From a virus (Duplodnaviria > Caudoviricetes), in IMG/VR virus record IMGVR_UViG_3300020814_000535: a DNA stretch of 64,000 nucleotides; one strand, 5' to 3'. Below are positions 1 to 64,000 of the stretch, piece after piece. The notes below the pieces were generated by a model. That model saw only the letters and a list, made by a program, of their open reading frames with translations, was not told where the DNA came from and ran no database searches. The position numbers were made by a program, and so were the translations under genes. The stretch's first letter is position 1, and every line of letters begins with the position of its first letter.

Positions 1-103
1 ATGTGTAATAACGCAGGTTTGCGCCGTTATAGTAATACTTCTTGTAGAACCAGTTTGAATTTCCATCGGAACAATAGATAAAATTGTCGAAAAGTTCGGA
101 CAT
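1..103 (-). CDS. hypothetical protein, 5' part only (runs off the window)
   Basis: ATG at 103 lies 2 nt after the stop of 106..1236; the frame MSELFDNFIYCSDGNSNWFYKKYYYNGANLRYYT is open to the window edge. Confidence 0.6.
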   Translation of the reverse strand, partial: MSELFDNFIYCSDGNSNWFYKKYYYNGANLRYYT

Positions 104-105
104 GA

Positions 106-1236
106 TTAGAGCCCCAGTTTACTTGCGATTTCCGTAATGCGGTCAAACATTAGTTTGCCAATGACATCCCAGCTGAATTTAGTTTCAATAGTTTGCTGTC
201 CCTTAAGCCCAATTTGTCGAGCTTCTTCTTGGTGCTCGTAACACCAGCGCATCTTGCTTCTGAGATCCATAATACTTGGATCCCCCCATTTCATTTCGCC
301 CGTGTAATGAGTCATCCACTCCATCCCAAAGACAGGACAATCTCTCGAATCAACAAGCAGGCTATTCTCATCATTCATAAAATCTATGCTGCCGCCGTAT
401 CGAGGACCAATGGTCGGTTTCCCATGAAGCATTGCATCGGCGAGATTGATCCCAAATCCCTCAGCCCTTGTCGGGCTAACAAAACAACTTCCTGTATTGT
501 GAAGCATTAACATTTCATCATCGCTCAAGAGTTTTCCAATAAATAGGATAGGCGGATATTTAGAAAGATTCAAAACAGACTTCGTACTGTCGATATCTGC
601 CTTAATGATATTTCGTTCGGTCTGAGAAGAACCTTTTCTGTAGGCCTTGATAGCCAAAACAACATTATCTGAGTCTCTTTGAAACTCTGTAAAGTAGGCT
701 GTTAGGAGAGCGAATGGGTTCTTTCTCTCTGTCCATTGGAAGATAGAATAGAACCAGTATTTGTCAGAGTATTCTGGGAATTTTTGAGAAGGATCTGAAT
801 TCATCTTCTTGAATCCGTGAGGGACACAATGGATAGGTTTTGTTACGCCGCTTCTCTGAAATACCCCAATGTTCCATTGCGAGGGAACCCAAATCTCATT
901 CATCAGATTACACAGATCTACCCACATGCCGGGGATTGGTTCTGCCTCCCAGGTTGTGTAACCAATGTTGTAGACGCCGGGTCTGGGGTTACGGAAACGA
1001 ATGTAGTTTTCCGGGGTCAGATGAACAATACGAATTCTTGCCCCAGGATCTGGTTTAATGAGGCCCGAGAACTCTCCGATTAGATGATGCCCTGTTTTTT
1101 CTCTCTCAAATGAAACCTGATCGATGGACAGGTCGATATCTTTGTAGTTCATCAACATGCGAACATAGTTTCTGCTCGCCGAAGCGTAACCGCTTGAATC
1201 TCCCAAGGCCCCAACCCAATGAACCTTTATAGACAT
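106..1236 (-). CDS. glycosyltransferase, GT-B fold, GT4-like
   Basis: N-terminal SGYAS motif, EIWVPS, RKN, and C-terminal 'FVSPTRAEGFGINLADAMLHGKP' (EGFG motif; second acidic residue is D). Confidence 0.9.
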   Translation of the reverse strand: MSIKVHWVGALGDSSGYASASRNYVRMLMNYKDIDLSIDQVSFEREKTGHHLIGEFSGLIKPDPGARIRIVHLTPENYIRFRNPRPGVYNIGYTTWEAEPIPGMWVDLCNLMNEIWVPSQWNIGVFQRSGVTKPIHCVPHGFKKMNSDPSQKFPEYSDKYWFYSIFQWTERKNPFALLTAYFTEFQRDSDNVVLAIKAYRKGSSQTERNIIKADIDSTKSVLNLSKYPPILFIGKLLSDDEMLMLHNTGSCFVSPTRAEGFGINLADAMLHGKPTIGPRYGGSIDFMNDENSLLVDSRDCPVFGMEWMTHYTGEMKWGDPSIMDLRSKMRWCYEHQEEARQIGLKGQQTIETKFSWDVIGKLMFDRITEIASKLGL

Positions 1237-2549
1237 TCAAGAACCCCTTCCTCTTTGGATCGAGAGATATAGGCTTCGTCAAAAACTTTAATCCATTCAT
1301 TAGAAAGCTTGGCCCACGAGTTCTCTTCTGCGAATTTCCGAGCGCGAGAACAAATATCTTTATGCTTGCTGGAAAAACGATTCCTGTAACATTCATCCAT
1401 CTTAGAAACGATATCTTCTAGTCTGGCCACAGGGCGGAAACCTGAAGAATCGATAAAGACCTTTTCCTTGCAGGGATACATGTAACCTCTATCTCCGTCA
1501 GCCCCAATAATCTCAAAGAAGGACGTTGAAGCTGGGACAACAACTGGAACTTCAGCGGACATTGCTTCCAGAGTTGAAAGGCCAAAGCCCTCGCCAGTTG
1601 TTGTGGTGATGTAGGCATCTGCAGAATTGTAAAGTTCGTTCAGATGGACAGGCGGAATCCCATTGGCAGTTTCGTATTTGGCCGGCAAAAGAACCTGCTT
1701 CCCAATCTCCAGACCTACATCGTGAACAGCGACAGCCAAGTCAATCTCAATCCCGCCAGCCCACAATCCATCCCTCACGGCCGTATGTAAATATAATTTA
1801 GAATTGGGGTGAATTTTCAAGAAGTCATTGAAGGCTAGGATTGTACGTGCGATGTCTTTTCGGAGGCTATTTCTATTTACATTAATGAATAAAAAGGTGT
1901 TGTCGTCATCAATTTTAAGGATCTTAGACCTGATGGCTCGTCTGTGTTCAAGTGGCAGCTTTTTGTAAACATGAGTATCAACACCATGACTAATCACCGC
2001 ATCTGGTGTAATCCCAACATTAAGAGACTTGGCTTTCCCGTAATTGTTATAGGCCACCTTCTTATCTGCAATATCTAACAAGCCCTTCCAGGTCGGAAGA
2101 ATGCCACAGTCTACTGGGTAATAGTAGATAATCCTGAATGGATTTTGGCCCGACTCCTTAATCTCGGAACGAACCTGCTGAATCTGCTGAGAGATCTGGG
2201 TCGTAACAAACGTATCATTGACCACAAAAAGCAGGTCGTAATTCTTCTTCTTCAAAGCTCTCAATAGCATCTCGCAGCCGTAGGGATCGGCTTTATTCAA
2301 AAGAGCTGCTGGAGTAATCTGGTAGGGATATTCATTCTTGTCGTAGAAGTCTCCGTAATAGTTAACGCCGATAATATCTACATCGTACTTGCCTGTTTTG
2401 TATAGATACTTCAAGACATTCTTCATCACAATGCCAAATCCAGTGGTTTGGGTTGGCGCGTCTCCCCAGCAAAGCAGTTGAATCTTTTTGGGAGTTGGCC
2501 GTTCTATGGAAGCGGTCTCTTTAAAGCCCGAGGATTTTTTAATTTTCAA
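1227..2549 (-). CDS. glycosyltransferase, GT4-like
   Basis: TGFG near the N-terminus, 'HGVD', 'NRNSLRKD', 'GEGFGLSTLEAMSAEVPVV' (E-x7-E); TTG start. Confidence 0.9.
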   Translation of the reverse strand: MKIKKSSGFKETASIERPTPKKIQLLCWGDAPTQTTGFGIVMKNVLKYLYKTGKYDVDIIGVNYYGDFYDKNEYPYQITPAALLNKADPYGCEMLLRALKKKNYDLLFVVNDTFVTTQISQQIQQVRSEIKESGQNPFRIIYYYPVDCGILPTWKGLLDIADKKVAYNNYGKAKSLNVGITPDAVISHGVDTHVYKKLPLEHRRAIRSKILKIDDDNTFLFINVNRNSLRKDIARTILAFNDFLKIHPNSKLYLHTAVRDGLWAGGIEIDLAVAVHDVGLEIGKQVLLPAKYETANGIPPVHLNELYNSADAYITTTTGEGFGLSTLEAMSAEVPVVVPASTSFFEIIGADGDRGYMYPCKEKVFIDSSGFRPVARLEDIVSKMDECYRNRFSSKHKDICSRARKFAEENSWAKLSNEWIKVFDEAYISRSKEEGVLECL

Positions 2550-2560
2550 GACTGAGAAAC

Positions 2561-3664
2561 CTATAGAACTTCAAACACTGCGGAGGAAGGACCGTTAAGA
2601 TTACTGTAGTTAATCAACCAGGGTCGAGTTACTACTGGGTTGTTCTGTAACATGCAAATCGCTGGTTCTGCAACCATATCAGAAGAAATCTTAGACCAGC
2701 AAGCAAAATTTGAACGACATTGAGACCACCAACAATTCTTACATTTTAGGTCGTAGGCTCCCCAGACGGCGACTGCTTCGGGATGGTAGTTTACGCGCGC
2801 ACGCGGATCTGTAGGACCAAAGAAAGTAACAGTGTTTTTGCGAAGAGCTGAAGCTAGATGAAGGACGGAAGAATCGGGGCAAAGAACTAAATTCGAACAC
2901 TCCACCAAAGCGGCAATGTGTCTGACATCTTGATTCTTTAGTTGAGTGACTCCTTCGAGAGTCCAGTCTACATCAGAGACGTTGTCGCTATGAAGAATGA
3001 CAATTCCTCTAGAGTTCTTTACTGTAGTAAGAACTTTAACCAGGGCTTTCTGAAGAACAATCTGAGGAAGATCTCTTCTAGTGGTAGAGGAGTTTACCTG
3101 AACAAGAACCAGCTTCTTTCCAGAGAGTCTTCGGTAATCAAGCCAATCTCTAGCCCAGTTTCTCTCTTCTTCTTTTACTTCGTAATCCATTCCTGGATCC
3201 GAGAGAGGAATAGTTAATCCCGCGTGTCTTGCAAATAGATCAATACGGTTAATTGGTTGTGCGCCGGGAACTTCGTGAGCTGTACAGGGGCAAGTTAGAT
3301 TGATAACGACGTCAAAGTCTTCTGCCTTGATATCGTGGAAATCAACCAGGCTATCAATGTATTTATTTCCATCCAGCACTTTCATTAGCGCCCCATTTAA
3401 ATAAAGAGGATCTGTCCCATAGGTAATATGGCAATTTGGATAGGTCTTCTTAATTCCCTTGATCGTAGGAGTTGTCATCAGGACGTCGCCAATTCCCCCA
3501 CGAGAACGAATGATAGCAATTGTTGGAGGGGCTCCTTGGAGAAGCTTGTTAAACCTTCCAAGAGGAGAACCTTTTGGAGGACGGACGGCTACAGTATCGT
3601 GACCTGGAAACTGGGTTTTAGCTACTAATCCACCCTGAGTGTCGGTGACAAGAACCTTAGGCAA
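2561..3664 (-). CDS. glycosyltransferase family 9 (ADP-heptose:LPS heptosyltransferase-like)
   Basis: 'RGGIGDVLMTTP' and 'CPDSSVLHLASALRKNTVTFFGPTDP' match GT9 motifs; Cys cluster CKNCWWSQC..C; TTG start with AGGAG SD. Confidence 0.85.
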   Translation of the reverse strand: MPKVLVTDTQGGLVAKTQFPGHDTVAVRPPKGSPLGRFNKLLQGAPPTIAIIRSRGGIGDVLMTTPTIKGIKKTYPNCHITYGTDPLYLNGALMKVLDGNKYIDSLVDFHDIKAEDFDVVINLTCPCTAHEVPGAQPINRIDLFARHAGLTIPLSDPGMDYEVKEEERNWARDWLDYRRLSGKKLVLVQVNSSTTRRDLPQIVLQKALVKVLTTVKNSRGIVILHSDNVSDVDWTLEGVTQLKNQDVRHIAALVECSNLVLCPDSSVLHLASALRKNTVTFFGPTDPRARVNYHPEAVAVWGAYDLKCKNCWWSQCRSNFACWSKISSDMVAEPAICMLQNNPVVTRPWLINYSNLNGPSSAVFEVL

Positions 3665-3692
3665 GAGATGAATCTCCTAAAGACTTGTTCTA

Positions 3693-3721
3693 AATTTACT
3701 ACGGAAGAAACGGAGGGGCAA
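3693..3721 (-). promoter_or_regulatory. possible sigma70-like promoter for the glycosyltransferase genes
   Basis: TTGCCC-N17-TAAATT in the 60-nt gap upstream of the GT9 gene. Confidence 0.3.
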
Positions 3722-3724
3722 TAC

Positions 3725-4306
3725 TTATTGTTCAGATTGAAGAACGGTCTGATAAGTTTTCATTACGCGATCTTCTAATCCACCTGGTTTCCAGACGTCG
3801 GTTTTATATTGAGGGTCGTAGATTCCCAGATAGACATTCAGAACGTTGATTAACTCATGGACAATTGTTGCTTGCCAAACTTCTTTCTGTTCGGCTGGAG
3901 AGTTGACACAGATCTTTTCGTGCTCGTTTTCAATTGGACAAAGTGGCGGCCAAACCCTTGAAACCCAAAGTGTTGTTCCAAAAGAATGAGTACACCCAGC
4001 TTTTCTACCAAGACTTGATCCTCTCGGACACTCTTCAGGCTGATCAATCATGCACATCCAAATCCAATGATCTTTCAAATATTCCGCCCAAGAAGAATAA
4101 TCAATCAGTCCTTCTCTTTGAGCTTCTCGAGCAATAAGAACTAATCCAAGATCAGCATTTCTAACTAGCAGATCTCCATTGTTGCAATCTTGAACAGTCT
4201 GAAGAACACTGTATTTCTCTTCCCCTGCAATAGGAGTTAGACCTTCTGAAGTGGAGGGACGACAAGCTGATAAGGCTAGAAAGAAAGACAAAAGAATATA
4301 TTTCAT
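3725..4306 (-). CDS. predicted lipoprotein, Cys-rich, with a degenerate zincin-like motif
   Basis: signal peptide with lipobox MKYILLSFFLALSA-C; 'ATIVHELIN' (HExxN). Confidence 0.7.
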   Translation of the reverse strand: MKYILLSFFLALSACRPSTSEGLTPIAGEEKYSVLQTVQDCNNGDLLVRNADLGLVLIAREAQREGLIDYSSWAEYLKDHWIWMCMIDQPEECPRGSSLGRKAGCTHSFGTTLWVSRVWPPLCPIENEHEKICVNSPAEQKEVWQATIVHELINVLNVYLGIYDPQYKTDVWKPGGLEDRVMKTYQTVLQSEQ

Positions 4307-4321
4307 TATTAAAAGACTTGT

Positions 4322-4885
4322 TTACTTTGGGGAAAACAAAACAGAAAAATCAGGATCGGTATCGTCAGTTACTTCTTGAGCAGTCGGCCGATAATCAACA
4401 GTAGCAATCGCGACAGGATCTGAACCAGCGAGACAATGTGGAATCCTCAGAGGAGCACCAGCTTTTGGTCCTGTCGGATTTCCATTAACATCTACTTCCT
4501 GTCCTTTCAAATGACTATTCCCAAGAGAAGCGAACTTTTTGCTGAACTCTTTTGGAGACCAAGGTCCTCGAAGAAGTTTTGGTTGTCTCGGCTGAATTCT
4601 CAATAATCTTCTAAATGCTTTAGGAAGAACAGTCTGATCTAGACTATCTGGAAGCAACAGATAAAGATCCCATAGCCCGCCTGAAGCTTCACTTTGAGTC
4701 CCAATATCAACTCCAGAAACAATAAGTGTCGCTATCAAATCTAACTTGATTCCACTTTCATGGATAGCAATAAGATGCTTGTGGACAAATTGAACCCCAT
4801 CTGGCTCTCTCAAGGCAAAAGTATTAGAAGCCTCGAAAGCCAACTTTTCCTTTCCTTGAGCTACTGCGACTATGCAAGAAATCAT
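4322..4885 (-). CDS. hypothetical protein (187 aa, starts MISCIVAV)
   Basis: ATG 2 nt after the stop of 4888..6048; GC returns to background here; the longer ORF call is an overlap artefact. Confidence 0.7.
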   Translation of the reverse strand: MISCIVAVAQGKEKLAFEASNTFALREPDGVQFVHKHLIAIHESGIKLDLIATLIVSGVDIGTQSEASGGLWDLYLLLPDSLDQTVLPKAFRRLLRIQPRQPKLLRGPWSPKEFSKKFASLGNSHLKGQEVDVNGNPTGPKAGAPLRIPHCLAGSDPVAIATVDYRPTAQEVTDDTDPDFSVLFSPK

Positions 4886-4887
4886 GG

Positions 4888-6048
4888 TCAGACCACCGTG
4901 TAAACGCCCGGCTGCTCGGGGCGGATGGGGATGCGCGAGAACTGGGGCAGCAGCTTGTAGGCGCCAGCCCATCCGCCACTGACGCTGTACTCGGAGCGAT
5001 CGACGTTGGGCGGGGTGAAGGTGTCGTCGCAGCCACCCGAGGCCCAGTCCACCCAGGCGCAGAGCATGCCGTTGCGCCCCGAGACGTGCAGCCAATGCAC
5101 GCCGTCGTCGCAGATGTTGATCGGCACGGTGACGAGCCCCGCAGCGCCGCCGGTCGCCGCCGACGTGACTTTGAACTGGCCCGTGGTCTGCGAGTACCAG
5201 AGCGATACGTGGTCGTCCGCCTCGCTGCCGTTCTTGAACAGGCGGTAAATCAGCGTGTCGGCCGCTGGCGTGTGGCGGGGCATCATGAACGGCAGGCAGA
5301 GCGCGAACGAGGTGTAGTCACCGACGAGGGAGTGAACGATCGGCGCGTCAGTCGTGCGGGTTGCTGCAGCCGCTACGGTGTCAATCGGCGACGATGGATA
5401 GGCGCCGATCTCTAGCTGCGCTCCCCAGTACCAGGTGTTGACAGTGACGGTATCGCCGACAAACGTGGTATTTCCAGACGCATCGCACGCGTAGACCGAC
5501 GGGTTCTTATTGCCGGCGGTGACCGTCTTGCGAACGGACGCCCGGCAGATGTCACCGCCGCACTTCACAATCCTTGCCTCGACCGTCGCCGGAAAGCTGT
5601 TTGTGATAACGGCTCCGGTCGCCAGGTTGAAGGTGACAGTGCTCGCCCCGTCGAAATCGAGCTGCACTCCAACCTTGTTTCCCTGCTTCGCGAATATCGA
5701 GAACGTGTAGGCCGCCCCGGAGCATGCAATGTTGGCGTGCGCCAGGCCGTGATATGTGTTGGTCAGGTTCCCGATGGTACCGTCCATTGCGGCTACGCCC
5801 GTCGGTCCTATTGACCCATTCACCGATACCGTGGTCAGGTTTGCCCACCCCCACGGAGTGGTCTGATCCATCGTGCCGGATTGCAGCGCGACGTTCTGTC
5901 GCTCAGGCTCCAACCGCACGCCCGGCAGGTAGAGCCCGCGCGCGGCGTCGTAGGCCATATCGCAGCGAGGCCAGCCCGCCCCGACGAAGAACAGCTGCAC
6001 CGCGTTGCTGAGGTAGCGCTGCAGGTATGCCACAGATGTACGCGCCAT
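4888..6048 (-). CDS. fibre/spike-type virion adhesin with a carbohydrate-binding beta-sandwich
   Basis: 'LEPERQNVALQS' and 'WGAQLEIGAYPSSPIDTVAAAATRTTD' resemble the LIE..RTN / WGAQLE..PTSYIPT...TRAAD motifs of phage spike and fibre domains; GAGGTG SD. Confidence 0.65.
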   Translation of the reverse strand: MARTSVAYLQRYLSNAVQLFFVGAGWPRCDMAYDAARGLYLPGVRLEPERQNVALQSGTMDQTTPWGWANLTTVSVNGSIGPTGVAAMDGTIGNLTNTYHGLAHANIACSGAAYTFSIFAKQGNKVGVQLDFDGASTVTFNLATGAVITNSFPATVEARIVKCGGDICRASVRKTVTAGNKNPSVYACDASGNTTFVGDTVTVNTWYWGAQLEIGAYPSSPIDTVAAAATRTTDAPIVHSLVGDYTSFALCLPFMMPRHTPAADTLIYRLFKNGSEADDHVSLWYSQTTGQFKVTSAATGGAAGLVTVPINICDDGVHWLHVSGRNGMLCAWVDWASGGCDDTFTPPNVDRSEYSVSGGWAGAYKLLPQFSRIPIRPEQPGVYTVV

Positions 6049-6056
6049 GCGTCACC

Positions 6057-6881
6057 TCACATCGACGAGGGATAGATGCTGCCGCTGTCGTTGCGGAGCG
6101 CGGCGAGGCCGGTGTAGATCTGGAGCTGCTTCAGCGCTAGAGCCTGCATCTCCGCAGCGCCCGTTGCGCCGGCCGACCATAGGTCTGCGACGGAGTACGC
6201 AAACAACGCCGCGACACCGCCTATGAACGGCAGGGTTCCATCATAGCCACTCCCGAGCATGAGGCTATCTCCGGAATTCGAGAAGGTGCCAAGGGCTGAT
6301 AGGTCGACCCCGGTCCCAACAACCCCGTTCGCAAATCCTCTTCCGCCATAGCCGGTCGCCTCGGTCTTGTTGATGCCGAAGGTGAACAACCCCCACGCAC
6401 CGCCGGACAACGCTGGAGTCGAAACGCTCCCAAACGAGCCCCCGGAGTAGACATACAGAGAGACCCCGTAGGATGCCCCGACGTACAGTTGCCAACCCTG
6501 ATTGGAGGGGGCGAGGTGCATCTGGCTCGCGAGCCGCCTTGTTGCCACGGTTGGGGATGCGATAGCGCCGAACCATAGATCATTGGCCCCGATGTCCCCG
6601 ATCCCGTTTCCGGAGAAATACTTCGCGCCAGGAAAGGCCACGGACTTGCCCGGATGCGCTGGTGAGTATCCTGAAGACGGGTTGGCACCCGCTCCAGCGA
6701 GTGACAGCACCGTCGACGACACGCGGTCAGCGATGGTCAGAGCGGACCAGTTCACATCCGCCGCTGCAAAGAACATCGTCGGGGAGATGTCCATCCCGGC
6801 GCGAACGTGCAGCACGCGAGACTCCCACAGCCGCTCTACCCCGGCGACGACGGGATCGACGATGATTCCCTGGCGGCGCAT
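6057..6881 (-). CDS. concanavalin A/LamG-like lectin-domain virion protein
   Basis: 'GWQLYV', 'GAWGLFTF', 'FANGV', 'LMLGS...FIGGVAALF' follow a LamG-like pattern; TAATG coupling to the upstream gene. Confidence 0.55.
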   Translation of the reverse strand: MRRQGIIVDPVVAGVERLWESRVLHVRAGMDISPTMFFAAADVNWSALTIADRVSSTVLSLAGAGANPSSGYSPAHPGKSVAFPGAKYFSGNGIGDIGANDLWFGAIASPTVATRRLASQMHLAPSNQGWQLYVGASYGVSLYVYSGGSFGSVSTPALSGGAWGLFTFGINKTEATGYGGRGFANGVVGTGVDLSALGTFSNSGDSLMLGSGYDGTLPFIGGVAALFAYSVADLWSAGATGAAEMQALALKQLQIYTGLAALRNDSGSIYPSSM

Positions 6882-7507
6882 TACTCACTCACCCCGATTG
6901 TCCCGGTGATCGTGTCGTCGTCGCCATCTGAGGTTCTGTCATACCACACCCCTATATACGGAAAGTCGCATTCAAATTCAAGTTTCTGTACACCTACTGC
7001 GCTAATATTAAGAATAGGAGTTGCTAATGCATCAGCTGTCGTGATCGAATCTGTGTTGCCAGCAAAAACTTTAATAATTCCAACAGCATTAAAAGGTCCT
7101 GCACCACCCATCGCAAAAGTCAAATCTATAGAAACTTTATTTAATCCAGACTTGTTTATCACAGAAGAAGTTCTATCTGTATCCATTGTAGTTCCAGCAG
7201 CAAAAAGAGTTGTTACGGTAGCTGTTGGGGGAGCAATAGCAAGAGAAGTTGCTGGAGTCTTTTGACCCAAAGAAGCAGGAAGCTTTGCATTAATATCAGT
7301 TAACTTGCCACTCTCTTTGGCTGGATCTGTTGGAATGCTATCTGTCTTCGTTTTGATAGAACTAGCTGTAGTAGAAATTGTACTAACTGTAGACGAGATC
7401 GTAGCTAGGATTACTCCAATGGCTTCTGTAGTTGCCGAAACTAGTCTATTAGAAATCTCTCTAAGAAGACCAAGAATGCCAGGGCCGTAATCTGTAGTAA
7501 TAGGCAA
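6881..7507 (-). CDS. putative virion protein
   Basis: Ser/Thr-rich N-terminal half and beta-rich C-terminus; operon position; TTG start with AAGGTG SD. Confidence 0.6.
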   Translation of the reverse strand: MPITTDYGPGILGLLREISNRLVSATTEAIGVILATISSTVSTISTTASSIKTKTDSIPTDPAKESGKLTDINAKLPASLGQKTPATSLAIAPPTATVTTLFAAGTTMDTDRTSSVINKSGLNKVSIDLTFAMGGAGPFNAVGIIKVFAGNTDSITTADALATPILNISAVGVQKLEFECDFPYIGVWYDRTSDGDDDTITGTIGVSE

Positions 7508-7520
7508 TTAGATCACCTTC

Positions 7521-7910
7521 CTAGAGGGAGAAAATGATTTTTGTTCCCGCCGAAATTGCCACAACCTTGAAGTCTCTAATGTGTTGATTGGTTGACCAAG
7601 TGCTACCTGATGGAACTGTGATCGTATCTCTAAATCCAGCTACTTCTCCAGAAGGCAGAGGAACGCTATAGAAAGCTCCATTAGCCAGCCAGGGATTTAG
7701 GTTTTCATGTGTTCCGCGAATTTGTTCGCATACATTGAGCTGCAGCTGAGTATCTCCGTAAAAAGATTCTACCTCAAGGCTTTTTCCATACCCACCCAAC
7801 GAAGTAAAAACATCAACAATATCTCCAGTAGTTACACCACTGGGCCAGGTTAGATTAGCTTCTACCTTATGATAAGAAGCTTTTGGAAATCTTACTTTTG
7901 TTAAGGACAA
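7521..7910 (-). CDS. putative virion protein
   Basis: strong AAGGAGG SD before TTG; operon position. Confidence 0.65.
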   Translation of the reverse strand: MSLTKVRFPKASYHKVEANLTWPSGVTTGDIVDVFTSLGGYGKSLEVESFYGDTQLQLNVCEQIRGTHENLNPWLANGAFYSVPLPSGEVAGFRDTITVPSGSTWSTNQHIRDFKVVAISAGTKIIFSL

Positions 7911-7934
7911 ACCTGGTCCTCCTTACTAATCTTT

Positions 7935-7940
7935 ATTATA
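7935..7940 (-). promoter_or_regulatory. possible -10 element
   Basis: perfect TATAAT in a 32-nt intergenic gap; no good -35. Confidence 0.25.
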
Positions 7941-7942
7941 GC

Positions 7943-9295
7943 TTACCAGGTGCAAAGCACAATCCCGCTGCCTACAACTCCAGAAGGAGTAACGCCATCG
8001 TTTCTATCTACAAATCTGAGTTCAAATTCATTTGTTGATGTGTGGCTAACTACGTAGGTTAATTCTCCAGATACCAATGGAGATGGAGAAATCTGAATTA
8101 CTTTCACATCTGGAAATGAAGATTGGTTATGTGTTACTGTTGCCCCGGATCCAATTAAAGCAACTTCCATTCTTCTGAAATAGCTAGAAGAGCGTGTTTC
8201 TGCTGGAGTTGCCGCCCAGCCCATTACGTCATCTAAAACACCGATTGAAGTCTCTAGGCTGGTCCCGTCTACCACGTAATCATTGCTCGAATAGTTAGGA
8301 GAATCATCTGAAACGCTTCCCTGGCCAACGAAAGTTTCAATCTTAGTTAGAGCCGTCACTAATCCATCAATGTCTGTATAATTGTAGCCCCAAGGGTTGG
8401 TTGCCGATTTTGTTCCCGTGCCATAAGTATCATTAAGTAGATCTCTAAGAGAATCTGGACCAGCTGCATACAAAGCTGGCATAGCAGTTGTCCATGTTGC
8501 TCCACCTGCATAGGTCTTGATTCTGGTGCGAACCTGATTCAAATCTTCTTGAAGATTTGCTGGGGCTCCAACAAACGAATCATTGTAGAGTGCTGATTGG
8601 GCAACGTCTATTTGGTTTAGATTGATTCCCGAGTGAATTAAAGAAATATCTGAGTTCCAGACTCCTCCGTGAGCGAGAAGAAGAGCGTGGACCATATCCT
8701 TGACTGAGTAGGTTAGGTTTGCCCCGCCATCATCGTCCAGCGAATAACTGCCTCCGTAGACATCCTGAGCCACCTGAACAAGATTCAGTCTGCTTCTTTC
8801 TGATTTCCCGTCGAGAGAAGACGCTGTGGATGTCTGGGTAACATCAAAGATATGAATACCAATTGCGGACTTCTGATCTGCTGTTAGTGCGCCCGAAGAT
8901 GAAGATCCTTCGATGCCAGCGAGAATTGTGTCTGCCGTATCGTCTACATAGGTATATAAATCATCCAGAGCTTCCTTAACTGTCTTTGGACGAGAAAGTG
9001 CTGAATGATAATAGGTTAGAGGATCTGAAGTAGAAGTAACATCTGAATCTACCCAAAGAGTTCTGGCATCTAGACCATTAGCAATTGCATCAACAGAAGA
9101 GTCTTCTTCTCCAATGGGAACCGAGTCCAGAAGGGCCATGAGGCCGTTGTTCCACTGTTTGCTGATTTGGGTCAGATCGCTAATGAGTTCGTCGAAAGTA
9201 TCTGTAATATCTTCAGAAGAGCGAGGGCCTCGGTAGGCTTGAGGCCTCCGAATCATTGAAGGATCAAAGCGCTTAATGATATTACTGCTGGACAA
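7943..9295 (-). CDS. tail fibre/baseplate-attached structural protein
   Basis: N-terminal 'YRGPRSSEDITDTFDELISDL' motif shared with the upstream paralogs; repeated short helical units; C-terminal 'TVTHN..SFPDVKV' beta domain. Confidence 0.55.
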   Translation of the reverse strand: MSSSNIIKRFDPSMIRRPQAYRGPRSSEDITDTFDELISDLTQISKQWNNGLMALLDSVPIGEEDSSVDAIANGLDARTLWVDSDVTSTSDPLTYYHSALSRPKTVKEALDDLYTYVDDTADTILAGIEGSSSSGALTADQKSAIGIHIFDVTQTSTASSLDGKSERSRLNLVQVAQDVYGGSYSLDDDGGANLTYSVKDMVHALLLAHGGVWNSDISLIHSGINLNQIDVAQSALYNDSFVGAPANLQEDLNQVRTRIKTYAGGATWTTAMPALYAAGPDSLRDLLNDTYGTGTKSATNPWGYNYTDIDGLVTALTKIETFVGQGSVSDDSPNYSSNDYVVDGTSLETSIGVLDDVMGWAATPAETRSSSYFRRMEVALIGSGATVTHNQSSFPDVKVIQISPSPLVSGELTYVVSHTSTNEFELRFVDRNDGVTPSGVVGSGIVLCTW

Positions 9296-9311
9296 GCTCT
9301 AACCTACTTTC

Positions 9312-11495
9312 TTAAGCCCCGAGCTTAATCCTGTAACTTGAGAGCAAAGGAGAAACATTACTGTCTGTGGTTTTTAGTATAGCACGCAATTTTAAATACT
9401 TGTAGGTTGTATCTGATGCGCGCAAACGAATAGTAAAAGCTTCATTAAGGAAGTCTGAATTTGTATCATCTACTTTAACTAAGAATACTTTTGTAGCAGA
9501 AGTTCCAGCTGCAGGAGGAATCCGAGAGGTATCAGATGCATCATAATCCAGGGCGAATCTTGCGTAATCTGTGGCGCTAACGCTATGGATGAGTTCAAAT
9601 GGGCTGACTCTTTTCATCTTGTATTCTGCAACAATATCAAAACCCTTATAGATCTTTTCTTCTTTCAGGTTCCAACCTGTTCTGTAATTAAATCCTTCTA
9701 CTAAATAGCGGTGGTTGTAGGGATAGAGTTTATCCGCCGCCCTCAACTCTGCCAGACTATTAACCGTACTATAATCAACCTCATACCAATTATCTTTGTG
9801 GACTTTGACTGTGTGAGAACCACAAGATATCTTGTTACAGCCGGTTAGAGCGACGTCGTCAATCACTACTGCCTTTGGACCAAAATCAATATCAATTCCA
9901 ACTGCAGATTTAACGAGAACTGTAGTGGTGTAATAATCTTCGCTAAAACCCCAACCATGAGGATTGCCGCGTACCAGTGTGGATCCGCCTTTTGTGTTTA
10001 CATTGCGCCAAACTTCAAGACTATCTTCAACAAAAGAAATCGTGTTCATGATGGCAAAATCAAGAAGCCTGTCTTCTTTATTGAAGAAATCATAACGCTG
10101 GGACGAGGAGGTGGCAGTAAGAATAGTGCCCGTCGATCCAGAAAGAGCAGACAATAGAAAGAAGGCCTGCTTTGGGTTTACGAACTTGCTGTCTGCATTC
10201 AATGGATCGTAGGATATTGGGGCTCCAGATCTCTCGTAAAATGCGGATTCTGAGAAATCAAGGATCGTTGGAGCTGTCGGATTGGTTCGGCTGGCCGGCG
10301 CTATTGATTGCCATTCTGGATTCGAAACAGAAGAATCATTGGATACAGCTACATAGTAATCAATATTGTTAGTGTTTTCTTCTATTAGCTCGCAAGCTTC
10401 GAAAGCAACCTTGCTCCAAGACTGAACTTCCTTGGTTGCGGGGTTGGTTACACTCAAAGCTTTAGAGATTAATTCCTGACCAGAAGTAGTTATGTTGACT
10501 GTCTCATTGTAGAAGGCAATTTCATCTACACCAAATTCGTAAGCATAATTTGTTTTAAAAACTACATCTGGGGCAGACTTGGTTAGAATGAATTTGAAAT
10601 ATTGGGCTTCAATCGCGGGGAAAACGAACATCCCCGTATCAACAATAGAAAGCGTGTAATTAGTAATTGGAAGTCTATACCATGTTTTTCCATCTGCAGA
10701 ATAGAGGGGAAGGATTGTTTTTGCCGCATTGTTGTTGGATGCATGTAGATTGACGTCTATCCGAGAGATGAAAATTGTTGATGTCGACAGCTTTACTTTT
10801 AGTTCTGCGCTCAAGGATACTGGCTTATTGGTGTAGACAATCTGCTGGAAATAGTTTTCCGCCGTATTGAAAGCGTTAACTAACTTAGATTTGGGAGAGC
10901 TGATATTTGCCGTGACTCCATCTTTAGTTAGCATTGAGAATTCAACATCCCCCTCTTTCAAGGAAAGGATTTGTTTGGTCGGGATTGTCGGGGTGTAAGA
11001 AGTTACACCTAGAGACACGACTCCCTGTTTAAGATCAATACGTGCAGTAGTTGACGACTGATCAACCTTAGAGAGGTCTTTAAAGTTGTCCTGGACAAAA
11101 TTGTAGTAACCAGCAGTTTCTGTTTCCAGCAATAGCAGATTAGAAATCCTGTCGACTAGCGTCTTTAGGCGCCCCTCAAGAATCTCGCCCTTCTTCTTCC
11201 AGCGGCTAACTCGTTTGGCCGATTCATCAGCAATATCTAATAAAGACTTGTACATAACAACCAAGTCTTGGTGGATCGAAGTTAGAGTCCCGTTGTACTT
11301 AGAAACGCTAGAAACTTCGTCTTCCTCAACCGTGTGCTCAGAGTATTTGGTGCGCGGTTCTGTTAGATCGTAGTCTTCAAGATAGGCATTTAATTGAGTT
11401 AGTATCTCAGAAGAAGAAGGATAGTCTCCTCCCTCAATAATTCCTTTTACAATCGACTTGATAACTTCTTGTGTATGAAGATCTGAAACGCTCAC
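9312..11495 (-). CDS. large baseplate/tail structural protein (paralog group A)
   Basis: N-terminal coiled coil, galactose-binding-like domain ('YSADGKTW...AQYFKFIL'), C-terminal 'YLKLRAIL...SPLLSSY'. Confidence 0.6.
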   Translation of the reverse strand: MSVSDLHTQEVIKSIVKGIIEGGDYPSSSEILTQLNAYLEDYDLTEPRTKYSEHTVEEDEVSSVSKYNGTLTSIHQDLVVMYKSLLDIADESAKRVSRWKKKGEILEGRLKTLVDRISNLLLLETETAGYYNFVQDNFKDLSKVDQSSTTARIDLKQGVVSLGVTSYTPTIPTKQILSLKEGDVEFSMLTKDGVTANISSPKSKLVNAFNTAENYFQQIVYTNKPVSLSAELKVKLSTSTIFISRIDVNLHASNNNAAKTILPLYSADGKTWYRLPITNYTLSIVDTGMFVFPAIEAQYFKFILTKSAPDVVFKTNYAYEFGVDEIAFYNETVNITTSGQELISKALSVTNPATKEVQSWSKVAFEACELIEENTNNIDYYVAVSNDSSVSNPEWQSIAPASRTNPTAPTILDFSESAFYERSGAPISYDPLNADSKFVNPKQAFFLLSALSGSTGTILTATSSSQRYDFFNKEDRLLDFAIMNTISFVEDSLEVWRNVNTKGGSTLVRGNPHGWGFSEDYYTTTVLVKSAVGIDIDFGPKAVVIDDVALTGCNKISCGSHTVKVHKDNWYEVDYSTVNSLAELRAADKLYPYNHRYLVEGFNYRTGWNLKEEKIYKGFDIVAEYKMKRVSPFELIHSVSATDYARFALDYDASDTSRIPPAAGTSATKVFLVKVDDTNSDFLNEAFTIRLRASDTTYKYLKLRAILKTTDSNVSPLLSSYRIKLGA

Positions 11496-14400
11496 GCTAA
11501 CTTGCTTTCTGTAATAGCTTTAATTGTATAGTCAATTTGGCTGGGAGTCCAAAACGTCTCCAGATCTTTAATATCCTGGTCAATCGTCGGAATGTATTTA
11601 TACGTTATCCTATAATACTCCTTTTTAGTACTAGATTTTTCTACATTCGACTTCTTGAAAATCTCTCTATCCTTTAAGGTAACCTTCTTATTTTTGGTAT
11701 CAACAGTAAAGTCGTCTGGAGAAATCTGTCTAGCTATGGGATAACGAACTCGATAATCTGAATACCTGTAGGTCACGGTCAATCCAGAAGTCGTTGCCGC
11801 TCTGGTGTAAACTTCACCTGTATCATAGTTAACTGAATAGGCCCCAGATAAATCCGAATTCGGATCTTCGTAATAATAAGTAATTGTTCCTGGATCTGCC
11901 ACAGAAGAACTGAGATAAACGATTACACGGGGATTTGTTGGGGTACGATAGATATAGTATCTTCCCGGAACAGTTACTTCTGCAGGATCGCTTCTCTCGC
12001 TGGCAAATGCTGTCTTGTTAGAAAAACCCACATCCAAGTCTGTAGCAGACGAAATGCGAAGTCTGAGTGTTATAGTCTGGACGCCTGGTGCAACAACTGT
12101 AATTGGGTTGAGCTTTTCTGTTGCCTTGAGAACTCCCAGTAGTTCTGTTCGGCCGTCAACGAAAGCTACCTCTTTAGAAAATACTGACGAATAGCCAGTC
12201 CCCGCAAAAATCAACGAATCTTCCACAATGGAAAGATTAGCTAGATTGAAATACTTTACGCTAGCAGGGATAGCTTCTGGGTAATCGGGAGACTGAGTTT
12301 TCCAGTAGGCCTGCGAAATAGAAATAGAATGAGATACATCAACTCCTTCTTCAAAACTGAAACCATCGCTAGGAAGCTTCGTGCGCGGGAAGTATTGAAA
12401 TGTGCAAGAAGTATCGGCATCTGGTTTTGATCTATCGTAAGAATAGACTATTCCATTCTCGTAATCGACCGAGTACTCGCCCGTCCCAGTCAACTCTACA
12501 CTGCCATCTACATAAGGGGTGATCTCGCTAACGAAACAACCAGCTATATCTGAAAACTTCACCGAATAAGTAGAATCTAGATTTGGCAGGAGCCGATGAA
12601 CTTTCGCTCCTTTATCAAGAACTATTGTTTTTACCGTAGCCTTATCTACCTGATAAACTTCCACTTCCTCGCTATCGGAAGCTACTGAGTACTCAAGTTC
12701 GGCTAGATGGCTTGTATCAGATGAAGGGAACAATCTTTCTTCGTCAAAACAAACCTCTACCAGGGCGCCCCCAGGGACGGCCTTTCCCACTGTTCCTCCA
12801 GAGCCATCTGTCTCGCCACCAAATTCAAGGATGCCGTTATTGTGGTCAAGCTGAAAATATTTGGACGTCGTTGAGGCCCCAGAGATCTTTCCCTGAGACC
12901 ATTCGATTCCATCTACGTAAATACGTGCCGCAATTTGCTCATCCAGATGCCACTTGCTACTGGCCCAAGTTTTAACCAATTTTCTTTGTAAGGGACGCCA
13001 GGGTAAACGGATCTTCAGTGTGTCTCCACCCTGAGGAGTACGAGTAGAGTATCTATAGTCGGCCAATCCTCGAGAACCAAGACAAGGGTCGATAACGGTT
13101 ACAGTTCCATCAATAGGTTCATGTTGAAGAACAAACTCTAATGGAGTGGCAGAAGGTGTATCGTAAAGTTCGGTTGCAATCGCAGTTCTTGCCTTCGATG
13201 AATCTGCATCCAAAGCTCCAGTAGCAAAAGCCTGTCCATTCCTTTTCATCTTAACTTTGTATCTTAGAGAAGTTACAGGAGCATTGGTAGCTACAGTATT
13301 CTTGTCGACTCCATTGAAATCAATTAGTTCAGAGATGTCTTGTGTTGTATCGCTGTTTCCATCTGAATCTCTGGGTCTGATAGGAAGCCAACTAACTCCG
13401 TTATCTGGAGATACAAAGTGTTCAATAGTTCCGAAAGGAGAGGAATATGTTGGTTCTGGATCTTGATTAGAGATCAGAAGGATTTTTCGTATTGGGTCCG
13501 AAGTCTCAAATGCTTTGGAAATGAGTTCGCCCGATTCTTTGTAGGGCCGCGCCTCTAGATAGATATCTCGAATTCCAATGGCGTATCTCAACAGCTGCTT
13601 TCCTTTGGAATTAAAGATCGGATAGGCTGTGGACTGCCTCAAGCAGAAACGAACGAATCGAGCTTTGCGCGGCACAAACGAATAGACACCCTGGCCAGCA
13701 TACTTCGATGTCGAAGGAGCCAATGAAAAACGATCAGTCTTTACAAGATCAGAAGCTAGAATGCACTCCTTGATATCGTAGTAAGTCTTCCCGTCAACCG
13801 ACGTCTGGATTGATTGAACTTCCAGTTCTGTCTTGGTTCCGAAGTTGTTCGGATTGATTCGGATAAAATTAACAATCTCTGTCTTCCCGATATTAACTGT
13901 AAAATCAAGAATCAACGGAACGTTATCTTCTACCTCCAGGACCCGTTCATATTCAAACCAAGTGTCAGAATTGTAATCGAGGATCTTTTTGATGTCTGTC
14001 TGAGAAGTTGCTCCAGGCTCATAATTGTTTCCAGGAATCCCATTGCTGTTTGAGTTGATTACTGGAGTCTCCGAAATCTGGATTAGTTTCTGTTTGCCGG
14101 CATCCAGAGGAAGAGTAAGCAAACCTTCGTCCTGGTGGATCTCTAATTGATCCAACTGAAGAAGAGGGGAATTAACCTCAATGCGCTCTAGATTAGCAAA
14201 TGAGTCTGTGAAGAAAGTCCATCTGCGATCTGTGTCTTTTGAATAGAGATAAAAGTCGCCCAACCGAGAAGAGGCTTGCTTTAACCTTCCCATCAGTCGA
14301 TTCAATCTGGAAACCATGTAGTTAAAGTTGCCAAGGAGAACCGATTCTAGATTCTCGAACTCAGCAAAGATAACTTCGATGTCCATATTGATCTGTTCAA

Positions 14401-14647
14401 AAACCTCTGTGTAATCTTCTGGATCTGGGTCGGTATATTTGATCGCCGGCTTGTCATTCTTGAAGACTGGAGATGAAAGGTCCTTGTAGAAAGTGCTGAT
14501 TATCTTGTAGGCACCTTGCAACAATTCCTCTAGAGTCTGGTATTCGCTCGAGCCGTAGGGGTTTGAAGCAGCCTTGAGCTTATCAGCCAGGACTCTGAGT
14601 TTGCCCGAAAGAAGAGCGCTTTCTATTGGTGTAGTTAGACTATTCAA
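11492..14647 (-). CDS. large baseplate/tail structural protein (paralog group A)
   Basis: coiled coil plus F5/8-like domain ('SVDGKTY...ARFVRF'); repeated YSVDYxxG modules; start placed at TTG 14647 overlapping the upstream stop. Confidence 0.6.
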   Translation of the reverse strand: MNSLTTPIESALLSGKLRVLADKLKAASNPYGSSEYQTLEELLQGAYKIISTFYKDLSSPVFKNDKPAIKYTDPDPEDYTEVFEQINMDIEVIFAEFENLESVLLGNFNYMVSRLNRLMGRLKQASSRLGDFYLYSKDTDRRWTFFTDSFANLERIEVNSPLLQLDQLEIHQDEGLLTLPLDAGKQKLIQISETPVINSNSNGIPGNNYEPGATSQTDIKKILDYNSDTWFEYERVLEVEDNVPLILDFTVNIGKTEIVNFIRINPNNFGTKTELEVQSIQTSVDGKTYYDIKECILASDLVKTDRFSLAPSTSKYAGQGVYSFVPRKARFVRFCLRQSTAYPIFNSKGKQLLRYAIGIRDIYLEARPYKESGELISKAFETSDPIRKILLISNQDPEPTYSSPFGTIEHFVSPDNGVSWLPIRPRDSDGNSDTTQDISELIDFNGVDKNTVATNAPVTSLRYKVKMKRNGQAFATGALDADSSKARTAIATELYDTPSATPLEFVLQHEPIDGTVTVIDPCLGSRGLADYRYSTRTPQGGDTLKIRLPWRPLQRKLVKTWASSKWHLDEQIAARIYVDGIEWSQGKISGASTTSKYFQLDHNNGILEFGGETDGSGGTVGKAVPGGALVEVCFDEERLFPSSDTSHLAELEYSVASDSEEVEVYQVDKATVKTIVLDKGAKVHRLLPNLDSTYSVKFSDIAGCFVSEITPYVDGSVELTGTGEYSVDYENGIVYSYDRSKPDADTSCTFQYFPRTKLPSDGFSFEEGVDVSHSISISQAYWKTQSPDYPEAIPASVKYFNLANLSIVEDSLIFAGTGYSSVFSKEVAFVDGRTELLGVLKATEKLNPITVVAPGVQTITLRLRISSATDLDVGFSNKTAFASERSDPAEVTVPGRYYIYRTPTNPRVIVYLSSSVADPGTITYYYEDPNSDLSGAYSVNYDTGEVYTRAATTSGLTVTYRYSDYRVRYPIARQISPDDFTVDTKNKKVTLKDREIFKKSNVEKSSTKKEYYRITYKYIPTIDQDIKDLETFWTPSQIDYTIKAITESKLA

Positions 14648-16673
14648 ACTTCGTGGTGTCCTTATAGCCTGCGGCAAAAAGAAAGTCTTCAAGCATCGGG
14701 GTTACAAACGGATTGATGGAGTTTCTTCTCAAGATAATTGTAAGATAAATATCAGCTTTGGCGATATTCTTGTTTATATAAGTTATCGGATCGAGGATAA
14801 CTTTTCCTTCGTTCAGAAGTCTGGCGGACCTATCTCCAACAAGATCAATTATCGTAATCAAATCCGTTACCTTAGGAACAATGTACGAGTTCCCAAATGT
14901 CGGAGTATAACTGGCGGTATAATGATCCAGAGAACTAGAACGATCAGCAATCCTAATCCCACGCTTCATTCTCGACCCACTACCTGCTGTTTCGTTAGTC
15001 AAAGCAGATGCATCTGCTGGGTCTACAAAGAACCAGTTCACTCCGTAGGTTAGTAGATTGCCGTTCTTGTAAACCAAGACATCTGACGAATTCGACGCAG
15101 TGTAGAACATCAAAGAACTTCCGTCCTTTAGGCCCAACCCACTACTTACCCGACCAGAGAAAACTAGCTTTTCATGATAGATCCTTTTGGCTCGCCAAGG
15201 CAGGACGGGGAAAGTTTTCGTCGCAATAATATTGCCACTCTTATCTAAATACTGAGCTGTAGCCCAATACTCAATACTCCCATGATAATAATTCAAATCT
15301 TCCGTTGAGGTTTGGGTCGGATAGGTAAAGGCCGTCATCGCAATAGCACTATCTCCAACTACCTGGACAGGCCTTGTCTCGTTGGTTCTAAGAAGCAATT
15401 GTCCAGGCATATTGATCGTTTGTTTGGAAGAGACATAAATACTAGAATCTGTGTATTCGATCCTGCCGGCCCGAATGTTGTCTAACGCAAGTAGATATTC
15501 ATAGTAGTGATAAGAGTCCTTCTCTGGCTGGCTTAGAGAAAGCTTGTCTTTAATAAATGAAGACGAGAAAGCTTTCAGAAGGTCTTCTTCCGCGAGAGAG
15601 ATATTTGTTTCTAGATATGAGTAATCCAGAGTAGCCTTCTGGAAGTTTGTAAAGTCTTGTGCCTCAAACTGCTTTTCCTGGAAATTTTCTTGTTTGAAAT
15701 TAAGTGTCAATTGGGACGAAGAAACCCTATCAAAGCAAATCCGCTGAGTCTCTTTATCCAGGATTGTAGAAGTTGTATAGGCATTTCGCGCAGTAGCATT
15801 ACCGTCTAAATAAGTAATCGACTCCAGTGACATTGGATGTGGACTAGCTGGATCGATCTCTACAAAATTCACATCCTGGCTCACTGGCAATTCAATAGCG
15901 ATACTAGTGCTAACTCCATCTTCTGGATTGTATGAAAGAAGAACAGGAAGAGACCAGTAGGTGTGTTTCTGCCCGTCAATCAGGTTCTCAATTTCCGAAT
16001 TCATAAAGGTCGCTTCTAGTTCACTGCGCGCACTATCGCTGCCTGCTAAATGAATAGCTCCACGCAAAGTAATGTACTCTACCTTGTCGTAATTAAGAAT
16101 CAGGCGCTCACCTGTTTGGTCCACTACCGCATTCTTTTTTGCTGGAATAAACTTTCCAGTTCTAGGATCAAGATAGACAAAGCCTGCTATTACGTCAGTC
16201 CTGGAAACAGAGTGTGCCGCGACTTCTCTAAAAGTATCGAAAACCGCGTCATCAAAACCCTCTCCGCTTCTACGAATGAATTCGTAGAGTTCAACTTGTG
16301 CCTCCAGTTTATTGAGAGAACATTCAATTATCTTTAGAGAAACATCTTTGATCAAAGTTCCATGTGTATCTAACAAGCTATATAAATCATTTGCCTCAGA
16401 AAAAGCCGTCTCAAGATCGTCTGAAATATGCTCAACCATGTCATTGAATTCTTCAGAACTAATATCGTCTTTAGCAATGGCCTTCCACAACTTCATTGTT
16501 GGTTGAATTCTTTTTTCCAACAGAGCTGTAGTAAGAGTCTTCAGCTTATTCTTTAACTCATCGACAGTACGGATCTGTCCCTTTTCTTTTTGTCGTTGGA
16601 GGATCCGAAGTATTTGCTGGCCCTGAACTCCAGGGAGGGTCGTCTGGAGTTTGTCGAGGTAAGAGTAGGTCAC
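14640..16673 (-). CDS. large baseplate/tail structural protein (paralog group A)
   Basis: coiled coil; 'ENLIDGQKHTYW' and 'VNFVEIDP'; C-terminal 'IILRRN...TPMLEDF'. Confidence 0.6.
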   Translation of the reverse strand: MTYSYLDKLQTTLPGVQGQQILRILQRQKEKGQIRTVDELKNKLKTLTTALLEKRIQPTMKLWKAIAKDDISSEEFNDMVEHISDDLETAFSEANDLYSLLDTHGTLIKDVSLKIIECSLNKLEAQVELYEFIRRSGEGFDDAVFDTFREVAAHSVSRTDVIAGFVYLDPRTGKFIPAKKNAVVDQTGERLILNYDKVEYITLRGAIHLAGSDSARSELEATFMNSEIENLIDGQKHTYWSLPVLLSYNPEDGVSTSIAIELPVSQDVNFVEIDPASPHPMSLESITYLDGNATARNAYTTSTILDKETQRICFDRVSSSQLTLNFKQENFQEKQFEAQDFTNFQKATLDYSYLETNISLAEEDLLKAFSSSFIKDKLSLSQPEKDSYHYYEYLLALDNIRAGRIEYTDSSIYVSSKQTINMPGQLLLRTNETRPVQVVGDSAIAMTAFTYPTQTSTEDLNYYHGSIEYWATAQYLDKSGNIIATKTFPVLPWRAKRIYHEKLVFSGRVSSGLGLKDGSSLMFYTASNSSDVLVYKNGNLLTYGVNWFFVDPADASALTNETAGSGSRMKRGIRIADRSSSLDHYTASYTPTFGNSYIVPKVTDLITIIDLVGDRSARLLNEGKVILDPITYINKNIAKADIYLTIILRRNSINPFVTPMLEDFLFAAGYKDTTKFE

Positions 16674-16676
16674 AAC

Positions 16677-17126
16677 TTAGATTTTACGCGGGCTAAAGAA
16701 ATGCCGCAAGAGCCGCTTGTTTAAATCAACTTCAACCGTTAACCATACTTCTTCTTTTGTCCGATAGCCTGGAAGAGCAATGATTCTTTCGGTCGGCTGT
16801 TCTGGAAAGACAGAAAAAACTTTAATCCCATACTGAGCAGGCGCGGTAACGACTTCTAGAAACTTGTCCGATTCGGTTAGTCTTCTTTGGATTCTTCTTC
16901 TGACCATTTTAGGTGTATCGCTATCCAACATTTCAATATCGTAGGTATCTGACTGCCAGTATTCTCCTGGCCCTTCAATGGAAATCCGATACGGTTTATT
17001 CTCCAATTCAACCTTGATAATTCCTTCGTTTCGGCTTCTTCGCCAAGAAGCCTTTTGCAGTCGAATAGCTTCGTCGGAACCTTCATAGACTGTTCCGTCG
17101 ATGAAATACTTAGTCCATTTGCCCAT
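16677..17126 (-). CDS. hypothetical protein
   Basis: 149-aa ORF tightly packed in the operon, GAGGT SD. Confidence 0.65.
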   Translation of the reverse strand: MGKWTKYFIDGTVYEGSDEAIRLQKASWRRSRNEGIIKVELENKPYRISIEGPGEYWQSDTYDIEMLDSDTPKMVRRRIQRRLTESDKFLEVVTAPAQYGIKVFSVFPEQPTERIIALPGYRTKEEVWLTVEVDLNKRLLRHFFSPRKI

Positions 17127-17134
17127 GCAGACCT

Positions 17135-17698
17135 CTAACTTGTGTAGGTATAGGTAAGGGTAACCTTGATTTGTCGAATGCCAACTGTATCTTCAGATTG
17201 AGGAACTGTAAACCTACACTTGAACCTCACGTTGGGGCCAGATCCTGTTTGAATGGTTTCGCTAGCAGTGCAACCCATATCTGTAACAAGACTAATCTTA
17301 TTAGCTGTACTGTCTCCAACTCCTGTGCGACATACAACGCCAATAGTCCTTCCAGTGTCAGTAACGCTCTTCGTGGTAACCGAAGGCCACGAGCCAGAAG
17401 GATAACTACTGTCTGCATCTAGATTTAATTCAAAGCCACCGTAATCGGCCGAGACCAAAGCATTTCCCCAGGCCAGAATCTCTGACAAGTCACCAGCTGC
17501 AGTAAAGTCTCCTCCATAACTATCCGAAGCAGCTTGAACATAGAACCCGCAGTCCGTTATCTCGTTAGCTCCATTGTGACGGATATAGATCTGCTGGGCA
17601 GTTGAAGATGAATTATTAGTCAGATCACCGTGATCTACAGAATTCCCTTCAATTGCACTCCCGCCATTTGTCGTACTCCAAGTGATAGAAACTGTCAC
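17135..17698 (-). CDS. putative virion structural protein (Ig-like beta sandwich)
   Basis: S/T/G-rich all-beta sequence ending LTYTYTS; GGAGGT SD before GTG. Confidence 0.6.
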   Translation of the reverse strand: MTVSITWSTTNGGSAIEGNSVDHGDLTNNSSSTAQQIYIRHNGANEITDCGFYVQAASDSYGGDFTAAGDLSEILAWGNALVSADYGGFELNLDADSSYPSGSWPSVTTKSVTDTGRTIGVVCRTGVGDSTANKISLVTDMGCTASETIQTGSGPNVRFKCRFTVPQSEDTVGIRQIKVTLTYTYTS

Positions 17699-17710
17699 TG
17701 CGACCTCCAG

Positions 17711-19996
17711 TTAGACGAAGTAGGGATCGGTCCTCAAACAAACAACAGGACTATAAGATGACTCGTCGTCTCTAATCGCTTCTATGTAAAAATAATACAA
17801 GGTTCTAGGATATAGATTACTAACAGAATACGAGTTCATTGGTGTCGCATCTGTTAACTCAGAGCTATTATGGCATGTAAATTGTTTATCGGGCAATGAT
17901 GAATAATAGACATTGTAGGTTGTATAAGGACCATAAGTTGGCCATTTTAATTGGACGGTACCTGAAACAGTAATATTGTCTATTAGATCAGCTTGAACAA
18001 TCCCTGATACAATAACTGGTTTTACAGCTCCATAGGTTCTGATTACTGGATAGTGTGCAAAGTCAACGTGTCTGTTAACAATGTCTTTGACGTCCGCGAG
18101 GGTAAATGTTTCATCCGCCAAAAGTGATTGAGGAATCTCGACAACAAAACTTCCTGCTCCAGGATAAGGTTGTTCGTCGTCCCAATACCAAGCAGCTTCT
18201 GGTTGTTCCGCCAAAGCATCTGTTTGGTGCTCTTCTAAAATTCCTCCCCCACGAACTCTAACATCTAACTCAGTTAGAGCCTGAGGGGCAATCGACTCTC
18301 CAACGTAGGCCTCACAAATAGGAAGGAATTGAGGGTTCTCTTGTAGATTGAGAAGCCATTGTTCAGAGAGTCCTGTTTTGGAGGCCAGACTTGTTTTGAC
18401 CGTATATTTATCAACAAAGGAAATGTTGTCTGCGTAACCCGCAAAAACTCCTGCATATTCATCTGCTGGTCTCCAACGCAAACCACTGGCAGTAGAAGGT
18501 TTGTCGTAATAGATAGTGTGTGTCGGCTCGCCATCCGTATCGAAATCTTCGGCCAATAACTTAACTGTCCCGCCATCAATCGACCCAGTTCCATCTCTTG
18601 CCTGGCTACAAAAAGTAACCTTTCCTTCTTTGTTTACCCTTAAATAATGAAGCGACGAAGACAGAGATCCCGTTGTAGTTGTCTCGGGAACTATATAAAT
18701 AACAATACGCTGATTAAGAATATTGACGTTTGAGAGAGGATTGAAGTCTACCTCAGTGAAATCGTATTCGTCGGCTTCTGTATAATAATTTACATATATT
18801 TTTCTATCTTCAGGAATAGTGTTGGTTATCTGAATAAGCCCATCTTGTTGGTTAACACTTAGAATCCCTGTCTGATAGGTTGCATTTCCAATAGTAGTCC
18901 CGACAAGAGATGAATTGGTTGTGTAGGCTGTTTCTGCCGCCGTTTCATCCGCATCGTAAATTACGACGTCGATATAAAGTCCACCGCCCGCATCATCCAC
19001 AACATTCCTAGAAACCTTAACTAGATTCGCATGAATCCAAGTTGAGAGTTCCTTGTTGATAAATTTATAGGGGTAATATGGATTGAACGACTGGCTCAGG
19101 AACTCGGAGATTTTGTACTTACACGAACGATAGGAAGATTCGCCCACGCGCACGGGCGCAATGAACTCCCCATTTGTAATCCTCAAATACCAAGGTTCAG
19201 ACACATCTTCTGCTGTCGGATACTTCGCATAAATCCTAGAAGTATCTCTTTCTTTGTAGGCATACTTAGCAGCTCCACCAGCAGGAAGAGTAATTGTATA
19301 AGACTGACCCCCAGGTGTAGCTTCAAAGAAATAGGCTTTGCTGGTGATAGAAAGATTGTTCCATTCATTGAGATCATCGTAAGAAGCTTCATGAAACGCA
19401 GGAACATTATTAAGCAATTCGTGATATGTGTACAAAGCCCCGGAAACTTTAACGCTGTATCTTACGTAAAAAACTTCCAGAGGCGTCTCCGAACAAACAA
19501 GATTGTTGTAGAGCTTGCCAGTTGTCGAATCTAGCTTGTATTCCGACAACGTCTGTGGCTCCATCAATTGATTGAGGATTTCAAAGGAGACCAGGACTCT
19601 GTTATCCCAATCAGACAAGCTCGAATTATATCCTTTGAATTCGTGGCAGAAGAACAGAGGGGTCTCTTCTTGTGTCGCTGTATCGGTTGTGAACTGGTCT
19701 GTTACAAGAAAGTCTTTTCCTTTGATAGTAAAACTATAGCCTGAAGTTGTAATGTATTCATCTTCGTAATAGATAGTATTTTGAGGCAGACATCTGCCTT
19801 GATCCGAGAGAAAGAGATTGTCTTCTGGAGATGGTTTTTCTCCCATCAAATGGGCAAGGTTTACATGGGTTGAGTCTGTCAGGCTCTTGTAGAGGATATT
19901 GACTCGCCGCTTCTTGATATTTAAGCGGATGTCTGGATAAGTCTGGTAGGTAATACCAGATAGAGTGAAGGAGTTGTAGAAACTAGAGATAGACAA
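17711..19996 (-). CDS. baseplate structural protein with a C-terminal fibronectin type III domain
   Basis: 'VQLKWP...YNVYYS...YSVSNLYPRTLYYFYIEA' FN3 signature; 'DVRVRGGG'. Confidence 0.6.
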   Translation of the reverse strand: MSISSFYNSFTLSGITYQTYPDIRLNIKKRRVNILYKSLTDSTHVNLAHLMGEKPSPEDNLFLSDQGRCLPQNTIYYEDEYITTSGYSFTIKGKDFLVTDQFTTDTATQEETPLFFCHEFKGYNSSLSDWDNRVLVSFEILNQLMEPQTLSEYKLDSTTGKLYNNLVCSETPLEVFYVRYSVKVSGALYTYHELLNNVPAFHEASYDDLNEWNNLSITSKAYFFEATPGGQSYTITLPAGGAAKYAYKERDTSRIYAKYPTAEDVSEPWYLRITNGEFIAPVRVGESSYRSCKYKISEFLSQSFNPYYPYKFINKELSTWIHANLVKVSRNVVDDAGGGLYIDVVIYDADETAAETAYTTNSSLVGTTIGNATYQTGILSVNQQDGLIQITNTIPEDRKIYVNYYTEADEYDFTEVDFNPLSNVNILNQRIVIYIVPETTTTGSLSSSLHYLRVNKEGKVTFCSQARDGTGSIDGGTVKLLAEDFDTDGEPTHTIYYDKPSTASGLRWRPADEYAGVFAGYADNISFVDKYTVKTSLASKTGLSEQWLLNLQENPQFLPICEAYVGESIAPQALTELDVRVRGGGILEEHQTDALAEQPEAAWYWDDEQPYPGAGSFVVEIPQSLLADETFTLADVKDIVNRHVDFAHYPVIRTYGAVKPVIVSGIVQADLIDNITVSGTVQLKWPTYGPYTTYNVYYSSLPDKQFTCHNSSELTDATPMNSYSVSNLYPRTLYYFYIEAIRDDESSYSPVVCLRTDPYFV

Positions 19997-22375
19997 TTAA
20001 TACTCCCAAATACGGTAAACAACGTAGATATGAGCAAGATAAAAATCCCCTGCTCCGGCCTGGCTTTCAAAATGAATAAAAGGAGCTTTTAAATCATAGG
20101 GGTCAACTGTATCTAAATCACTATTGATCTCTGCTAATCCAGTTATGTAAACTGGATCCTCGGGATTGAACAAAAGATGCGAGTCTGTTCTTTGCCAAGC
20201 TGTGCTTTCTCCAGCGAATCTATAAGAAAAGTCAGCAGGGGCGCCTATGGGATCTCGACACAGATCTTTATATACATCTATTTCTGAAGACGGCCTGCTT
20301 GCATCGAGATAATTTTCCCTACCTAACGTGATAGATAGGTCTCCAACATTAAATCCCTCTACGCTTTTTAATGCCATCTTCATATTTACTATAAGGTACC
20401 GAACAAACGGTATCTTTATATAGGCAAAGGCTTGAGTTTGAGTTGCTCCTGTTTTCTTCATCATAACCGCTGCGCCGCCATATGAAGAGAGGATCTCCAC
20501 CTCTTTCGAATCTATTGCCCGACTATCTCCCTCGTTAATGCCTCCGTTGTAGACTGAAAAATCATTGGCGGAAATATGCCATAATCTTGGTTTTCCCCAT
20601 CCGCCAGGTGAAATACCAGTCGAGCCAGAATCGCCGTAAGTTGAATGGTTGTAATGCCCGGCGTAATGCTGATTGGCCTGAATAATGCCGCCTCTGCCTT
20701 CTCCCATCGTTATCGAACGATCTTCAATTGATATTGCGCCATTAGTTCCGAAAACCGGAGCTATTCTTGCCCCTTTTCCAGAAGTACTATCATAAAAATT
20801 AATTGTTTTTTTTGTCGAATTATTCCCGTATAACAACAATCCCTGATAGATGGGGTCGTAAAGCATTCTCGTGCCATTCGTCGAGTCTCCAAAACGGAGT
20901 CCGTAGGAATATCCAAGAAGATTTTGATGGTTGTCTGCGCTATTGACCGAAAGGAAAAAAATATCTCCAAGCATTCCGTTGCAAAATCTGTCTCTCTCTG
21001 CCGCGTTATATCCACCTCTATGTAGATACTGAGGATGATGATCGTTGAGAATAGCCGGACGAGTCCAGACGTCTGTTGCGATTCCTAACAGACCGGCCAT
21101 TTCTTGTGGATAAAAGTTGTCTTTAAGAGAAGCATGGTCGATTGGTTTTGACGGGAAAGTCCCATTTAGATCTGAATGGTCGTGATCAAGAAAGGCTTTG
21201 GTCAGCGCTGAAAGAGTATCTCCAATAGACGTGCCAATAGTGATTAACTTCAATCCAGTCGAAGGGTAATACACAGGAGTATGAGTATCTCTAGACGTTA
21301 AAGCGTCAGCGGGATAAGCAACTCCCACGTTACTTGTACACCACGCATCTAAAGCCGCCCCACTAGCAACAAGAACATATTTACGAGGAGCAACGGGGCT
21401 TAAACTTGAATCCTCGGCATAAAAAGTGACCCCATCTAAAATCGTTCCAGTTCCCGCAGAATCCCAAAGATAAAGCATTCCCGCTGGAAGAACACTTTCA
21501 AACGTCCAATTATCGGTAATAACTTTTGGTAATCTATAGCGATAGTGTTCCCCGTTATCGCCTGTCGCCGCTTGGACAGGAGTCCCGCTATCGTCAAAAT
21601 GTTGCCAAAAAGTTGTATAGGCACTCGTCGGATCTGTTTGCATATTATAAGTATTTGAAGAAGCATCGTAAGGACTTTGTGGCGATCTGTCTAAAAATCT
21701 AGTCGAGTCTAGGGGTCCACGAGGAGGAAGGAAGATTATATATCCAGCCGAATTATCTACATTATTCTTGTAGGCAATCTTGCAACTTGCAAAGCTATAT
21801 GAAACTTCCTGAGCTGGATCTGGAATAATATTAAACGTTGAATTTGCGCTAAGATCTCCGCAAGCAGCTGGAGTATAGGTTAATACCCAATCTGCTTGAG
21901 CTGGTAGATTTGTATAAACTCTTCCCGTACTATCGTCTATCGACCAGTCTGTTAGGCCAGTCATTAAACCTCTAGTAGTAGGCGTATTACTTGGAGTGCT
22001 TGTGCCAGACCACGAAAATGATGACAGGCTATGGGCGGGTAAGCTTAAAGTAATCTCATATTGCCCAACATCAGAAGAAACCACTTTATGCGAATAAACC
22101 TGCGTTGTATCCAAATAAGGAATCATTGGGCCAGACAACTTTGAAGATCCCAGATATCTTGCAATATTAGGAATCATTAGGGCATAGGTAGAAACCCCAG
22201 CGCTTCTTAAAAAAGAATCTCCGGCTTGATTCCAGATATCTCCAATTGCGTATTCCGCAATACCAAAAGCATTCCTGGTCTCAGTAGAAAAACCCTGCAT
22301 CTTGGTCGGAGCGACAACCTCGCCCTGCGAGAATGTAACTGCAATCGGGAAAGTCCTTCTTAGTTTATCTGCCAA
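19997..22375 (-). CDS. tail fibre-like protein
   Basis: His motifs 'DHDHS', 'DHASL', 'NDHHPQYLHRGG' followed by a beta-rich C-terminal head. Confidence 0.5.
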   Translation of the reverse strand: MADKLRRTFPIAVTFSQGEVVAPTKMQGFSTETRNAFGIAEYAIGDIWNQAGDSFLRSAGVSTYALMIPNIARYLGSSKLSGPMIPYLDTTQVYSHKVVSSDVGQYEITLSLPAHSLSSFSWSGTSTPSNTPTTRGLMTGLTDWSIDDSTGRVYTNLPAQADWVLTYTPAACGDLSANSTFNIIPDPAQEVSYSFASCKIAYKNNVDNSAGYIIFLPPRGPLDSTRFLDRSPQSPYDASSNTYNMQTDPTSAYTTFWQHFDDSGTPVQAATGDNGEHYRYRLPKVITDNWTFESVLPAGMLYLWDSAGTGTILDGVTFYAEDSSLSPVAPRKYVLVASGAALDAWCTSNVGVAYPADALTSRDTHTPVYYPSTGLKLITIGTSIGDTLSALTKAFLDHDHSDLNGTFPSKPIDHASLKDNFYPQEMAGLLGIATDVWTRPAILNDHHPQYLHRGGYNAAERDRFCNGMLGDIFFLSVNSADNHQNLLGYSYGLRFGDSTNGTRMLYDPIYQGLLLYGNNSTKKTINFYDSTSGKGARIAPVFGTNGAISIEDRSITMGEGRGGIIQANQHYAGHYNHSTYGDSGSTGISPGGWGKPRLWHISANDFSVYNGGINEGDSRAIDSKEVEILSSYGGAAVMMKKTGATQTQAFAYIKIPFVRYLIVNMKMALKSVEGFNVGDLSITLGRENYLDASRPSSEIDVYKDLCRDPIGAPADFSYRFAGESTAWQRTDSHLLFNPEDPVYITGLAEINSDLDTVDPYDLKAPFIHFESQAGAGDFYLAHIYVVYRIWEY

Positions 22376-22384
22376 AGTATCCTC

Positions 22385-24811
22385 CTAGCTAATAGAGGTA
22401 ATATCAAAGCTATGAACCAAGCTTCGTCCTGGCCAAATGTCTGGGTCTGAAGTCTCATTGACATCTAGGAAACAGATTCCACCAAGTGCCGAAGCCAGTG
22501 TAATAGTTGATGACTTCAATCTCCAACCGAACGGAATTCGTTTTCCAATCAGGTCTCCAGGCAACATCGCAGCCAAAATACTCGAAATCTCAGACAACGA
22601 AATATTGTTCAGATCTTCAATAATCCACAAACCACTCATGTGAGGTGGAATCGTTATCTGAAGACTAATCTCATTACTGTAAACCCATTCTCTTGTTATT
22701 GCGTTCCAGGCCTTCGCCTTAATTTTAACAGAAGTTGGCGCAACAATAAAATAGGAATAAAAATCGCCGGATGGAGCATCTAGAGTAAATGAGCTTGTAT
22801 CGTAAACAATGTCATATCCAGTTGGGTCCAACGCAATAATATCAATCGGTTGGAATGGAGAAACAGACGGAGTTGTGTAATCATGAGGGTCTAGGGCTGT
22901 ATTGTCGTCCGTAGCCACAAGAATCTTCTTGCCTGTATTCGTGCTTCCGAATAGAGCTGGACGAGCCAGATCCCACAGCAATCGATGGGTAGCTTCGTAA
23001 TCAATTGCTTTTGGAGAAGTAGTTGTTGTGCCGGGAACATTTCCAGTAGACCCCGTAATAGACTCTTCATCAAAGAACTGAGAATAGTAAGACTCTAGTT
23101 GGTCTTCCTCTGTATCTGGAACTGTGTAATCTCGATAGCCAAGGAAAGGATCATCAGTCAGAACTTTAAATAGAAAGACTTCGTCTTCTCCACCTTCGAT
23201 TTGAAGGCTAGAGAGTCGGAGCTTAGTTATTTGGGTTACGCCTGGATATTCAGGAGGAGCGACAGTGGTAGCCATCGTAGTTGTCTGCTCACCAATCTCA
23301 TCAATCATTGCAGGGGTATTATAATAGGTTTTTGCCTGGCCTTCAGCATTGGTTACAGCTTCAATAGAAGTCTCGCCGCCACTAAAATACCCAATCGTAG
23401 GCGAGCTAGTAATCTCAAAAGTTACATCGATATCTTCAAGCGGAAGTCCTCTTCTGTTATAGACTGTGGCAATTAGGCTGGCATACACATTGCCAAGATA
23501 AACGGGGCCAAAGACATCTTCACTGATTTCATCCAACTCGGCTTCTAATATGATCGAGAAAGGCTGATAGGATTCGTCAGTTACAAATACAAACCCTCGA
23601 TCAGAATACTTTCGAATCATATTGGCGTTTACGTCTAGGCAAAGAAGATCGTCTGTTGCATCTTCTGCTTCGTATTCAATCTGCAGGGTTTTGTAATACG
23701 AGGCGTATACGGAATAACCAGCCAAAGAAGCGAACCCAGAAACGTCTCCTCCACCAGTCGCAACAATCACACCAGGAAACTTAAAGATACCAAGATCATA
23801 ATCAACTCCAACTTGATATTCTTCTAACTCCGTATCCAAGCCAGCAATAACCGTCCATTCTTGATACACTCCAGAACCTTCTAAAGTTGTATAGACCTTT
23901 ACATTTTTAGAACTATCTATCGGGGAATATTGAGTATAGATTAGCTGCCCATCCGAACCATTAAGATATCCAATCAGCACACTTGTCTCTCCTGTAAACC
24001 CTCCTACTGCTTCACAGAATTGATCGTTAAAAACAAGAGATGGATAGGTTGCTAATCCAGACCAAGTAATCACAAATTCTGGTCTGCCAGCGTCGATGTT
24101 GTGATAAAGGATTGCTTCGGTATCTTCGTTGTAAGTATCTTGGCGAACATTGTCGGCATCTCGAATTCCTGTGAATCGAGACTTCTGTCTAACGTCAGTA
24201 CTGACTAAATACTTACATTGTTCGCTATCCCAAGCGTACTGCCTAGCTACAATTGGAACGCCGATCTTTGGGCGGTTCGTTAAAGTCACCTTATTCATTG
24301 AAGTCGAAATGCCGGGAACTACATCTGCATACTCTAAGTTAATGTATTCAGAATCATCGCTGTGTAGATAACTTCTCTCGTCGTAAATAAAGTAGTTGCC
24401 GTGCTTTATCCTCAAGGCCCAAATGTTTTGATAGGTGTCTGCGTGCCACAATCCAGAGACCGTAACCTTTTCAATCTCGTCGAGTTCAAGGTCTGTTCCG
24501 CCGCCAATTCCTGAACGGAAATAGCTCTCTGTAATGCCAGAAGTTGTGGCATCATAAATTGTAGGAACAGCAAAGTTGTTCTTCATTTCTTCGTCAATCC
24601 AAACCATCTGGTCCCACTTCCAGCCTTCAATTTTGTTAGCTGTAATAGGATGAGCTTCGTCTGTGTATTTAGATCTAAAAGCTATCTTAGCTGAGTCATA
24701 GGAGTTTGAGCCATGATAGCTCCCTAGCTCAGCAAAGGTGATGCCTGGAGGAGAGATCCCGACGGGAGAGACGGCTGCAGACGAAACTACGTATCCAGAA
24801 GGTACGGTCAA
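22385..24811 (-). CDS. baseplate structural protein with a bacterial Ig-like (Big_1-type) domain
   Basis: 'ATVYNRRGLPLEDIDVTF...AVTNAEGQAKTYY'. Confidence 0.6.
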   Translation of the reverse strand: MTVPSGYVVSSAAVSPVGISPPGITFAELGSYHGSNSYDSAKIAFRSKYTDEAHPITANKIEGWKWDQMVWIDEEMKNNFAVPTIYDATTSGITESYFRSGIGGGTDLELDEIEKVTVSGLWHADTYQNIWALRIKHGNYFIYDERSYLHSDDSEYINLEYADVVPGISTSMNKVTLTNRPKIGVPIVARQYAWDSEQCKYLVSTDVRQKSRFTGIRDADNVRQDTYNEDTEAILYHNIDAGRPEFVITWSGLATYPSLVFNDQFCEAVGGFTGETSVLIGYLNGSDGQLIYTQYSPIDSSKNVKVYTTLEGSGVYQEWTVIAGLDTELEEYQVGVDYDLGIFKFPGVIVATGGGDVSGFASLAGYSVYASYYKTLQIEYEAEDATDDLLCLDVNANMIRKYSDRGFVFVTDESYQPFSIILEAELDEISEDVFGPVYLGNVYASLIATVYNRRGLPLEDIDVTFEITSSPTIGYFSGGETSIEAVTNAEGQAKTYYNTPAMIDEIGEQTTTMATTVAPPEYPGVTQITKLRLSSLQIEGGEDEVFLFKVLTDDPFLGYRDYTVPDTEEDQLESYYSQFFDEESITGSTGNVPGTTTTSPKAIDYEATHRLLWDLARPALFGSTNTGKKILVATDDNTALDPHDYTTPSVSPFQPIDIIALDPTGYDIVYDTSSFTLDAPSGDFYSYFIVAPTSVKIKAKAWNAITREWVYSNEISLQITIPPHMSGLWIIEDLNNISLSEISSILAAMLPGDLIGKRIPFGWRLKSSTITLASALGGICFLDVNETSDPDIWPGRSLVHSFDITSIS

Positions 24812-25747
24812 TTACTCACCCCAGTATCCTGGAAATACACTTACAAGTTCGTTGATAATGTCTGCCCCGACCATCGTTGTTTCTCCATGTTCATATGTTC
24901 CATCGTCTTGAAGGATCTGTTCAAACATCTTAACTCTAAAGTTGTCGTTTGTTACATCATGCAATATTACAGGAGAAGCCAGTGCGTTAAAAGGAAAAAC
25001 GGTATAACAGTATCTTACCGTAGTATTAAGAACAGGAATAGAATAGACATCCACAATCCCAGTTGTGTAATCAATATAATAGTCGCCCGCGCTATCAACC
25101 TCGCCAGCTGTATCTTTCTCTTCTTTAAATACAACTCTGTCTTCAAAATAGACTGTTCCTGGGCATAACCAGCGTCTAATGCGGAACCTGTTGCTTTGCG
25201 GGACGTCTTCAACATCTATCCATTTTCGATTGTCCTGATTCACAATAGTCATTGAGCTTGTCCACTGATCAACCTCGGGACAAACGCCGGCTTCAAAATA
25301 GGCAGACTGATTAATTCTGCTGACCAGCCTACTGTATACCTCAAAACCCCCTGCATCATATCTGTCCAGAGTACAATCCAAAGTTCCATTTCGATAGTCT
25401 GAATAGAGATAAACATACACGCCATCAAACTTCACATAGGGATCTGGGGCAATAAAAGCTCCATTCCTCAACTTTGGATTAACCCAAATACCGTCATAAA
25501 CACTGAGGCCCAATTCTCTAGTGATGCCATAGATAAGTCCGAGGTAAGCGGAATTGGCGCGGCGTGAATAAACTTCCTCTAAACGAATCTTGTATTCATA
25601 ATCAGATTCATTCTTTAGTCGTTTTAGACTAAGAGGAATCCCATGTTCATCTAAGGCTCCAAATGCCGTATAGGGAGTTGGAGTTGAAATGATTCTGGTT
25701 TCATAGAGATTAAAATAATGATGGATAGAAGAGGTGGTCGTTGGCAT
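24812..25747 (-). CDS. baseplate wedge-associated protein
   Basis: 'LDEHGIPLSLKRLKNESDYEYKIRL' resembles the wedge (gpI/J-type) helical motif; ATG at 25747 in a TAATG overlap. Confidence 0.55.
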   Translation of the reverse strand: MPTTTSSIHHYFNLYETRIISTPTPYTAFGALDEHGIPLSLKRLKNESDYEYKIRLEEVYSRRANSAYLGLIYGITRELGLSVYDGIWVNPKLRNGAFIAPDPYVKFDGVYVYLYSDYRNGTLDCTLDRYDAGGFEVYSRLVSRINQSAYFEAGVCPEVDQWTSSMTIVNQDNRKWIDVEDVPQSNRFRIRRWLCPGTVYFEDRVVFKEEKDTAGEVDSAGDYYIDYTTGIVDVYSIPVLNTTVRYCYTVFPFNALASPVILHDVTNDNFRVKMFEQILQDDGTYEHGETTMVGADIINELVSVFPGYWGE

Positions 25748-27399
25748 TATTCTTCTCTCCAAACAGTCACGCTATCATATTCGTCTCTCAAGAAGAGAAT
25801 CTTCTTTTCATAGTCGATCAACATAGTGTCGTAAAATCGGCCGATCTTGTGAACTGCTCCTGTTTGATCTCTTAACCAAATGAAGTTGTCGGAATCAAAA
25901 TCAATTCCCGTGACAAGATTGGAGAGCCCGAGAGTTTCTAGATCGTATTCTCCGACAGGAAGAAGCTTTGGCGAATAGACTACACAACGTTTATCTGTCT
26001 CTTTTGTTCCGTCCTCGAAGTAGGTCTCTAGGATAAATGTGTAGGTGCCCGCTGTAGAAAGAGTTAGTTCAACCGGCTGTCTTAGATAGCGAGTTCTTGG
26101 CTCTCCGTAGACATAATAGTCTGTCGCGGAATTGTAGGCCTCCATGGTCCCGTCTTCTAGAAGACCCCATCTATTCCCATTCTCGTGCTCAATAAAGACC
26201 CTGTGTCTATCGATACCCTTCGAGGGATTTCTCCAGAAGAGTTCCAAGGTCAGAACCTCTCCTGAGATAACGAAATCAGAATCTGTTTCAATCCGACAAA
26301 CAGGATCTGCATCTTTCCCCGCAAGGGTTTGAAGATTGATATACGGGAGATCTGCGCTGTAGCAGTAGAGCTTATGATGGGTTGTTACCCAGATTCGATC
26401 TGAATGTGGTTCTACAGCCAAGTCGGTAGCGTCAATTGCAATCTCGTCGCTATCAACTAACTCTTGAGAAATCTTTGCGTGCGTGCCCACAAACCCATCT
26501 ACTTTCATTTCCAATTCAGGATGGTCGTAGACAACAAAGTCCAGGGTTGCTGCTCCCGGAGAACCACTTCCAATGGCCCAGAAAGAAGGAATGTCTAAAC
26601 CAGTGTCCTCGTCATAATCAATGTAATAATTTGTTTTGTAAGGGGGATTCTGGAAATCAAACATTGTGACTCTTACATCTACATCATCTGACGGGTCTGC
26701 ATTGTAAATATACAAGCCGCTTACGGAATAGAATTTATTTGTCGTCTGCCACTTTTCGTCATAAATTAATCCGTGTTCCTCGGTTAGTTCGGTGCCAGAT
26801 TGAGTCTCTCCGATCAATTGGACTGTTCCGCGCCGAACCTCGTTCATTGTATTCAGACTTAAGTAGGTTGTCCCGCCGCTTACAGTAACATGGAGTTTGT
26901 TTGGGATTCCCACCAAACCAGAATTGGCCAGAGGCTGGAGTGGGCTTGTAGAGGCAAATCCAGAGAAAAGCGTATTGACTGTGTTGATATGGCCAGCTGT
27001 ATAGTCTTCCAAAATAGAGATTCTCGAAGGAACGGCTTCCTTCCAGAAGTTAAAAACACTATTGTCATCCGCCAAACTTACTTCAAAGAATTGAGTCCCA
27101 ACCATTCCTGAAACAGTCGGGGGCAAATAATTACTTTCCATGTCGTCTTCATCTTGTTTGGCAAATTCAAAATCTCCAGGAAGATTAACCCTGTAGTGGA
27201 GACCTAAGTCATTTGGATAGGTCGTTGAGAGATGGAAGTTTTCGGTTGTGTCCTGCAGTTGTTTGAAGACATCTTCGAATGCGACTCCTATCGCATTAAA
27301 GAACTGGAAACCAACACTCTGGATATCCCTTCTGGTATCCGACCAGTCAGGAAAAGAGTTAACTAATCGCTGAGTTATTCTAGCTCTTTGATTAGCCAT
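25747..27399 (-). CDS. baseplate protein
   Basis: follows baseplate J; N-terminal 'LVNSFPDW' wedge-like motif; beta-rich C-terminus. Confidence 0.55.
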   Translation of the reverse strand: MANQRARITQRLVNSFPDWSDTRRDIQSVGFQFFNAIGVAFEDVFKQLQDTTENFHLSTTYPNDLGLHYRVNLPGDFEFAKQDEDDMESNYLPPTVSGMVGTQFFEVSLADDNSVFNFWKEAVPSRISILEDYTAGHINTVNTLFSGFASTSPLQPLANSGLVGIPNKLHVTVSGGTTYLSLNTMNEVRRGTVQLIGETQSGTELTEEHGLIYDEKWQTTNKFYSVSGLYIYNADPSDDVDVRVTMFDFQNPPYKTNYYIDYDEDTGLDIPSFWAIGSGSPGAATLDFVVYDHPELEMKVDGFVGTHAKISQELVDSDEIAIDATDLAVEPHSDRIWVTTHHKLYCYSADLPYINLQTLAGKDADPVCRIETDSDFVISGEVLTLELFWRNPSKGIDRHRVFIEHENGNRWGLLEDGTMEAYNSATDYYVYGEPRTRYLRQPVELTLSTAGTYTFILETYFEDGTKETDKRCVVYSPKLLPVGEYDLETLGLSNLVTGIDFDSDNFIWLRDQTGAVHKIGRFYDTMLIDYEKKILFLRDEYDSVTVWREE

Positions 27400-28635
27400 T
27401 TATTCATTAGTCCTCAAGCCAAACTTGCGTTCAAACACAACTGGATCTGCGGAAGTAGATTCAATGATTATTCGTTCATCTTCATTCGGAGTATAGTCTC
27501 CAAGCAGTTGTTCTGGAACTCTATTATCTTCTAAGCGACTGAGTTTGTAGATCCAAGACTCATCGATTGGATTTTGATAAGATCCGAAAGCGGAGATATT
27601 GTCATCAATGTCGTAAAGTCCGCCCATCATCCTATCCGCAATAAACGTCTCACCAAGGTCTAGGCCATTAATAAAATCTTTTACACTGTCCTTAAGCATA
27701 TTCTCAATTTCATCTAACTCATCTTCTGTTTGTCTCCTCTTGTACCAAACCCTTGTCTTCATCGAAAAGCCAAGCTCTTTTTGCTTCTTAATAAAGGCAA
27801 TTGAACCATAGCTTTGCTTGAGAGAAACTCGGCTAGTTACATTATCAACCAAAGTGTCAGAAGCTGTTGGTGTAACAGACTTAAGGATAATACCAAAAGT
27901 TCCAATGCCTTTATAGTTCTTTTTCATAATGACATCTGCAACTCCAGGAACTGAAAGGGCTGCTAGACGAAGGGATGTTTCATTGGCCGCTTCTGCATCA
28001 AAGACTTTCTTAGAGAGCCTGTATTTGTAATTGGTATCACTTTCTACATCTTTTCCACTTCCGATAGGATAAACGTTCGTAACCAGAAGAGTTGAATTCA
28101 GATAATCTGTGTAACTTATGAAATCATGATAGACCAACATGTTTGAGCCAACATTGTAGGAAGATCCAGGGCTAATCGCCTCTACTGAGGCCCAGGCCTG
28201 ATTTGCAGAGGCTCCACATGTCAGATCCGACATAAGGCGATAGACAATGCCGCTAGCACTCGCTTTGGAAGAGATGAGGGTTCCACGAGAGATAATGATC
28301 GGATTGCTGCTATTGATATTGCCGAAAGTTCCCGACTTTACATAGAACTTAACGTTCTGGAGATCTGATTCTGCCACAGCGGCATAACTTGGCTCTCTCG
28401 GCTCTCCCAACATGACCCCAAAGAGATCTAGGAACTGGCCTGAAGCTCCAGACAGAAAAGCCCTCATCAGGTTGATATCGAACTCCTGATAGGCAACCCT
28501 GAGAAGCTTGCTGACGATATCAAGAATAGCCCTAGCTTTCCCGCCAGGGGTTAGACGTGTAATGGCCGTATTCTCCGTTAACATCTGGAAAACTTCTTGT
28601 TGAATCTCTCTTTCTGTTTTAGCTAGGAACGGCAA
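27400..28635 (-). CDS. baseplate J-like wedge protein
   Basis: 'ASGQFLDLFG', 'VEAISPGSSYNV', 'GKDVESDTNYKYRL', 'ALSVPGVADV'. Confidence 0.9.
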   Translation of the reverse strand: MPFLAKTEREIQQEVFQMLTENTAITRLTPGGKARAILDIVSKLLRVAYQEFDINLMRAFLSGASGQFLDLFGVMLGEPREPSYAAVAESDLQNVKFYVKSGTFGNINSSNPIIISRGTLISSKASASGIVYRLMSDLTCGASANQAWASVEAISPGSSYNVGSNMLVYHDFISYTDYLNSTLLVTNVYPIGSGKDVESDTNYKYRLSKKVFDAEAANETSLRLAALSVPGVADVIMKKNYKGIGTFGIILKSVTPTASDTLVDNVTSRVSLKQSYGSIAFIKKQKELGFSMKTRVWYKRRQTEDELDEIENMLKDSVKDFINGLDLGETFIADRMMGGLYDIDDNISAFGSYQNPIDESWIYKLSRLEDNRVPEQLLGDYTPNEDERIIIESTSADPVVFERKFGLRTNE

Positions 28636-28646
28636 CTGTGGCCTCC

Positions 28647-29117
28647 TTAAATGTCAGCAGTTAGCTGGGGAGGTTCTTGAAGGAAGAAAACACCCTTCTC
28701 CATGTAGTTAAAAATAAACTGAATAACCAACAGTTGGTTGTTCTTTAATCTGTTGTAAGCCGTTGAAAGGGCTCCAATGCGAAGGATAATCAAAAGCTCG
28801 TGTCGATGTACGGGCAGTATGCCAATCGAAATATCTTTCTCGTTAACAACACCGAGCGCAGCAATGCAAGCTTTAAGGCGATCGTGAATTCTATTGGAGG
28901 TCTCTTTTACATTCGCTTCCCCAACAAAATCATCCAATCCAGCACCAATGCCAGGATAAAGCTCCCAGTCATAAAGACTGCTTTTTACAACAGTCTGAAT
29001 TTCCTGGACCAACGACATAAGGGTATCTTCTGAGGTGTCTGCTAAATCACCATCTTCGATTACAAGATCGCCACTGCTCGTCCATTTAAGGTCTATAGAA
29101 TCGTAATTGTCGGCCAA
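28647..29117 (-). CDS. baseplate wedge/sheath initiator (gp25-like)
   Basis: 'GDLVIEDGDL', 'WELYPGIGAGLDDFVG'; directly precedes J. Confidence 0.75.
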   Translation of the reverse strand: MADNYDSIDLKWTSSGDLVIEDGDLADTSEDTLMSLVQEIQTVVKSSLYDWELYPGIGAGLDDFVGEANVKETSNRIHDRLKACIAALGVVNEKDISIGILPVHRHELLIILRIGALSTAYNRLKNNQLLVIQFIFNYMEKGVFFLQEPPQLTADI

Positions 29118-29129
29118 TATCCTAGCCTC

Positions 29130-29465
29130 TTAAACTAGCAAGCTCATAAAGAAAGCCACATCTTTTGCTATGTTAACCAATCCTACAATAGGAGGAATTG
29201 GGAGATGAGAGGGAAGTGGAGAAATAATTGTCGAAGGAATCATTTTGGTCATGTCGGGCATCTCAACAAACAAGCCGCCCCTGCGCACGCCTGTACCGTC
29301 TGTAATAAAAGAAACTTTTCCCTTTAGGAAAATACCATTCTCCGTTACAGAGATAAAATTATTTGCATTCCCAATGATTTGGGCAGCTTTATTAGAGAGG
29401 GTAATTCCTGCCTCTGCATCTTTGGATGCCTTAATGACTCTTTTTCTAGGATCCTTTTTTGCCAT
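29130..29465 (-). CDS. putative baseplate spike-associated protein
   Basis: short beta-strand repeats; lies between hub and wedge; AAAGGA SD before ATG 29465. Confidence 0.45.
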   Translation of the reverse strand: MAKKDPRKRVIKASKDAEAGITLSNKAAQIIGNANNFISVTENGIFLKGKVSFITDGTGVRRGGLFVEMPDMTKMIPSTIISPLPSHLPIPPIVGLVNIAKDVAFFMSLLV

Positions 29466-29476
29466 TAATTCCTTTC

Positions 29477-29887
29477 CTATGGCGTAAAAATTTCCCAAAG
29501 TCCCGTTTCTACATCGTTCAACAACTCTTCTTCTTGGCCTGGTTTTGCATCAGGAGCATGTGTAATTGTGGCCATCGCGTCAGAACCATCTGGAAATCTA
29601 TATTCTACATGAACTCCCCAACCAATAGTAACTGTTCCGAACTTCTCTCTAATTTCTTCTGCTGAATGAACAAGCCTAATCCATTTATCCTGCGCTATCA
29701 TAGATCCGTCGTTTCTATTGTAAGCTTTAATAGAGAGAGGAGATTGTCTAACTTGAGATATTATGCCATCTATTTTATGTAAAGATTCTAATGCTCCAAC
29801 AGAGCCAAGACCTGATTGTCTCTTTTGTTCGCCCGCGAGCGTAGACGCATACCCCATAACAGGACTAAGTTTGCCCGTAGAAGACAT
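29477..29887 (-). CDS. putative baseplate spike N-terminal (OB-fold-like) protein
   Basis: position after the hub; alternating beta pattern. Confidence 0.4.
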   Translation of the reverse strand: MSSTGKLSPVMGYASTLAGEQKRQSGLGSVGALESLHKIDGIISQVRQSPLSIKAYNRNDGSMIAQDKWIRLVHSAEEIREKFGTVTIGWGVHVEYRFPDGSDAMATITHAPDAKPGQEEELLNDVETGLWEIFTP

Positions 29888-29890
29888 ACT

Positions 29891-29903
29891 ACGATTATTT
29901 CAG
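29891..29903 (-). promoter_or_regulatory. conserved motif CTGAAATAATCGT, candidate leaderless promoter
   Basis: 12/13 identical to 46822..46834; both end 3 nt before a start codon that lacks an SD. Confidence 0.5.
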
Positions 29904-29926
29904 TTTTTTAGATTTCTGCCAAGAAG

Positions 29927-32900
29927 CTAACCACCAATAGTACCTACGGCATATCGACCAGTCCACTTTTTGAGCGTACCAACGATATTGTCCATCGTAT
30001 CTTCAAACCAGGCGTCATAACCAAGATCTGCCTCTGGCTTCCATTCTCCAAACAAGGTGCTCCAGGTAGACGCAGGCATTTTTCTTGTAGGAATCCCGCC
30101 CGTAAATGGACGTCCATGATGCAACAATGGGTTCATCGTGATGGGTTCTCCCCAAGGCGTGTAATTAAGGATCTTTTTGGCCACAAAAAGACCGACAGCT
30201 CCCATGGCCGCACTTATTGGAGCAGACAGCATAGTTGAGTATGGACTACTTAAAGCCCTCAGCTTACTGGCGGCTTGTTCACCCCAAACCTTCTTGTAAA
30301 CGCCTTCGGTAATAACCCCCAAAGCCTCCATCGAGCTAAGGAGACACCAGTCGTTAACATACACACACATATCTGGAGTAACCTCGGTTAGAAAACCGCT
30401 CTCACGAGTGAAGGTGTGAACTACCTGCTCTACGTCTATAGGACCAACCATATCCGAATAATCGTCTACAATAAAAATCGTGTCATAAGGCTTGATGCTC
30501 GCATCGCCAATACCGATAATATCTCCTTTGTAAATATCTTTCGCATCTCTAGCTAACAAACTCAATGCGTAGCGTCTTGCCATGTTTTCGTTGTTTACAT
30601 TAACAAACTCACCTACTCTAACTCTTGTATCTTCTGTTGGCAGAGCATTATCAAGTTTCAAAGTAAAAGACTCCATCTCAGTTTGCATTTGCAAATCAAC
30701 AGATTCTTTCTTTTCAGAATCTACCTGGCTTTTTGGATACTTAATAACAATTGTATTGGCAACATCTCTTGCATCGGCCTTGATATTATTCGCTACGATA
30801 TGAGAAGCCCCCGTCCATAGATGATACTGTCTAAATGGGCGAATAAATCCTGCTTCTTTAGCCAACTGCAAACGCTGTTCGTTGTATTTGGCAAATGTCT
30901 TCTTTACTTCTTTTGTCTTGTTAAAGATCTGTTCAACACTATTTAAACTACCAGCACTAGTCCCCATTGGCGTAACTGCAGCAAGAACTTGGTGGGCATT
31001 TATTTGTTTCCGCGACTCAATCGTCTCTTCTTCCGCAATAGCTTTAACCTTAGCTTGAGCAGACTGTTCGTCTGAAGTAGCTGTTCTAGCAAAATACATC
31101 TGATTGGGAAGGCCAAAGAAGTAAGTCATCCGCTCGCCGTATTTGTCAGGATAAGGAACAGGAGAGCCAATAAAGTTTGGATGTCTTAGCTCGAGTTCCT
31201 TGAAGATATCCCAAATTGTTGTCTGATAAATAAAGTACTTCAATTCCTTAAAGATTATCCCAGACCCAAACTTAGCTAGATCCTCTTCTGCTCGAGGAGC
31301 AAAGATATTGTCGTCTTCCGGAGCAGGAACGAATTGCCACTTGTGGGTTAACAGATCTCGTTCACTCGTTGTATCTCCGCGCGCCCACCGACCAAAGTGG
31401 AGAATCTCAGGTTGAGCCAACATCTCCTCAAAGATACGTCCTGTTGTAGCGTTGTCAGTAAAACCCCACCAGCACCAGGTCCCAAGTCCCCAGGTATTCT
31501 TGGATGTCGGCTTATCTAGTCCTTTAATATCTTGTTGCAATTCAGTCGCGTGGCTTTGAGCAACAATGGTTACTAGATCGTCTGTATCCGAGAAGAGGAC
31601 AGCCTGTATCTTGCCTGTGAAAACTCCGTCTAGCAGTTTGGGATCCGCCGAATAACCCAATTTAAGATGAATGTCCATTCCTTCTTGAAGTAGAAGGGAG
31701 GCTATTGGATTCTCTTGAAGTGTATTTGCTTTCGAAGGATCATCTAAAGCTCCCATTTCCGACACCAAGTTGCCCTTGCTGTCTCTTGGAGCGTTGCCTT
31801 TTGAATCATATCTTCCTCTCTGCGAATCATCTTCATGTTTGAATTTTCTATTACTAAGAACTCCAGAAACATTTGTTAGCTCAATTACACAGAGATCTGC
31901 AGCAATCTTTCTGCTTTTGATAACGCGAATTGATTGAACAGAATTGTAAGAAAAGAAATCGTCATAGGCCAGGCGCTTTCTCTGACCCGAATCATCTTCG
32001 ATAAAGTAAAGCTTGAATGTTGGGAATGCTCTAACTAATCTTTGAGCTTGTCCCTTTAAAAGCCTAGTCTCAAAATCATTAATTGCTTCGATCAAAGGAG
32101 AAGTGGTCGTAGAAGTAATATCCAGGGGAGTCGACCGTGCAGCGATTTTATTCATTGCGCGTCTTGATTGTTCGGCCATCTGGCGACCAGCATTCTTTCC
32201 CTTGATCCAAGGAATGTTCGAATCCACAACAGGATTCATAATCTTACTTTTATCTTTATTAGACTGAACACTCCAACATTCAAAATGCAAATGAGGTCTT
32301 GTATAAGGATAACCACTTCTTCCAAGAACAGCGATACAATCTCCGGCTTTTACCTTAGCTCCTGCCTTAACACCAGGGTTGATCGCCTGAAGGTGCATAT
32401 ATCTTGTATACTTAACTTGCTTGCCATTCGGATGCGCAATCTCTATAAACAATCCAGCCTGAGGAGTTGGAACTTTGCTGGCGAATTTAACAACTCCGTC
32501 CGCCACGCAATAAACTTCTATTCCAACATTGCCAAAGATATCCACACCCTCGTGAACGTACCCAATCTTTTTACCTTTATCTCTACTCCAAGCCATATAC
32601 TGCGCATGCGTAGCCTTACTTAAATTTGGGAAATCAGAAGGATTGCAACAGCCAGCTTCTACAAGAGTTTTTCTTGCAGCTGGAGAATTCCAATGAGCTA
32701 CCGCGCTCTTCCTTCTGCCTTCAAAAGAAAAAGGAGTCGTTCCAATATCTCTAACACCCAGAGGCTCGTTAATAACCGAATAGCTAGCTACAGGACAAAC
32801 CATACCGTATTCATTTGGGGTCTGAGTTGACTTCTTGGGTGGCCACGAAAACTGGAATTCAAGCGGTTCAATACCTAAATCAGAATTTGATCCGGATCTC

Positions 32901-35833
32901 ACTCCAACAGAAGCGGAAGGGCTGGTATCTTTACCTCCACTCGGAGTTGTCGTTCCGCCCATACGAGCCGTAACGCCTCCCCACAGTTCGTGAGTGTCGG
33001 AAGAATGAGGAATCAAACCTTGGCTCTGAATGACATACTCATCGTCATACCAGTTGGTGGAAATTCTACTGGGATCTGGTTTAACGGTTAGCTTAATGCC
33101 TTCTCCTGAATTACCTCCCTCATTCTCGTTGCGGGTAGAGTTGTTGTAAGAGATTTTATCGTAGAGAGGCTTCGCCATCTCGTTCTTAGCTAACTCTTCA
33201 ATAGCTTTTCTTGGACCTTTATCACCTCCACCAATATGTTCTAGATACGACTTCTTAAAGAAGTTTCCAGTTGAATCTTGAGCTTGGTCATATAGAGCAA
33301 GACTGTGTTCTCTAGCTTGATTCAAAAGGTTGCTGTCAATTAAAGATCCAGCTGTAGCTGCGGCTATTGATCCATCGTAGGTTGGATACCAGAAGTAGAT
33401 ATCAGGATCGTAGTCTATTAGTTTCTCTTTGGTAAACGTTGCATCCATCGACGATCCGACAGAAGAAAGTTGTTCTCTGAAATCTGGATAGGCTGTTTTT
33501 CCTTGCCCGATTCCCAGGCTTTCTTTCTTAATCTTGAGATGCTCGAACTCTGGAAGAGTTAGATATTCTCCATTAATGATTTTGTCCAACAAAGCTGAAA
33601 GATCTTTTTGGTATCTCTGAAAACCAAGTTCTTGTAGTCTTTGCTTTTTTTTATCATTTGCATCAGACATTCTGCTAATAGCTTTCTGGATGTCATTCAT
33701 TTGGCGCTCACCTTCGCCAGAACCTCCTCCGCTCCTACTAATAACATCTCTCTTTAGCTTATCGACTCCAAAAATAGAACCGTTGTTTGGCAAAGCTTCA
33801 ATCAATGAATAAGTTTGCCATCCCCCTCTCCAGGAATACATATCTCCGCGCCCGCTCCCAAATGTAACGCCAGGAGACATATTCCCATTCTTCCACATTC
33901 CACTTTCGGCATATTGGTCTCCCTTTCCCCAAACACCGCTCTTGCTAAACGTAGCTCCAGCTTTATCTGGGTAGATCGCTTCCATTACATCTTTGGCTAG
34001 TTTGTTATATAGAATACAACCTTCCAGAACCAGGTCATAAAAAGCTTTGTTCTGTTTTGAACTAGAGACAGAAGGCTCGATCATATACCAGCATTCTCTA
34101 GAGGCCTTAGTATTCTTGTAAAGAACCTTCCAAACTTCATTTCTCATTCCATTCTCACTCATCACGAATTCTTGTTGAAGGGCTTCTTGGTCTTCCAGGC
34201 GGGTTTTGCTTTCAATGCCGGCAGACGTCAATGACAAGATAGCTTTAGAACGTCCAGGTTGATCTGGAATAGTCGCGGCATCAAAAGACTTCCCTATAAA
34301 TTCTGAGAGACCAAAAAGACTCAGAAAGTCATTCTTCACAAATACGTTTCTTATCCCTTGCGGGACCATCTTGTAACGAAGATTAATGTTTTCCCAGGAA
34401 TCATAGATGTTTGCCAGATTGTTTACCGCATAGTTTGTTCCATTCATAGTAAACTCGGCTGTTGAATCATAGCCTCCTGTAAACTGACAAGTCGGATAAG
34501 AATGACCAGCCATTGCAATAATGGCAATACAGGGAGAGAAAGTTACAGAACAAGCTTCCAGTACAATGCCATTGTTAGGCATTCCAGGAGTAGAGGAGCT
34601 AATCAGGAAACTTTCTTCTTTGCGATAGAGTTTGTATCCGCCGGCAGATATCTTCTTTCCGCCCACCTTGATCGAGGCTTGAGTTCCAAAACCTTCCATC
34701 TCTTGATACAAACTAAGCTGGGAATCTTCCTTCTCGGCTTGTTTAATCATCTGCAAACGTTTCAACACTTCTGCTCCAGCCGAATTGATAGCTTCTTTAT
34801 TTTCGTTTACAACAGCCTTCCCCGACTTCTTGCTCTGCATATAGCCAGGAGTAAGTTTCTGGAGTACTGGCAAAAGAACTTCGGAGGTTGCCTTGGTTAA
34901 CTCGCCCTTCTGGAATCCCATCAGAGCCATTCCTTCTGGCTGTGTTAGAATTCCTCTCTCCTTCATCTTCTGAGCCCAGGTATCTACAGCATATTGGCTA
35001 ATCAAAGTATCTGAGTTCTCAACAGGAACGCATCTTCCCTGAACCCCAGGAAGATCGAAGTTAGAGCTTTGGCCATAGTCTAGAGTTTCGCGCCAAGCCT
35101 CCATTGCTCCATCAGGATTACCTTTTAATGTGTCGAGAAGTTCCTTTGCGGCTGCTTCCGCTGCAGCGTTCGTGTGCGGAAGAATCTTGAATTTATTCCA
35201 GGCAATAGTTGTTCTTTCGGCTTCGCTATTGAGTCCGATGTAGGGCCAAGTAACTGACTGACATTTCTTAAGCACAGGTTGATAGAACATCTTCCATAAA
35301 TCGGAATCTTTAATGTTTCCGGGAGAGGCGAAATCTGGCCCTGTTTTAAAAGCCAGGGTCGAAACGTAGGGAAAGTAGTTAAACCAGATAAAGTTAAATT
35401 GACCGTGCAGCGTATCTGGCATTCCCGGAATCGTCGAGAAAGTCATCGACGTAAGGACTAGCGCAGTTTGATTGAGTTCCTTGTACTTTTCGTCTCTTTG
35501 GCCGCCGACCAATGCTAATTGATCGTTTAGATATTTATTCGAGACTACACAGAAAGGAGTCGATCTTAGTCCTGCGAATAAAGGACGAAGACGATTGTTA
35601 ATTGATTCGTTTCCGCAAAAAGGAACAGATAAAGAAACGCTGATAACCGAATGGCCAGATTTGGCCTTCTGCGGAGCTGCTGCCCGAAGAGAATCCCACT
35701 GATTCAAGAAACTTCTTCTACTAACAGATATCTGATCTGGAGGTATTTGCAGAAGAACATCGTTAATCGTAAAGTCGTCTTCTTCTACCTTGCCAGCTCT
35801 AATTGCAGATTTGATTTCGGTAGTTTCGGGCAA
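29927..35833 (-). CDS. baseplate hub / tail-associated lysin with an M23 metallopeptidase domain
   Basis: M23 motifs HEGVD (HxxxD), 'TRYMHL', 'VKAGDCIAVLGRSG...PHLHFE' at about 32230..32800; C-terminal hub-like region 'IHLKLGYS...GVFTGKI' and 'GDASIKPYD'. Confidence 0.8.
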   Translation of the reverse strand: MPETTEIKSAIRAGKVEEDDFTINDVLLQIPPDQISVSRRSFLNQWDSLRAAAPQKAKSGHSVISVSLSVPFCGNESINNRLRPLFAGLRSTPFCVVSNKYLNDQLALVGGQRDEKYKELNQTALVLTSMTFSTIPGMPDTLHGQFNFIWFNYFPYVSTLAFKTGPDFASPGNIKDSDLWKMFYQPVLKKCQSVTWPYIGLNSEAERTTIAWNKFKILPHTNAAAEAAAKELLDTLKGNPDGAMEAWRETLDYGQSSNFDLPGVQGRCVPVENSDTLISQYAVDTWAQKMKERGILTQPEGMALMGFQKGELTKATSEVLLPVLQKLTPGYMQSKKSGKAVVNENKEAINSAGAEVLKRLQMIKQAEKEDSQLSLYQEMEGFGTQASIKVGGKKISAGGYKLYRKEESFLISSSTPGMPNNGIVLEACSVTFSPCIAIIAMAGHSYPTCQFTGGYDSTAEFTMNGTNYAVNNLANIYDSWENINLRYKMVPQGIRNVFVKNDFLSLFGLSEFIGKSFDAATIPDQPGRSKAILSLTSAGIESKTRLEDQEALQQEFVMSENGMRNEVWKVLYKNTKASRECWYMIEPSVSSSKQNKAFYDLVLEGCILYNKLAKDVMEAIYPDKAGATFSKSGVWGKGDQYAESGMWKNGNMSPGVTFGSGRGDMYSWRGGWQTYSLIEALPNNGSIFGVDKLKRDVISRSGGGSGEGERQMNDIQKAISRMSDANDKKKQRLQELGFQRYQKDLSALLDKIINGEYLTLPEFEHLKIKKESLGIGQGKTAYPDFREQLSSVGSSMDATFTKEKLIDYDPDIYFWYPTYDGSIAAATAGSLIDSNLLNQAREHSLALYDQAQDSTGNFFKKSYLEHIGGGDKGPRKAIEELAKNEMAKPLYDKISYNNSTRNENEGGNSGEGIKLTVKPDPSRISTNWYDDEYVIQSQGLIPHSSDTHELWGGVTARMGGTTTPSGGKDTSPSASVGVRSGSNSDLGIEPLEFQFSWPPKKSTQTPNEYGMVCPVASYSVINEPLGVRDIGTTPFSFEGRRKSAVAHWNSPAARKTLVEAGCCNPSDFPNLSKATHAQYMAWSRDKGKKIGYVHEGVDIFGNVGIEVYCVADGVVKFASKVPTPQAGLFIEIAHPNGKQVKYTRYMHLQAINPGVKAGAKVKAGDCIAVLGRSGYPYTRPHLHFECWSVQSNKDKSKIMNPVVDSNIPWIKGKNAGRQMAEQSRRAMNKIAARSTPLDITSTTTSPLIEAINDFETRLLKGQAQRLVRAFPTFKLYFIEDDSGQRKRLAYDDFFSYNSVQSIRVIKSRKIAADLCVIELTNVSGVLSNRKFKHEDDSQRGRYDSKGNAPRDSKGNLVSEMGALDDPSKANTLQENPIASLLLQEGMDIHLKLGYSADPKLLDGVFTGKIQAVLFSDTDDLVTIVAQSHATELQQDIKGLDKPTSKNTWGLGTWCWWGFTDNATTGRIFEEMLAQPEILHFGRWARGDTTSERDLLTHKWQFVPAPEDDNIFAPRAEEDLAKFGSGIIFKELKYFIYQTTIWDIFKELELRHPNFIGSPVPYPDKYGERMTYFFGLPNQMYFARTATSDEQSAQAKVKAIAEEETIESRKQINAHQVLAAVTPMGTSAGSLNSVEQIFNKTKEVKKTFAKYNEQRLQLAKEAGFIRPFRQYHLWTGASHIVANNIKADARDVANTIVIKYPKSQVDSEKKESVDLQMQTEMESFTLKLDNALPTEDTRVRVGEFVNVNNENMARRYALSLLARDAKDIYKGDIIGIGDASIKPYDTIFIVDDYSDMVGPIDVEQVVHTFTRESGFLTEVTPDMCVYVNDWCLLSSMEALGVITEGVYKKVWGEQAASKLRALSSPYSTMLSAPISAAMGAVGLFVAKKILNYTPWGEPITMNPLLHHGRPFTGGIPTRKMPASTWSTLFGEWKPEADLGYDAWFEDTMDNIVGTLKKWTGRYAVGTIGG

Positions 35834-35836
35834 GTA

Positions 35837-38800
35837 TTAATCCTCGTTCATAATCTTAGAAAGTCTTTGCGGCGTAAGGGAAGCTCTGTCGTCCATTACT
35901 CTAGAATTTACATTCGCTCCACCCAATGCAACTGATATCTCAGAGTTTAACATACCAAAATTGATTCCTCCAGGAGATGAGCCTCTGACCTGAACATTGG
36001 TTCCTGCAGGAGAAATACGGGCTCTATTCATTCCAGCCATTGGTGTTTGTGCCGTAGGACTACCTTTCATTGCATGATAATTGTCAGGATCATGGATATT
36101 GGTTCCTATGTATTGGCCGCCACTTCCTGATTTCATTCTAGGCATTGGTGGAGCCAAGTCTCCAGGTCCCATTGTCTTCGGTGGACTACTAAACAAAGCA
36201 GCTATTCCAATCGCCGCCCCAATTCCCAATGCAACAGGCTTTGCATGCTCAATCAGCTTTCCGCCTGTAGCCATCAGTCTATTCTTAACAGCCATTGCTC
36301 TCTGAGTAACTTCGGACATTGTTCCAGGAGTGTGCAAAGGAGGAACTGCACCAGCAAGCGGAGAAGCTCCTTTGAAGCTTCTGGTAAGCAACGAAGACAT
36401 TTCTTCTGCGGTAATGTTTCTCGCGCGCCCTCGCTGGATATCTCGAAATCTAGCAGGGCTCATTCCGTAGGCTGGGTTGAACTTGTGGAATGACGTCATT
36501 GAGCCCGAGATGTCCTGAGCCGCTTGTTCTAGGCCGATACCTGGAATATCTTTCTCGATTAATCCATTAAGCCCTTCCAGCGCAACAGTCCCACCCTCGT
36601 CCATAAAACGCGCACCAATAGTTCCTGTGCCAACAACCTGTCTTACATTCCTAACAAGACTTTCTGTATCGCGATTACCAATAGCTTGTTGAATATTTCC
36701 CATCAAAGTAAGAATGTTCTTTTCTTCACCAGGTTTAATGTGCTTTCCAGAAATCGGAGTTTGTTCCAACCACTCAAGTAGCCCAAGGGCATTCATCTGC
36801 CTCTGATGACTAAGAGCTTTTGAGTTCTCGAGGATAGCTGCCCGTGCGGTCTGAGTTGCCTCGGAAATCAAGCCAATCTGCTCTTTAGTCGCACCTAATT
36901 TAATAGCTGCTCCAGCCATAGCTTCTGTATCGGCAATAGAGATACCACTGACCGCAGCCTTCTTTGCTTTGAGCAACTGATTGCGAATCATATAAGCATC
37001 CGCTTCTGCAGAACGAGATCTCTTAATAGCTTCATCGCTAAGGTTGGAAGAAAGCATCATGGCAGAAATAATGTCAGCATCATAGTCTCCCATAGCTCCC
37101 ATCATTGGAGAAAGTCTGAGTAGTCCCAAATCTTCGAGAGCATCCCCGTTCTTTAAGTAGGCTTTCGTAACCCTTTCACCAAAATACGCATACGGCCCTT
37201 CTCCCTCAACGACCTTAAATTCCACAGGTACAGCAGAATATGGAGAAATGGAAGGATGTCGCATCATCATGCCACCAATTGAGCCACCCTCCGCAAACAA
37301 CTTTTCCTTTATCTTGCCAACTTCTAAGCCCCCGTAAAGCTCTTCCATGTCTTTTAACATCATCTCTGCATAATCCTTTGTTATACCAATTTGATTCTGC
37401 TTCAAGAAAACACCAGGATTAGGTGGAGCTGCAGTCAAGAATCTACTTCCCATCAAACGTCCGCGCATCAAGGATTCACCACCAGTCCCCGTCAACATTC
37501 TTGCTCGAGTAATATCTTGAGCAAACTGATGCATCTCTGCCTGCATAGCTGTTCGATTTATTTCTCCTCTTTCAAATTGCTCAGCTACATCAACAAATCC
37601 TCTGTACTTGGCAGCCAAATCCGGAATGACCTCTTCTCCAGAGGGAGGAACATATGAGGCTAATTGCGAGATTGTATCTGCCGCAGGTACGTAAAAATCT
37701 CCTAAGCCAGAAAGATTTACGAGACCACCTTTCTGAAAGAAGTCTTTAGTAAGTTGAGAAGGAGTCAATCCAAGTCCGCCAGAAGGCTTAATTAAACTTT
37801 CAATCGATTTTCCAAGCTCGCTCGCCTCAAAAGCTTTGTGTGGATATCTGTAGGTCATTCGTCCCATAATCTCTTCGTGAACATCTCGTCCAAGCTCACC
37901 CAGATTAGGGGCCGTTAAAAACTCAAACAATCGAGGCTCAATTGTTCCTCTACCGCCCGAACCCGAACCATACTCTCCTGCAAAAGAGAATTGAGCTATA
38001 CCAATCGGAATTCCTCTAGAAATCTCTGCAGCTTCTTGAGAAGAGAGACCGACAGTCTTCTGCCAATAACCCCTAGAAACTGGAACAGAAAGAGCTTCTT
38101 GAGCTTTCACCAAAGCTTCTTCGAAAGAAACATTTTGAGACTTAGCTAAACGAGCTGCTGTCAGATTGGTGAGCCAGTCAGACTCTAAGTTCTTCCATCC
38201 AAACACCTCTGGCACTGCTCCGAAAACACGCCCCATCTGTTCTGGAGAAAGTTTACTTGCACGAGCAATCCTGACAAGTTCTGACAAAACTTGTTCTCTT
38301 TGAAGCCCTCCGCTAGCTTCGGCAACCTGTGTAATTTGATTCATCGTTGCCAAAGGATTCCTTAAAAATTCTGAAGTTATTCCTCTTTCGGGCGCTCCAT
38401 ATGTTTTCCAACTAGTCCCAGATCCACGACGTCTTCCAATCCTTGATTTCGACATATTTAATTTTGCGTAGTCATATAGGGCTGTAAACATCTGTTTGTA
38501 ATGAAGCTGTCTATTTTTACGCAGTTCGTCCATTGAAATAAGAGCATCCACGCCAAGTCCAGCACCGCCCACTCTTTTTCCTATCCATTCTCTCATTGCA
38601 TCGGTCTCAACAACTGTAAGCATAGCTTTAGCGTCACCGAATACTTTGAATCGCTCCATCCGTCCCGTTTCGCTAATACCTGTAACCTGTACATAGTCTC
38701 CAGTGTTTTTGTCTTGATGTCTAATCGCATTAATCAATTTCATATTACGTCTTGCAACTACAGGCTCTCCATGGGGATCGTAGCCAAGAACAGTCCCTTT

Positions 38801-40483
38801 CTCTATCTCCTTGTTTAAATCCCGAGAAGGAACTCGGAGGCCCCAATCTGCTTCTCTTGGATTTAAGATCTCTCCTAAACCAAGTAGAGAATCACTAGCA
38901 ACCTTCATTCTCTCAATTTGCAACTGGCCAAATTGAGCCGCTTTCTCCCTGGAAATAATACCCGAACCTTCAAGCATTAGTCCTTGCATTTCAGAACCCA
39001 TGCTCGAGGGAATATACATAGTTCGAACCATCGGGATAGGCGTTGCTCTCTTTTTGGCCGCCCACCCAAAACGACTTGTTAGGGGGTCTTCTAGGATGGC
39101 TGTCTCAGAAGAAATCGTTGGTGTAAACAAATCTCGAATTGCCTGACCAGGTCTACGAGCCCAATCAAACTCACTAGAAAACAAAGGATCTAGTTTTCTG
39201 ACGTCCGTAAGAGAAATAATCCTGTTAGCTATTTGATTAGGAGAATGTCCAGGAAAAACACTTAATCTCTTTTCTCCTTCAAAAATACCTCGACTCAATA
39301 AATCTGAATAATAAAGAGAACTTTCAATCTCTTCTCCAGCGGGTCCATACAAGTGGGCAATATGTTTTCTTAAGCCGATATATTCGTCATGCCCCGCATG
39401 CAAGTCTTTTGGAAGTCGATCTACCCATTCTAGAGGTTGAGTGATTTGTTGATGAAAAGCGCGTTCCACTTCGTGAATACGACGTCTGGTTAATTTGTGC
39501 TCTTGCATCATTTCGTGAACATGTTGACTCAAAAGAACTTGAGCGGCCCACTCCTCATATCGAGCATTCTTCTTAAGTAGATATCCTTCCGTAGTCTTCT
39601 CTGTTAACCAAAACTCTCCGGCAATGTATTGAGACTGCTGCGTAGCCCCTTTAACAACCATTTTTTTGTCTTTTCTCAGAGACAAAGGAATAGTAAAGGT
39701 CGCCTGTGGGATCTTATATCCCTTTTTACCTTTGAGTTGTTTTCCAAGATAGGGTGAATCAAAAATCTGGATTCTTAATTCAGATCCAGGAACATCGGGT
39801 CTCGCCGTACCCCTTAGACGAACATGCCCCTTCAGAGTTTTCTCAATCTCTTGTATAGTCTCTGCTAAACTTCCCCTTCCTTCTAGGCTGGCAAGAGAAA
39901 TACTTTGGAGTTTTTGTCTTGGCAACTTTGGAAGTTCTGTTGTAACCAGTCCAAGACCCTGGTCAAGCCTCCCTCTTAAGACATCAACATCTCTCAGGAA
40001 GGCAGATACTGTACGCTGCATGTAGATTGAAGAAGAACCTTTTGCAGTTTGTTCGAGGTCGCGCAGAAGGTCTACAGCGGTTTGGGCCTGCCCATTCATA
40101 ATCTTTTCGGTCAGTAGACCTGCAAACTTTCCGGTAGGATCGGAATGTTTAAGAGCCCTAGTAATTGCCGAATCAACATCTTTGAAACTTAATGTCGTCA
40201 CGCCTCTCTCAACCTCATCAATAAGATTTCTCAGTCCAGTTGCGCTAAAATCACTAACTCTTCCAGTGGGAATCCCTTTAAAGAGAGTCGAGGTTGCATT
40301 CTGGGTTGCTGAATAGGCTTTCTCAAATGGGCTGGGAAGATTAGCCCTTCCTAGTTCACCAAAGATACTCTTGAAATCAGTATCGACATACCACTTACGC
40401 ACACCTAGCCCAACAGCTGCGGTTCCGCCAGCAGTGGCTACTACATCCTTAAAGGAAATATCATCATCTTTCTTGAGAGGCAT
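35837..40483 (-). CDS. candidate single-chain two-barrel (beta + beta'-like) RNA polymerase, probably virion-associated
   Basis: colinear motifs EGSGIIS (aa 505), K613/K619, VDALIS, GGRGTIEPRL, LMRGRLMGSR, RHP (R1075), DYDAD (D1133/1135/1137), EQIGLIS, EQTPISGKH (H1248); hydrophobic segments at both ends. Confidence 0.75.
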   Translation of the reverse strand: MPLKKDDDISFKDVVATAGGTAAVGLGVRKWYVDTDFKSIFGELGRANLPSPFEKAYSATQNATSTLFKGIPTGRVSDFSATGLRNLIDEVERGVTTLSFKDVDSAITRALKHSDPTGKFAGLLTEKIMNGQAQTAVDLLRDLEQTAKGSSSIYMQRTVSAFLRDVDVLRGRLDQGLGLVTTELPKLPRQKLQSISLASLEGRGSLAETIQEIEKTLKGHVRLRGTARPDVPGSELRIQIFDSPYLGKQLKGKKGYKIPQATFTIPLSLRKDKKMVVKGATQQSQYIAGEFWLTEKTTEGYLLKKNARYEEWAAQVLLSQHVHEMMQEHKLTRRRIHEVERAFHQQITQPLEWVDRLPKDLHAGHDEYIGLRKHIAHLYGPAGEEIESSLYYSDLLSRGIFEGEKRLSVFPGHSPNQIANRIISLTDVRKLDPLFSSEFDWARRPGQAIRDLFTPTISSETAILEDPLTSRFGWAAKKRATPIPMVRTMYIPSSMGSEMQGLMLEGSGIISREKAAQFGQLQIERMKVASDSLLGLGEILNPREADWGLRVPSRDLNKEIEKGTVLGYDPHGEPVVARRNMKLINAIRHQDKNTGDYVQVTGISETGRMERFKVFGDAKAMLTVVETDAMREWIGKRVGGAGLGVDALISMDELRKNRQLHYKQMFTALYDYAKLNMSKSRIGRRRGSGTSWKTYGAPERGITSEFLRNPLATMNQITQVAEASGGLQREQVLSELVRIARASKLSPEQMGRVFGAVPEVFGWKNLESDWLTNLTAARLAKSQNVSFEEALVKAQEALSVPVSRGYWQKTVGLSSQEAAEISRGIPIGIAQFSFAGEYGSGSGGRGTIEPRLFEFLTAPNLGELGRDVHEEIMGRMTYRYPHKAFEASELGKSIESLIKPSGGLGLTPSQLTKDFFQKGGLVNLSGLGDFYVPAADTISQLASYVPPSGEEVIPDLAAKYRGFVDVAEQFERGEINRTAMQAEMHQFAQDITRARMLTGTGGESLMRGRLMGSRFLTAAPPNPGVFLKQNQIGITKDYAEMMLKDMEELYGGLEVGKIKEKLFAEGGSIGGMMMRHPSISPYSAVPVEFKVVEGEGPYAYFGERVTKAYLKNGDALEDLGLLRLSPMMGAMGDYDADIISAMMLSSNLSDEAIKRSRSAEADAYMIRNQLLKAKKAAVSGISIADTEAMAGAAIKLGATKEQIGLISEATQTARAAILENSKALSHQRQMNALGLLEWLEQTPISGKHIKPGEEKNILTLMGNIQQAIGNRDTESLVRNVRQVVGTGTIGARFMDEGGTVALEGLNGLIEKDIPGIGLEQAAQDISGSMTSFHKFNPAYGMSPARFRDIQRGRARNITAEEMSSLLTRSFKGASPLAGAVPPLHTPGTMSEVTQRAMAVKNRLMATGGKLIEHAKPVALGIGAAIGIAALFSSPPKTMGPGDLAPPMPRMKSGSGGQYIGTNIHDPDNYHAMKGSPTAQTPMAGMNRARISPAGTNVQVRGSSPGGINFGMLNSEISVALGGANVNSRVMDDRASLTPQRLSKIMNED

Positions 40484-43400
40484 TAGCCCTCCAATTCTCC
40501 TCTGCGATAAAGCCCTCTTATCTCTTCGCTTCTATCTTCTTTAAGCTGGAGATTAACAGAATGTTTCTTGTCTCCAAAACGAGGAAGTATTGTTACGTCG
40601 ATTGGTTTTACTCCATGCTTATATAATACTTCAAGAACTCGTTCCCGCACTTCTTGCTGATTTAGCTTCGGACCTTCTTCCACTTCTTCTGCTGCTGCTT
40701 CAAGATAAGGTCTCTGTGCTGCGGCTTTAATGTCGTCTGGCCAAATGTCGTAATCAAAGTTAGATTCTCCAAGATTTTCTACTATTTTTAACTTCAAATC
40801 TTCGAGAGAAACAAGAGGAGAGTTGTGGTAAACCCCTATAAAACTTTGATAAGAATGCCCGTCAGGAACTTCGAAATCATAGACCTCTCCGTCATAATCT
40901 TTGCTAGAAATCTCCTCTACGCGGTATGCAATAAATCCATCACCCAGTATGGCTCGCGTAGATTTATCAATTGGTTCAGTTGAGTAAATGGTCTTGCGAT
41001 TGTAGTTCCTCGTAACACAACGGAAAGAAACAGGCTGTCTGCTTGCTTCCCAAATTAACTTAGCCAAATAGCATAAAGCTTTATTGGTCACCATAAGTCT
41101 ATCTCTTCCGTCTTTACTGCCGTCTCCATCTAAAAGCCCCCCAAGAAGAGCCTGTTGCGACTCTCTTGTAATATTGGTTATCCAATATGGAATTTTCTTG
41201 GTGTCGCAGCCTCGTCCAATCCAAGTCTCAAATAAAGTTCCCAAAAACCCACTGTTGACCTTCAAACAACAACTATTTCCTGTATCTCTGTACCTTTCGT
41301 ACACAGAAGAAACCAGACCAAACTTTTCTTCAATTACTTTTTTCGCCAATTCAAGAACAGGCCTTTCCTTAATAGTCATGGTTATCATAACGCCACGTAC
41401 CCGCTTCCCCGTTGACCACACATTCCCATCTGCCAAAATTAATCCAGTCAACCACGCAAGTTGCTCGTCAATCTCCATAATCCTCTTTACGGGCCTAATT
41501 ATTCCCGAATGAGGCCTTACAAAATCCCCGTCTTTCTTAAATAATTTCTTCAAGTCTTGAGGCAACTCTTCCAGTAAATCAACGACAGGATTCTTCTCTG
41601 AACATTTTAGGTATGGTTTAATCAAATAATGGCTTGTGGTCAGGTCTTTAATAGCAATCCACTCTGGCTTGTAATTTACAAAATGGATATTCTCACAATG
41701 AGAGCATTTCCATCTTCCTTCTCTAGCTAGACAGATAGAACTAGGTCTAACGTCATATGGACACTTCTCTGTCTTAATTGCCAAAACTAAATGATTCCCC
41801 GTCGCCTCCATCTTGAACAATTCATCATGTGCAATACGAATGGTATAAATTTTTTCATTAATCATACGTTTAAATATATCGCTTATTATCCGTATGTCAC
41901 CATATTTATCATAAATCTTATCTCCAATCTTTATTTCTTCAGCCATCTTCTCTTCTAGATTTGGAGCCGACATTAATACCTGGTCTGGCGGTAAACAGAA
42001 TCCTACCCAATCTGGGCCAGGAAGCGGCTTGTCTTCTAATTTCTCTGGCAGAAGTTTAGTTCTTCTATACCAATCTGCATAAGTTTCGTCTTTAGTCCGA
42101 GAGGAGAGATATTCGTTCTTTAATCCTTCGTTTACTGGAAACCCCTCTGTCTCTTGAAGTTGTTTTAGTTCTTCCGCCGCGATTTCTGCTTTCTTCATCT
42201 CTTCTTCGGTTAACAAACCTTTCTTTTGAGCCTCCGTGTAATTGGCGACATCTTGCATCTTCCAACGAGCCATCATCAGGGGCTTCTCGTTCTCAGGGAT
42301 CATCTCAAGAATCTTCTCTCGTTCTTCCGCATCTGCCTTCACAAACTCTGTGAAATAATCCCTTTCTCGTCTGGGCAATGAACGGTGGATGGTTGCTGGA
42401 TTCTTCGTAAAAGGATTCATTCCAAAAAGAGTTTCTCGTCTTTGAGCATCGTATTTACGCGCCTCCCCCTTGTCTCCCTCGGCCACAGCTTCGTTCTTTA
42501 GCTTAGTGAATTTAACATACTTTAGTATATCAAAATACTCTTCAATCTCTCTTCTTCGTTGGACGTCCGAAGGTATGCCGTCCCATCCCAAAAAGTGAGC
42601 CATTGAAGTTAGAAATGGTTTTACGAAGTCACGGATTGGATGTTGCCAATATCCCGATTGAGTGCCCCATACCTGAGTCTTCTCATAATCTTCTACAGCT
42701 GTTCTAGCGTGAACCAGTTTGGAAGCTGGAGAGATAGGAGTCAGATACTCAAACGGAGTTTCTGCGTTGTGGCTCAGGGTCTCCCAGTAAGAGCCCAAAA
42801 GCTGACCCATCCACCCAGGACCGCCTTCCGCTTTGGCGGCTTCATTTTCCCGCGCGAGCGCTAACTCGGATTCGTTGTAAATCTTTTCTTTGTAAAGATA
42901 AGAGGAAAATTGCTTACGCTGTTTCTTTTCGGCAACCTGTTTGATTGTTTCGCTAATTCGCTCTTGGTCTTCTGTTGTTAATTGCCCGCGCTTATCCATT
43001 GCTCGAGCTTGAACAAGAGCTTGGCGATATTCCCTACTGTAAGGGGCCAAGTCGCCCAAGATCTTAACGCGATGGGAAACAGGATAATCTTCAGGGCTGA
43101 CTCCCTTTAATTCAGGATGTATAGTTTCGTAACCAAGACCTGGAACACGCTCTTCGCCTCTAGGAACCAAGGTGTAAGGATCGCCCTGTCTAAAATTCTC
43201 AGATCGGTCATTTGGTCCAGGCATCCATGAAGGTTGGGTATTGGCTAAAGGATTATAAAAGTCTTTTGTTTGTTCATTAGGATAGAGGCGTCTAAAGAAT
43301 TCGGTGTTATGAACTAGCGTTCCTTCAACTACATAGTAATGTTTGTCACTGATTGTTAAATCATAAACAGGAGGGCGAATATCTTCGAGTTCTTTTGCCG

Positions 43401-46400
43401 ACCTCACATAGGCAAAAAGCATCCCGTCGTATATAAAGCTTTTCCCACTTAGCCGAGAAGTTTGCTCAGGCAATCTCCTTGATAAAATTGCCTCAATTTG
43501 TTTTGTAGCTTTTTTTCCCCAGCTTAAGTAATGTCGTAATGAATTTTTACGCTTAGTCCCTTGAGGATAGGCTCCTCTCCCGCTTTCTTCATAGGAAGTA
43601 ACAAGATTCCCAATGACACCAAGGCCAAGCGCTAAATCAAAAACATCGCGAATTAACTGTTTAGAAACAGAAGTAAACCCAGACTTACTCTTCTCTTTGT
43701 TACACCAGCCATCTCCAGAAACAACGCCAGCTAGCAAATGAACGTATCTGCTCGGTTCCATTTGCTTCACAAACAACGGTACATGCTTCTTGTGTGCCCC
43801 TTGTCCACAAGAAGCACTTAGCCATCTTGCAAATTCAGAACAAGAAGCCCTAAGAACAATTCCTTCTCCATTATTCTTGCTAATACAAGCATCTACTCCT
43901 AATTCTTTTTTCAATATCGAGGCTAAATGTTCGGCAATATCTCTTTCTTTTTCGGCCATACATAACGAAATTCTCCCATCTTCTGTAAATCCTTCAGCTA
44001 TAAACCAGCCAATAAAGTAAAGAAGATCATCGGACAATTTAACAAAACGATCTACGCGATCAGGAATATATCCCCTTTTTTGAGCAGTCAGGATAACCTT
44101 AATCGTTCTTTTTGAGAACCCTTCTCTCTTTAAAGATTTGCGAGAACAGACTCCGTTTAAGCCAAACTCGGCGAATTCAGTTGCCTTAGCCATCTCAATA
44201 TCTTTAATTTGTCTATAAACAAACTTGTCTGTAATAACCCCTCTTCCATAAGGAGCCAAATCAACAACATAATCTCCGAAAACAGCTGGTTTCAGTATTG
44301 GATAAACAACCATATCCCCTGGACAAATATCTTTAAGCTGAATATCTTTTAACTTAATTTCATCGCTGTTTCTTATTGGCTTAACATGACCTTGAGAATA
44401 TCTTTGTCTCTTAAATACAGGAATCCAATGATTTGCCGTCGCTCGTATCTTCGAATCGGTTGTAGAAACCTCAAGTTCAATAATCGATTCGCTATATTCA
44501 GTTTTCTTTAGGGTATTCTCTACAGAACGAAAAACTCCTCCTTGCGACAAAACCCTATCTCCAATACAAATTGTTTCAATAGGCATATAACCTTGCTCGG
44601 TATAAACAAGAGTTCCTTCTACAAAGCAGAATCCGACCGGATCTCCAATTTCCTTTTCCCAGTAAGCTCTTCCAGGAGAATAGATCTGTCCTGCCGAAGC
44701 CAGTTGTTCTTCCTGAGAAAACAGGTCTTGAGTGCCAGTCAAACGTTCTTTGAAAGAAGCCATCGCAAATCCAGGAAGGCCTACCATCTGGCGTAAACGA
44801 TAGACTTGCTCTCCAATTACCTGACTAGCGTCATTGGGACCAACAGGAGCACCTGGTCCAGATTCTCCAAGTCCAGGAAGCGATCTGCGTTCTCCAAAGC
44901 GCAAAGATTCTGGAGCGTATTCGCTGCCGCCCGATCCTTCTCTTAGCCATTCGTCAGAATGCATATAACGAACGGGTTTAACAATTCTTCCTATGGTCGC
45001 GCCAAGAAGAGGACCGATAAGAGGAACTTCCTCAAAAGCTGGAGATGTCTGGGGATAAGGTCGATCCCAATAATGCTCTCGTTCGAGGTTGTAGGTAAAA
45101 TTCTCTTGTATCCATTTACTTATCGGAGAGGGTTCGTCTTCGCCCCAAATCGCTTTCTCTCTGGCCTTATTAATCATCCTAGGATACCAATGTTGCTCGT
45201 ATCTGGTGATACGTTCACCCTGGATCGGCGACCTACCAAACATCCACCAACGCCCTTTCCGCACGGGCACTTCTTGTTCACCAGAATAGATTCTCTCTAA
45301 TTCATCTGGTCTTGTTGAAGGGACTAGAGCGCCAGGAATAAACGGGGCTATTGCTGCTACACCAAGAAGCAATCCTCCCCACTTAGCCATTCCGCCAAAA
45401 GTGGGTTTCTTGATTACGCTAAGTAATCTTCCAAGAACTCCCTTTTCTTCTTGTCTCGTAGCAATCCACTTAGCGGCTCTACCAACTCTTCCTTCTGTCA
45501 GTATATTTACTTCTCTATCTACGATAGCTTTCATTTCAGGAGAGAGCCCACGAATGATTTGTTCTTGTGGTTCAATCCCTTTTAGCTGCTGAAGAAACAT
45601 CTGCTCTCTAGCTGTATAGATCAGAGAGGCTTCAGATGCGGAGAAACCTTGTGTTTGAAGGGCTATTTGTTTGGCGATTCTCTCTCCATAACCAAGAACA
45701 GAACCACCTAAATAACCCATCAGAGGAAAAGCCGCTAGTTTAGTTAGACTAGTACTTCCTGGAGCTACTTCCTCTTGTCGTTCTCTAAGGGAGTGAAGCC
45801 CCGTTAATTCTGCTGTCCGAGAGAGAAGGACTTGTGATTTTGTCCATATTGTTCCCGCCGCAGCTGTTATTCCCTGGTCAAAAATTGTCTCATCAAAAAG
45901 AGAGCTTTCTCTGACCCAGTAATCTAGTTGATCATAGGCTAGCTTAGCTGCAGGAAGTGCTATCCCGAGTTTTAAAGCTAGCTTCCCAAAAGTCCTGAGT
46001 CCACTAGAAGGCTCGACTCCTGGACGGAATCTCCCGAGGCCAGGAACCTTCTGAAGGATTGGGAAGAATTCAAAAGGAGCATTAGCTAGTTGGTTAAACC
46101 TATCTACTAGGGATGTTCCATAACCAGAAATAAAACGCCTGGCCGCCTGAAAGCGTGTTTTCCCGCCGGCAAATCCGAATACTTCTTCCGCCTGTTTGCC
46201 AGCTGCATCAATAAACGGGATCCGCTGAGTAAAGACATCTTCGATTCCAGACCAGGGTGCGCCACGGAAAGATCTTGCATAGGCGCTTTGGAATCTAGGA
46301 GTTACAGAAAGAGGATTTCTGAGTACCGAAGCGTGCTCAAGGAGTACTTTGTCGCCCGTCCTGCCCAGATAAAGTTTTCCGTTCTCGAAACGGAAACCCT

Positions 46401-46818
46401 CGTTAAGCAACTCGGGGGAAGTAAAGTCGGCACCAGTTAGCTTGGTTAGATAATCTAACCATCCCCTGCCAAGATAATTGTCGGAAGACGACAATCCTTG
46501 GAGGATCTCGGGGGAAAAATACCTAAACTGTTGAGATGCTGTCTCGAGCGGAGACAACATATGCGACAATTGAAATGTGCGAAGGATTTTGCCGGGAGAA
46601 TATTCCTCTACCGCTCTAATGGCCTTTAGATAATAATCCCAACCCCTTTGATCTCCGATTTTAGTGTAACCGAATAAAGTAAGAGCCCCAAGGCCAAGTC
46701 CAGCTACCGCTATGTTAGCGTAGTGTCTTGAATCTGGATAAGGGAGTGGCTGCTCGCCAGATCGCCAATCATCTACAGGCTGGTTTTGATATAATTCAGG
46801 AACGAAGGAAGAAGCCAC
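40483..46818 (-). CDS. giant tape-measure-position / ejection protein with predicted membrane segments and two inteins (about 1278 aa after splicing)
   Basis: follows the tail chaperones; several Gly/Ala-rich hydrophobic stretches; two Hint+LAGLIDADG insertions. Confidence 0.7.
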   Translation of the reverse strand: MASSFVPELYQNQPVDDWRSGEQPLPYPDSRHYANIAVAGLGLGALTLFGYTKIGDQRGWDYYLKAIRAVEEYSPGKILRTFQLSHMLSPLETASQQFRYFSPEILQGLSSSDNYLGRGWLDYLTKLTGADFTSPELLNEGFRFENGKLYLGRTGDKVLLEHASVLRNPLSVTPRFQSAYARSFRGAPWSGIEDVFTQRIPFIDAAGKQAEEVFGFAGGKTRFQAARRFISGYGTSLVDRFNQLANAPFEFFPILQKVPGLGRFRPGVEPSSGLRTFGKLALKLGIALPAAKLAYDQLDYWVRESSLFDETIFDQGITAAAGTIWTKSQVLLSRTAELTGLHSLRERQEEVAPGSTSLTKLAAFPLMGYLGGSVLGYGERIAKQIALQTQGFSASEASLIYTAREQMFLQQLKGIEPQEQIIRGLSPEMKAIVDREVNILTEGRVGRAAKWIATRQEEKGVLGRLLSVIKKPTFGGMAKWGGLLLGVAAIAPFIPGALVPSTRPDELERIYSGEQEVPVRKGRWWMFGRSPIQGERITRYEQHWYPRMINKAREKAIWGEDEPSPISKWIQENFTYNLEREHYWDRPYPQTSPAFEEVPLIGPLLGATIGRIVKPVRYMHSDEWLREGSGGSEYAPESLRFGERRSLPGLGESGPGAPVGPNDASQVIGEQVYRLRQMVGLPGFAMASFKERLTGTQDLFSQEEQLASAGQIYSPGRAYWEKEIGDPVGFCFVEGTLVYTEQGYMPIETICIGDRVLSQGGVFRSVENTLKKTEYSESIIELEVSTTDSKIRATANHWIPVFKRQRYSQGHVKPIRNSDEIKLKDIQLKDICPGDMVVYPILKPAVFGDYVVDLAPYGRGVITDKFVYRQIKDIEMAKATEFAEFGLNGVCSRKSLKREGFSKRTIKVILTAQKRGYIPDRVDRFVKLSDDLLYFIGWFIAEGFTEDGRISLCMAEKERDIAEHLASILKKELGVDACISKNNGEGIVLRASCSEFARWLSASCGQGAHKKHVPLFVKQMEPSRYVHLLAGVVSGDGWCNKEKSKSGFTSVSKQLIRDVFDLALGLGVIGNLVTSYEESGRGAYPQGTKRKNSLRHYLSWGKKATKQIEAILSRRLPEQTSRLSGKSFIYDGMLFAYVRSAKELEDIRPPVYDLTISDKHYYVVEGTLVHNTEFFRRLYPNEQTKDFYNPLANTQPSWMPGPNDRSENFRQGDPYTLVPRGEERVPGLGYETIHPELKGVSPEDYPVSHRVKILGDLAPYSREYRQALVQARAMDKRGQLTTEDQERISETIKQVAEKKQRKQFSSYLYKEKIYNESELALARENEAAKAEGGPGWMGQLLGSYWETLSHNAETPFEYLTPISPASKLVHARTAVEDYEKTQVWGTQSGYWQHPIRDFVKPFLTSMAHFLGWDGIPSDVQRRREIEEYFDILKYVKFTKLKNEAVAEGDKGEARKYDAQRRETLFGMNPFTKNPATIHRSLPRRERDYFTEFVKADAEEREKILEMIPENEKPLMMARWKMQDVANYTEAQKKGLLTEEEMKKAEIAAEELKQLQETEGFPVNEGLKNEYLSSRTKDETYADWYRRTKLLPEKLEDKPLPGPDWVGFCLPPDQVLMSAPNLEEKMAEEIKIGDKIYDKYGDIRIISDIFKRMINEKIYTIRIAHDELFKMEATGNHLVLAIKTEKCPYDVRPSSICLAREGRWKCSHCENIHFVNYKPEWIAIKDLTTSHYLIKPYLKCSEKNPVVDLLEELPQDLKKLFKKDGDFVRPHSGIIRPVKRIMEIDEQLAWLTGLILADGNVWSTGKRVRGVMITMTIKERPVLELAKKVIEEKFGLVSSVYERYRDTGNSCCLKVNSGFLGTLFETWIGRGCDTKKIPYWITNITRESQQALLGGLLDGDGSKDGRDRLMVTNKALCYLAKLIWEASRQPVSFRCVTRNYNRKTIYSTEPIDKSTRAILGDGFIAYRVEEISSKDYDGEVYDFEVPDGHSYQSFIGVYHNSPLVSLEDLKLKIVENLGESNFDYDIWPDDIKAAAQRPYLEAAAEEVEEGPKLNQQEVRERVLEVLYKHGVKPIDVTILPRFGDKKHSVNLQLKEDRSEEIRGLYRRGELEG
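40822..41997 (-). mobile_element. intein 2 (392 aa) with LAGLIDADG homing endonuclease
   Basis: starts CLPPDQ; block B 'ATGNHLV'; 'WLTGLILADG' and 'ALLGGLLDGDG'; ends 'VYDFEV...HSYQSFIGVYHN' followed by Ser. Confidence 0.95.
43306..44628 (-). mobile_element. intein 1 (441 aa) with LAGLIDADG homing endonuclease
   Basis: starts CFVEGT; block B 'ATANHWI'; 'YFIGWFIAEG' and 'HLLAGVVSGDG'; ends 'VYDLTI...HYYVVEGTLVHN' followed by Thr. Confidence 0.95.
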
Positions 46819-46821
46819 AGA

Positions 46822-46834
46822 ACGATTATCTCAG
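46822..46834 (-). promoter_or_regulatory. conserved motif CTGAGATAATCGT, candidate leaderless promoter
   Basis: near-identical to 29891..29903 with the same spacing to the start codon. Confidence 0.5.
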
Positions 46835-46840
46835 GAGTTT

Positions 46841-47734
46841 TTACTTCTTGCCAGCTTTGAGTTTCCGACGTCGTTCAAGAGCTTGGATAACATCCTTGTA
46901 ATGCTCTTGCGCTTCTTCGACCATTTGCTCGCGCTTCTCTCCTAATTCCCTCATCTCCCAACCACTTCCAACTGCAAATACATCGTGCCCTTCTTCTTTA
47001 AAATTAACTCCATGGGTAGGCTTGTACTTCAAAATAGGAGAATCGGGCTCGTCTGGCTGCTTCTCTTGTGAAATAGGTTCTATCTTCTTTTTCGAAATAT
47101 CTTGATGACGCTTCAAAGCTTCTTGTCGAGCCTTCTCGAGATCTCTCTGCTGCATATCCCAAATCTCTTTAGCGTCTAGTTTAGGTCGCTGTGGCTCAGG
47201 TTGTTCTTCTTGTCCTGCGGGAATAATCTCAATTGGAGACTGCCTGATCCCAAGCTGGATTAATTTTCTTTCCGCAAGAGCCAGAGTGTTGATCATTGTC
47301 TGATAATCCATAGCGTAGATCTCTTCTGGTTTATACGGAAAAGCTATTGAGATAACCGAGACAAACTCATGGATAATCTGCTGTTTCCCGTCTAGTTCTG
47401 CCCGCGCCATATTCAGAGTGTAGTTAACTCCCTCTGCAGACGAAGGACATGAAGCTTCCCAGATATTATTGACAACAGTGCTAACAATCCCAGCTTTGAG
47501 AGTTGGGAACAAACGGATAAAAGATTTATCTAGAACACATTTCTTGAAGATCTCGTCTTCGAATGCAGCGAGAGGAATAAGGCCCCTCTCAAAGCCCTCC
47601 GCATATTCAAGATAGTCTTTTATCGAGAGAGTTCGCCAGGGGACAAGAGTATTGTCTGGGAAGAGAGTCGCGTAACTGCCCTTCCCGTACTTCTCGTGGA
47701 GAGAGACAACGGCAGGTAAAAGGTTAGAGTTCAA
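46841..47734 (-). CDS. tail assembly chaperone (second paralog)
   Basis: lies between tube genes and the tape-measure position; shares 'R.L...(D/E)Y ... E.....C.L ... KAG..ST' with 47724..48158. Confidence 0.6.
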   Translation of the reverse strand: MNSNLLPAVVSLHEKYGKGSYATLFPDNTLVPWRTLSIKDYLEYAEGFERGLIPLAAFEDEIFKKCVLDKSFIRLFPTLKAGIVSTVVNNIWEASCPSSAEGVNYTLNMARAELDGKQQIIHEFVSVISIAFPYKPEEIYAMDYQTMINTLALAERKLIQLGIRQSPIEIIPAGQEEQPEPQRPKLDAKEIWDMQQRDLEKARQEALKRHQDISKKKIEPISQEKQPDEPDSPILKYKPTHGVNFKEEGHDVFAVGSGWEMRELGEKREQMVEEAQEHYKDVIQALERRRKLKAGKK

Positions 47735-48158
47735 TTACGAGCATAGACGCCATTGAGGCTGGCACGAAGTTGCTCTGCTGTTGAATCTGTTCAAACAAAG
47801 TTGAAATCGTTCCTGCTTTTCGTGTTGCCCACTGGGAGTCAGAAGCCCAAAGCATACAGGTTCGAACATAAGCTTCTTCATACTGATAGACCGTTTCGAA
47901 CTTCTGAGACTGCATGGCAGTCTGAAGTTCTACATACTCCTGCCTCTGCATTGAACGAAAAATAAAAAGCTCTGTTGCCGAGAAACCAGTTGTAAATACC
48001 TGGTCGTACTTGGCCTTCCAAGCTTCTATCTGTTCTACAGTAGGGGCTCCAGTAAAATTACTGAGAGCGTCCTTTAGCTTCTTGCGCCGCTTCTCTTCTG
48101 CTTCCTTTTCTTTTTCCTCTTCAAGACGTTCCTGTTCAGTCTTTTCTAGTTCTGGCAT
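47724..48158 (-). CDS. tail assembly chaperone
   Basis: 'EQIEAWKAKY', 'FIFRSMQRQEY', 'CMLW'; synteny. Confidence 0.65.
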   Translation of the reverse strand: MPELEKTEQERLEEEKEKEAEEKRRKKLKDALSNFTGAPTVEQIEAWKAKYDQVFTTGFSATELFIFRSMQRQEYVELQTAMQSQKFETVYQYEEAYVRTCMLWASDSQWATRKAGTISTLFEQIQQQSNFVPASMASMLVIEL

Positions 48159-48177
48159 AAATTTCCTTTGTTAGTTC

Positions 48178-48960
48178 TTAAACAGTAGTGCGGGCGATAA
48201 ATTCATAAACTTCTTGTATTGGCATGCCATCAATCTTAATCGTCTTTCCTTGAGAGAGAAGTCTCACTCCAACAATCTTTTGGGCAGTATGATTTGAACC
48301 TGGATTGGCATAGTTTCCAAATGTCGCATACATGTCAAACCCATCAAAAGCATTATCATCTGTTCTTCTTAATTGTTCAATCAATTTGTCGTTGTTTTGT
48401 GTTCCCCAGATTTGATCCTCAAAAATCTCTACAACATCTTCGAAAGTTTTATCAACTCCATTCTCTTCTGTTGCAAATCCCTGGAGGGTTTGATAGAAGT
48501 CGTATCTCTCTTGTTGAGACATTTGACCGTTCATTAACCTTTCAATCCCTGCACGCGAGACTTTTGTTCCATTGCTTCCAACAATCGGAGCCCCACCAAC
48601 ACCACCAGCTGAATTGATTTTATTCTGAAAGAGAGCCTTCTTCTTGCTAGAATTTATTGGATCTTGCTTGCTGCCTGAAGAAATGCTGTCCATTTCCATT
48701 CCGAACCATCTGCGGAGAACTGTCCATAAATAGCCAGCCTCTTTGTAGTTAATCGCAAAAGCTCCAGTCACCAAGACATGGCCAGCTGCACAAGCATCAA
48801 ATAACTGAGATGCATAACCATAAATAGGCTGCTTGGTTTGGCGAGTTGTATACTCAAAGTAAGTGATTTCATCTACCCAGACATCGCCAATATAGATACA
48901 GGCTTGGCTGCCCGAAAAATACTCTAGATCAAGAGTTCTATTAAAGAGTGGTCTAGACAT
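48178..48960 (-). CDS. tail tube-like protein (third, divergent paralog)
   Basis: 'YFSGSQ', 'KQPIYGY', 'GHVLVTG', 'IQEVYEFIAR' align with the tube paralogs. Confidence 0.65.
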   Translation of the reverse strand: MSRPLFNRTLDLEYFSGSQACIYIGDVWVDEITYFEYTTRQTKQPIYGYASQLFDACAAGHVLVTGAFAINYKEAGYLWTVLRRWFGMEMDSISSGSKQDPINSSKKKALFQNKINSAGGVGGAPIVGSNGTKVSRAGIERLMNGQMSQQERYDFYQTLQGFATEENGVDKTFEDVVEIFEDQIWGTQNNDKLIEQLRRTDDNAFDGFDMYATFGNYANPGSNHTAQKIVGVRLLSQGKTIKIDGMPIQEVYEFIARTTV

Positions 48961-49871
48961 TAGATGAATGGATTCTGGCGGACCTTAAATCGATAAAATG
49001 GATCAAGGTCCTTGTTGGTGTCCCAATTGTCCTCTTCGAATATAAGATCACTTGCCTTTTTTCCCGCCCATTCTGCCTGCATAATGCAATTTTCATCAAT
49101 CTTTCTTTCCGCGACCGATCTCATGGGGTCAAAATCCCTAGCCATAAAATTCATTGTAGACTCCGTCAGAATGTCTTCAACTGATAGAACCATTCCCTCG
49201 CGGAAAAACTCAACTCCATAAATAGACATTCTAGAGGTATGTCCATATTCGTTGGCAAAAACAACAGTGACATCGAGAGGGGGAATTTGATCCGCTATAG
49301 CAGTCCCGTATTTAGAGCCATCAAACTCCGTAGCATGGTTAACCATAAATTCTTCTAACACATGTTTATTAAATACCGTGAAGATCATACTTCCAGCAAC
49401 ATCTCTTGGTCCTCTGGTGTGTCCTTTTGGAGAAACATGTCCTAGAGCACGGACTTGTTGTTTGTCTCTGTTGGTCGAGATGGAAAGAGTCTGAAGCTCA
49501 AGGAGAACTTTTACTGCCCCGTAACTCGGATTCAGCAAATCTCCAGGGCTTCCTCCACTTAACTTAAGGTCGTTTAAAACGTCAAATGAATCTTGTAGTT
49601 TTTTCTTTAAAGTATTGATCTCTCCAACACAGCGAGTCATTTCTGGCGTGCCTTGTTTTAACGAAGCTATCTTTGTCTGCAGAGCAGACAGGCGACTATT
49701 GATTGTGTCATAGTCCACCTGCGCGACCTTGATCTCATTCTTCAGGGCTTTGTAGCGAATCTGAGCAGAGGCATTTGGATCGTACGTATGCACGAGCACT
49801 TTGATGTCAGTGCCCGCATACGAACTGTTGTTTATGTAAACGGATCCTTTAAGAACTGAATCGTTGGGCAT
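48960..49871 (-). CDS. tail tube-like protein (second paralog) with a coiled-coil insertion
   Basis: 'RGPRDVAGSMIFTVF', 'ADQIPPLDVTVVFANEYG' are near-identical to the tube protein. Confidence 0.7.
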   Translation of the reverse strand: MPNDSVLKGSVYINNSSYAGTDIKVLVHTYDPNASAQIRYKALKNEIKVAQVDYDTINSRLSALQTKIASLKQGTPEMTRCVGEINTLKKKLQDSFDVLNDLKLSGGSPGDLLNPSYGAVKVLLELQTLSISTNRDKQQVRALGHVSPKGHTRGPRDVAGSMIFTVFNKHVLEEFMVNHATEFDGSKYGTAIADQIPPLDVTVVFANEYGHTSRMSIYGVEFFREGMVLSVEDILTESTMNFMARDFDPMRSVAERKIDENCIMQAEWAGKKASDLIFEEDNWDTNKDLDPFYRFKVRQNPFI

Positions 49872-49896
49872 CAAACATATTGTTACACAATACTAT

Positions 49897-50604
49897 TTAG
49901 ATGCCAACTTTACCCGAAGAGAGGTTGACTCCACCTTGTTCCGCAATAGTAGTAGCATTCTTGCTAACTACAGGAGTCCAAGGAACAATCGAACGAGCAA
50001 TGTAGGTGTGCTGGAATTCTGTCATAATATCATCAATCGACATTCCGCAACCTTCGTTCAGAATCTCCGCTCCGAAGATACGCATTACAGCCAGATGGCC
50101 ATATTCATTTGCTGCCGCCAGCGAAATATCAAACGGAGGAATCTGGTCGGCAAACCACGCACTCGCTAGTTCCTGGTCGCCACCAACCATCGTAATTGGA
50201 CTCTCGGCATTCTGAACCGTATCCGAAGGGGTTACGCCACTTGTTGAACCAAGAGGAACGCTAGTCAGATTGCCGCTCGTTGCTACGCGGAACTCAGGAC
50301 GAATCTCGTCGATATCAGCCTGGAACAAAAGCCCGCCATCAGGAGACAGTCCGCCGAGTACGCCAAGCAGAGCATGTCGATCAAACATGGTTAGAACTAG
50401 AGTCCCAGCAATGCCGCGTTTACCTCTCGAAATAGCTCTCGGGTTAGGATCTCCCATTGTGTAAATGGGCGCCTTCTCACGGGTAATCGAATAACTAATT
50501 CCCTGCAACTCGCCAATTACCTTTGACGCCACGATCACCTTCATGTCTACACCAGAGAACGAATTATACGACTTCGAATATTTACTTGCAGTTGGGGTTG
50601 CCAA
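49897..50604 (-). CDS. tail tube protein
   Basis: directly after the sheath; AGGAGG SD; 'SFSGVD', 'REKAPIYTMG', 'RGKRGIAGTL', 'ADQIPPFDI...ANEYG'. Confidence 0.8.
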   Translation of the reverse strand: MATPTASKYSKSYNSFSGVDMKVIVASKVIGELQGISYSITREKAPIYTMGDPNPRAISRGKRGIAGTLVLTMFDRHALLGVLGGLSPDGGLLFQADIDEIRPEFRVATSGNLTSVPLGSTSGVTPSDTVQNAESPITMVGGDQELASAWFADQIPPFDISLAAANEYGHLAVMRIFGAEILNEGCGMSIDDIMTEFQHTYIARSIVPWTPVVSKNATTIAEQGGVNLSSGKVGI

Positions 50605-50617
50605 AGCTTACCTCCTA

Positions 50618-52513
50618 TTAACCCGCCGAGAGGGCTAGGGTAATGAGCAGTTGCCGCAATTCAGATACTGGCACCAAACGAAGTTTTAAGGACGCTTCTC
50701 CTCGAATTTTCTGAGAACGAGTATAGGTTAGTTCCTTTGTATATCTCTCGAGATGCGACGGAACAAAAGAAGCAAGCGCCGAATCCAGAGCAGTATCCAA
50801 GCCTACAACGCGAACATCGCTAAGTACTCCCTCTCCCAAGAATGGATCTGCTTTCGCCCTCAACGCTTCAATGACGTCCTGAACAATAAAAATTGTCATC
50901 AGTCGTTGATAATCCGAATCAGGACGAGCAGCAGTCGGAGCATCAGCAACAACGATACCCTTACGAGCATCCTTAAAGTTTACATAACGAAGCCCAGCTA
51001 GTGTGTCTAGTTTCTCGTTGTGCATACGGAACGGCAAACGAACATTGGGAACTAGCTTGTTTGTAGGAGCCTGATTGCTCTTCATTGTTGTAACAAAACC
51101 GCCGTAGTACGTAGCGGCACTAGCCATATAAGAAGTCGAAGAAGACGAGTTAGAAAACACAGCATAGGCGCTGACAACAGAGATATACTTGCCGATATCA
51201 ATCAAGTGGTCATTGTCGTCGTACTGCTGGGTGCCATCCGGCCAACCAGAATCAGTAGCAATAAAACCACCATAAGCAAGACCCTCGATAGTCTTAATAG
51301 TCAAACCACGGAGACCAGTTCCGGAATTGCCCTTCTTTCCGGCCATCCACTTGTTGCCATAGAGACCAGTCCCATTGCTCGAAGACGAGGCAATGTAGAG
51401 ATTGCCATTCGAATCCTCGGTGTAAGTAGGCAGCTTGCCAATCCATGTAGATACATGCTTGGGAGCCCACGACGTTGGAGGCTTCACGCCAATTGTGCCA
51501 ATAATGCTAACTTCGTCTTCAGTTGTGCGATAACAGAAATCAGCAAGTTGATAGGCAAAATTTGCCTCATGGAAATCTGCGCTAGTTAGCGAAGTCCCAA
51601 AAGCATCCAGAGCTGCAGAAGCAGAGCCAACCGAAGGATAAATCTCAGCCTGGCCGTCACGATCCATGTCCCACCAGAAATAATACTTACCTTCGTACTC
51701 TTGAACAAACACAAGGCCAAGAGCATCAAAAGAAGTCCCTCGGGTAGGATATGTAGTCGGATGTCCATCCCAAGGAGCACTAGTATTTAAAGTAGAAACT
51801 TCCGCAGTTGTCATGTCTTGAACGTTCAAGTCATCCAAATAAGCATCGCGGGGAATTACAACATCAATATCTTCGTTTTCAAGCATCTTGTAACCTTCAT
51901 AAAGAGCCTCAAAAAGCTCCATACGAGAAAGAAGAATGCCGTCGCTGCCAGCAGTATAAGTAGCACCCGAAACACCATCAGCTGCAGCCATAGTAATAGG
52001 GGCGGCAAGGGTACCGATATTGCTTCCACCAGTAGTAAAGGTTCCAGTTACAGCAACAAGATGTTCATCAATCGCACCAGCTGGGTAAGCGGGATTGTTA
52101 TCATAGACAAGAAGATCGTCAGAAACACGCCACACCCTCAGGCGACCAGTAGAAGCTTCAAAGAAAAGCTTTACGTTTTGGCCAGCAAGGTCGTCCTTCT
52201 CAAGGGTCTCAAGAGTTCCACCAGTGCCAATACCAGTAAGGATTGCACTCTTAGCGCCAATCCGAACAAGCTTAAAGCGCTTTCCACCGCCGGAATACGC
52301 TTCATAAAGACCACGAATAAGGGTACCTTCAGACTTGCCGTAAGCCGAAGCCGCTGTAGAAACTCCTCCTTGATCTACATCGTATACGATAGTGCTATCG
52401 CCCTTCGCAGCAGTACCAAGAATGGCAATAATTCTATTGTCGTCTTTTGCGGTTACAATTAGATTGCCGTCTTCTAAAGTTGCTCTAGTTTGCGGTAGAT
52501 TGTCGTATGCCAC
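50618..52513 (-). CDS. contractile tail sheath protein
   Basis: 'IAILGTAAKG' at the N-terminus; C-terminal 'APTNK..P', 'SDYQRL', 'FLGE', 'LVPVSELRQL'; size and synteny. Confidence 0.85.
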   Translation of the reverse strand: MAYDNLPQTRATLEDGNLIVTAKDDNRIIAILGTAAKGDSTIVYDVDQGGVSTAASAYGKSEGTLIRGLYEAYSGGGKRFKLVRIGAKSAILTGIGTGGTLETLEKDDLAGQNVKLFFEASTGRLRVWRVSDDLLVYDNNPAYPAGAIDEHLVAVTGTFTTGGSNIGTLAAPITMAAADGVSGATYTAGSDGILLSRMELFEALYEGYKMLENEDIDVVIPRDAYLDDLNVQDMTTAEVSTLNTSAPWDGHPTTYPTRGTSFDALGLVFVQEYEGKYYFWWDMDRDGQAEIYPSVGSASAALDAFGTSLTSADFHEANFAYQLADFCYRTTEDEVSIIGTIGVKPPTSWAPKHVSTWIGKLPTYTEDSNGNLYIASSSSNGTGLYGNKWMAGKKGNSGTGLRGLTIKTIEGLAYGGFIATDSGWPDGTQQYDDNDHLIDIGKYISVVSAYAVFSNSSSSTSYMASAATYYGGFVTTMKSNQAPTNKLVPNVRLPFRMHNEKLDTLAGLRYVNFKDARKGIVVADAPTAARPDSDYQRLMTIFIVQDVIEALRAKADPFLGEGVLSDVRVVGLDTALDSALASFVPSHLERYTKELTYTRSQKIRGEASLKLRLVPVSELRQLLITLALSAG

Positions 52514-52680
52514 AGATATCCTACTTTCTTTTACGCACTTTTAGGCGCGTGCAAAAGTTCCTGGTTCAACGCGGCGGGTTTCGTCGAGCGCTCTCGCTTC
52601 CGACCAGAGCCTTCCGCTCCACAGGCTGCCACCGTAAAGTCTACGGCAGTTGGTTTCAAGTTAATCGCAGCATTCAAATC
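52500..52680 (-). ncRNA. predicted omega/reRNA overlapping the tnpB 3' end, guide about 52519..52500
   Basis: GC-rich hairpins (GTCG..CGAC; CTTTT-GC-ACGCGC..GTGCGT-AAAAG) at the right end, as known for TnpB RNAs; limits approximate. Confidence 0.55.
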
Positions 52681-53750
52681 TCTATCATGAACAACACCAC
52701 ATTCTGGACAAATCCATTCTCGCACTGAAAGTGGCAATTCTTTCAATACAAATCCACAACTTGAACAAGTTTTACTTGAAGGAAAATAACGATCATGAAC
52801 TATTAATATACTTCCCGTCATTAAACACTTATATTCAAGTTGACGCCTTATTTCGGCAAAAGCCTGATCGCCAAGCAGACGAGCAAAGGGGCAATTCTCA
52901 AACATCTCTTTTACACTCAAATCCTCGATACCGATAATTGCAAAATCTCGCACCAATCTTGTAGTAAATTTATGAGTTGAGTCCCTGCGCATATTCTTTA
53001 TTTTAGCATAAAGCTTAGCTAATTTAACCTTTGCTTTATTCCAATTTGCCGAACCCCTTGCTTTTCGAGACAAGCTACGAGATAATCTGGCCAACTTTTT
53101 CACTAACTTACAACTTACTTTTAATCCTTCAACAACTTCTCCTGTGCTAAGCACAGCGAGGTTTTTAATGCCAAGATCCACCCCTACAGCCTCAGTTTGG
53201 TTCTCGCTGGACTGCAGGGTGGCCTCGGTATCAACATTGATACTTACAAACCATTTGTCAGCCGTTCGAGAGACAATTGCTGACAAAATTTTCCCGCTAA
53301 ATCGTAAAGCTTCGCGCATTCGCACCCACCCAAGCTTTGGAATGCGAATTTTACATCCCTTAACAGAAAACTGATCATTCCAAAGTGCAAAACGATCATA
53401 AACATTACGCTTTTTAAATTTTGGATAACCGCTATGTTTCTTAAAAAAGCTATCAAAAGCTTTTCCAAGATTTAAGATAGCTTGATTGCTAGCGCATTTT
53501 GTTACCTCTAGAGACCAAGGGAATCGCTCTTTACGGATCTTATTCCAAAGTACCTTAAGCTTAAGAATATTTGGTTTTTCGCCAGCTTCATACTGGCGTT
53601 GCCATTCTTCAAGCGCCCAATTATATGCAAATCTGGCTGTACCACAAGCCCGAAGCAAGTGGGCCTCTTGGTCTTTATTGGGATCAAGAGTTATTTTGTG
53701 AGCCAGAATCAATAAATATTTCCTTTAAATTTAATATCAAATTCTGCCTA
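52520..53750 (-). mobile_element. non-autonomous TnpB-only element, probably IS607-like, bounded by TAGG direct repeats
   Basis: CCTA at 52520..52523 and 53747..53750; more AT-rich than flanks; no transposase gene; terminal hairpins. Confidence 0.65.
52531..53712 (-). CDS. tnpB: RNA-guided endonuclease TnpB
   Basis: N-terminal HTH 'CGTARFAYNWAL'; RuvC triad GVDLG / IEDL / DRDLNAA; zinc finger CSSC...CPEC. Confidence 0.95.
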   Translation of the reverse strand: MILAHKITLDPNKDQEAHLLRACGTARFAYNWALEEWQRQYEAGEKPNILKLKVLWNKIRKERFPWSLEVTKCASNQAILNLGKAFDSFFKKHSGYPKFKKRNVYDRFALWNDQFSVKGCKIRIPKLGWVRMREALRFSGKILSAIVSRTADKWFVSINVDTEATLQSSENQTEAVGVDLGIKNLAVLSTGEVVEGLKVSCKLVKKLARLSRSLSRKARGSANWNKAKVKLAKLYAKIKNMRRDSTHKFTTRLVRDFAIIGIEDLSVKEMFENCPFARLLGDQAFAEIRRQLEYKCLMTGSILIVHDRYFPSSKTCSSCGFVLKELPLSVREWICPECGVVHDRDLNAAINLKPTAVDFTVAACGAEGSGRKRERSTKPAALNQELLHAPKSA

Positions 53751-53753
53751 ATG

Positions 53754-54479
53754 TTAAGAGGTTGTTAGACCCAATTCAATTACTAGTCGTTCTAATGTCT
53801 TTTCTGAGAACCGTGTAATCTTCTCTGTTCGTATATAATATGTAAGAGGGTATCCGTAAATCGTATTATTATCTATCCTCTTGACAACTCTATCTTTGCC
53901 TCCTTGATATAGTATACGCCCAACCCCCATCGCTGTTAAGAACCACATATGCTCTTCCATCAAATTTTCAAACCATCTTGCTCTTTTAGCCGCTTGCTTC
54001 GTCGTGCGACCCCAACAAGTAAAGTCAACCCAGTTGTCAAAGTACTGCCCAAGTATAGCTAATCGATAACCGTGGCTGTCTGGATCCTCTATCTCTTCTC
54101 TCAAATGAGGGCGGACTTCTCTAACCTCTGTAGCTCCGACAGATCTAGAAGCGCCACCACCAGAGATCTTTCCTGGAAGCCTCGTTCCAGGAGTAACAGT
54201 AATCGCTTCAAGCTCAGAAGCAGTTTCTGGCTCTTCATACGAGAATAACTGAAGCTTTCCGTCGTTGGTGACCCCAGAGCGAGACTCGTAGGAATCAATA
54301 CATTTTTTAACCAGATCAATAACGTCTTCAATCTCTTTCGCAGGGGCAATCGTCGTTTGGCGATCTGGAACTGAATAAGTAGCAATCTGAAGATCGTAGA
54401 TCTTTTCTACAATAATATTGGGTTCTTCAGTAGTTAGATCTTCGTCTACAAGATCTGTTCTAATGTTTCTAAGTGTCAT
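53754..54479 (-). CDS. putative tail terminator/completion protein
   Basis: immediately upstream of the sheath once the insertion is removed; 'QYFDNWVDFTCWGRT..QA' pattern. Confidence 0.6.
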   Translation of the reverse strand: MTLRNIRTDLVDEDLTTEEPNIIVEKIYDLQIATYSVPDRQTTIAPAKEIEDVIDLVKKCIDSYESRSGVTNDGKLQLFSYEEPETASELEAITVTPGTRLPGKISGGGASRSVGATEVREVRPHLREEIEDPDSHGYRLAILGQYFDNWVDFTCWGRTTKQAAKRARWFENLMEEHMWFLTAMGVGRILYQGGKDRVVKRIDNNTIYGYPLTYYIRTEKITRFSEKTLERLVIELGLTTS

Positions 54480-54482
54480 GAT

Positions 54483-55076
54483 TTATCCATAGGTAGGTGG
54501 GTTTAGATACTTAACGCTTTCTTCATGGACGAGTACTCGATAATATTCAACACGTCCATTATCTGCTCTATATTCTTCTGCTAAGTTAATACGATAGATC
54601 TTTTTTCGGGTAACTGGGGTCAAAACACTTCCTTCTTCATCTAGTTTAACCTCTATAATTCTGTCATCTGTTTCCACTGTATCAGAATATCTAAGATAGA
54701 AAATGATGGCTGGAATATTAAATAATCCGGTAGGAGAAAGTTTGTTTAGAAATGCGTTTGTTGAATCGTTTGGCGCCTGGTATTGTCTATAGGCCCGAGC
54801 CCATGATTCATCTGAAAGCACTCCCATGCTAAAGCAAATTGGACACCATCTGTCTTTGTCACATTCTTTTGTTGTTGGATCTACGCAGCTGCAGGGGATT
54901 GTGTTGTAGTTTTCGTCTCTGCGCGCGACCCTCAAAAGAACAGGATGAGCTTTTGCCACCTCGGGATAATAGCCGTCCAAAGTCCTGATAATTTCATCTC
55001 TCATACTGGCTTCTGTTGTAGAGACGCCAGAATAGAAATTTGGGCTTCCTGTGACCTTGGGATAATAATCAACCAC
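54483..55076 (-). CDS. putative head-closure/neck protein with a Cys4 zinc-binding insert
   Basis: 'CSC...CPICFSMG', 'DDRIIEV', 'YRADNGRVEYY'; synteny. Confidence 0.55.
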   Translation of the reverse strand: MVDYYPKVTGSPNFYSGVSTTEASMRDEIIRTLDGYYPEVAKAHPVLLRVARRDENYNTIPCSCVDPTTKECDKDRWCPICFSMGVLSDESWARAYRQYQAPNDSTNAFLNKLSPTGLFNIPAIIFYLRYSDTVETDDRIIEVKLDEEGSVLTPVTRKKIYRINLAEEYRADNGRVEYYRVLVHEESVKYLNPPTYG

Positions 55077-56854
55077 TAATGCTCATTTCCCTTTCCGGAA
55101 CGTCCATAGTTCGTATTGTAATAACCATTCTGCCAACGACGACTGAGAGTATATCTAGATTTTGCTTTTGCTACTGGAATGCCCCCTGTTGGTGGAGTCC
55201 ATTGTCTTCCAACTGGAGGTCTATCGGGATCTAAAAGACCTTTGGTTACTAGTTGGGGTTTACTTACCCCCGCACCTCGCGCATGGAGTGTTGCTTCCCA
55301 TTTGCCGATACAAGCAAGCGCTTTGTCCAACATTTTACTTGCGGCTTGTGGATCGTACTGAACCTCAAGATCTCCCAAACGTTTGCTTTTTAGTCCGCCA
55401 CTTTGTTGCAAGAGATTCAGGATCAGTATTTCTGCCGCACGACACGTTGTGTATTCTCGCCTAACCCAATTGTAGTAATCTTCAATTGTACTTGCTGTTG
55501 TAGCCCAGGTTAACTGATCAGATTCCTGAGACGCCACATAGATTGCAAGATTAATTGTATCGTCAGGAATTTGGCTAACTATAGCTCCGTAATCCAGGCG
55601 CACTCGTCTAACAGCGGAATAAAGAGGATAGTAGGTCGAAGTAAAATAGAACTCGTAATCAGCACCAAGCTCTACTCCACCTGAAGAAGCGACTGTTTCG
55701 TCTAGTGTCACTGTGACAACTTGATTCATTTGCACCATTCCAGATGCAACAGTTAATGTGATAGTGTCTCCACTTACCACAATTGACTTGGCAATAATCC
55801 CAGAAGCTGGGTTAAGAGAAGTATCTCCGTCTACGGGCTCTACATTAACAATAACTGTTGTATTTATTACAGTCGCCGGATCTACGGTATCAGATAGGGT
55901 GATAACAATATCGAAATCTGTATCCAAGATGGAGCTTAGGTTAGTTGCGCGATTTTCTGGAGAAGTAGACTCAACTTCAAAAGTAGTGGCCGACGTCGAA
56001 GCGCTATCGGTAACAGGAGTCCCAGTAACAGTGGTTGATGTTGTAGAGGGAAGCTCTTGAATGCTTCCGCTACCAGTAGTGAACGGCCAAGTTACATTGC
56101 CAGTAAAAACTTCCCCAGTTTTAACTACGACGGCAAAGTTGTCTCCAACCTCAAAAGTCCCGTCGCCAAAATTTATCTTTACACCGTCTCCTAAAAGAAC
56201 TACGCCCTTCTCAGTTAGAAATGGACCAAACTTTAGGGCTGGGTCAGTCCCTCGATACCAGGTAAATCGAGCAGTCCCTGCCTCGCCTGCGACAGAGATT
56301 AGAACATGGAAGGTATTTGTGGCCGCCGTACCTGTATACGAACCACAGTACTCGGCTTCTCCAGTACCAACATTGCCGCCAGGAACAGTATCAAATACCG
56401 TTCTGGTAAGGATTCCAGTCGTAAAAGCATCATCTTCATCTTCTTCTCCAGAAAGATAAACCCTGTACTCTGTATTCGCTGTAAAAGGATAGGTTGGTGT
56501 AAAGATCGCCTTAGTGCGCCAAAGACTTCCATTTCCAGACTGGTCATAGCCTGAATAGCCACCAAGACTAGTTAGTTGGATTTTCTCAAAGGTAATGTCT
56601 CCATCAACAAGGCCGTGATAATCAGAAGACTGGAGGATTTGCTCCTCGTCACCATCTTCTAGTTTATTGTGGAAAAGCAGGAGATCTGGACCAGACCAAG
56701 TATCCTGATCGGGGCCAGTAACGAAAAGATTCTTTTTTACACTTTCCTCATCAAGCTCTCTATCGAAGAGAACCCAAACCCTATCAGAAAGGATAATATT
56801 TAAGCCAGATACCGCAGGATGGATTGAGTCTATAATCGAAGAGAGAGTGGCCAG
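55076..56854 (-). CDS. Ig-like-domain neck / head-tail connector protein (592 aa, CTG start)
   Basis: hand translation shows the frame open from CTG 56854 to 55076; GAGGTG SD; Big_5-like 'FTPTYPFTANTEYRV'; C-terminal 'KSKRLGDLEVQY' connector-like motif. Confidence 0.75.
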   Translation of the reverse strand: MATLSSIIDSIHPAVSGLNIILSDRVWVLFDRELDEESVKKNLFVTGPDQDTWSGPDLLLFHNKLEDGDEEQILQSSDYHGLVDGDITFEKIQLTSLGGYSGYDQSGNGSLWRTKAIFTPTYPFTANTEYRVYLSGEEDEDDAFTTGILTRTVFDTVPGGNVGTGEAEYCGSYTGTAATNTFHVLISVAGEAGTARFTWYRGTDPALKFGPFLTEKGVVLLGDGVKINFGDGTFEVGDNFAVVVKTGEVFTGNVTWPFTTGSGSIQELPSTTSTTVTGTPVTDSASTSATTFEVESTSPENRATNLSSILDTDFDIVITLSDTVDPATVINTTVIVNVEPVDGDTSLNPASGIIAKSIVVSGDTITLTVASGMVQMNQVVTVTLDETVASSGGVELGADYEFYFTSTYYPLYSAVRRVRLDYGAIVSQIPDDTINLAIYVASQESDQLTWATTASTIEDYYNWVRREYTTCRAAEILILNLLQQSGGLKSKRLGDLEVQYDPQAASKMLDKALACIGKWEATLHARGAGVSKPQLVTKGLLDPDRPPVGRQWTPPTGGIPVAKAKSRYTLSRRWQNGYYNTNYGRSGKGNEH

Positions 56855-56859
56855 CTACC

Positions 56860-57558
56860 TCACCTCTTTTTAGGTTTAACTATTTTTGGTGTACCATCTG
56901 GTAGAAAATCAATCATTTGCCCTTCCTCATCATCTACATTGTAAACTACTTTCTCCTTAACGTCACCGACCACCTCGGGAAGATTCTTGAATTCCCCTTC
57001 TGCTTCAAGGATTTTCTTGTGACGGATATTCTTCAATTTATCTTGCAAAAGAGCCTTCACTGAATTCCGATTCTTTCCTTCTTGCTCATACTTTAGAAGG
57101 GCAAGAAGAAGAGTCGTGTCCTCCCCCTTGCCTGCAAGATAATCTCTAATTGCCTTCCAGGAACCTTTAACAACTGTCTTGCACTGCTCTTCAAACCGAG
57201 CCTGTTTCTCTTCCTGTTTTGCAGCTACCTCAAGAAGTTTCTGCTGAACCTTTTTATTCTCCATCTCTTGGATATACGAAACAACTTCTGGAGAGGCCTG
57301 CTCCTCCATCTCTTTTACTTCTTCTGCTTTCTTCTGAGAAACAATTCGCAGCAATACATGGATGGGAACGCTACTTTCAACACTGCCACTATGAACAGAA
57401 CTGACGAGGTACTGTTGATCTGGATCGCTGAGGACCTCAAAGTCAACCTCTGCAGGACCGGGATTGGCAAACGTCAGATGAATATCATATCCAGAGCCCT
57501 GAAAAAACCACATAGGTGGACCTGGATCAGGAAGGGTAATTCTGGTAATAGCGGACAT
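56860..57558 (-). CDS. hypothetical head-region protein
   Basis: charged helical protein with an 'EQEGKNRNSV' motif; AGGAG SD. Confidence 0.7.
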   Translation of the reverse strand: MSAITRITLPDPGPPMWFFQGSGYDIHLTFANPGPAEVDFEVLSDPDQQYLVSSVHSGSVESSVPIHVLLRIVSQKKAEEVKEMEEQASPEVVSYIQEMENKKVQQKLLEVAAKQEEKQARFEEQCKTVVKGSWKAIRDYLAGKGEDTTLLLALLKYEQEGKNRNSVKALLQDKLKNIRHKKILEAEGEFKNLPEVVGDVKEKVVYNVDDEEGQMIDFLPDGTPKIVKPKKR

Positions 57559-57638
57559 AGAGTACTCCTGTGACTTTAGGGCGAGTTCTTGTTTCTAGAT
57601 GTTAGGTTAAACTCGACGAAAGGTCAAGGAGAAGTCTA
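57559..57638 (-). promoter_or_regulatory. long imperfect hairpin covering the SD, overlapping a sigma70-like promoter
   Basis: CTCCTTGACCTTT pairs with AAAGTCACAGGAG and CGAGTT with AACTCG; TTGACC-N17-TAACAT at 57627..57599. Confidence 0.5.
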
Positions 57639-57639
57639 G

Positions 57640-58884
57640 TTAGCTAATGGCAGTGGAAGGATCGATATCAGCAAAAGTACCAGAAGTTTCGATAGTGGCC
57701 TGAGCAGGCAGTACAATCTGGTTCGGACGAACGAACACGTTACGCATTACACCAATTGCCTGGCCTTCGGAGAAGATGGCGATACCATAGCGTTCGCGCA
57801 TCTTAATCTTGAGCAGGTCGCGTGCAGGGTCTTCCCACTGGCCAGAGTTAACTTCCTCGTCCACGATAAGAGCGCCAAGCTCATTGCGGTCAAACATGTA
57901 GATATCCGTGATTCGACGACGAGCATCAAAGTACACGAACGGAGACACGATGATCACAAGAGGAATATTGGCATAGCTCGGAAGCTGAGGAGCCGAAGTC
58001 AGTGTCTGCGGATACGACAAAGTCGGAGTAGCAGTCGAGCTATTCGGTACAGCAGAGCCAGTCGCGGTCTGGCCAGGGTTAATGTATTGGCCGCCCGAAA
58101 CACCCATTTTGCTGTGCCACGAAGCCTTATCAGAGGGGCTCCCAGTCCACGAAGCAAAGAATACGCCTCCACCATTTTGCAGAGCAAATGCGCGGAGTAC
58201 TGGGTCTTTCACGAACATAACCCATGTAAGTGGGTGAACCAAAAGGGTATTCGGGTTAAAACCCTGAGCATTGACCTGGCCCCAGGTATCAAAAATGTCA
58301 TCCACAATAACCGAGCCATTCGGCTGACCGTTCAAACCTCTGCCGTGAGTTACGCCAAAGAGAGAGCGAGTGGGCTGAAGGTTATCAAAAACAGTGGTGC
58401 CCATTGCGCGAATGTAATTAAAAATCTTCTTCTCTTTATGGCGGGCAAGAGCGCGACCAGCAGCGCGAAGATGCATGCCCATTACATCGTACTGAGAGTA
58501 GCGAAGCATTTCCTCTGTAAACTTAACAGCTACGCCGCTCTTTCCGATATTCGCGGTAACAACCCCGCCACCCATATCCAGGCTGCGCTCTGGATATTCC
58601 TGGCCTTCTCCAACTTCCGCAGCTTCAAGAGCCCCAACCGCTGGGAAACTAATCTGCTGCCCATAGCTAAATCGGATTTCCTGCAGGAGGCTTGCACCAA
58701 TCATCAGGGGTTCCATAGCCTCCATAACCGTCCGATTGATTACCTTCGGGAAAAGCAGAGGAGCTGATGTGGTGCTAATGGCATCATTAATCGACAGACG
58801 CTCATTGGAATCTGAGCCAGGGATTCGACCGTTATTATCCCAGATCCACTTCAGCTCGGACCAATCGTTAATTTGATAACTCAT
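57640..58884 (-). CDS. major capsid protein (HK97 fold)
   Basis: 'LLFPKVI', 'AAEVGEGQEYP', 'KSGVAVKFTEEM', 'PNTLLVHP', 'MRERYGIAI'; AGGAGG SD; synteny. Confidence 0.9.
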   Translation of the reverse strand: MSYQINDWSELKWIWDNNGRIPGSDSNERLSINDAISTTSAPLLFPKVINRTVMEAMEPLMIGASLLQEIRFSYGQQISFPAVGALEAAEVGEGQEYPERSLDMGGGVVTANIGKSGVAVKFTEEMLRYSQYDVMGMHLRAAGRALARHKEKKIFNYIRAMGTTVFDNLQPTRSLFGVTHGRGLNGQPNGSVIVDDIFDTWGQVNAQGFNPNTLLVHPLTWVMFVKDPVLRAFALQNGGGVFFASWTGSPSDKASWHSKMGVSGGQYINPGQTATGSAVPNSSTATPTLSYPQTLTSAPQLPSYANIPLVIIVSPFVYFDARRRITDIYMFDRNELGALIVDEEVNSGQWEDPARDLLKIKMRERYGIAIFSEGQAIGVMRNVFVRPNQIVLPAQATIETSGTFADIDPSTAIS

Positions 58885-58918
58885 ATTAAATTCCTCCTAC
58901 GAGAAAAGAAGTTCTTAA

Positions 58919-60304
58919 TTAGCGACCGATTAGGTTTACAACAACGATCTTATTAGCGCCACCAGCGTAGGTAACCAGGGTCGGAACGCCACCAGTAGCA
59001 CTACCAGTTAGTTGATCAAGTTGACCAAGATTCGCGCTCGAAGAACCAGCAGTTTGGTTTGCCATCGTACCTACAGAAGCGGTTCTCAGAGCGGGATTAT
59101 ACGCGGTACGAACATACTCGAGATTGTCCTTCGGATAATCGATTACCTGCAGCACCTGACCAACGATAGTGGCAAAATTGTCAGAAGCAGGGTCCGCGCG
59201 CACGAAGTTCGAGTTAGAATCGCACTTCAGATACTCGCCACGAACTAGCTCGGTCGTGGTTGCAACTACACAGCCAAAAGAAGAAACCACAGTAGGAGCA
59301 GTTGCGTAATGATAATAAGTAATCGTAGTCGCGCCACTCACAGGCAGACTCGAACCAGTAGCGCTGTACACAAACAGAACGCCCATCTCGTAATCCATCC
59401 ACCAGTCACCAGCCTGAGTAATCTCAGCAAGCGAATCCCGCTCAGTTACCAGGAGAGTTGTGCTGGACGAAGTAATCGTTGTACGAGTTGTATTCTTGGC
59501 AATCGGTCGGTTATCCAGCGAGCAAGCCACAACTGGATAGGTATCAAGGCACGGGAAGGTACCAGTCGAGCTATTGTAACGATCGGTAGCCTGAATCCAA
59601 GTACGGGTACGCCATCCGCCTGCACCAGTAAAAGGCACCGCAGAACCAGTCCAAGTAGTAGGAAGCGCCTCAGAAGTAACCTGGCCAGGGATCAACGGGA
59701 GCTTAATAACATAATCGCAAAGCAACGCAGCGCGATGTTGCATATTATAATTTGTCTGACGATAGGCTACTGGGTTGAAACCATCGTCTAGAGTCGACCC
59801 GTCGCCAGCCCACTGAATCATCGGGTAAGGGCAAACGCCAACTGGGTACTTTACGGTACTGTCATCAAAAGCGACACCGAAACGACCCATAAAACCTGAA
59901 GTAACTGCACCAACGCCAGCGTTAGCAGCAGTCCAGGTAGGATCCTTCTCGCCAGTAAGATTAGAGAGGGTCACTGTCTTGGCAGTCGTAACAGCAGCGC
60001 CAGTTGCAATGTCAATTACGCCAGCATCGATATCGTTCTGGGTATAAGTGACAGTTGCGCTGGTAAGGCCGTACTGAGCAGGCATAAGGCGACCATCCGG
60101 ATCAAGGGCAAGAATCTTGCCAGGCATGATGGTCATCCAGTTTTCATAATGCTTATCATAAAACTTTACTGGTAGCCAAGCAGCAGGCCAGAAATCGCCA
60201 GCAGGGCGCTCGCCTTCACTGTGTTCAATATCCGGAACAATATTGCCTACGTGGTCATACGGCTTGAAAGTAGCTGAATATTGACCTAGTGAATTAATAC
60301 TCAT
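58919..60304 (-). CDS. head decoration/cement-type structural protein
   Basis: between protease and capsid genes; T/A/G-rich; 'PGKILAL', 'GEYLKCDSNSNFV', 'IVGQV'. Confidence 0.6.
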   Translation of the reverse strand: MSINSLGQYSATFKPYDHVGNIVPDIEHSEGERPAGDFWPAAWLPVKFYDKHYENWMTIMPGKILALDPDGRLMPAQYGLTSATVTYTQNDIDAGVIDIATGAAVTTAKTVTLSNLTGEKDPTWTAANAGVGAVTSGFMGRFGVAFDDSTVKYPVGVCPYPMIQWAGDGSTLDDGFNPVAYRQTNYNMQHRAALLCDYVIKLPLIPGQVTSEALPTTWTGSAVPFTGAGGWRTRTWIQATDRYNSSTGTFPCLDTYPVVACSLDNRPIAKNTTRTTITSSSTTLLVTERDSLAEITQAGDWWMDYEMGVLFVYSATGSSLPVSGATTITYYHYATAPTVVSSFGCVVATTTELVRGEYLKCDSNSNFVRADPASDNFATIVGQVLQVIDYPKDNLEYVRTAYNPALRTASVGTMANQTAGSSSANLGQLDQLTGSATGGVPTLVTYAGGANKIVVVNLIGR

Positions 60305-62328
60305 CTATTTCCTCCTAAAAAATTAATGGTTTCGATATCTGGGGGTAAAACCCCTTGCGCCTTGAATTTTTCTACGAAAGCCTTTGCTTTATCGAACCCC
60401 TGATTTACCAAAATCTTTATCGCGCAATCTCTAATTTCCGCCAATCGCTCTGCGTCTATTACCACGGGCTTCTTTACTTCGTCCTTAACTTCTTGTCTAA
60501 AACCCAATGTCGGATCTTCTACCGTCTGTTGTGGAGCATCTTTTGTAAGCCCTGAATTTATTTTCTCAAAAATTTGCTTCGAGTCAACTTGTGTATAAAG
60601 CACATTAAGCATATTTCTCAATTCATCTTCAGTCTTTGTGATTAGCTCATCTTTATTAATAGTAGCACCAGTAAACCCATTAATAAAGATTACGAAATCA
60701 ATAAAGTTTTCTTTTAGCTCTTTTGTGACCTTTGACATCTGCTCGTCAAGCGCATTTTGGGTTTCATATGCAGTCGCAAGTTCTTTTTGTAAAGAATCGA
60801 GCTGCTCTAGCTTATTCTTAATCTCTTCGCATTCAATATTACTATCAGCTACTTTGTTTTCTACGTACTCCTCCATACCCCGTTCTTTCATTGCGGCTGT
60901 TAGGCCATTTTGGAGTTGCAGAAGTTCGTCATCCTCGAATTTATCAAACCAATCGAGGTTGAATTGGCCGATGCCAATAGTATCTTTCTTACTCTTACTA
61001 GTACAACCAAGGCGAGAACCTTTTCGCTCGATGCATGCGCGGATTCTGTTTTTGTCTCCAGGACCTTTGTACTTTCCTAATAGACGCAGCGCGGCAGAAA
61101 AATGGGCACAGTCCCCAACTGGAAAACTTTTATCTGGTCCACAAAAAGTTGAAGCAGGAAGTTTCTTGCGAGCAGCAGCAGAAAGTTTAGCGTCTACCAA
61201 CTTTTGAAGATCTTCTCCCTCTAGGTCGAGGAACATTTGGCCATAAAGCAGATCTGATACTGTAGGTTCTGTTCCAATTACTTCTTCAAAAGAATCTCCG
61301 AGAGTTTCCTTGAGAGAATTAATAAGTCGTTCTTGTTCGGAAAGTTCTTTCTCTGGTTCTTGAACTACTTCTTGTTGGCTATCCGAGAGGACGAGATCTG
61401 TTTCCGCCTCGAACTCTGTTAGGGAGTCTTCCAAGTCAAAAGCTACTTCGTAGATACTGTCTTTGGCTACTGTTGTAGAAATAGAATCTTTCTTCTCTCC
61501 GTCAACAAAGAGTTCTAGTGTTTGAGAAAGATCGTCTGCTGGAGCGTTTACAAAGGAGTATTCGGAATAGATTAGGTTGCCCGCGATTAGTACACAAACT
61601 GTATCTACTTCATTAACCTTGTAGGTCTTTCCAGGCCTGTGATCACAGAAAGAATCGTCAGCCCAGTCTTTCTTACAAATCGAACAAATGGCTGCATCTG
61701 TTCTGGCGCCAATAGAACCTGTAAGATAACGCTGGTCGATAACTTTCTTGATCGAATCTGGATCGGTAATCGAGGCAGTTAGCTCAATGTAACCGACGCC
61801 AGGATACGAGGGATCTTTTGCGAATTGCTGATCTAGGAAACAGAAACGAACGACGTCGACAACCTGAGTGGGTTCAAGCTTTCCCTCAAAGAAGGCGTCG
61901 ATAAGATTGTCGCTAACTTCTAGATCAGTAATGCTGTCCTTGCGTTTGATCATGTCTGCGCGGAAGCCCTGAGAAATATCTACATATCGCGCATCACGAA
62001 CTCGGCCGATTGCGTCGTCAGTCTTCTCGTGATGAAGAAGAATAGGCTTGGCAAAAGGAGCTAGCCAGGTACCCGCCCCATTCTTCATCTTGTCAGGAAG
62101 ATAAAAGCCATGGTTTCCCGTCACTCTGGCAGCATGGGTAGCGGCAATCTTTGCACCAAGAGACTTTGGAAGAACTAGATTGGTATTGTCTTCCTTGGCG
62201 CGGAATCGACGAGGAACAGGCTTTTTAAAAAGAGAAAAGAAGTCTTTCTTGCCTGCATCTTCACTATCGGTCAGCAAAGCAAGAGGTTTCGCGGTAAAGA
62301 AATCGGTAAATTGAATAAAACGTGCCAA
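60301..62328 (-). CDS. prohead protease fused to a scaffold region
   Basis: 'PILLHH...IGRV', 'YLTGSIG', 'CSIC...CDH', 'EYSFVNAPAD'; acidic coiled-coil C-terminus. Confidence 0.8.
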   Translation of the reverse strand: MARFIQFTDFFTAKPLALLTDSEDAGKKDFFSLFKKPVPRRFRAKEDNTNLVLPKSLGAKIAATHAARVTGNHGFYLPDKMKNGAGTWLAPFAKPILLHHEKTDDAIGRVRDARYVDISQGFRADMIKRKDSITDLEVSDNLIDAFFEGKLEPTQVVDVVRFCFLDQQFAKDPSYPGVGYIELTASITDPDSIKKVIDQRYLTGSIGARTDAAICSICKKDWADDSFCDHRPGKTYKVNEVDTVCVLIAGNLIYSEYSFVNAPADDLSQTLELFVDGEKKDSISTTVAKDSIYEVAFDLEDSLTEFEAETDLVLSDSQQEVVQEPEKELSEQERLINSLKETLGDSFEEVIGTEPTVSDLLYGQMFLDLEGEDLQKLVDAKLSAAARKKLPASTFCGPDKSFPVGDCAHFSAALRLLGKYKGPGDKNRIRACIERKGSRLGCTSKSKKDTIGIGQFNLDWFDKFEDDELLQLQNGLTAAMKERGMEEYVENKVADSNIECEEIKNKLEQLDSLQKELATAYETQNALDEQMSKVTKELKENFIDFVIFINGFTGATINKDELITKTEDELRNMLNVLYTQVDSKQIFEKINSGLTKDAPQQTVEDPTLGFRQEVKDEVKKPVVIDAERLAEIRDCAIKILVNQGFDKAKAFVEKFKAQGVLPPDIETINFLGGNR

Positions 62329-62329
62329 T

Positions 62330-64000
62330 TTATGCCTCCTGAATTACTGGCCTAATATGACATTCGCATCCGTTGTGATGTGGAGAAATGTCCTGGATAT
62401 CCAGATCGTCGATATTCAACTTGCGGCCTCTGTAACTTGAACACTTTGGGCAAGCAGAATCGTTCGGTACAGATTCGATTTCCTTATGCCCCTGAAACTT
62501 CATACCTAAAAGGTTACCATAGTTGTAAGCTTTCGATAACTCTACATTGGCAATGTAATCAATACGATAACGGAGAGACTGGAAAACATTCCTGATCTCA
62601 GCTATGAAAGAGTCCAGATTATCCTTTGTTATCTCATTTTTAAGCAGATCATAAACTCGAGATAAAATGTCTTTGCTTAATCTATCCAAGAAATGGCGGC
62701 ATCGTTCAGTGACCCTATTCCTTCCTGACTGGATCATTGCGCTGGCCTGATGTGCCCTTCCGCCAGTTTGATCGTTGAAGCCTGAAACCAATTCAAGTCC
62801 TCCACGAGCAGAGAGAGTCTTGATTACATTGTCAACCCAAATATTAGAAACCATTTCGATCTGTTTGTAAGAAATCTCATTGAGATTCTTTACCGCTCTG
62901 TCAATATACTGAACAACATCAGATTCCAAATCTTTGTACTGTTCGGAGAGGAAGTCTTTCTTCTTTGCAGCCGGCTTTTTAGCCGCAACCACTTTAGGGG
63001 CTGGAGATTTGGCCGCTTTATCAATCTCCTTTTGAGTGCTTACACTCTTTTGGATTTGAGGTTGTGTAATAGCTGTTGATCTTGATTCTGCGGCAGCCTG
63101 TGCGCTAGCCAAAAATGGCTCATCTACGGCCTTGATCAGGGCCTCGGGCTCGCCAAACAACTTCCACTTTGTATTAAACCAATCTGGATATTTCTTAGGA
63201 TCCTGACTCTTTCCATCTTCCGGAACTAGAATCGGTTCTCTGCCAAGAGCTGAACGAAATTCGGAATAGGTAAGACCGTTTTTATCAAACATATTTGCAG
63301 CATGCTCTTCAACCCTGACGCGATTCTCAATATCTATCTCTCGAAAACGCAATTTGACTATGTTTTTCTCGCTAAGAACATCAAAGCCAAAAGTAGACTC
63401 GAGAAGAAGCTCAGAAACGACTTCCATTGCAAACTGTTCTTCGAGAACGTCCTGGATATCTTTCACGCTATCAATTAGCTGTCTAGAAAGGGTATTAGCG
63501 CTGGCTCTATTGGCTGAATAGGCTTGGCCAAGATCGATTGTTGAAATACCAAGACCTGCAATAACCCTCTCGCGGAAGTACTCAAGATATTTTTCTGCCC
63601 GAAGGGCTCGTCCTTCAGAACCAATCATCTTAATTTCGTGCCGATGGGAAGTAACAATCCCACCCTCTGCAGGCATATACTGAATCTGCTCTTTTGCCAC
63701 ATCGATCTCATCTTTCCCGTCTTCTGTGTAACCAGCAGGCTGTTGATCTGTTCCGATTCTGTACTGGAAGAGAGGAAATAGATTTTGATAGATCAGAAGC
63801 TCAATGTTCTCCTCGATATGACGAAGAGAACGAATATCGTCCATTACAGGAACAAGGACTGGAGTTCCAAATACGAATCCTTCTTTTCTGTAGATGGAGA
63901 AATGAATAATGTCGTCTGGATTGTAATCTTTTGTCCTTCCGTCTGGCATTTGTTGGCGCCAACCGAGAATCTTGCCCGTATTATCATTTATTTTGACCCG
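62330..64000 (-). CDS. portal protein (5' truncated) with a C-terminal minor head (Mu gpF / SPP1 gp7-like) domain
   Basis: frame open to the window edge; 'DDIIHF', 'FGTPVL', 'ANRASA', 'SEFRSALG' portal motifs; C-terminal 'CPKC...PHHNGCEC'. Confidence 0.8.
   Translation of the reverse strand, partial: RVKINDNTGKILGWRQQMPDGRTKDYNPDDIIHFSIYRKEGFVFGTPVLVPVMDDIRSLRHIEENIELLIYQNLFPLFQYRIGTDQQPAGYTEDGKDEIDVAKEQIQYMPAEGGIVTSHRHEIKMIGSEGRALRAEKYLEYFRERVIAGLGISTIDLGQAYSANRASANTLSRQLIDSVKDIQDVLEEQFAMEVVSELLLESTFGFDVLSEKNIVKLRFREIDIENRVRVEEHAANMFDKNGLTYSEFRSALGREPILVPEDGKSQDPKKYPDWFNTKWKLFGEPEALIKAVDEPFLASAQAAAESRSTAITQPQIQKSVSTQKEIDKAAKSPAPKVVAAKKPAAKKKDFLSEQYKDLESDVVQYIDRAVKNLNEISYKQIEMVSNIWVDNVIKTLSARGGLELVSGFNDQTGGRAHQASAMIQSGRNRVTERCRHFLDRLSKDILSRVYDLLKNEITKDNLDSFIAEIRNVFQSLRYRIDYIANVELSKAYNYGNLLGMKFQGHKEIESVPNDSACPKCSSYRGRKLNIDDLDIQDISPHHNGCECHIRPVIQEA

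Follow-up and report, generated by a model that had tools for sequence, protein, structure and literature searches.

What kind of protein does an uncultured contractile-tailed phage, with a complete genome of 189 kb, encode at the tape-measure position of its tail operon? The window analyzed here, 64,000 nucleotides of IMG/VR record IMGVR_UViG_3300020814_000535, has one long ORF in that position, in which a preliminary description, made from the sequence alone, had read the two catalytic barrels of a cellular-type RNA polymerase (RNAP) in a single chain. The ORF is real, opens with ATG, and contains all twelve of the peptides that had been quoted from it, in the claimed order:

35837..40483, minus strand: predicted single-chain two-barrel RNA polymerase in the tape-measure slot (P0001), 1548 aa, assigned from conservation, a structural model and fold searches

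Read support for the region is single-contig, at a depth of 37.7 with 0 variants, from a run that is probably the window's own source; partial coverage in two other runs from that study reveals no differences. Searches with P0001 of Pfam, PHROGs, PDB sequences (single and profile) and, by tblastn, phages give no match. Matches to calmodulin and Tus are noise, exact 18-mer matches in IMG/VR are unrelated, scores from an ESM Atlas feature search stay below 0.9 and are leads only, and the GTDB genomes searched yield no confirmed locus.

The predicted fold is informative. The AlphaFold model (pLDDT 88.9, pTM 0.87) has amino acids 270-843 as its residues 1-574 and amino acids 898-1350 as its residues 629-1081. 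Among the Foldseek matches listed against the PDB, ranks 1-50 are all RNAP β′-type subunits; in a Foldseek-independent VIA search of 48,161 chains, the best 18 rows are all two-barrel polymerases. The best whole-length single-chain matches are QDE-1 (Z 11.4, rmsd 5.0 Å, 461 residues aligned), RDR2 (Z 10.6) and P74-26 gp62 (Z 9.3, rmsd 4.3 Å, 322 residues), with P23-45 gp96 (Z 7.6, rmsd 4.4 Å, 332 residues) and crAss gp66 (Z 6.3, rmsd 5.3 Å, 464 residues) lying lower in the ranking. Structural Z-scores are modest (6-13) and rmsd values high. Elements were mapped to E. coli RNAP by secondary structure and aligned ranges:

37955..39676, minus strand: β-like half, aa 270-843, with the lysine barrel (VIA to RpoB/Rpb2, Z 11-12, rmsd 6-8 Å, ~400 residues)
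36434..37792, minus strand: β′-like half, aa 898-1350, with connector, aspartate barrel, bridge and trigger helices (VIA to RpoC/Rpb1/Pol I/Pol IV, Z up to 12.9)
37052..37450, minus strand: double-psi β-barrel with the metal site, aa about 1012-1144 (isolated DPBBs 7dbo and 7dww, rmsd 2.1 Å, 82 residues)
36827..36931, minus strand: long post-barrel helix, aa 1185-1219, the probable bridge-helix equivalent (model H916-950; S1207, K1195)
36740..36808, minus strand: probable equivalent of the trigger helix and loop, aa 1226-1248 (model H957-976; E1240, K1247, H1248)

The bridge and trigger helices (aa 1185-1219 and 1226-1245) fall inside the β′-aligned range, after the aspartate barrel; the second barrel is marked by the conserved K613 and K619 and by alignment of aa 270-843 to β/Rpb2. 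The single-chain two-barrel architecture, β half preceding β′ half, thus emerges as claimed from the model, Foldseek and VIA alike, and the double-psi β-barrel that the preliminary description wished to see in a predicted structure is there, within 2.1 Å of isolated DPBBs. That P0001 has a polymerase fold is, on this modeling, next to certain.

Whether the fold houses a working active center can be judged from 119 full-length homologs of about 20-45% identity, on which all conservation counts are based (the homolog family comprises 169 clusters at 50% identity):

37253..37261, minus strand: RxP motif, R1075-P1077 (R in 117/119, P in 119/119)
37073..37087, minus strand: catalytic DxDxD, D1133, D1135 and D1137 (119/119)
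38618..38650, minus strand: lysine pair K613/K619, on neighboring strands of the β-type barrel (113/119 and 114/119; model strands E342-347 and E351-356)

The position given for DYDAD was exact, and all three of its aspartates are kept, as had been supposed. Invariance, which the preliminary description proposed to look for in homologs, holds strictly for DxDxD, whereas the RxP arginine and the two lysines are near-invariant (K619 is R in 4 more homologs). The spelling DYDAD is not a family trait: the spacers vary (DKDAD, DVDGD, DTDGD and others). R851 is also invariant, and D652 is kept in only 72 of the 119. The trigger-loop element is present (K1247 and E1240 each in 118/119, H1248 in 108/119) but not as a counterpart of E. 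coli MRTFH, in place of which stands the near-invariant lysine K1247; in the bridge-equivalent helix, S1207 is conserved at 99% and K1195 at 90%. R1075-P1077 precedes D1133 by 55 residues, inside the 20-100 spacing of the two-barrel superfamily, and P0001 matches the published filter for such polymerases, [RK]xPx{20,100}DxDxD (PMC10770324 Suppl. Data 4). Residues that bind metal and NTP are conserved. Retention of the aspartate triad, RxP and lysines at 95-100% across proteins of 20-45% identity argues for active ribonucleotide polymerization, and P0001 is in all likelihood an active enzyme.

The genes around P0001 bear on where such an enzyme would work:

50618..52513, minus strand: contractile tail sheath (phrog_16991, E 2e-64)
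48178..50604, minus strand: three related putative tail-tube genes, gp140-142 slot (mutual similarity via homologs; phrog_9206; synteny)
46841..48158, minus strand: two putative tail-assembly chaperone genes, gp143/gp144 slot (synteny only)
40483..46818, minus strand: giant protein A, 2111 aa (1278 after splicing of two inteins), homolog of gp145 of 0305phi8-36 and of ME3_35
29927..35833, minus strand: large hub-type protein with M23 peptidase, gp147 slot (Pfam M23; synteny)

The order sheath, tubes, chaperones, giant protein A, RNAP, hub leaves the RNAP slot identical in 8/8 loci in which both neighbors could be read (L001-L005, L012, L013, L026), and giant protein A lies directly upstream of the RNAP gene in every locus examined. 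This fixed order places the phage, whose lineage the preliminary description had left unplaced, in the 0305phi8-36 / ME3 / WH1 group; giant protein A and the sheath are homologous to their 0305phi8-36 counterparts. The same order recurs in 0305phi8-36 (gp145/gp146/gp147), Acinetobacter ME3 (ME3_35-37), Bacillus WH1 (gp096-094) and KLEB27-3, where the slot proteins are labeled only tape measure, structural or hypothetical. Polymerase motifs are nonetheless kept in the slot of three of these cultured phages and are not annotated as such: ME3_36, WH1 gp095 and KLEB27-3 gp034 have RxP, DxDxD and the trigger lysine in register. The best fold matches in BFVD are the halves of ME3_36 and a 1258-aa half-entry that, judging by protein length, is probably WH1 gp095; HHalign, run against the catalytic core of each cultured protein, gives nothing significant (probability <=2%). 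A literature search that did not extend to the KLEB27-3 and WH1 papers turned up no description of these slot proteins as polymerases, and the Chaban supplements, whose table takes in only viruses with at least two RNAPs, do not contain ME3, WH1 or KLEB27-3.

The slot protein of 0305phi8-36 itself is different. Like gp145, gp146 is annotated as a virion protein by mass spectrometry, alone among the slot proteins; it lacks DxDxD and has in common with P0001 only its ~55-150 C-terminal residues. These include one of two features at the C-terminus of P0001:

36188..36244, minus strand: hydrophobic segment, aa 1414-1432, a possible membrane anchor (Kyte-Doolittle 1.65)
35861..36034, minus strand: C-terminal cap, aa 1484-1541, a candidate virion-assembly tag, common to gp146, WH1 gp095, KLEB27-3 gp034 and an MTATph1 fragment

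The cap matches gp146 with an HHalign probability of 71% (E 3.7e-5), and hmmsearch gives 25 bits against gp146 and gp095. Paralogy of the C-termini of giant protein A and the RNAP was considered and rejected (HHalign probability 4%). Hydrophobic segments had been proposed at both ends of the enzyme: the C-terminal one is there, while the N-terminal one stays below 1.3. Segments at or above 1.5 occur C-terminally in 54, N-terminally in 36 and internally in 0 of the 119 homologs. The fixed tail-operon slot and the cap common to virion protein gp146 indicate indirectly that P0001 is probably virion-borne, and we consider it likely that P0001 acts as a catalytically competent, DNA-dependent two-barrel RNAP of one polypeptide, incorporated into the phage particle and passed to the host.

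An active RNAP could instead be an ejection protein stored in the head or core, in the manner of crAss gp66 or of N4, and not act as or next to the tape measure, with giant protein A forming a trans-envelope channel. The models of P0001 and giant protein A (pTM 0.80 for the latter) are compact and confident, not long helical rulers; tape measures are usually less conserved than giant protein A is (45-70%), and its best named fold match is a 'large polyvalent protein'. The crAss RNAP, moreover, is stored as capsid cargo (PMC10172136). Set against this, both genes sit between the tail chaperones and the hub, far from the head genes; another tape-measure candidate is absent; gp146 was called the tape measure from tail length (PMC2147016); and P23-45 gp96 provides the example of a folded RNAP as part of a tape measure. 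Packaging in the head or core is an unlikely alternative. In fold searches of the PDB with giant protein A, well tested for part of the model only, nothing exceeds Z 5.4; this outcome does not establish a new fold, nor does it rule out a known one.

Delivery through the tail would bring P0001 close to P23-45 gp96, the tape-measure-fused virion RNAP (PMC10770324; PDB 8H2M/8H2N): each has a single-chain two-barrel core with DxDxD, a tape-measure locus and a proposed pre-early transcription role. However, gp96 (5002 aa) fuses ruler, membrane and peptidase domains and serves a non-contractile tail, whereas P0001, at 1548 aa in a contractile-tailed phage, lacks such a fusion to a multi-thousand-residue tape measure, leaves M23 to the next gene and has giant protein A upstream; by position it fits a tape measure, while its core folds as a globular enzyme. 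gp96 has no clamp; in P0001, judging from the aligned ranges, a ~160-aa connector and the C-terminal region match the N- and C-terminal clamp parts of β′, so that clamp elements may be present. Unlike P23-45, which has a second RNAP, the present genome yielded no other; sequence homology between P0001 and gp96 is not detected by phmmer, PDB-sequence profile or phage tblastn. P0001 probably works like gp96, yet belongs to a separate compact family in contractile-tailed phages. The crAss-like phi14:2 gp66 (PDB 6VR4; 2166 residues in the structure) is likewise a single-chain two-barrel RNAP encoded among giant virion genes and packaged in the virion, but as podovirus-like head cargo; P0001 has no sequence similarity to it, and its context is that of a 0305phi8-36-like contractile tail, not of Crassvirales. 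The corresponding motif of gp66 is reportedly DFDID. The QDE-1/RDR2/YonO clade and P74-26 gp62, despite their whole-length matches, are not virion proteins.

P0001 might also be a non-virion polymerase of middle or late genes that merely happens to lie in the late operon. SPβ YonO, which transcribes late genes, is a precedent, and P0001 is the only RNAP found: the complete genome yields no second RNAP, no YonO/RdRP and no full sigma factor. Yet the late strand carries sigma70-like promoters, and the P0001 gene is itself late; the cap is common to a proven virion protein, and the tail end bears a hydrophobic segment; Pfam finds no PF05183 (YonO/RdRP) match in P0001. The non-virion-type polymerases of the relatives (the YonO-like gp99 that 0305phi8-36 uses, PMC2147016, and ME3_309/307) are separate genes outside the tail operon. 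Such a role for P0001 is improbable. Improbable too is a structural relic, or a two-barrel enzyme that pulls DNA at entry, primes or copies RNA rather than making mRNA. QDE-1 and RDR2 are among the best whole-length matches, and the polymerase can be lost from the slot (gp146, which lacks DxDxD; the MTATph1 gene, which a transposase splits; exonuclease-like pieces in both), but the near-complete retention of the triad, RxP and both lysines speaks against it.

As a virion-borne, tail-delivered RNAP, P0001 would be made late from host-type promoters, alongside the tail proteins. Its C-terminal cap would mediate loading into the lumen of the tail, next to giant protein A; the two chaperones encoded upstream would probably assist, and the enzyme would probably be partly unfolded at this stage. 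Sheath contraction would expel the polymerase; it would then refold, perhaps tethered to the membrane through aa 1414-1432, and transcribe the small genes of the early array (genome 177-185 kb), host RNAP taking over the later genes. Initiation might be at TKGTRC embedded in a hairpin motif that recurs in the early region. This hexamer, chosen post hoc, lies upstream of 11/22 early starts vs 3/85 and 3/64 elsewhere, and occurs in the early zone 19 times on the plus and 9 times on the minus strand; the hairpin motif does not cluster in five IMG/VR contigs with little or no early region or in three very distant cultured genomes. That the hairpin element is the promoter of P0001 is possible but doubtful. 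More speculative still is a general picture in which the 0305phi8-36-like phages are a large contractile-tailed lineage with an enzyme-based 'tape measure' of two proteins inside the tail: giant protein A, as channel or partner, and a cargo slot with a constant C-terminal cap, usually filled by a complete RNAP with a clamp and sometimes by an exonuclease. The RNAP would refold after injection and read hairpin promoters in the first-entering DNA.

The concept of a tail-delivered RNAP is not new; to our knowledge, the only demonstrated two-barrel examples come from Thermus siphoviruses of the P23-45 group. The P0001 family would extend the strategy to contractile-tailed phages and add polymerases that are invisible to Pfam, PHROGs and sequence search. 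The cultured Bacillus phages WH1, Edson and KLEB27-3 and Acinetobacter ME3 have intact motifs in the slot, so that direct testing is possible. The 'tape measure' of the 0305phi8-36-like lineage would be reassigned, and the family would offer a model for the passage of a 170-kDa enzyme down the tube of a tail; it might also yield a compact single-subunit polymerase that has a promoter of its own.

The polymerase is the 1548-aa product of the minus-strand ORF at 35837-40483, in which every peptide quoted in the preliminary description is found, in the order claimed, with DYDAD at 37073-37087. The observation is real. The window comes from a phage genome of 188.6 kb, complete and with direct terminal repeats, which is present in metagenome runs that one study made of anaerobic digesters; one contig, probably the source of the window itself, covers the polymerase region with 0 variants. 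The polymerase has no match in Pfam, PHROG, PDB sequences or cultured phages (tblastn), and a literature search of limited coverage found no paper describing it.

The proposed single-chain two-barrel fold is borne out by an AlphaFold model of aa 270-1350 (52 sequences; pLDDT 88.9, pTM 0.87; model number equals protein number minus 269). The Foldseek matches listed against the PDB, ranks 1-50, are all RNAP β'-type chains. In the VIA alignments model residues 1-574 pair with β/Rpb2 chains and 629-1081 with β'/Rpb1 chains (Z 11-13), while QDE-1 aligns to the whole model. A search independent of Foldseek returns two-barrel polymerases in its first 18 rows and then isolated double-psi barrels, which match aa 1012-1144 at 2.1 Å.

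Used as an exhaustive phmmer query (E <=0.001), aa 452-1280 recovers a family of 169 representatives; conservation was counted over its 119 full-length members, which share ~20-45% identity with this protein. All 119 keep the three aspartates, P1077 and R851, and E1240 and K1247 are each present in 118/119. The invariance expected of RxP and of the two lysines is less strict: R1075 is retained in 117/119, K613 in 113/119 and K619 in 114/119 (with Arg in 4 more). Because mean conservation is low elsewhere in the protein, such peaks identify an active site that selection maintains. The spacer positions between the aspartates change freely among members, and DYDAD is therefore the spelling of this member and not a trait of the lineage.

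Among phage polymerases the model is matched by P74-26 gp62 (Z 9.3), P23-45 gp96 (Z 7.6) and crAss gp66 (Z 6.3). None of the solved enzymes is conspicuously close, so the polymerase represents a separate family. It fails the sequence and architecture tests of the gp96 family and belongs to neither the crAss nor the YonO family. The N- and C-terminal clamp regions of β' have aligned counterparts in the polymerase's connector and C-terminal parts, which suggests that it may have a clamp, unlike gp96, which lacks one (PMC10770324).

The polymerase occupies a fixed slot in a tail operon. In IMG/VR loci the sheath is followed by three tube-like genes, two chaperone-like genes, giant protein A, the polymerase and the hub with its M23 peptidase, and then by wedge and baseplate; in further contigs giant A, polymerase and hub adjoin each other. 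Some tail operons of relatives (L002, L003, L012) have extra short ORFs of ~190-230 aa between the conserved genes, some resembling homing endonucleases at the N-terminus. In the window an IS605 TnpB/Cas12f-like gene, 52531-53712 (-), is inserted directly 5' of the sheath gene; the genome has another TnpB-like ORF at 75563-76714 (genome coordinates). Near the tail-fibre region, the raised G+C of window 4322-7500 (51-54% vs ~43% elsewhere) suggests a recently acquired module.

Searches with sheath and with giant A recover the same cultured phages: 0305phi8-36, ME3, WH1, Edson, KLEB27-3 and MTATph1. The three giants of 0305phi8-36 are gp145, gp146 and gp147; their annotation lists gp145 and gp146 as virion proteins on mass-spectrometry evidence, and gp146 also as tape measure. 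In WH1, KLEB27-3 and ME3 the protein in the gp146 slot carries a Gly-containing β motif, barrel start, RxP and DxDxD in the order of the polymerase, and in WH1 and KLEB also the trigger lysine; sequence matches to these three are each individually insignificant. The top structural matches in BFVD are ME3_36 and an entry matching WH1 gp095 by length. Two phages hold other domains in the slot:

L006:19972-27585, 0305phi8-36 gp146, exonuclease-like, no DxDxD
L008:17363-24719, MTATph1 CDS0027, exonuclease-like, no DxDxD

gp146 carries a DEDD-like motif and shares with the polymerase only the C-terminal cap (probability 71%), and the MTATph1 gene, split by a transposase, carries an exonuclease domain, its cap lying on a separate ORF downstream. 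Since these copies carry other domains, gp146 with the cap kept, the slot seems to combine an unchanging cap with cargo that can be swapped.

ME3 seems to have a second, split two-barrel polymerase near its genome end:

L011:39454-41850, ME3_309, 798 aa, β-like, its length fitting BFVD match A0A172Q0S6
L011:37115-38116, ME3_307, downstream of ME3_309, containing DVDGD

Both are annotated as hypothetical.

Giant A, presumably a virion protein, contains two LAGLIDADG-bearing inteins:

43306-44628 (-), C731-N1171
40822-41997 (-), C1608-N1999

Inteins are unusual in structural proteins. One or two occur in many homologs, not always at one site (that in L002, a relative's locus, is different), and inteins may mark conserved functional sites. 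Giant A is 45-70% conserved and confidently modeled (pTM 0.80); its fold has no clear PDB match, and the fold neighbours are its orthologs together with a "large polyvalent protein".

A second RNAP, a YonO/RdRP and a full sigma factor were all looked for in the genome by motif scans and family searches, and none was found; the only sigma trace is a weak region-4 match. Late promoters of the σ70-like form TTGGCA-17-RAYAAT number 2 against 0.1 expected:

29894-29922 (-)
49879-49907 (-)

Both end a few bases before an ATG; their mRNAs are possibly leaderless. The late strand also encodes four small Gly/Ala-rich proteins immediately 5' of the terminase gene (L020:3582-6069 (-), same genome; no Pfam match in 3 tested), which are possible ejected membrane-channel proteins. 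The candidate early signals lie outside the window:

L020:9170-17350 (genome 177170-185350), recurrent intergenic hairpins with R-M-T-K-G-T loop

Of the 11 copies of GYRMTKGTRC in the genome, 7 lie in the plus-strand small-gene array at genome 177-185 kb, always on the same strand, inside hairpins and immediately 5' of ribosome-binding sites; its TKGTRC core is found ahead of 11/22 early starts, vs 3/85 and 3/64 elsewhere. This pattern was chosen post hoc, the early region is generally hairpin-rich and relatives gave no independent support, so GYRMTKGTRC is a candidate promoter only. Possibly it is instead an RNA-processing site or terminator; some of the hairpins show compensatory stem changes, and a second, longer repeated hairpin family shares the region. 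The hairpins are candidate virion-polymerase promoters or RNA-processing sites.

Most likely, the polymerase would be synthesised late and packed into the tail together with giant A; tail contraction would then expel it, to refold near the membrane. The injected enzyme would transcribe the early array, with the host polymerase taking over afterwards, a proposed mode of action that likens it to P23-45 gp96 (PMC10770324).
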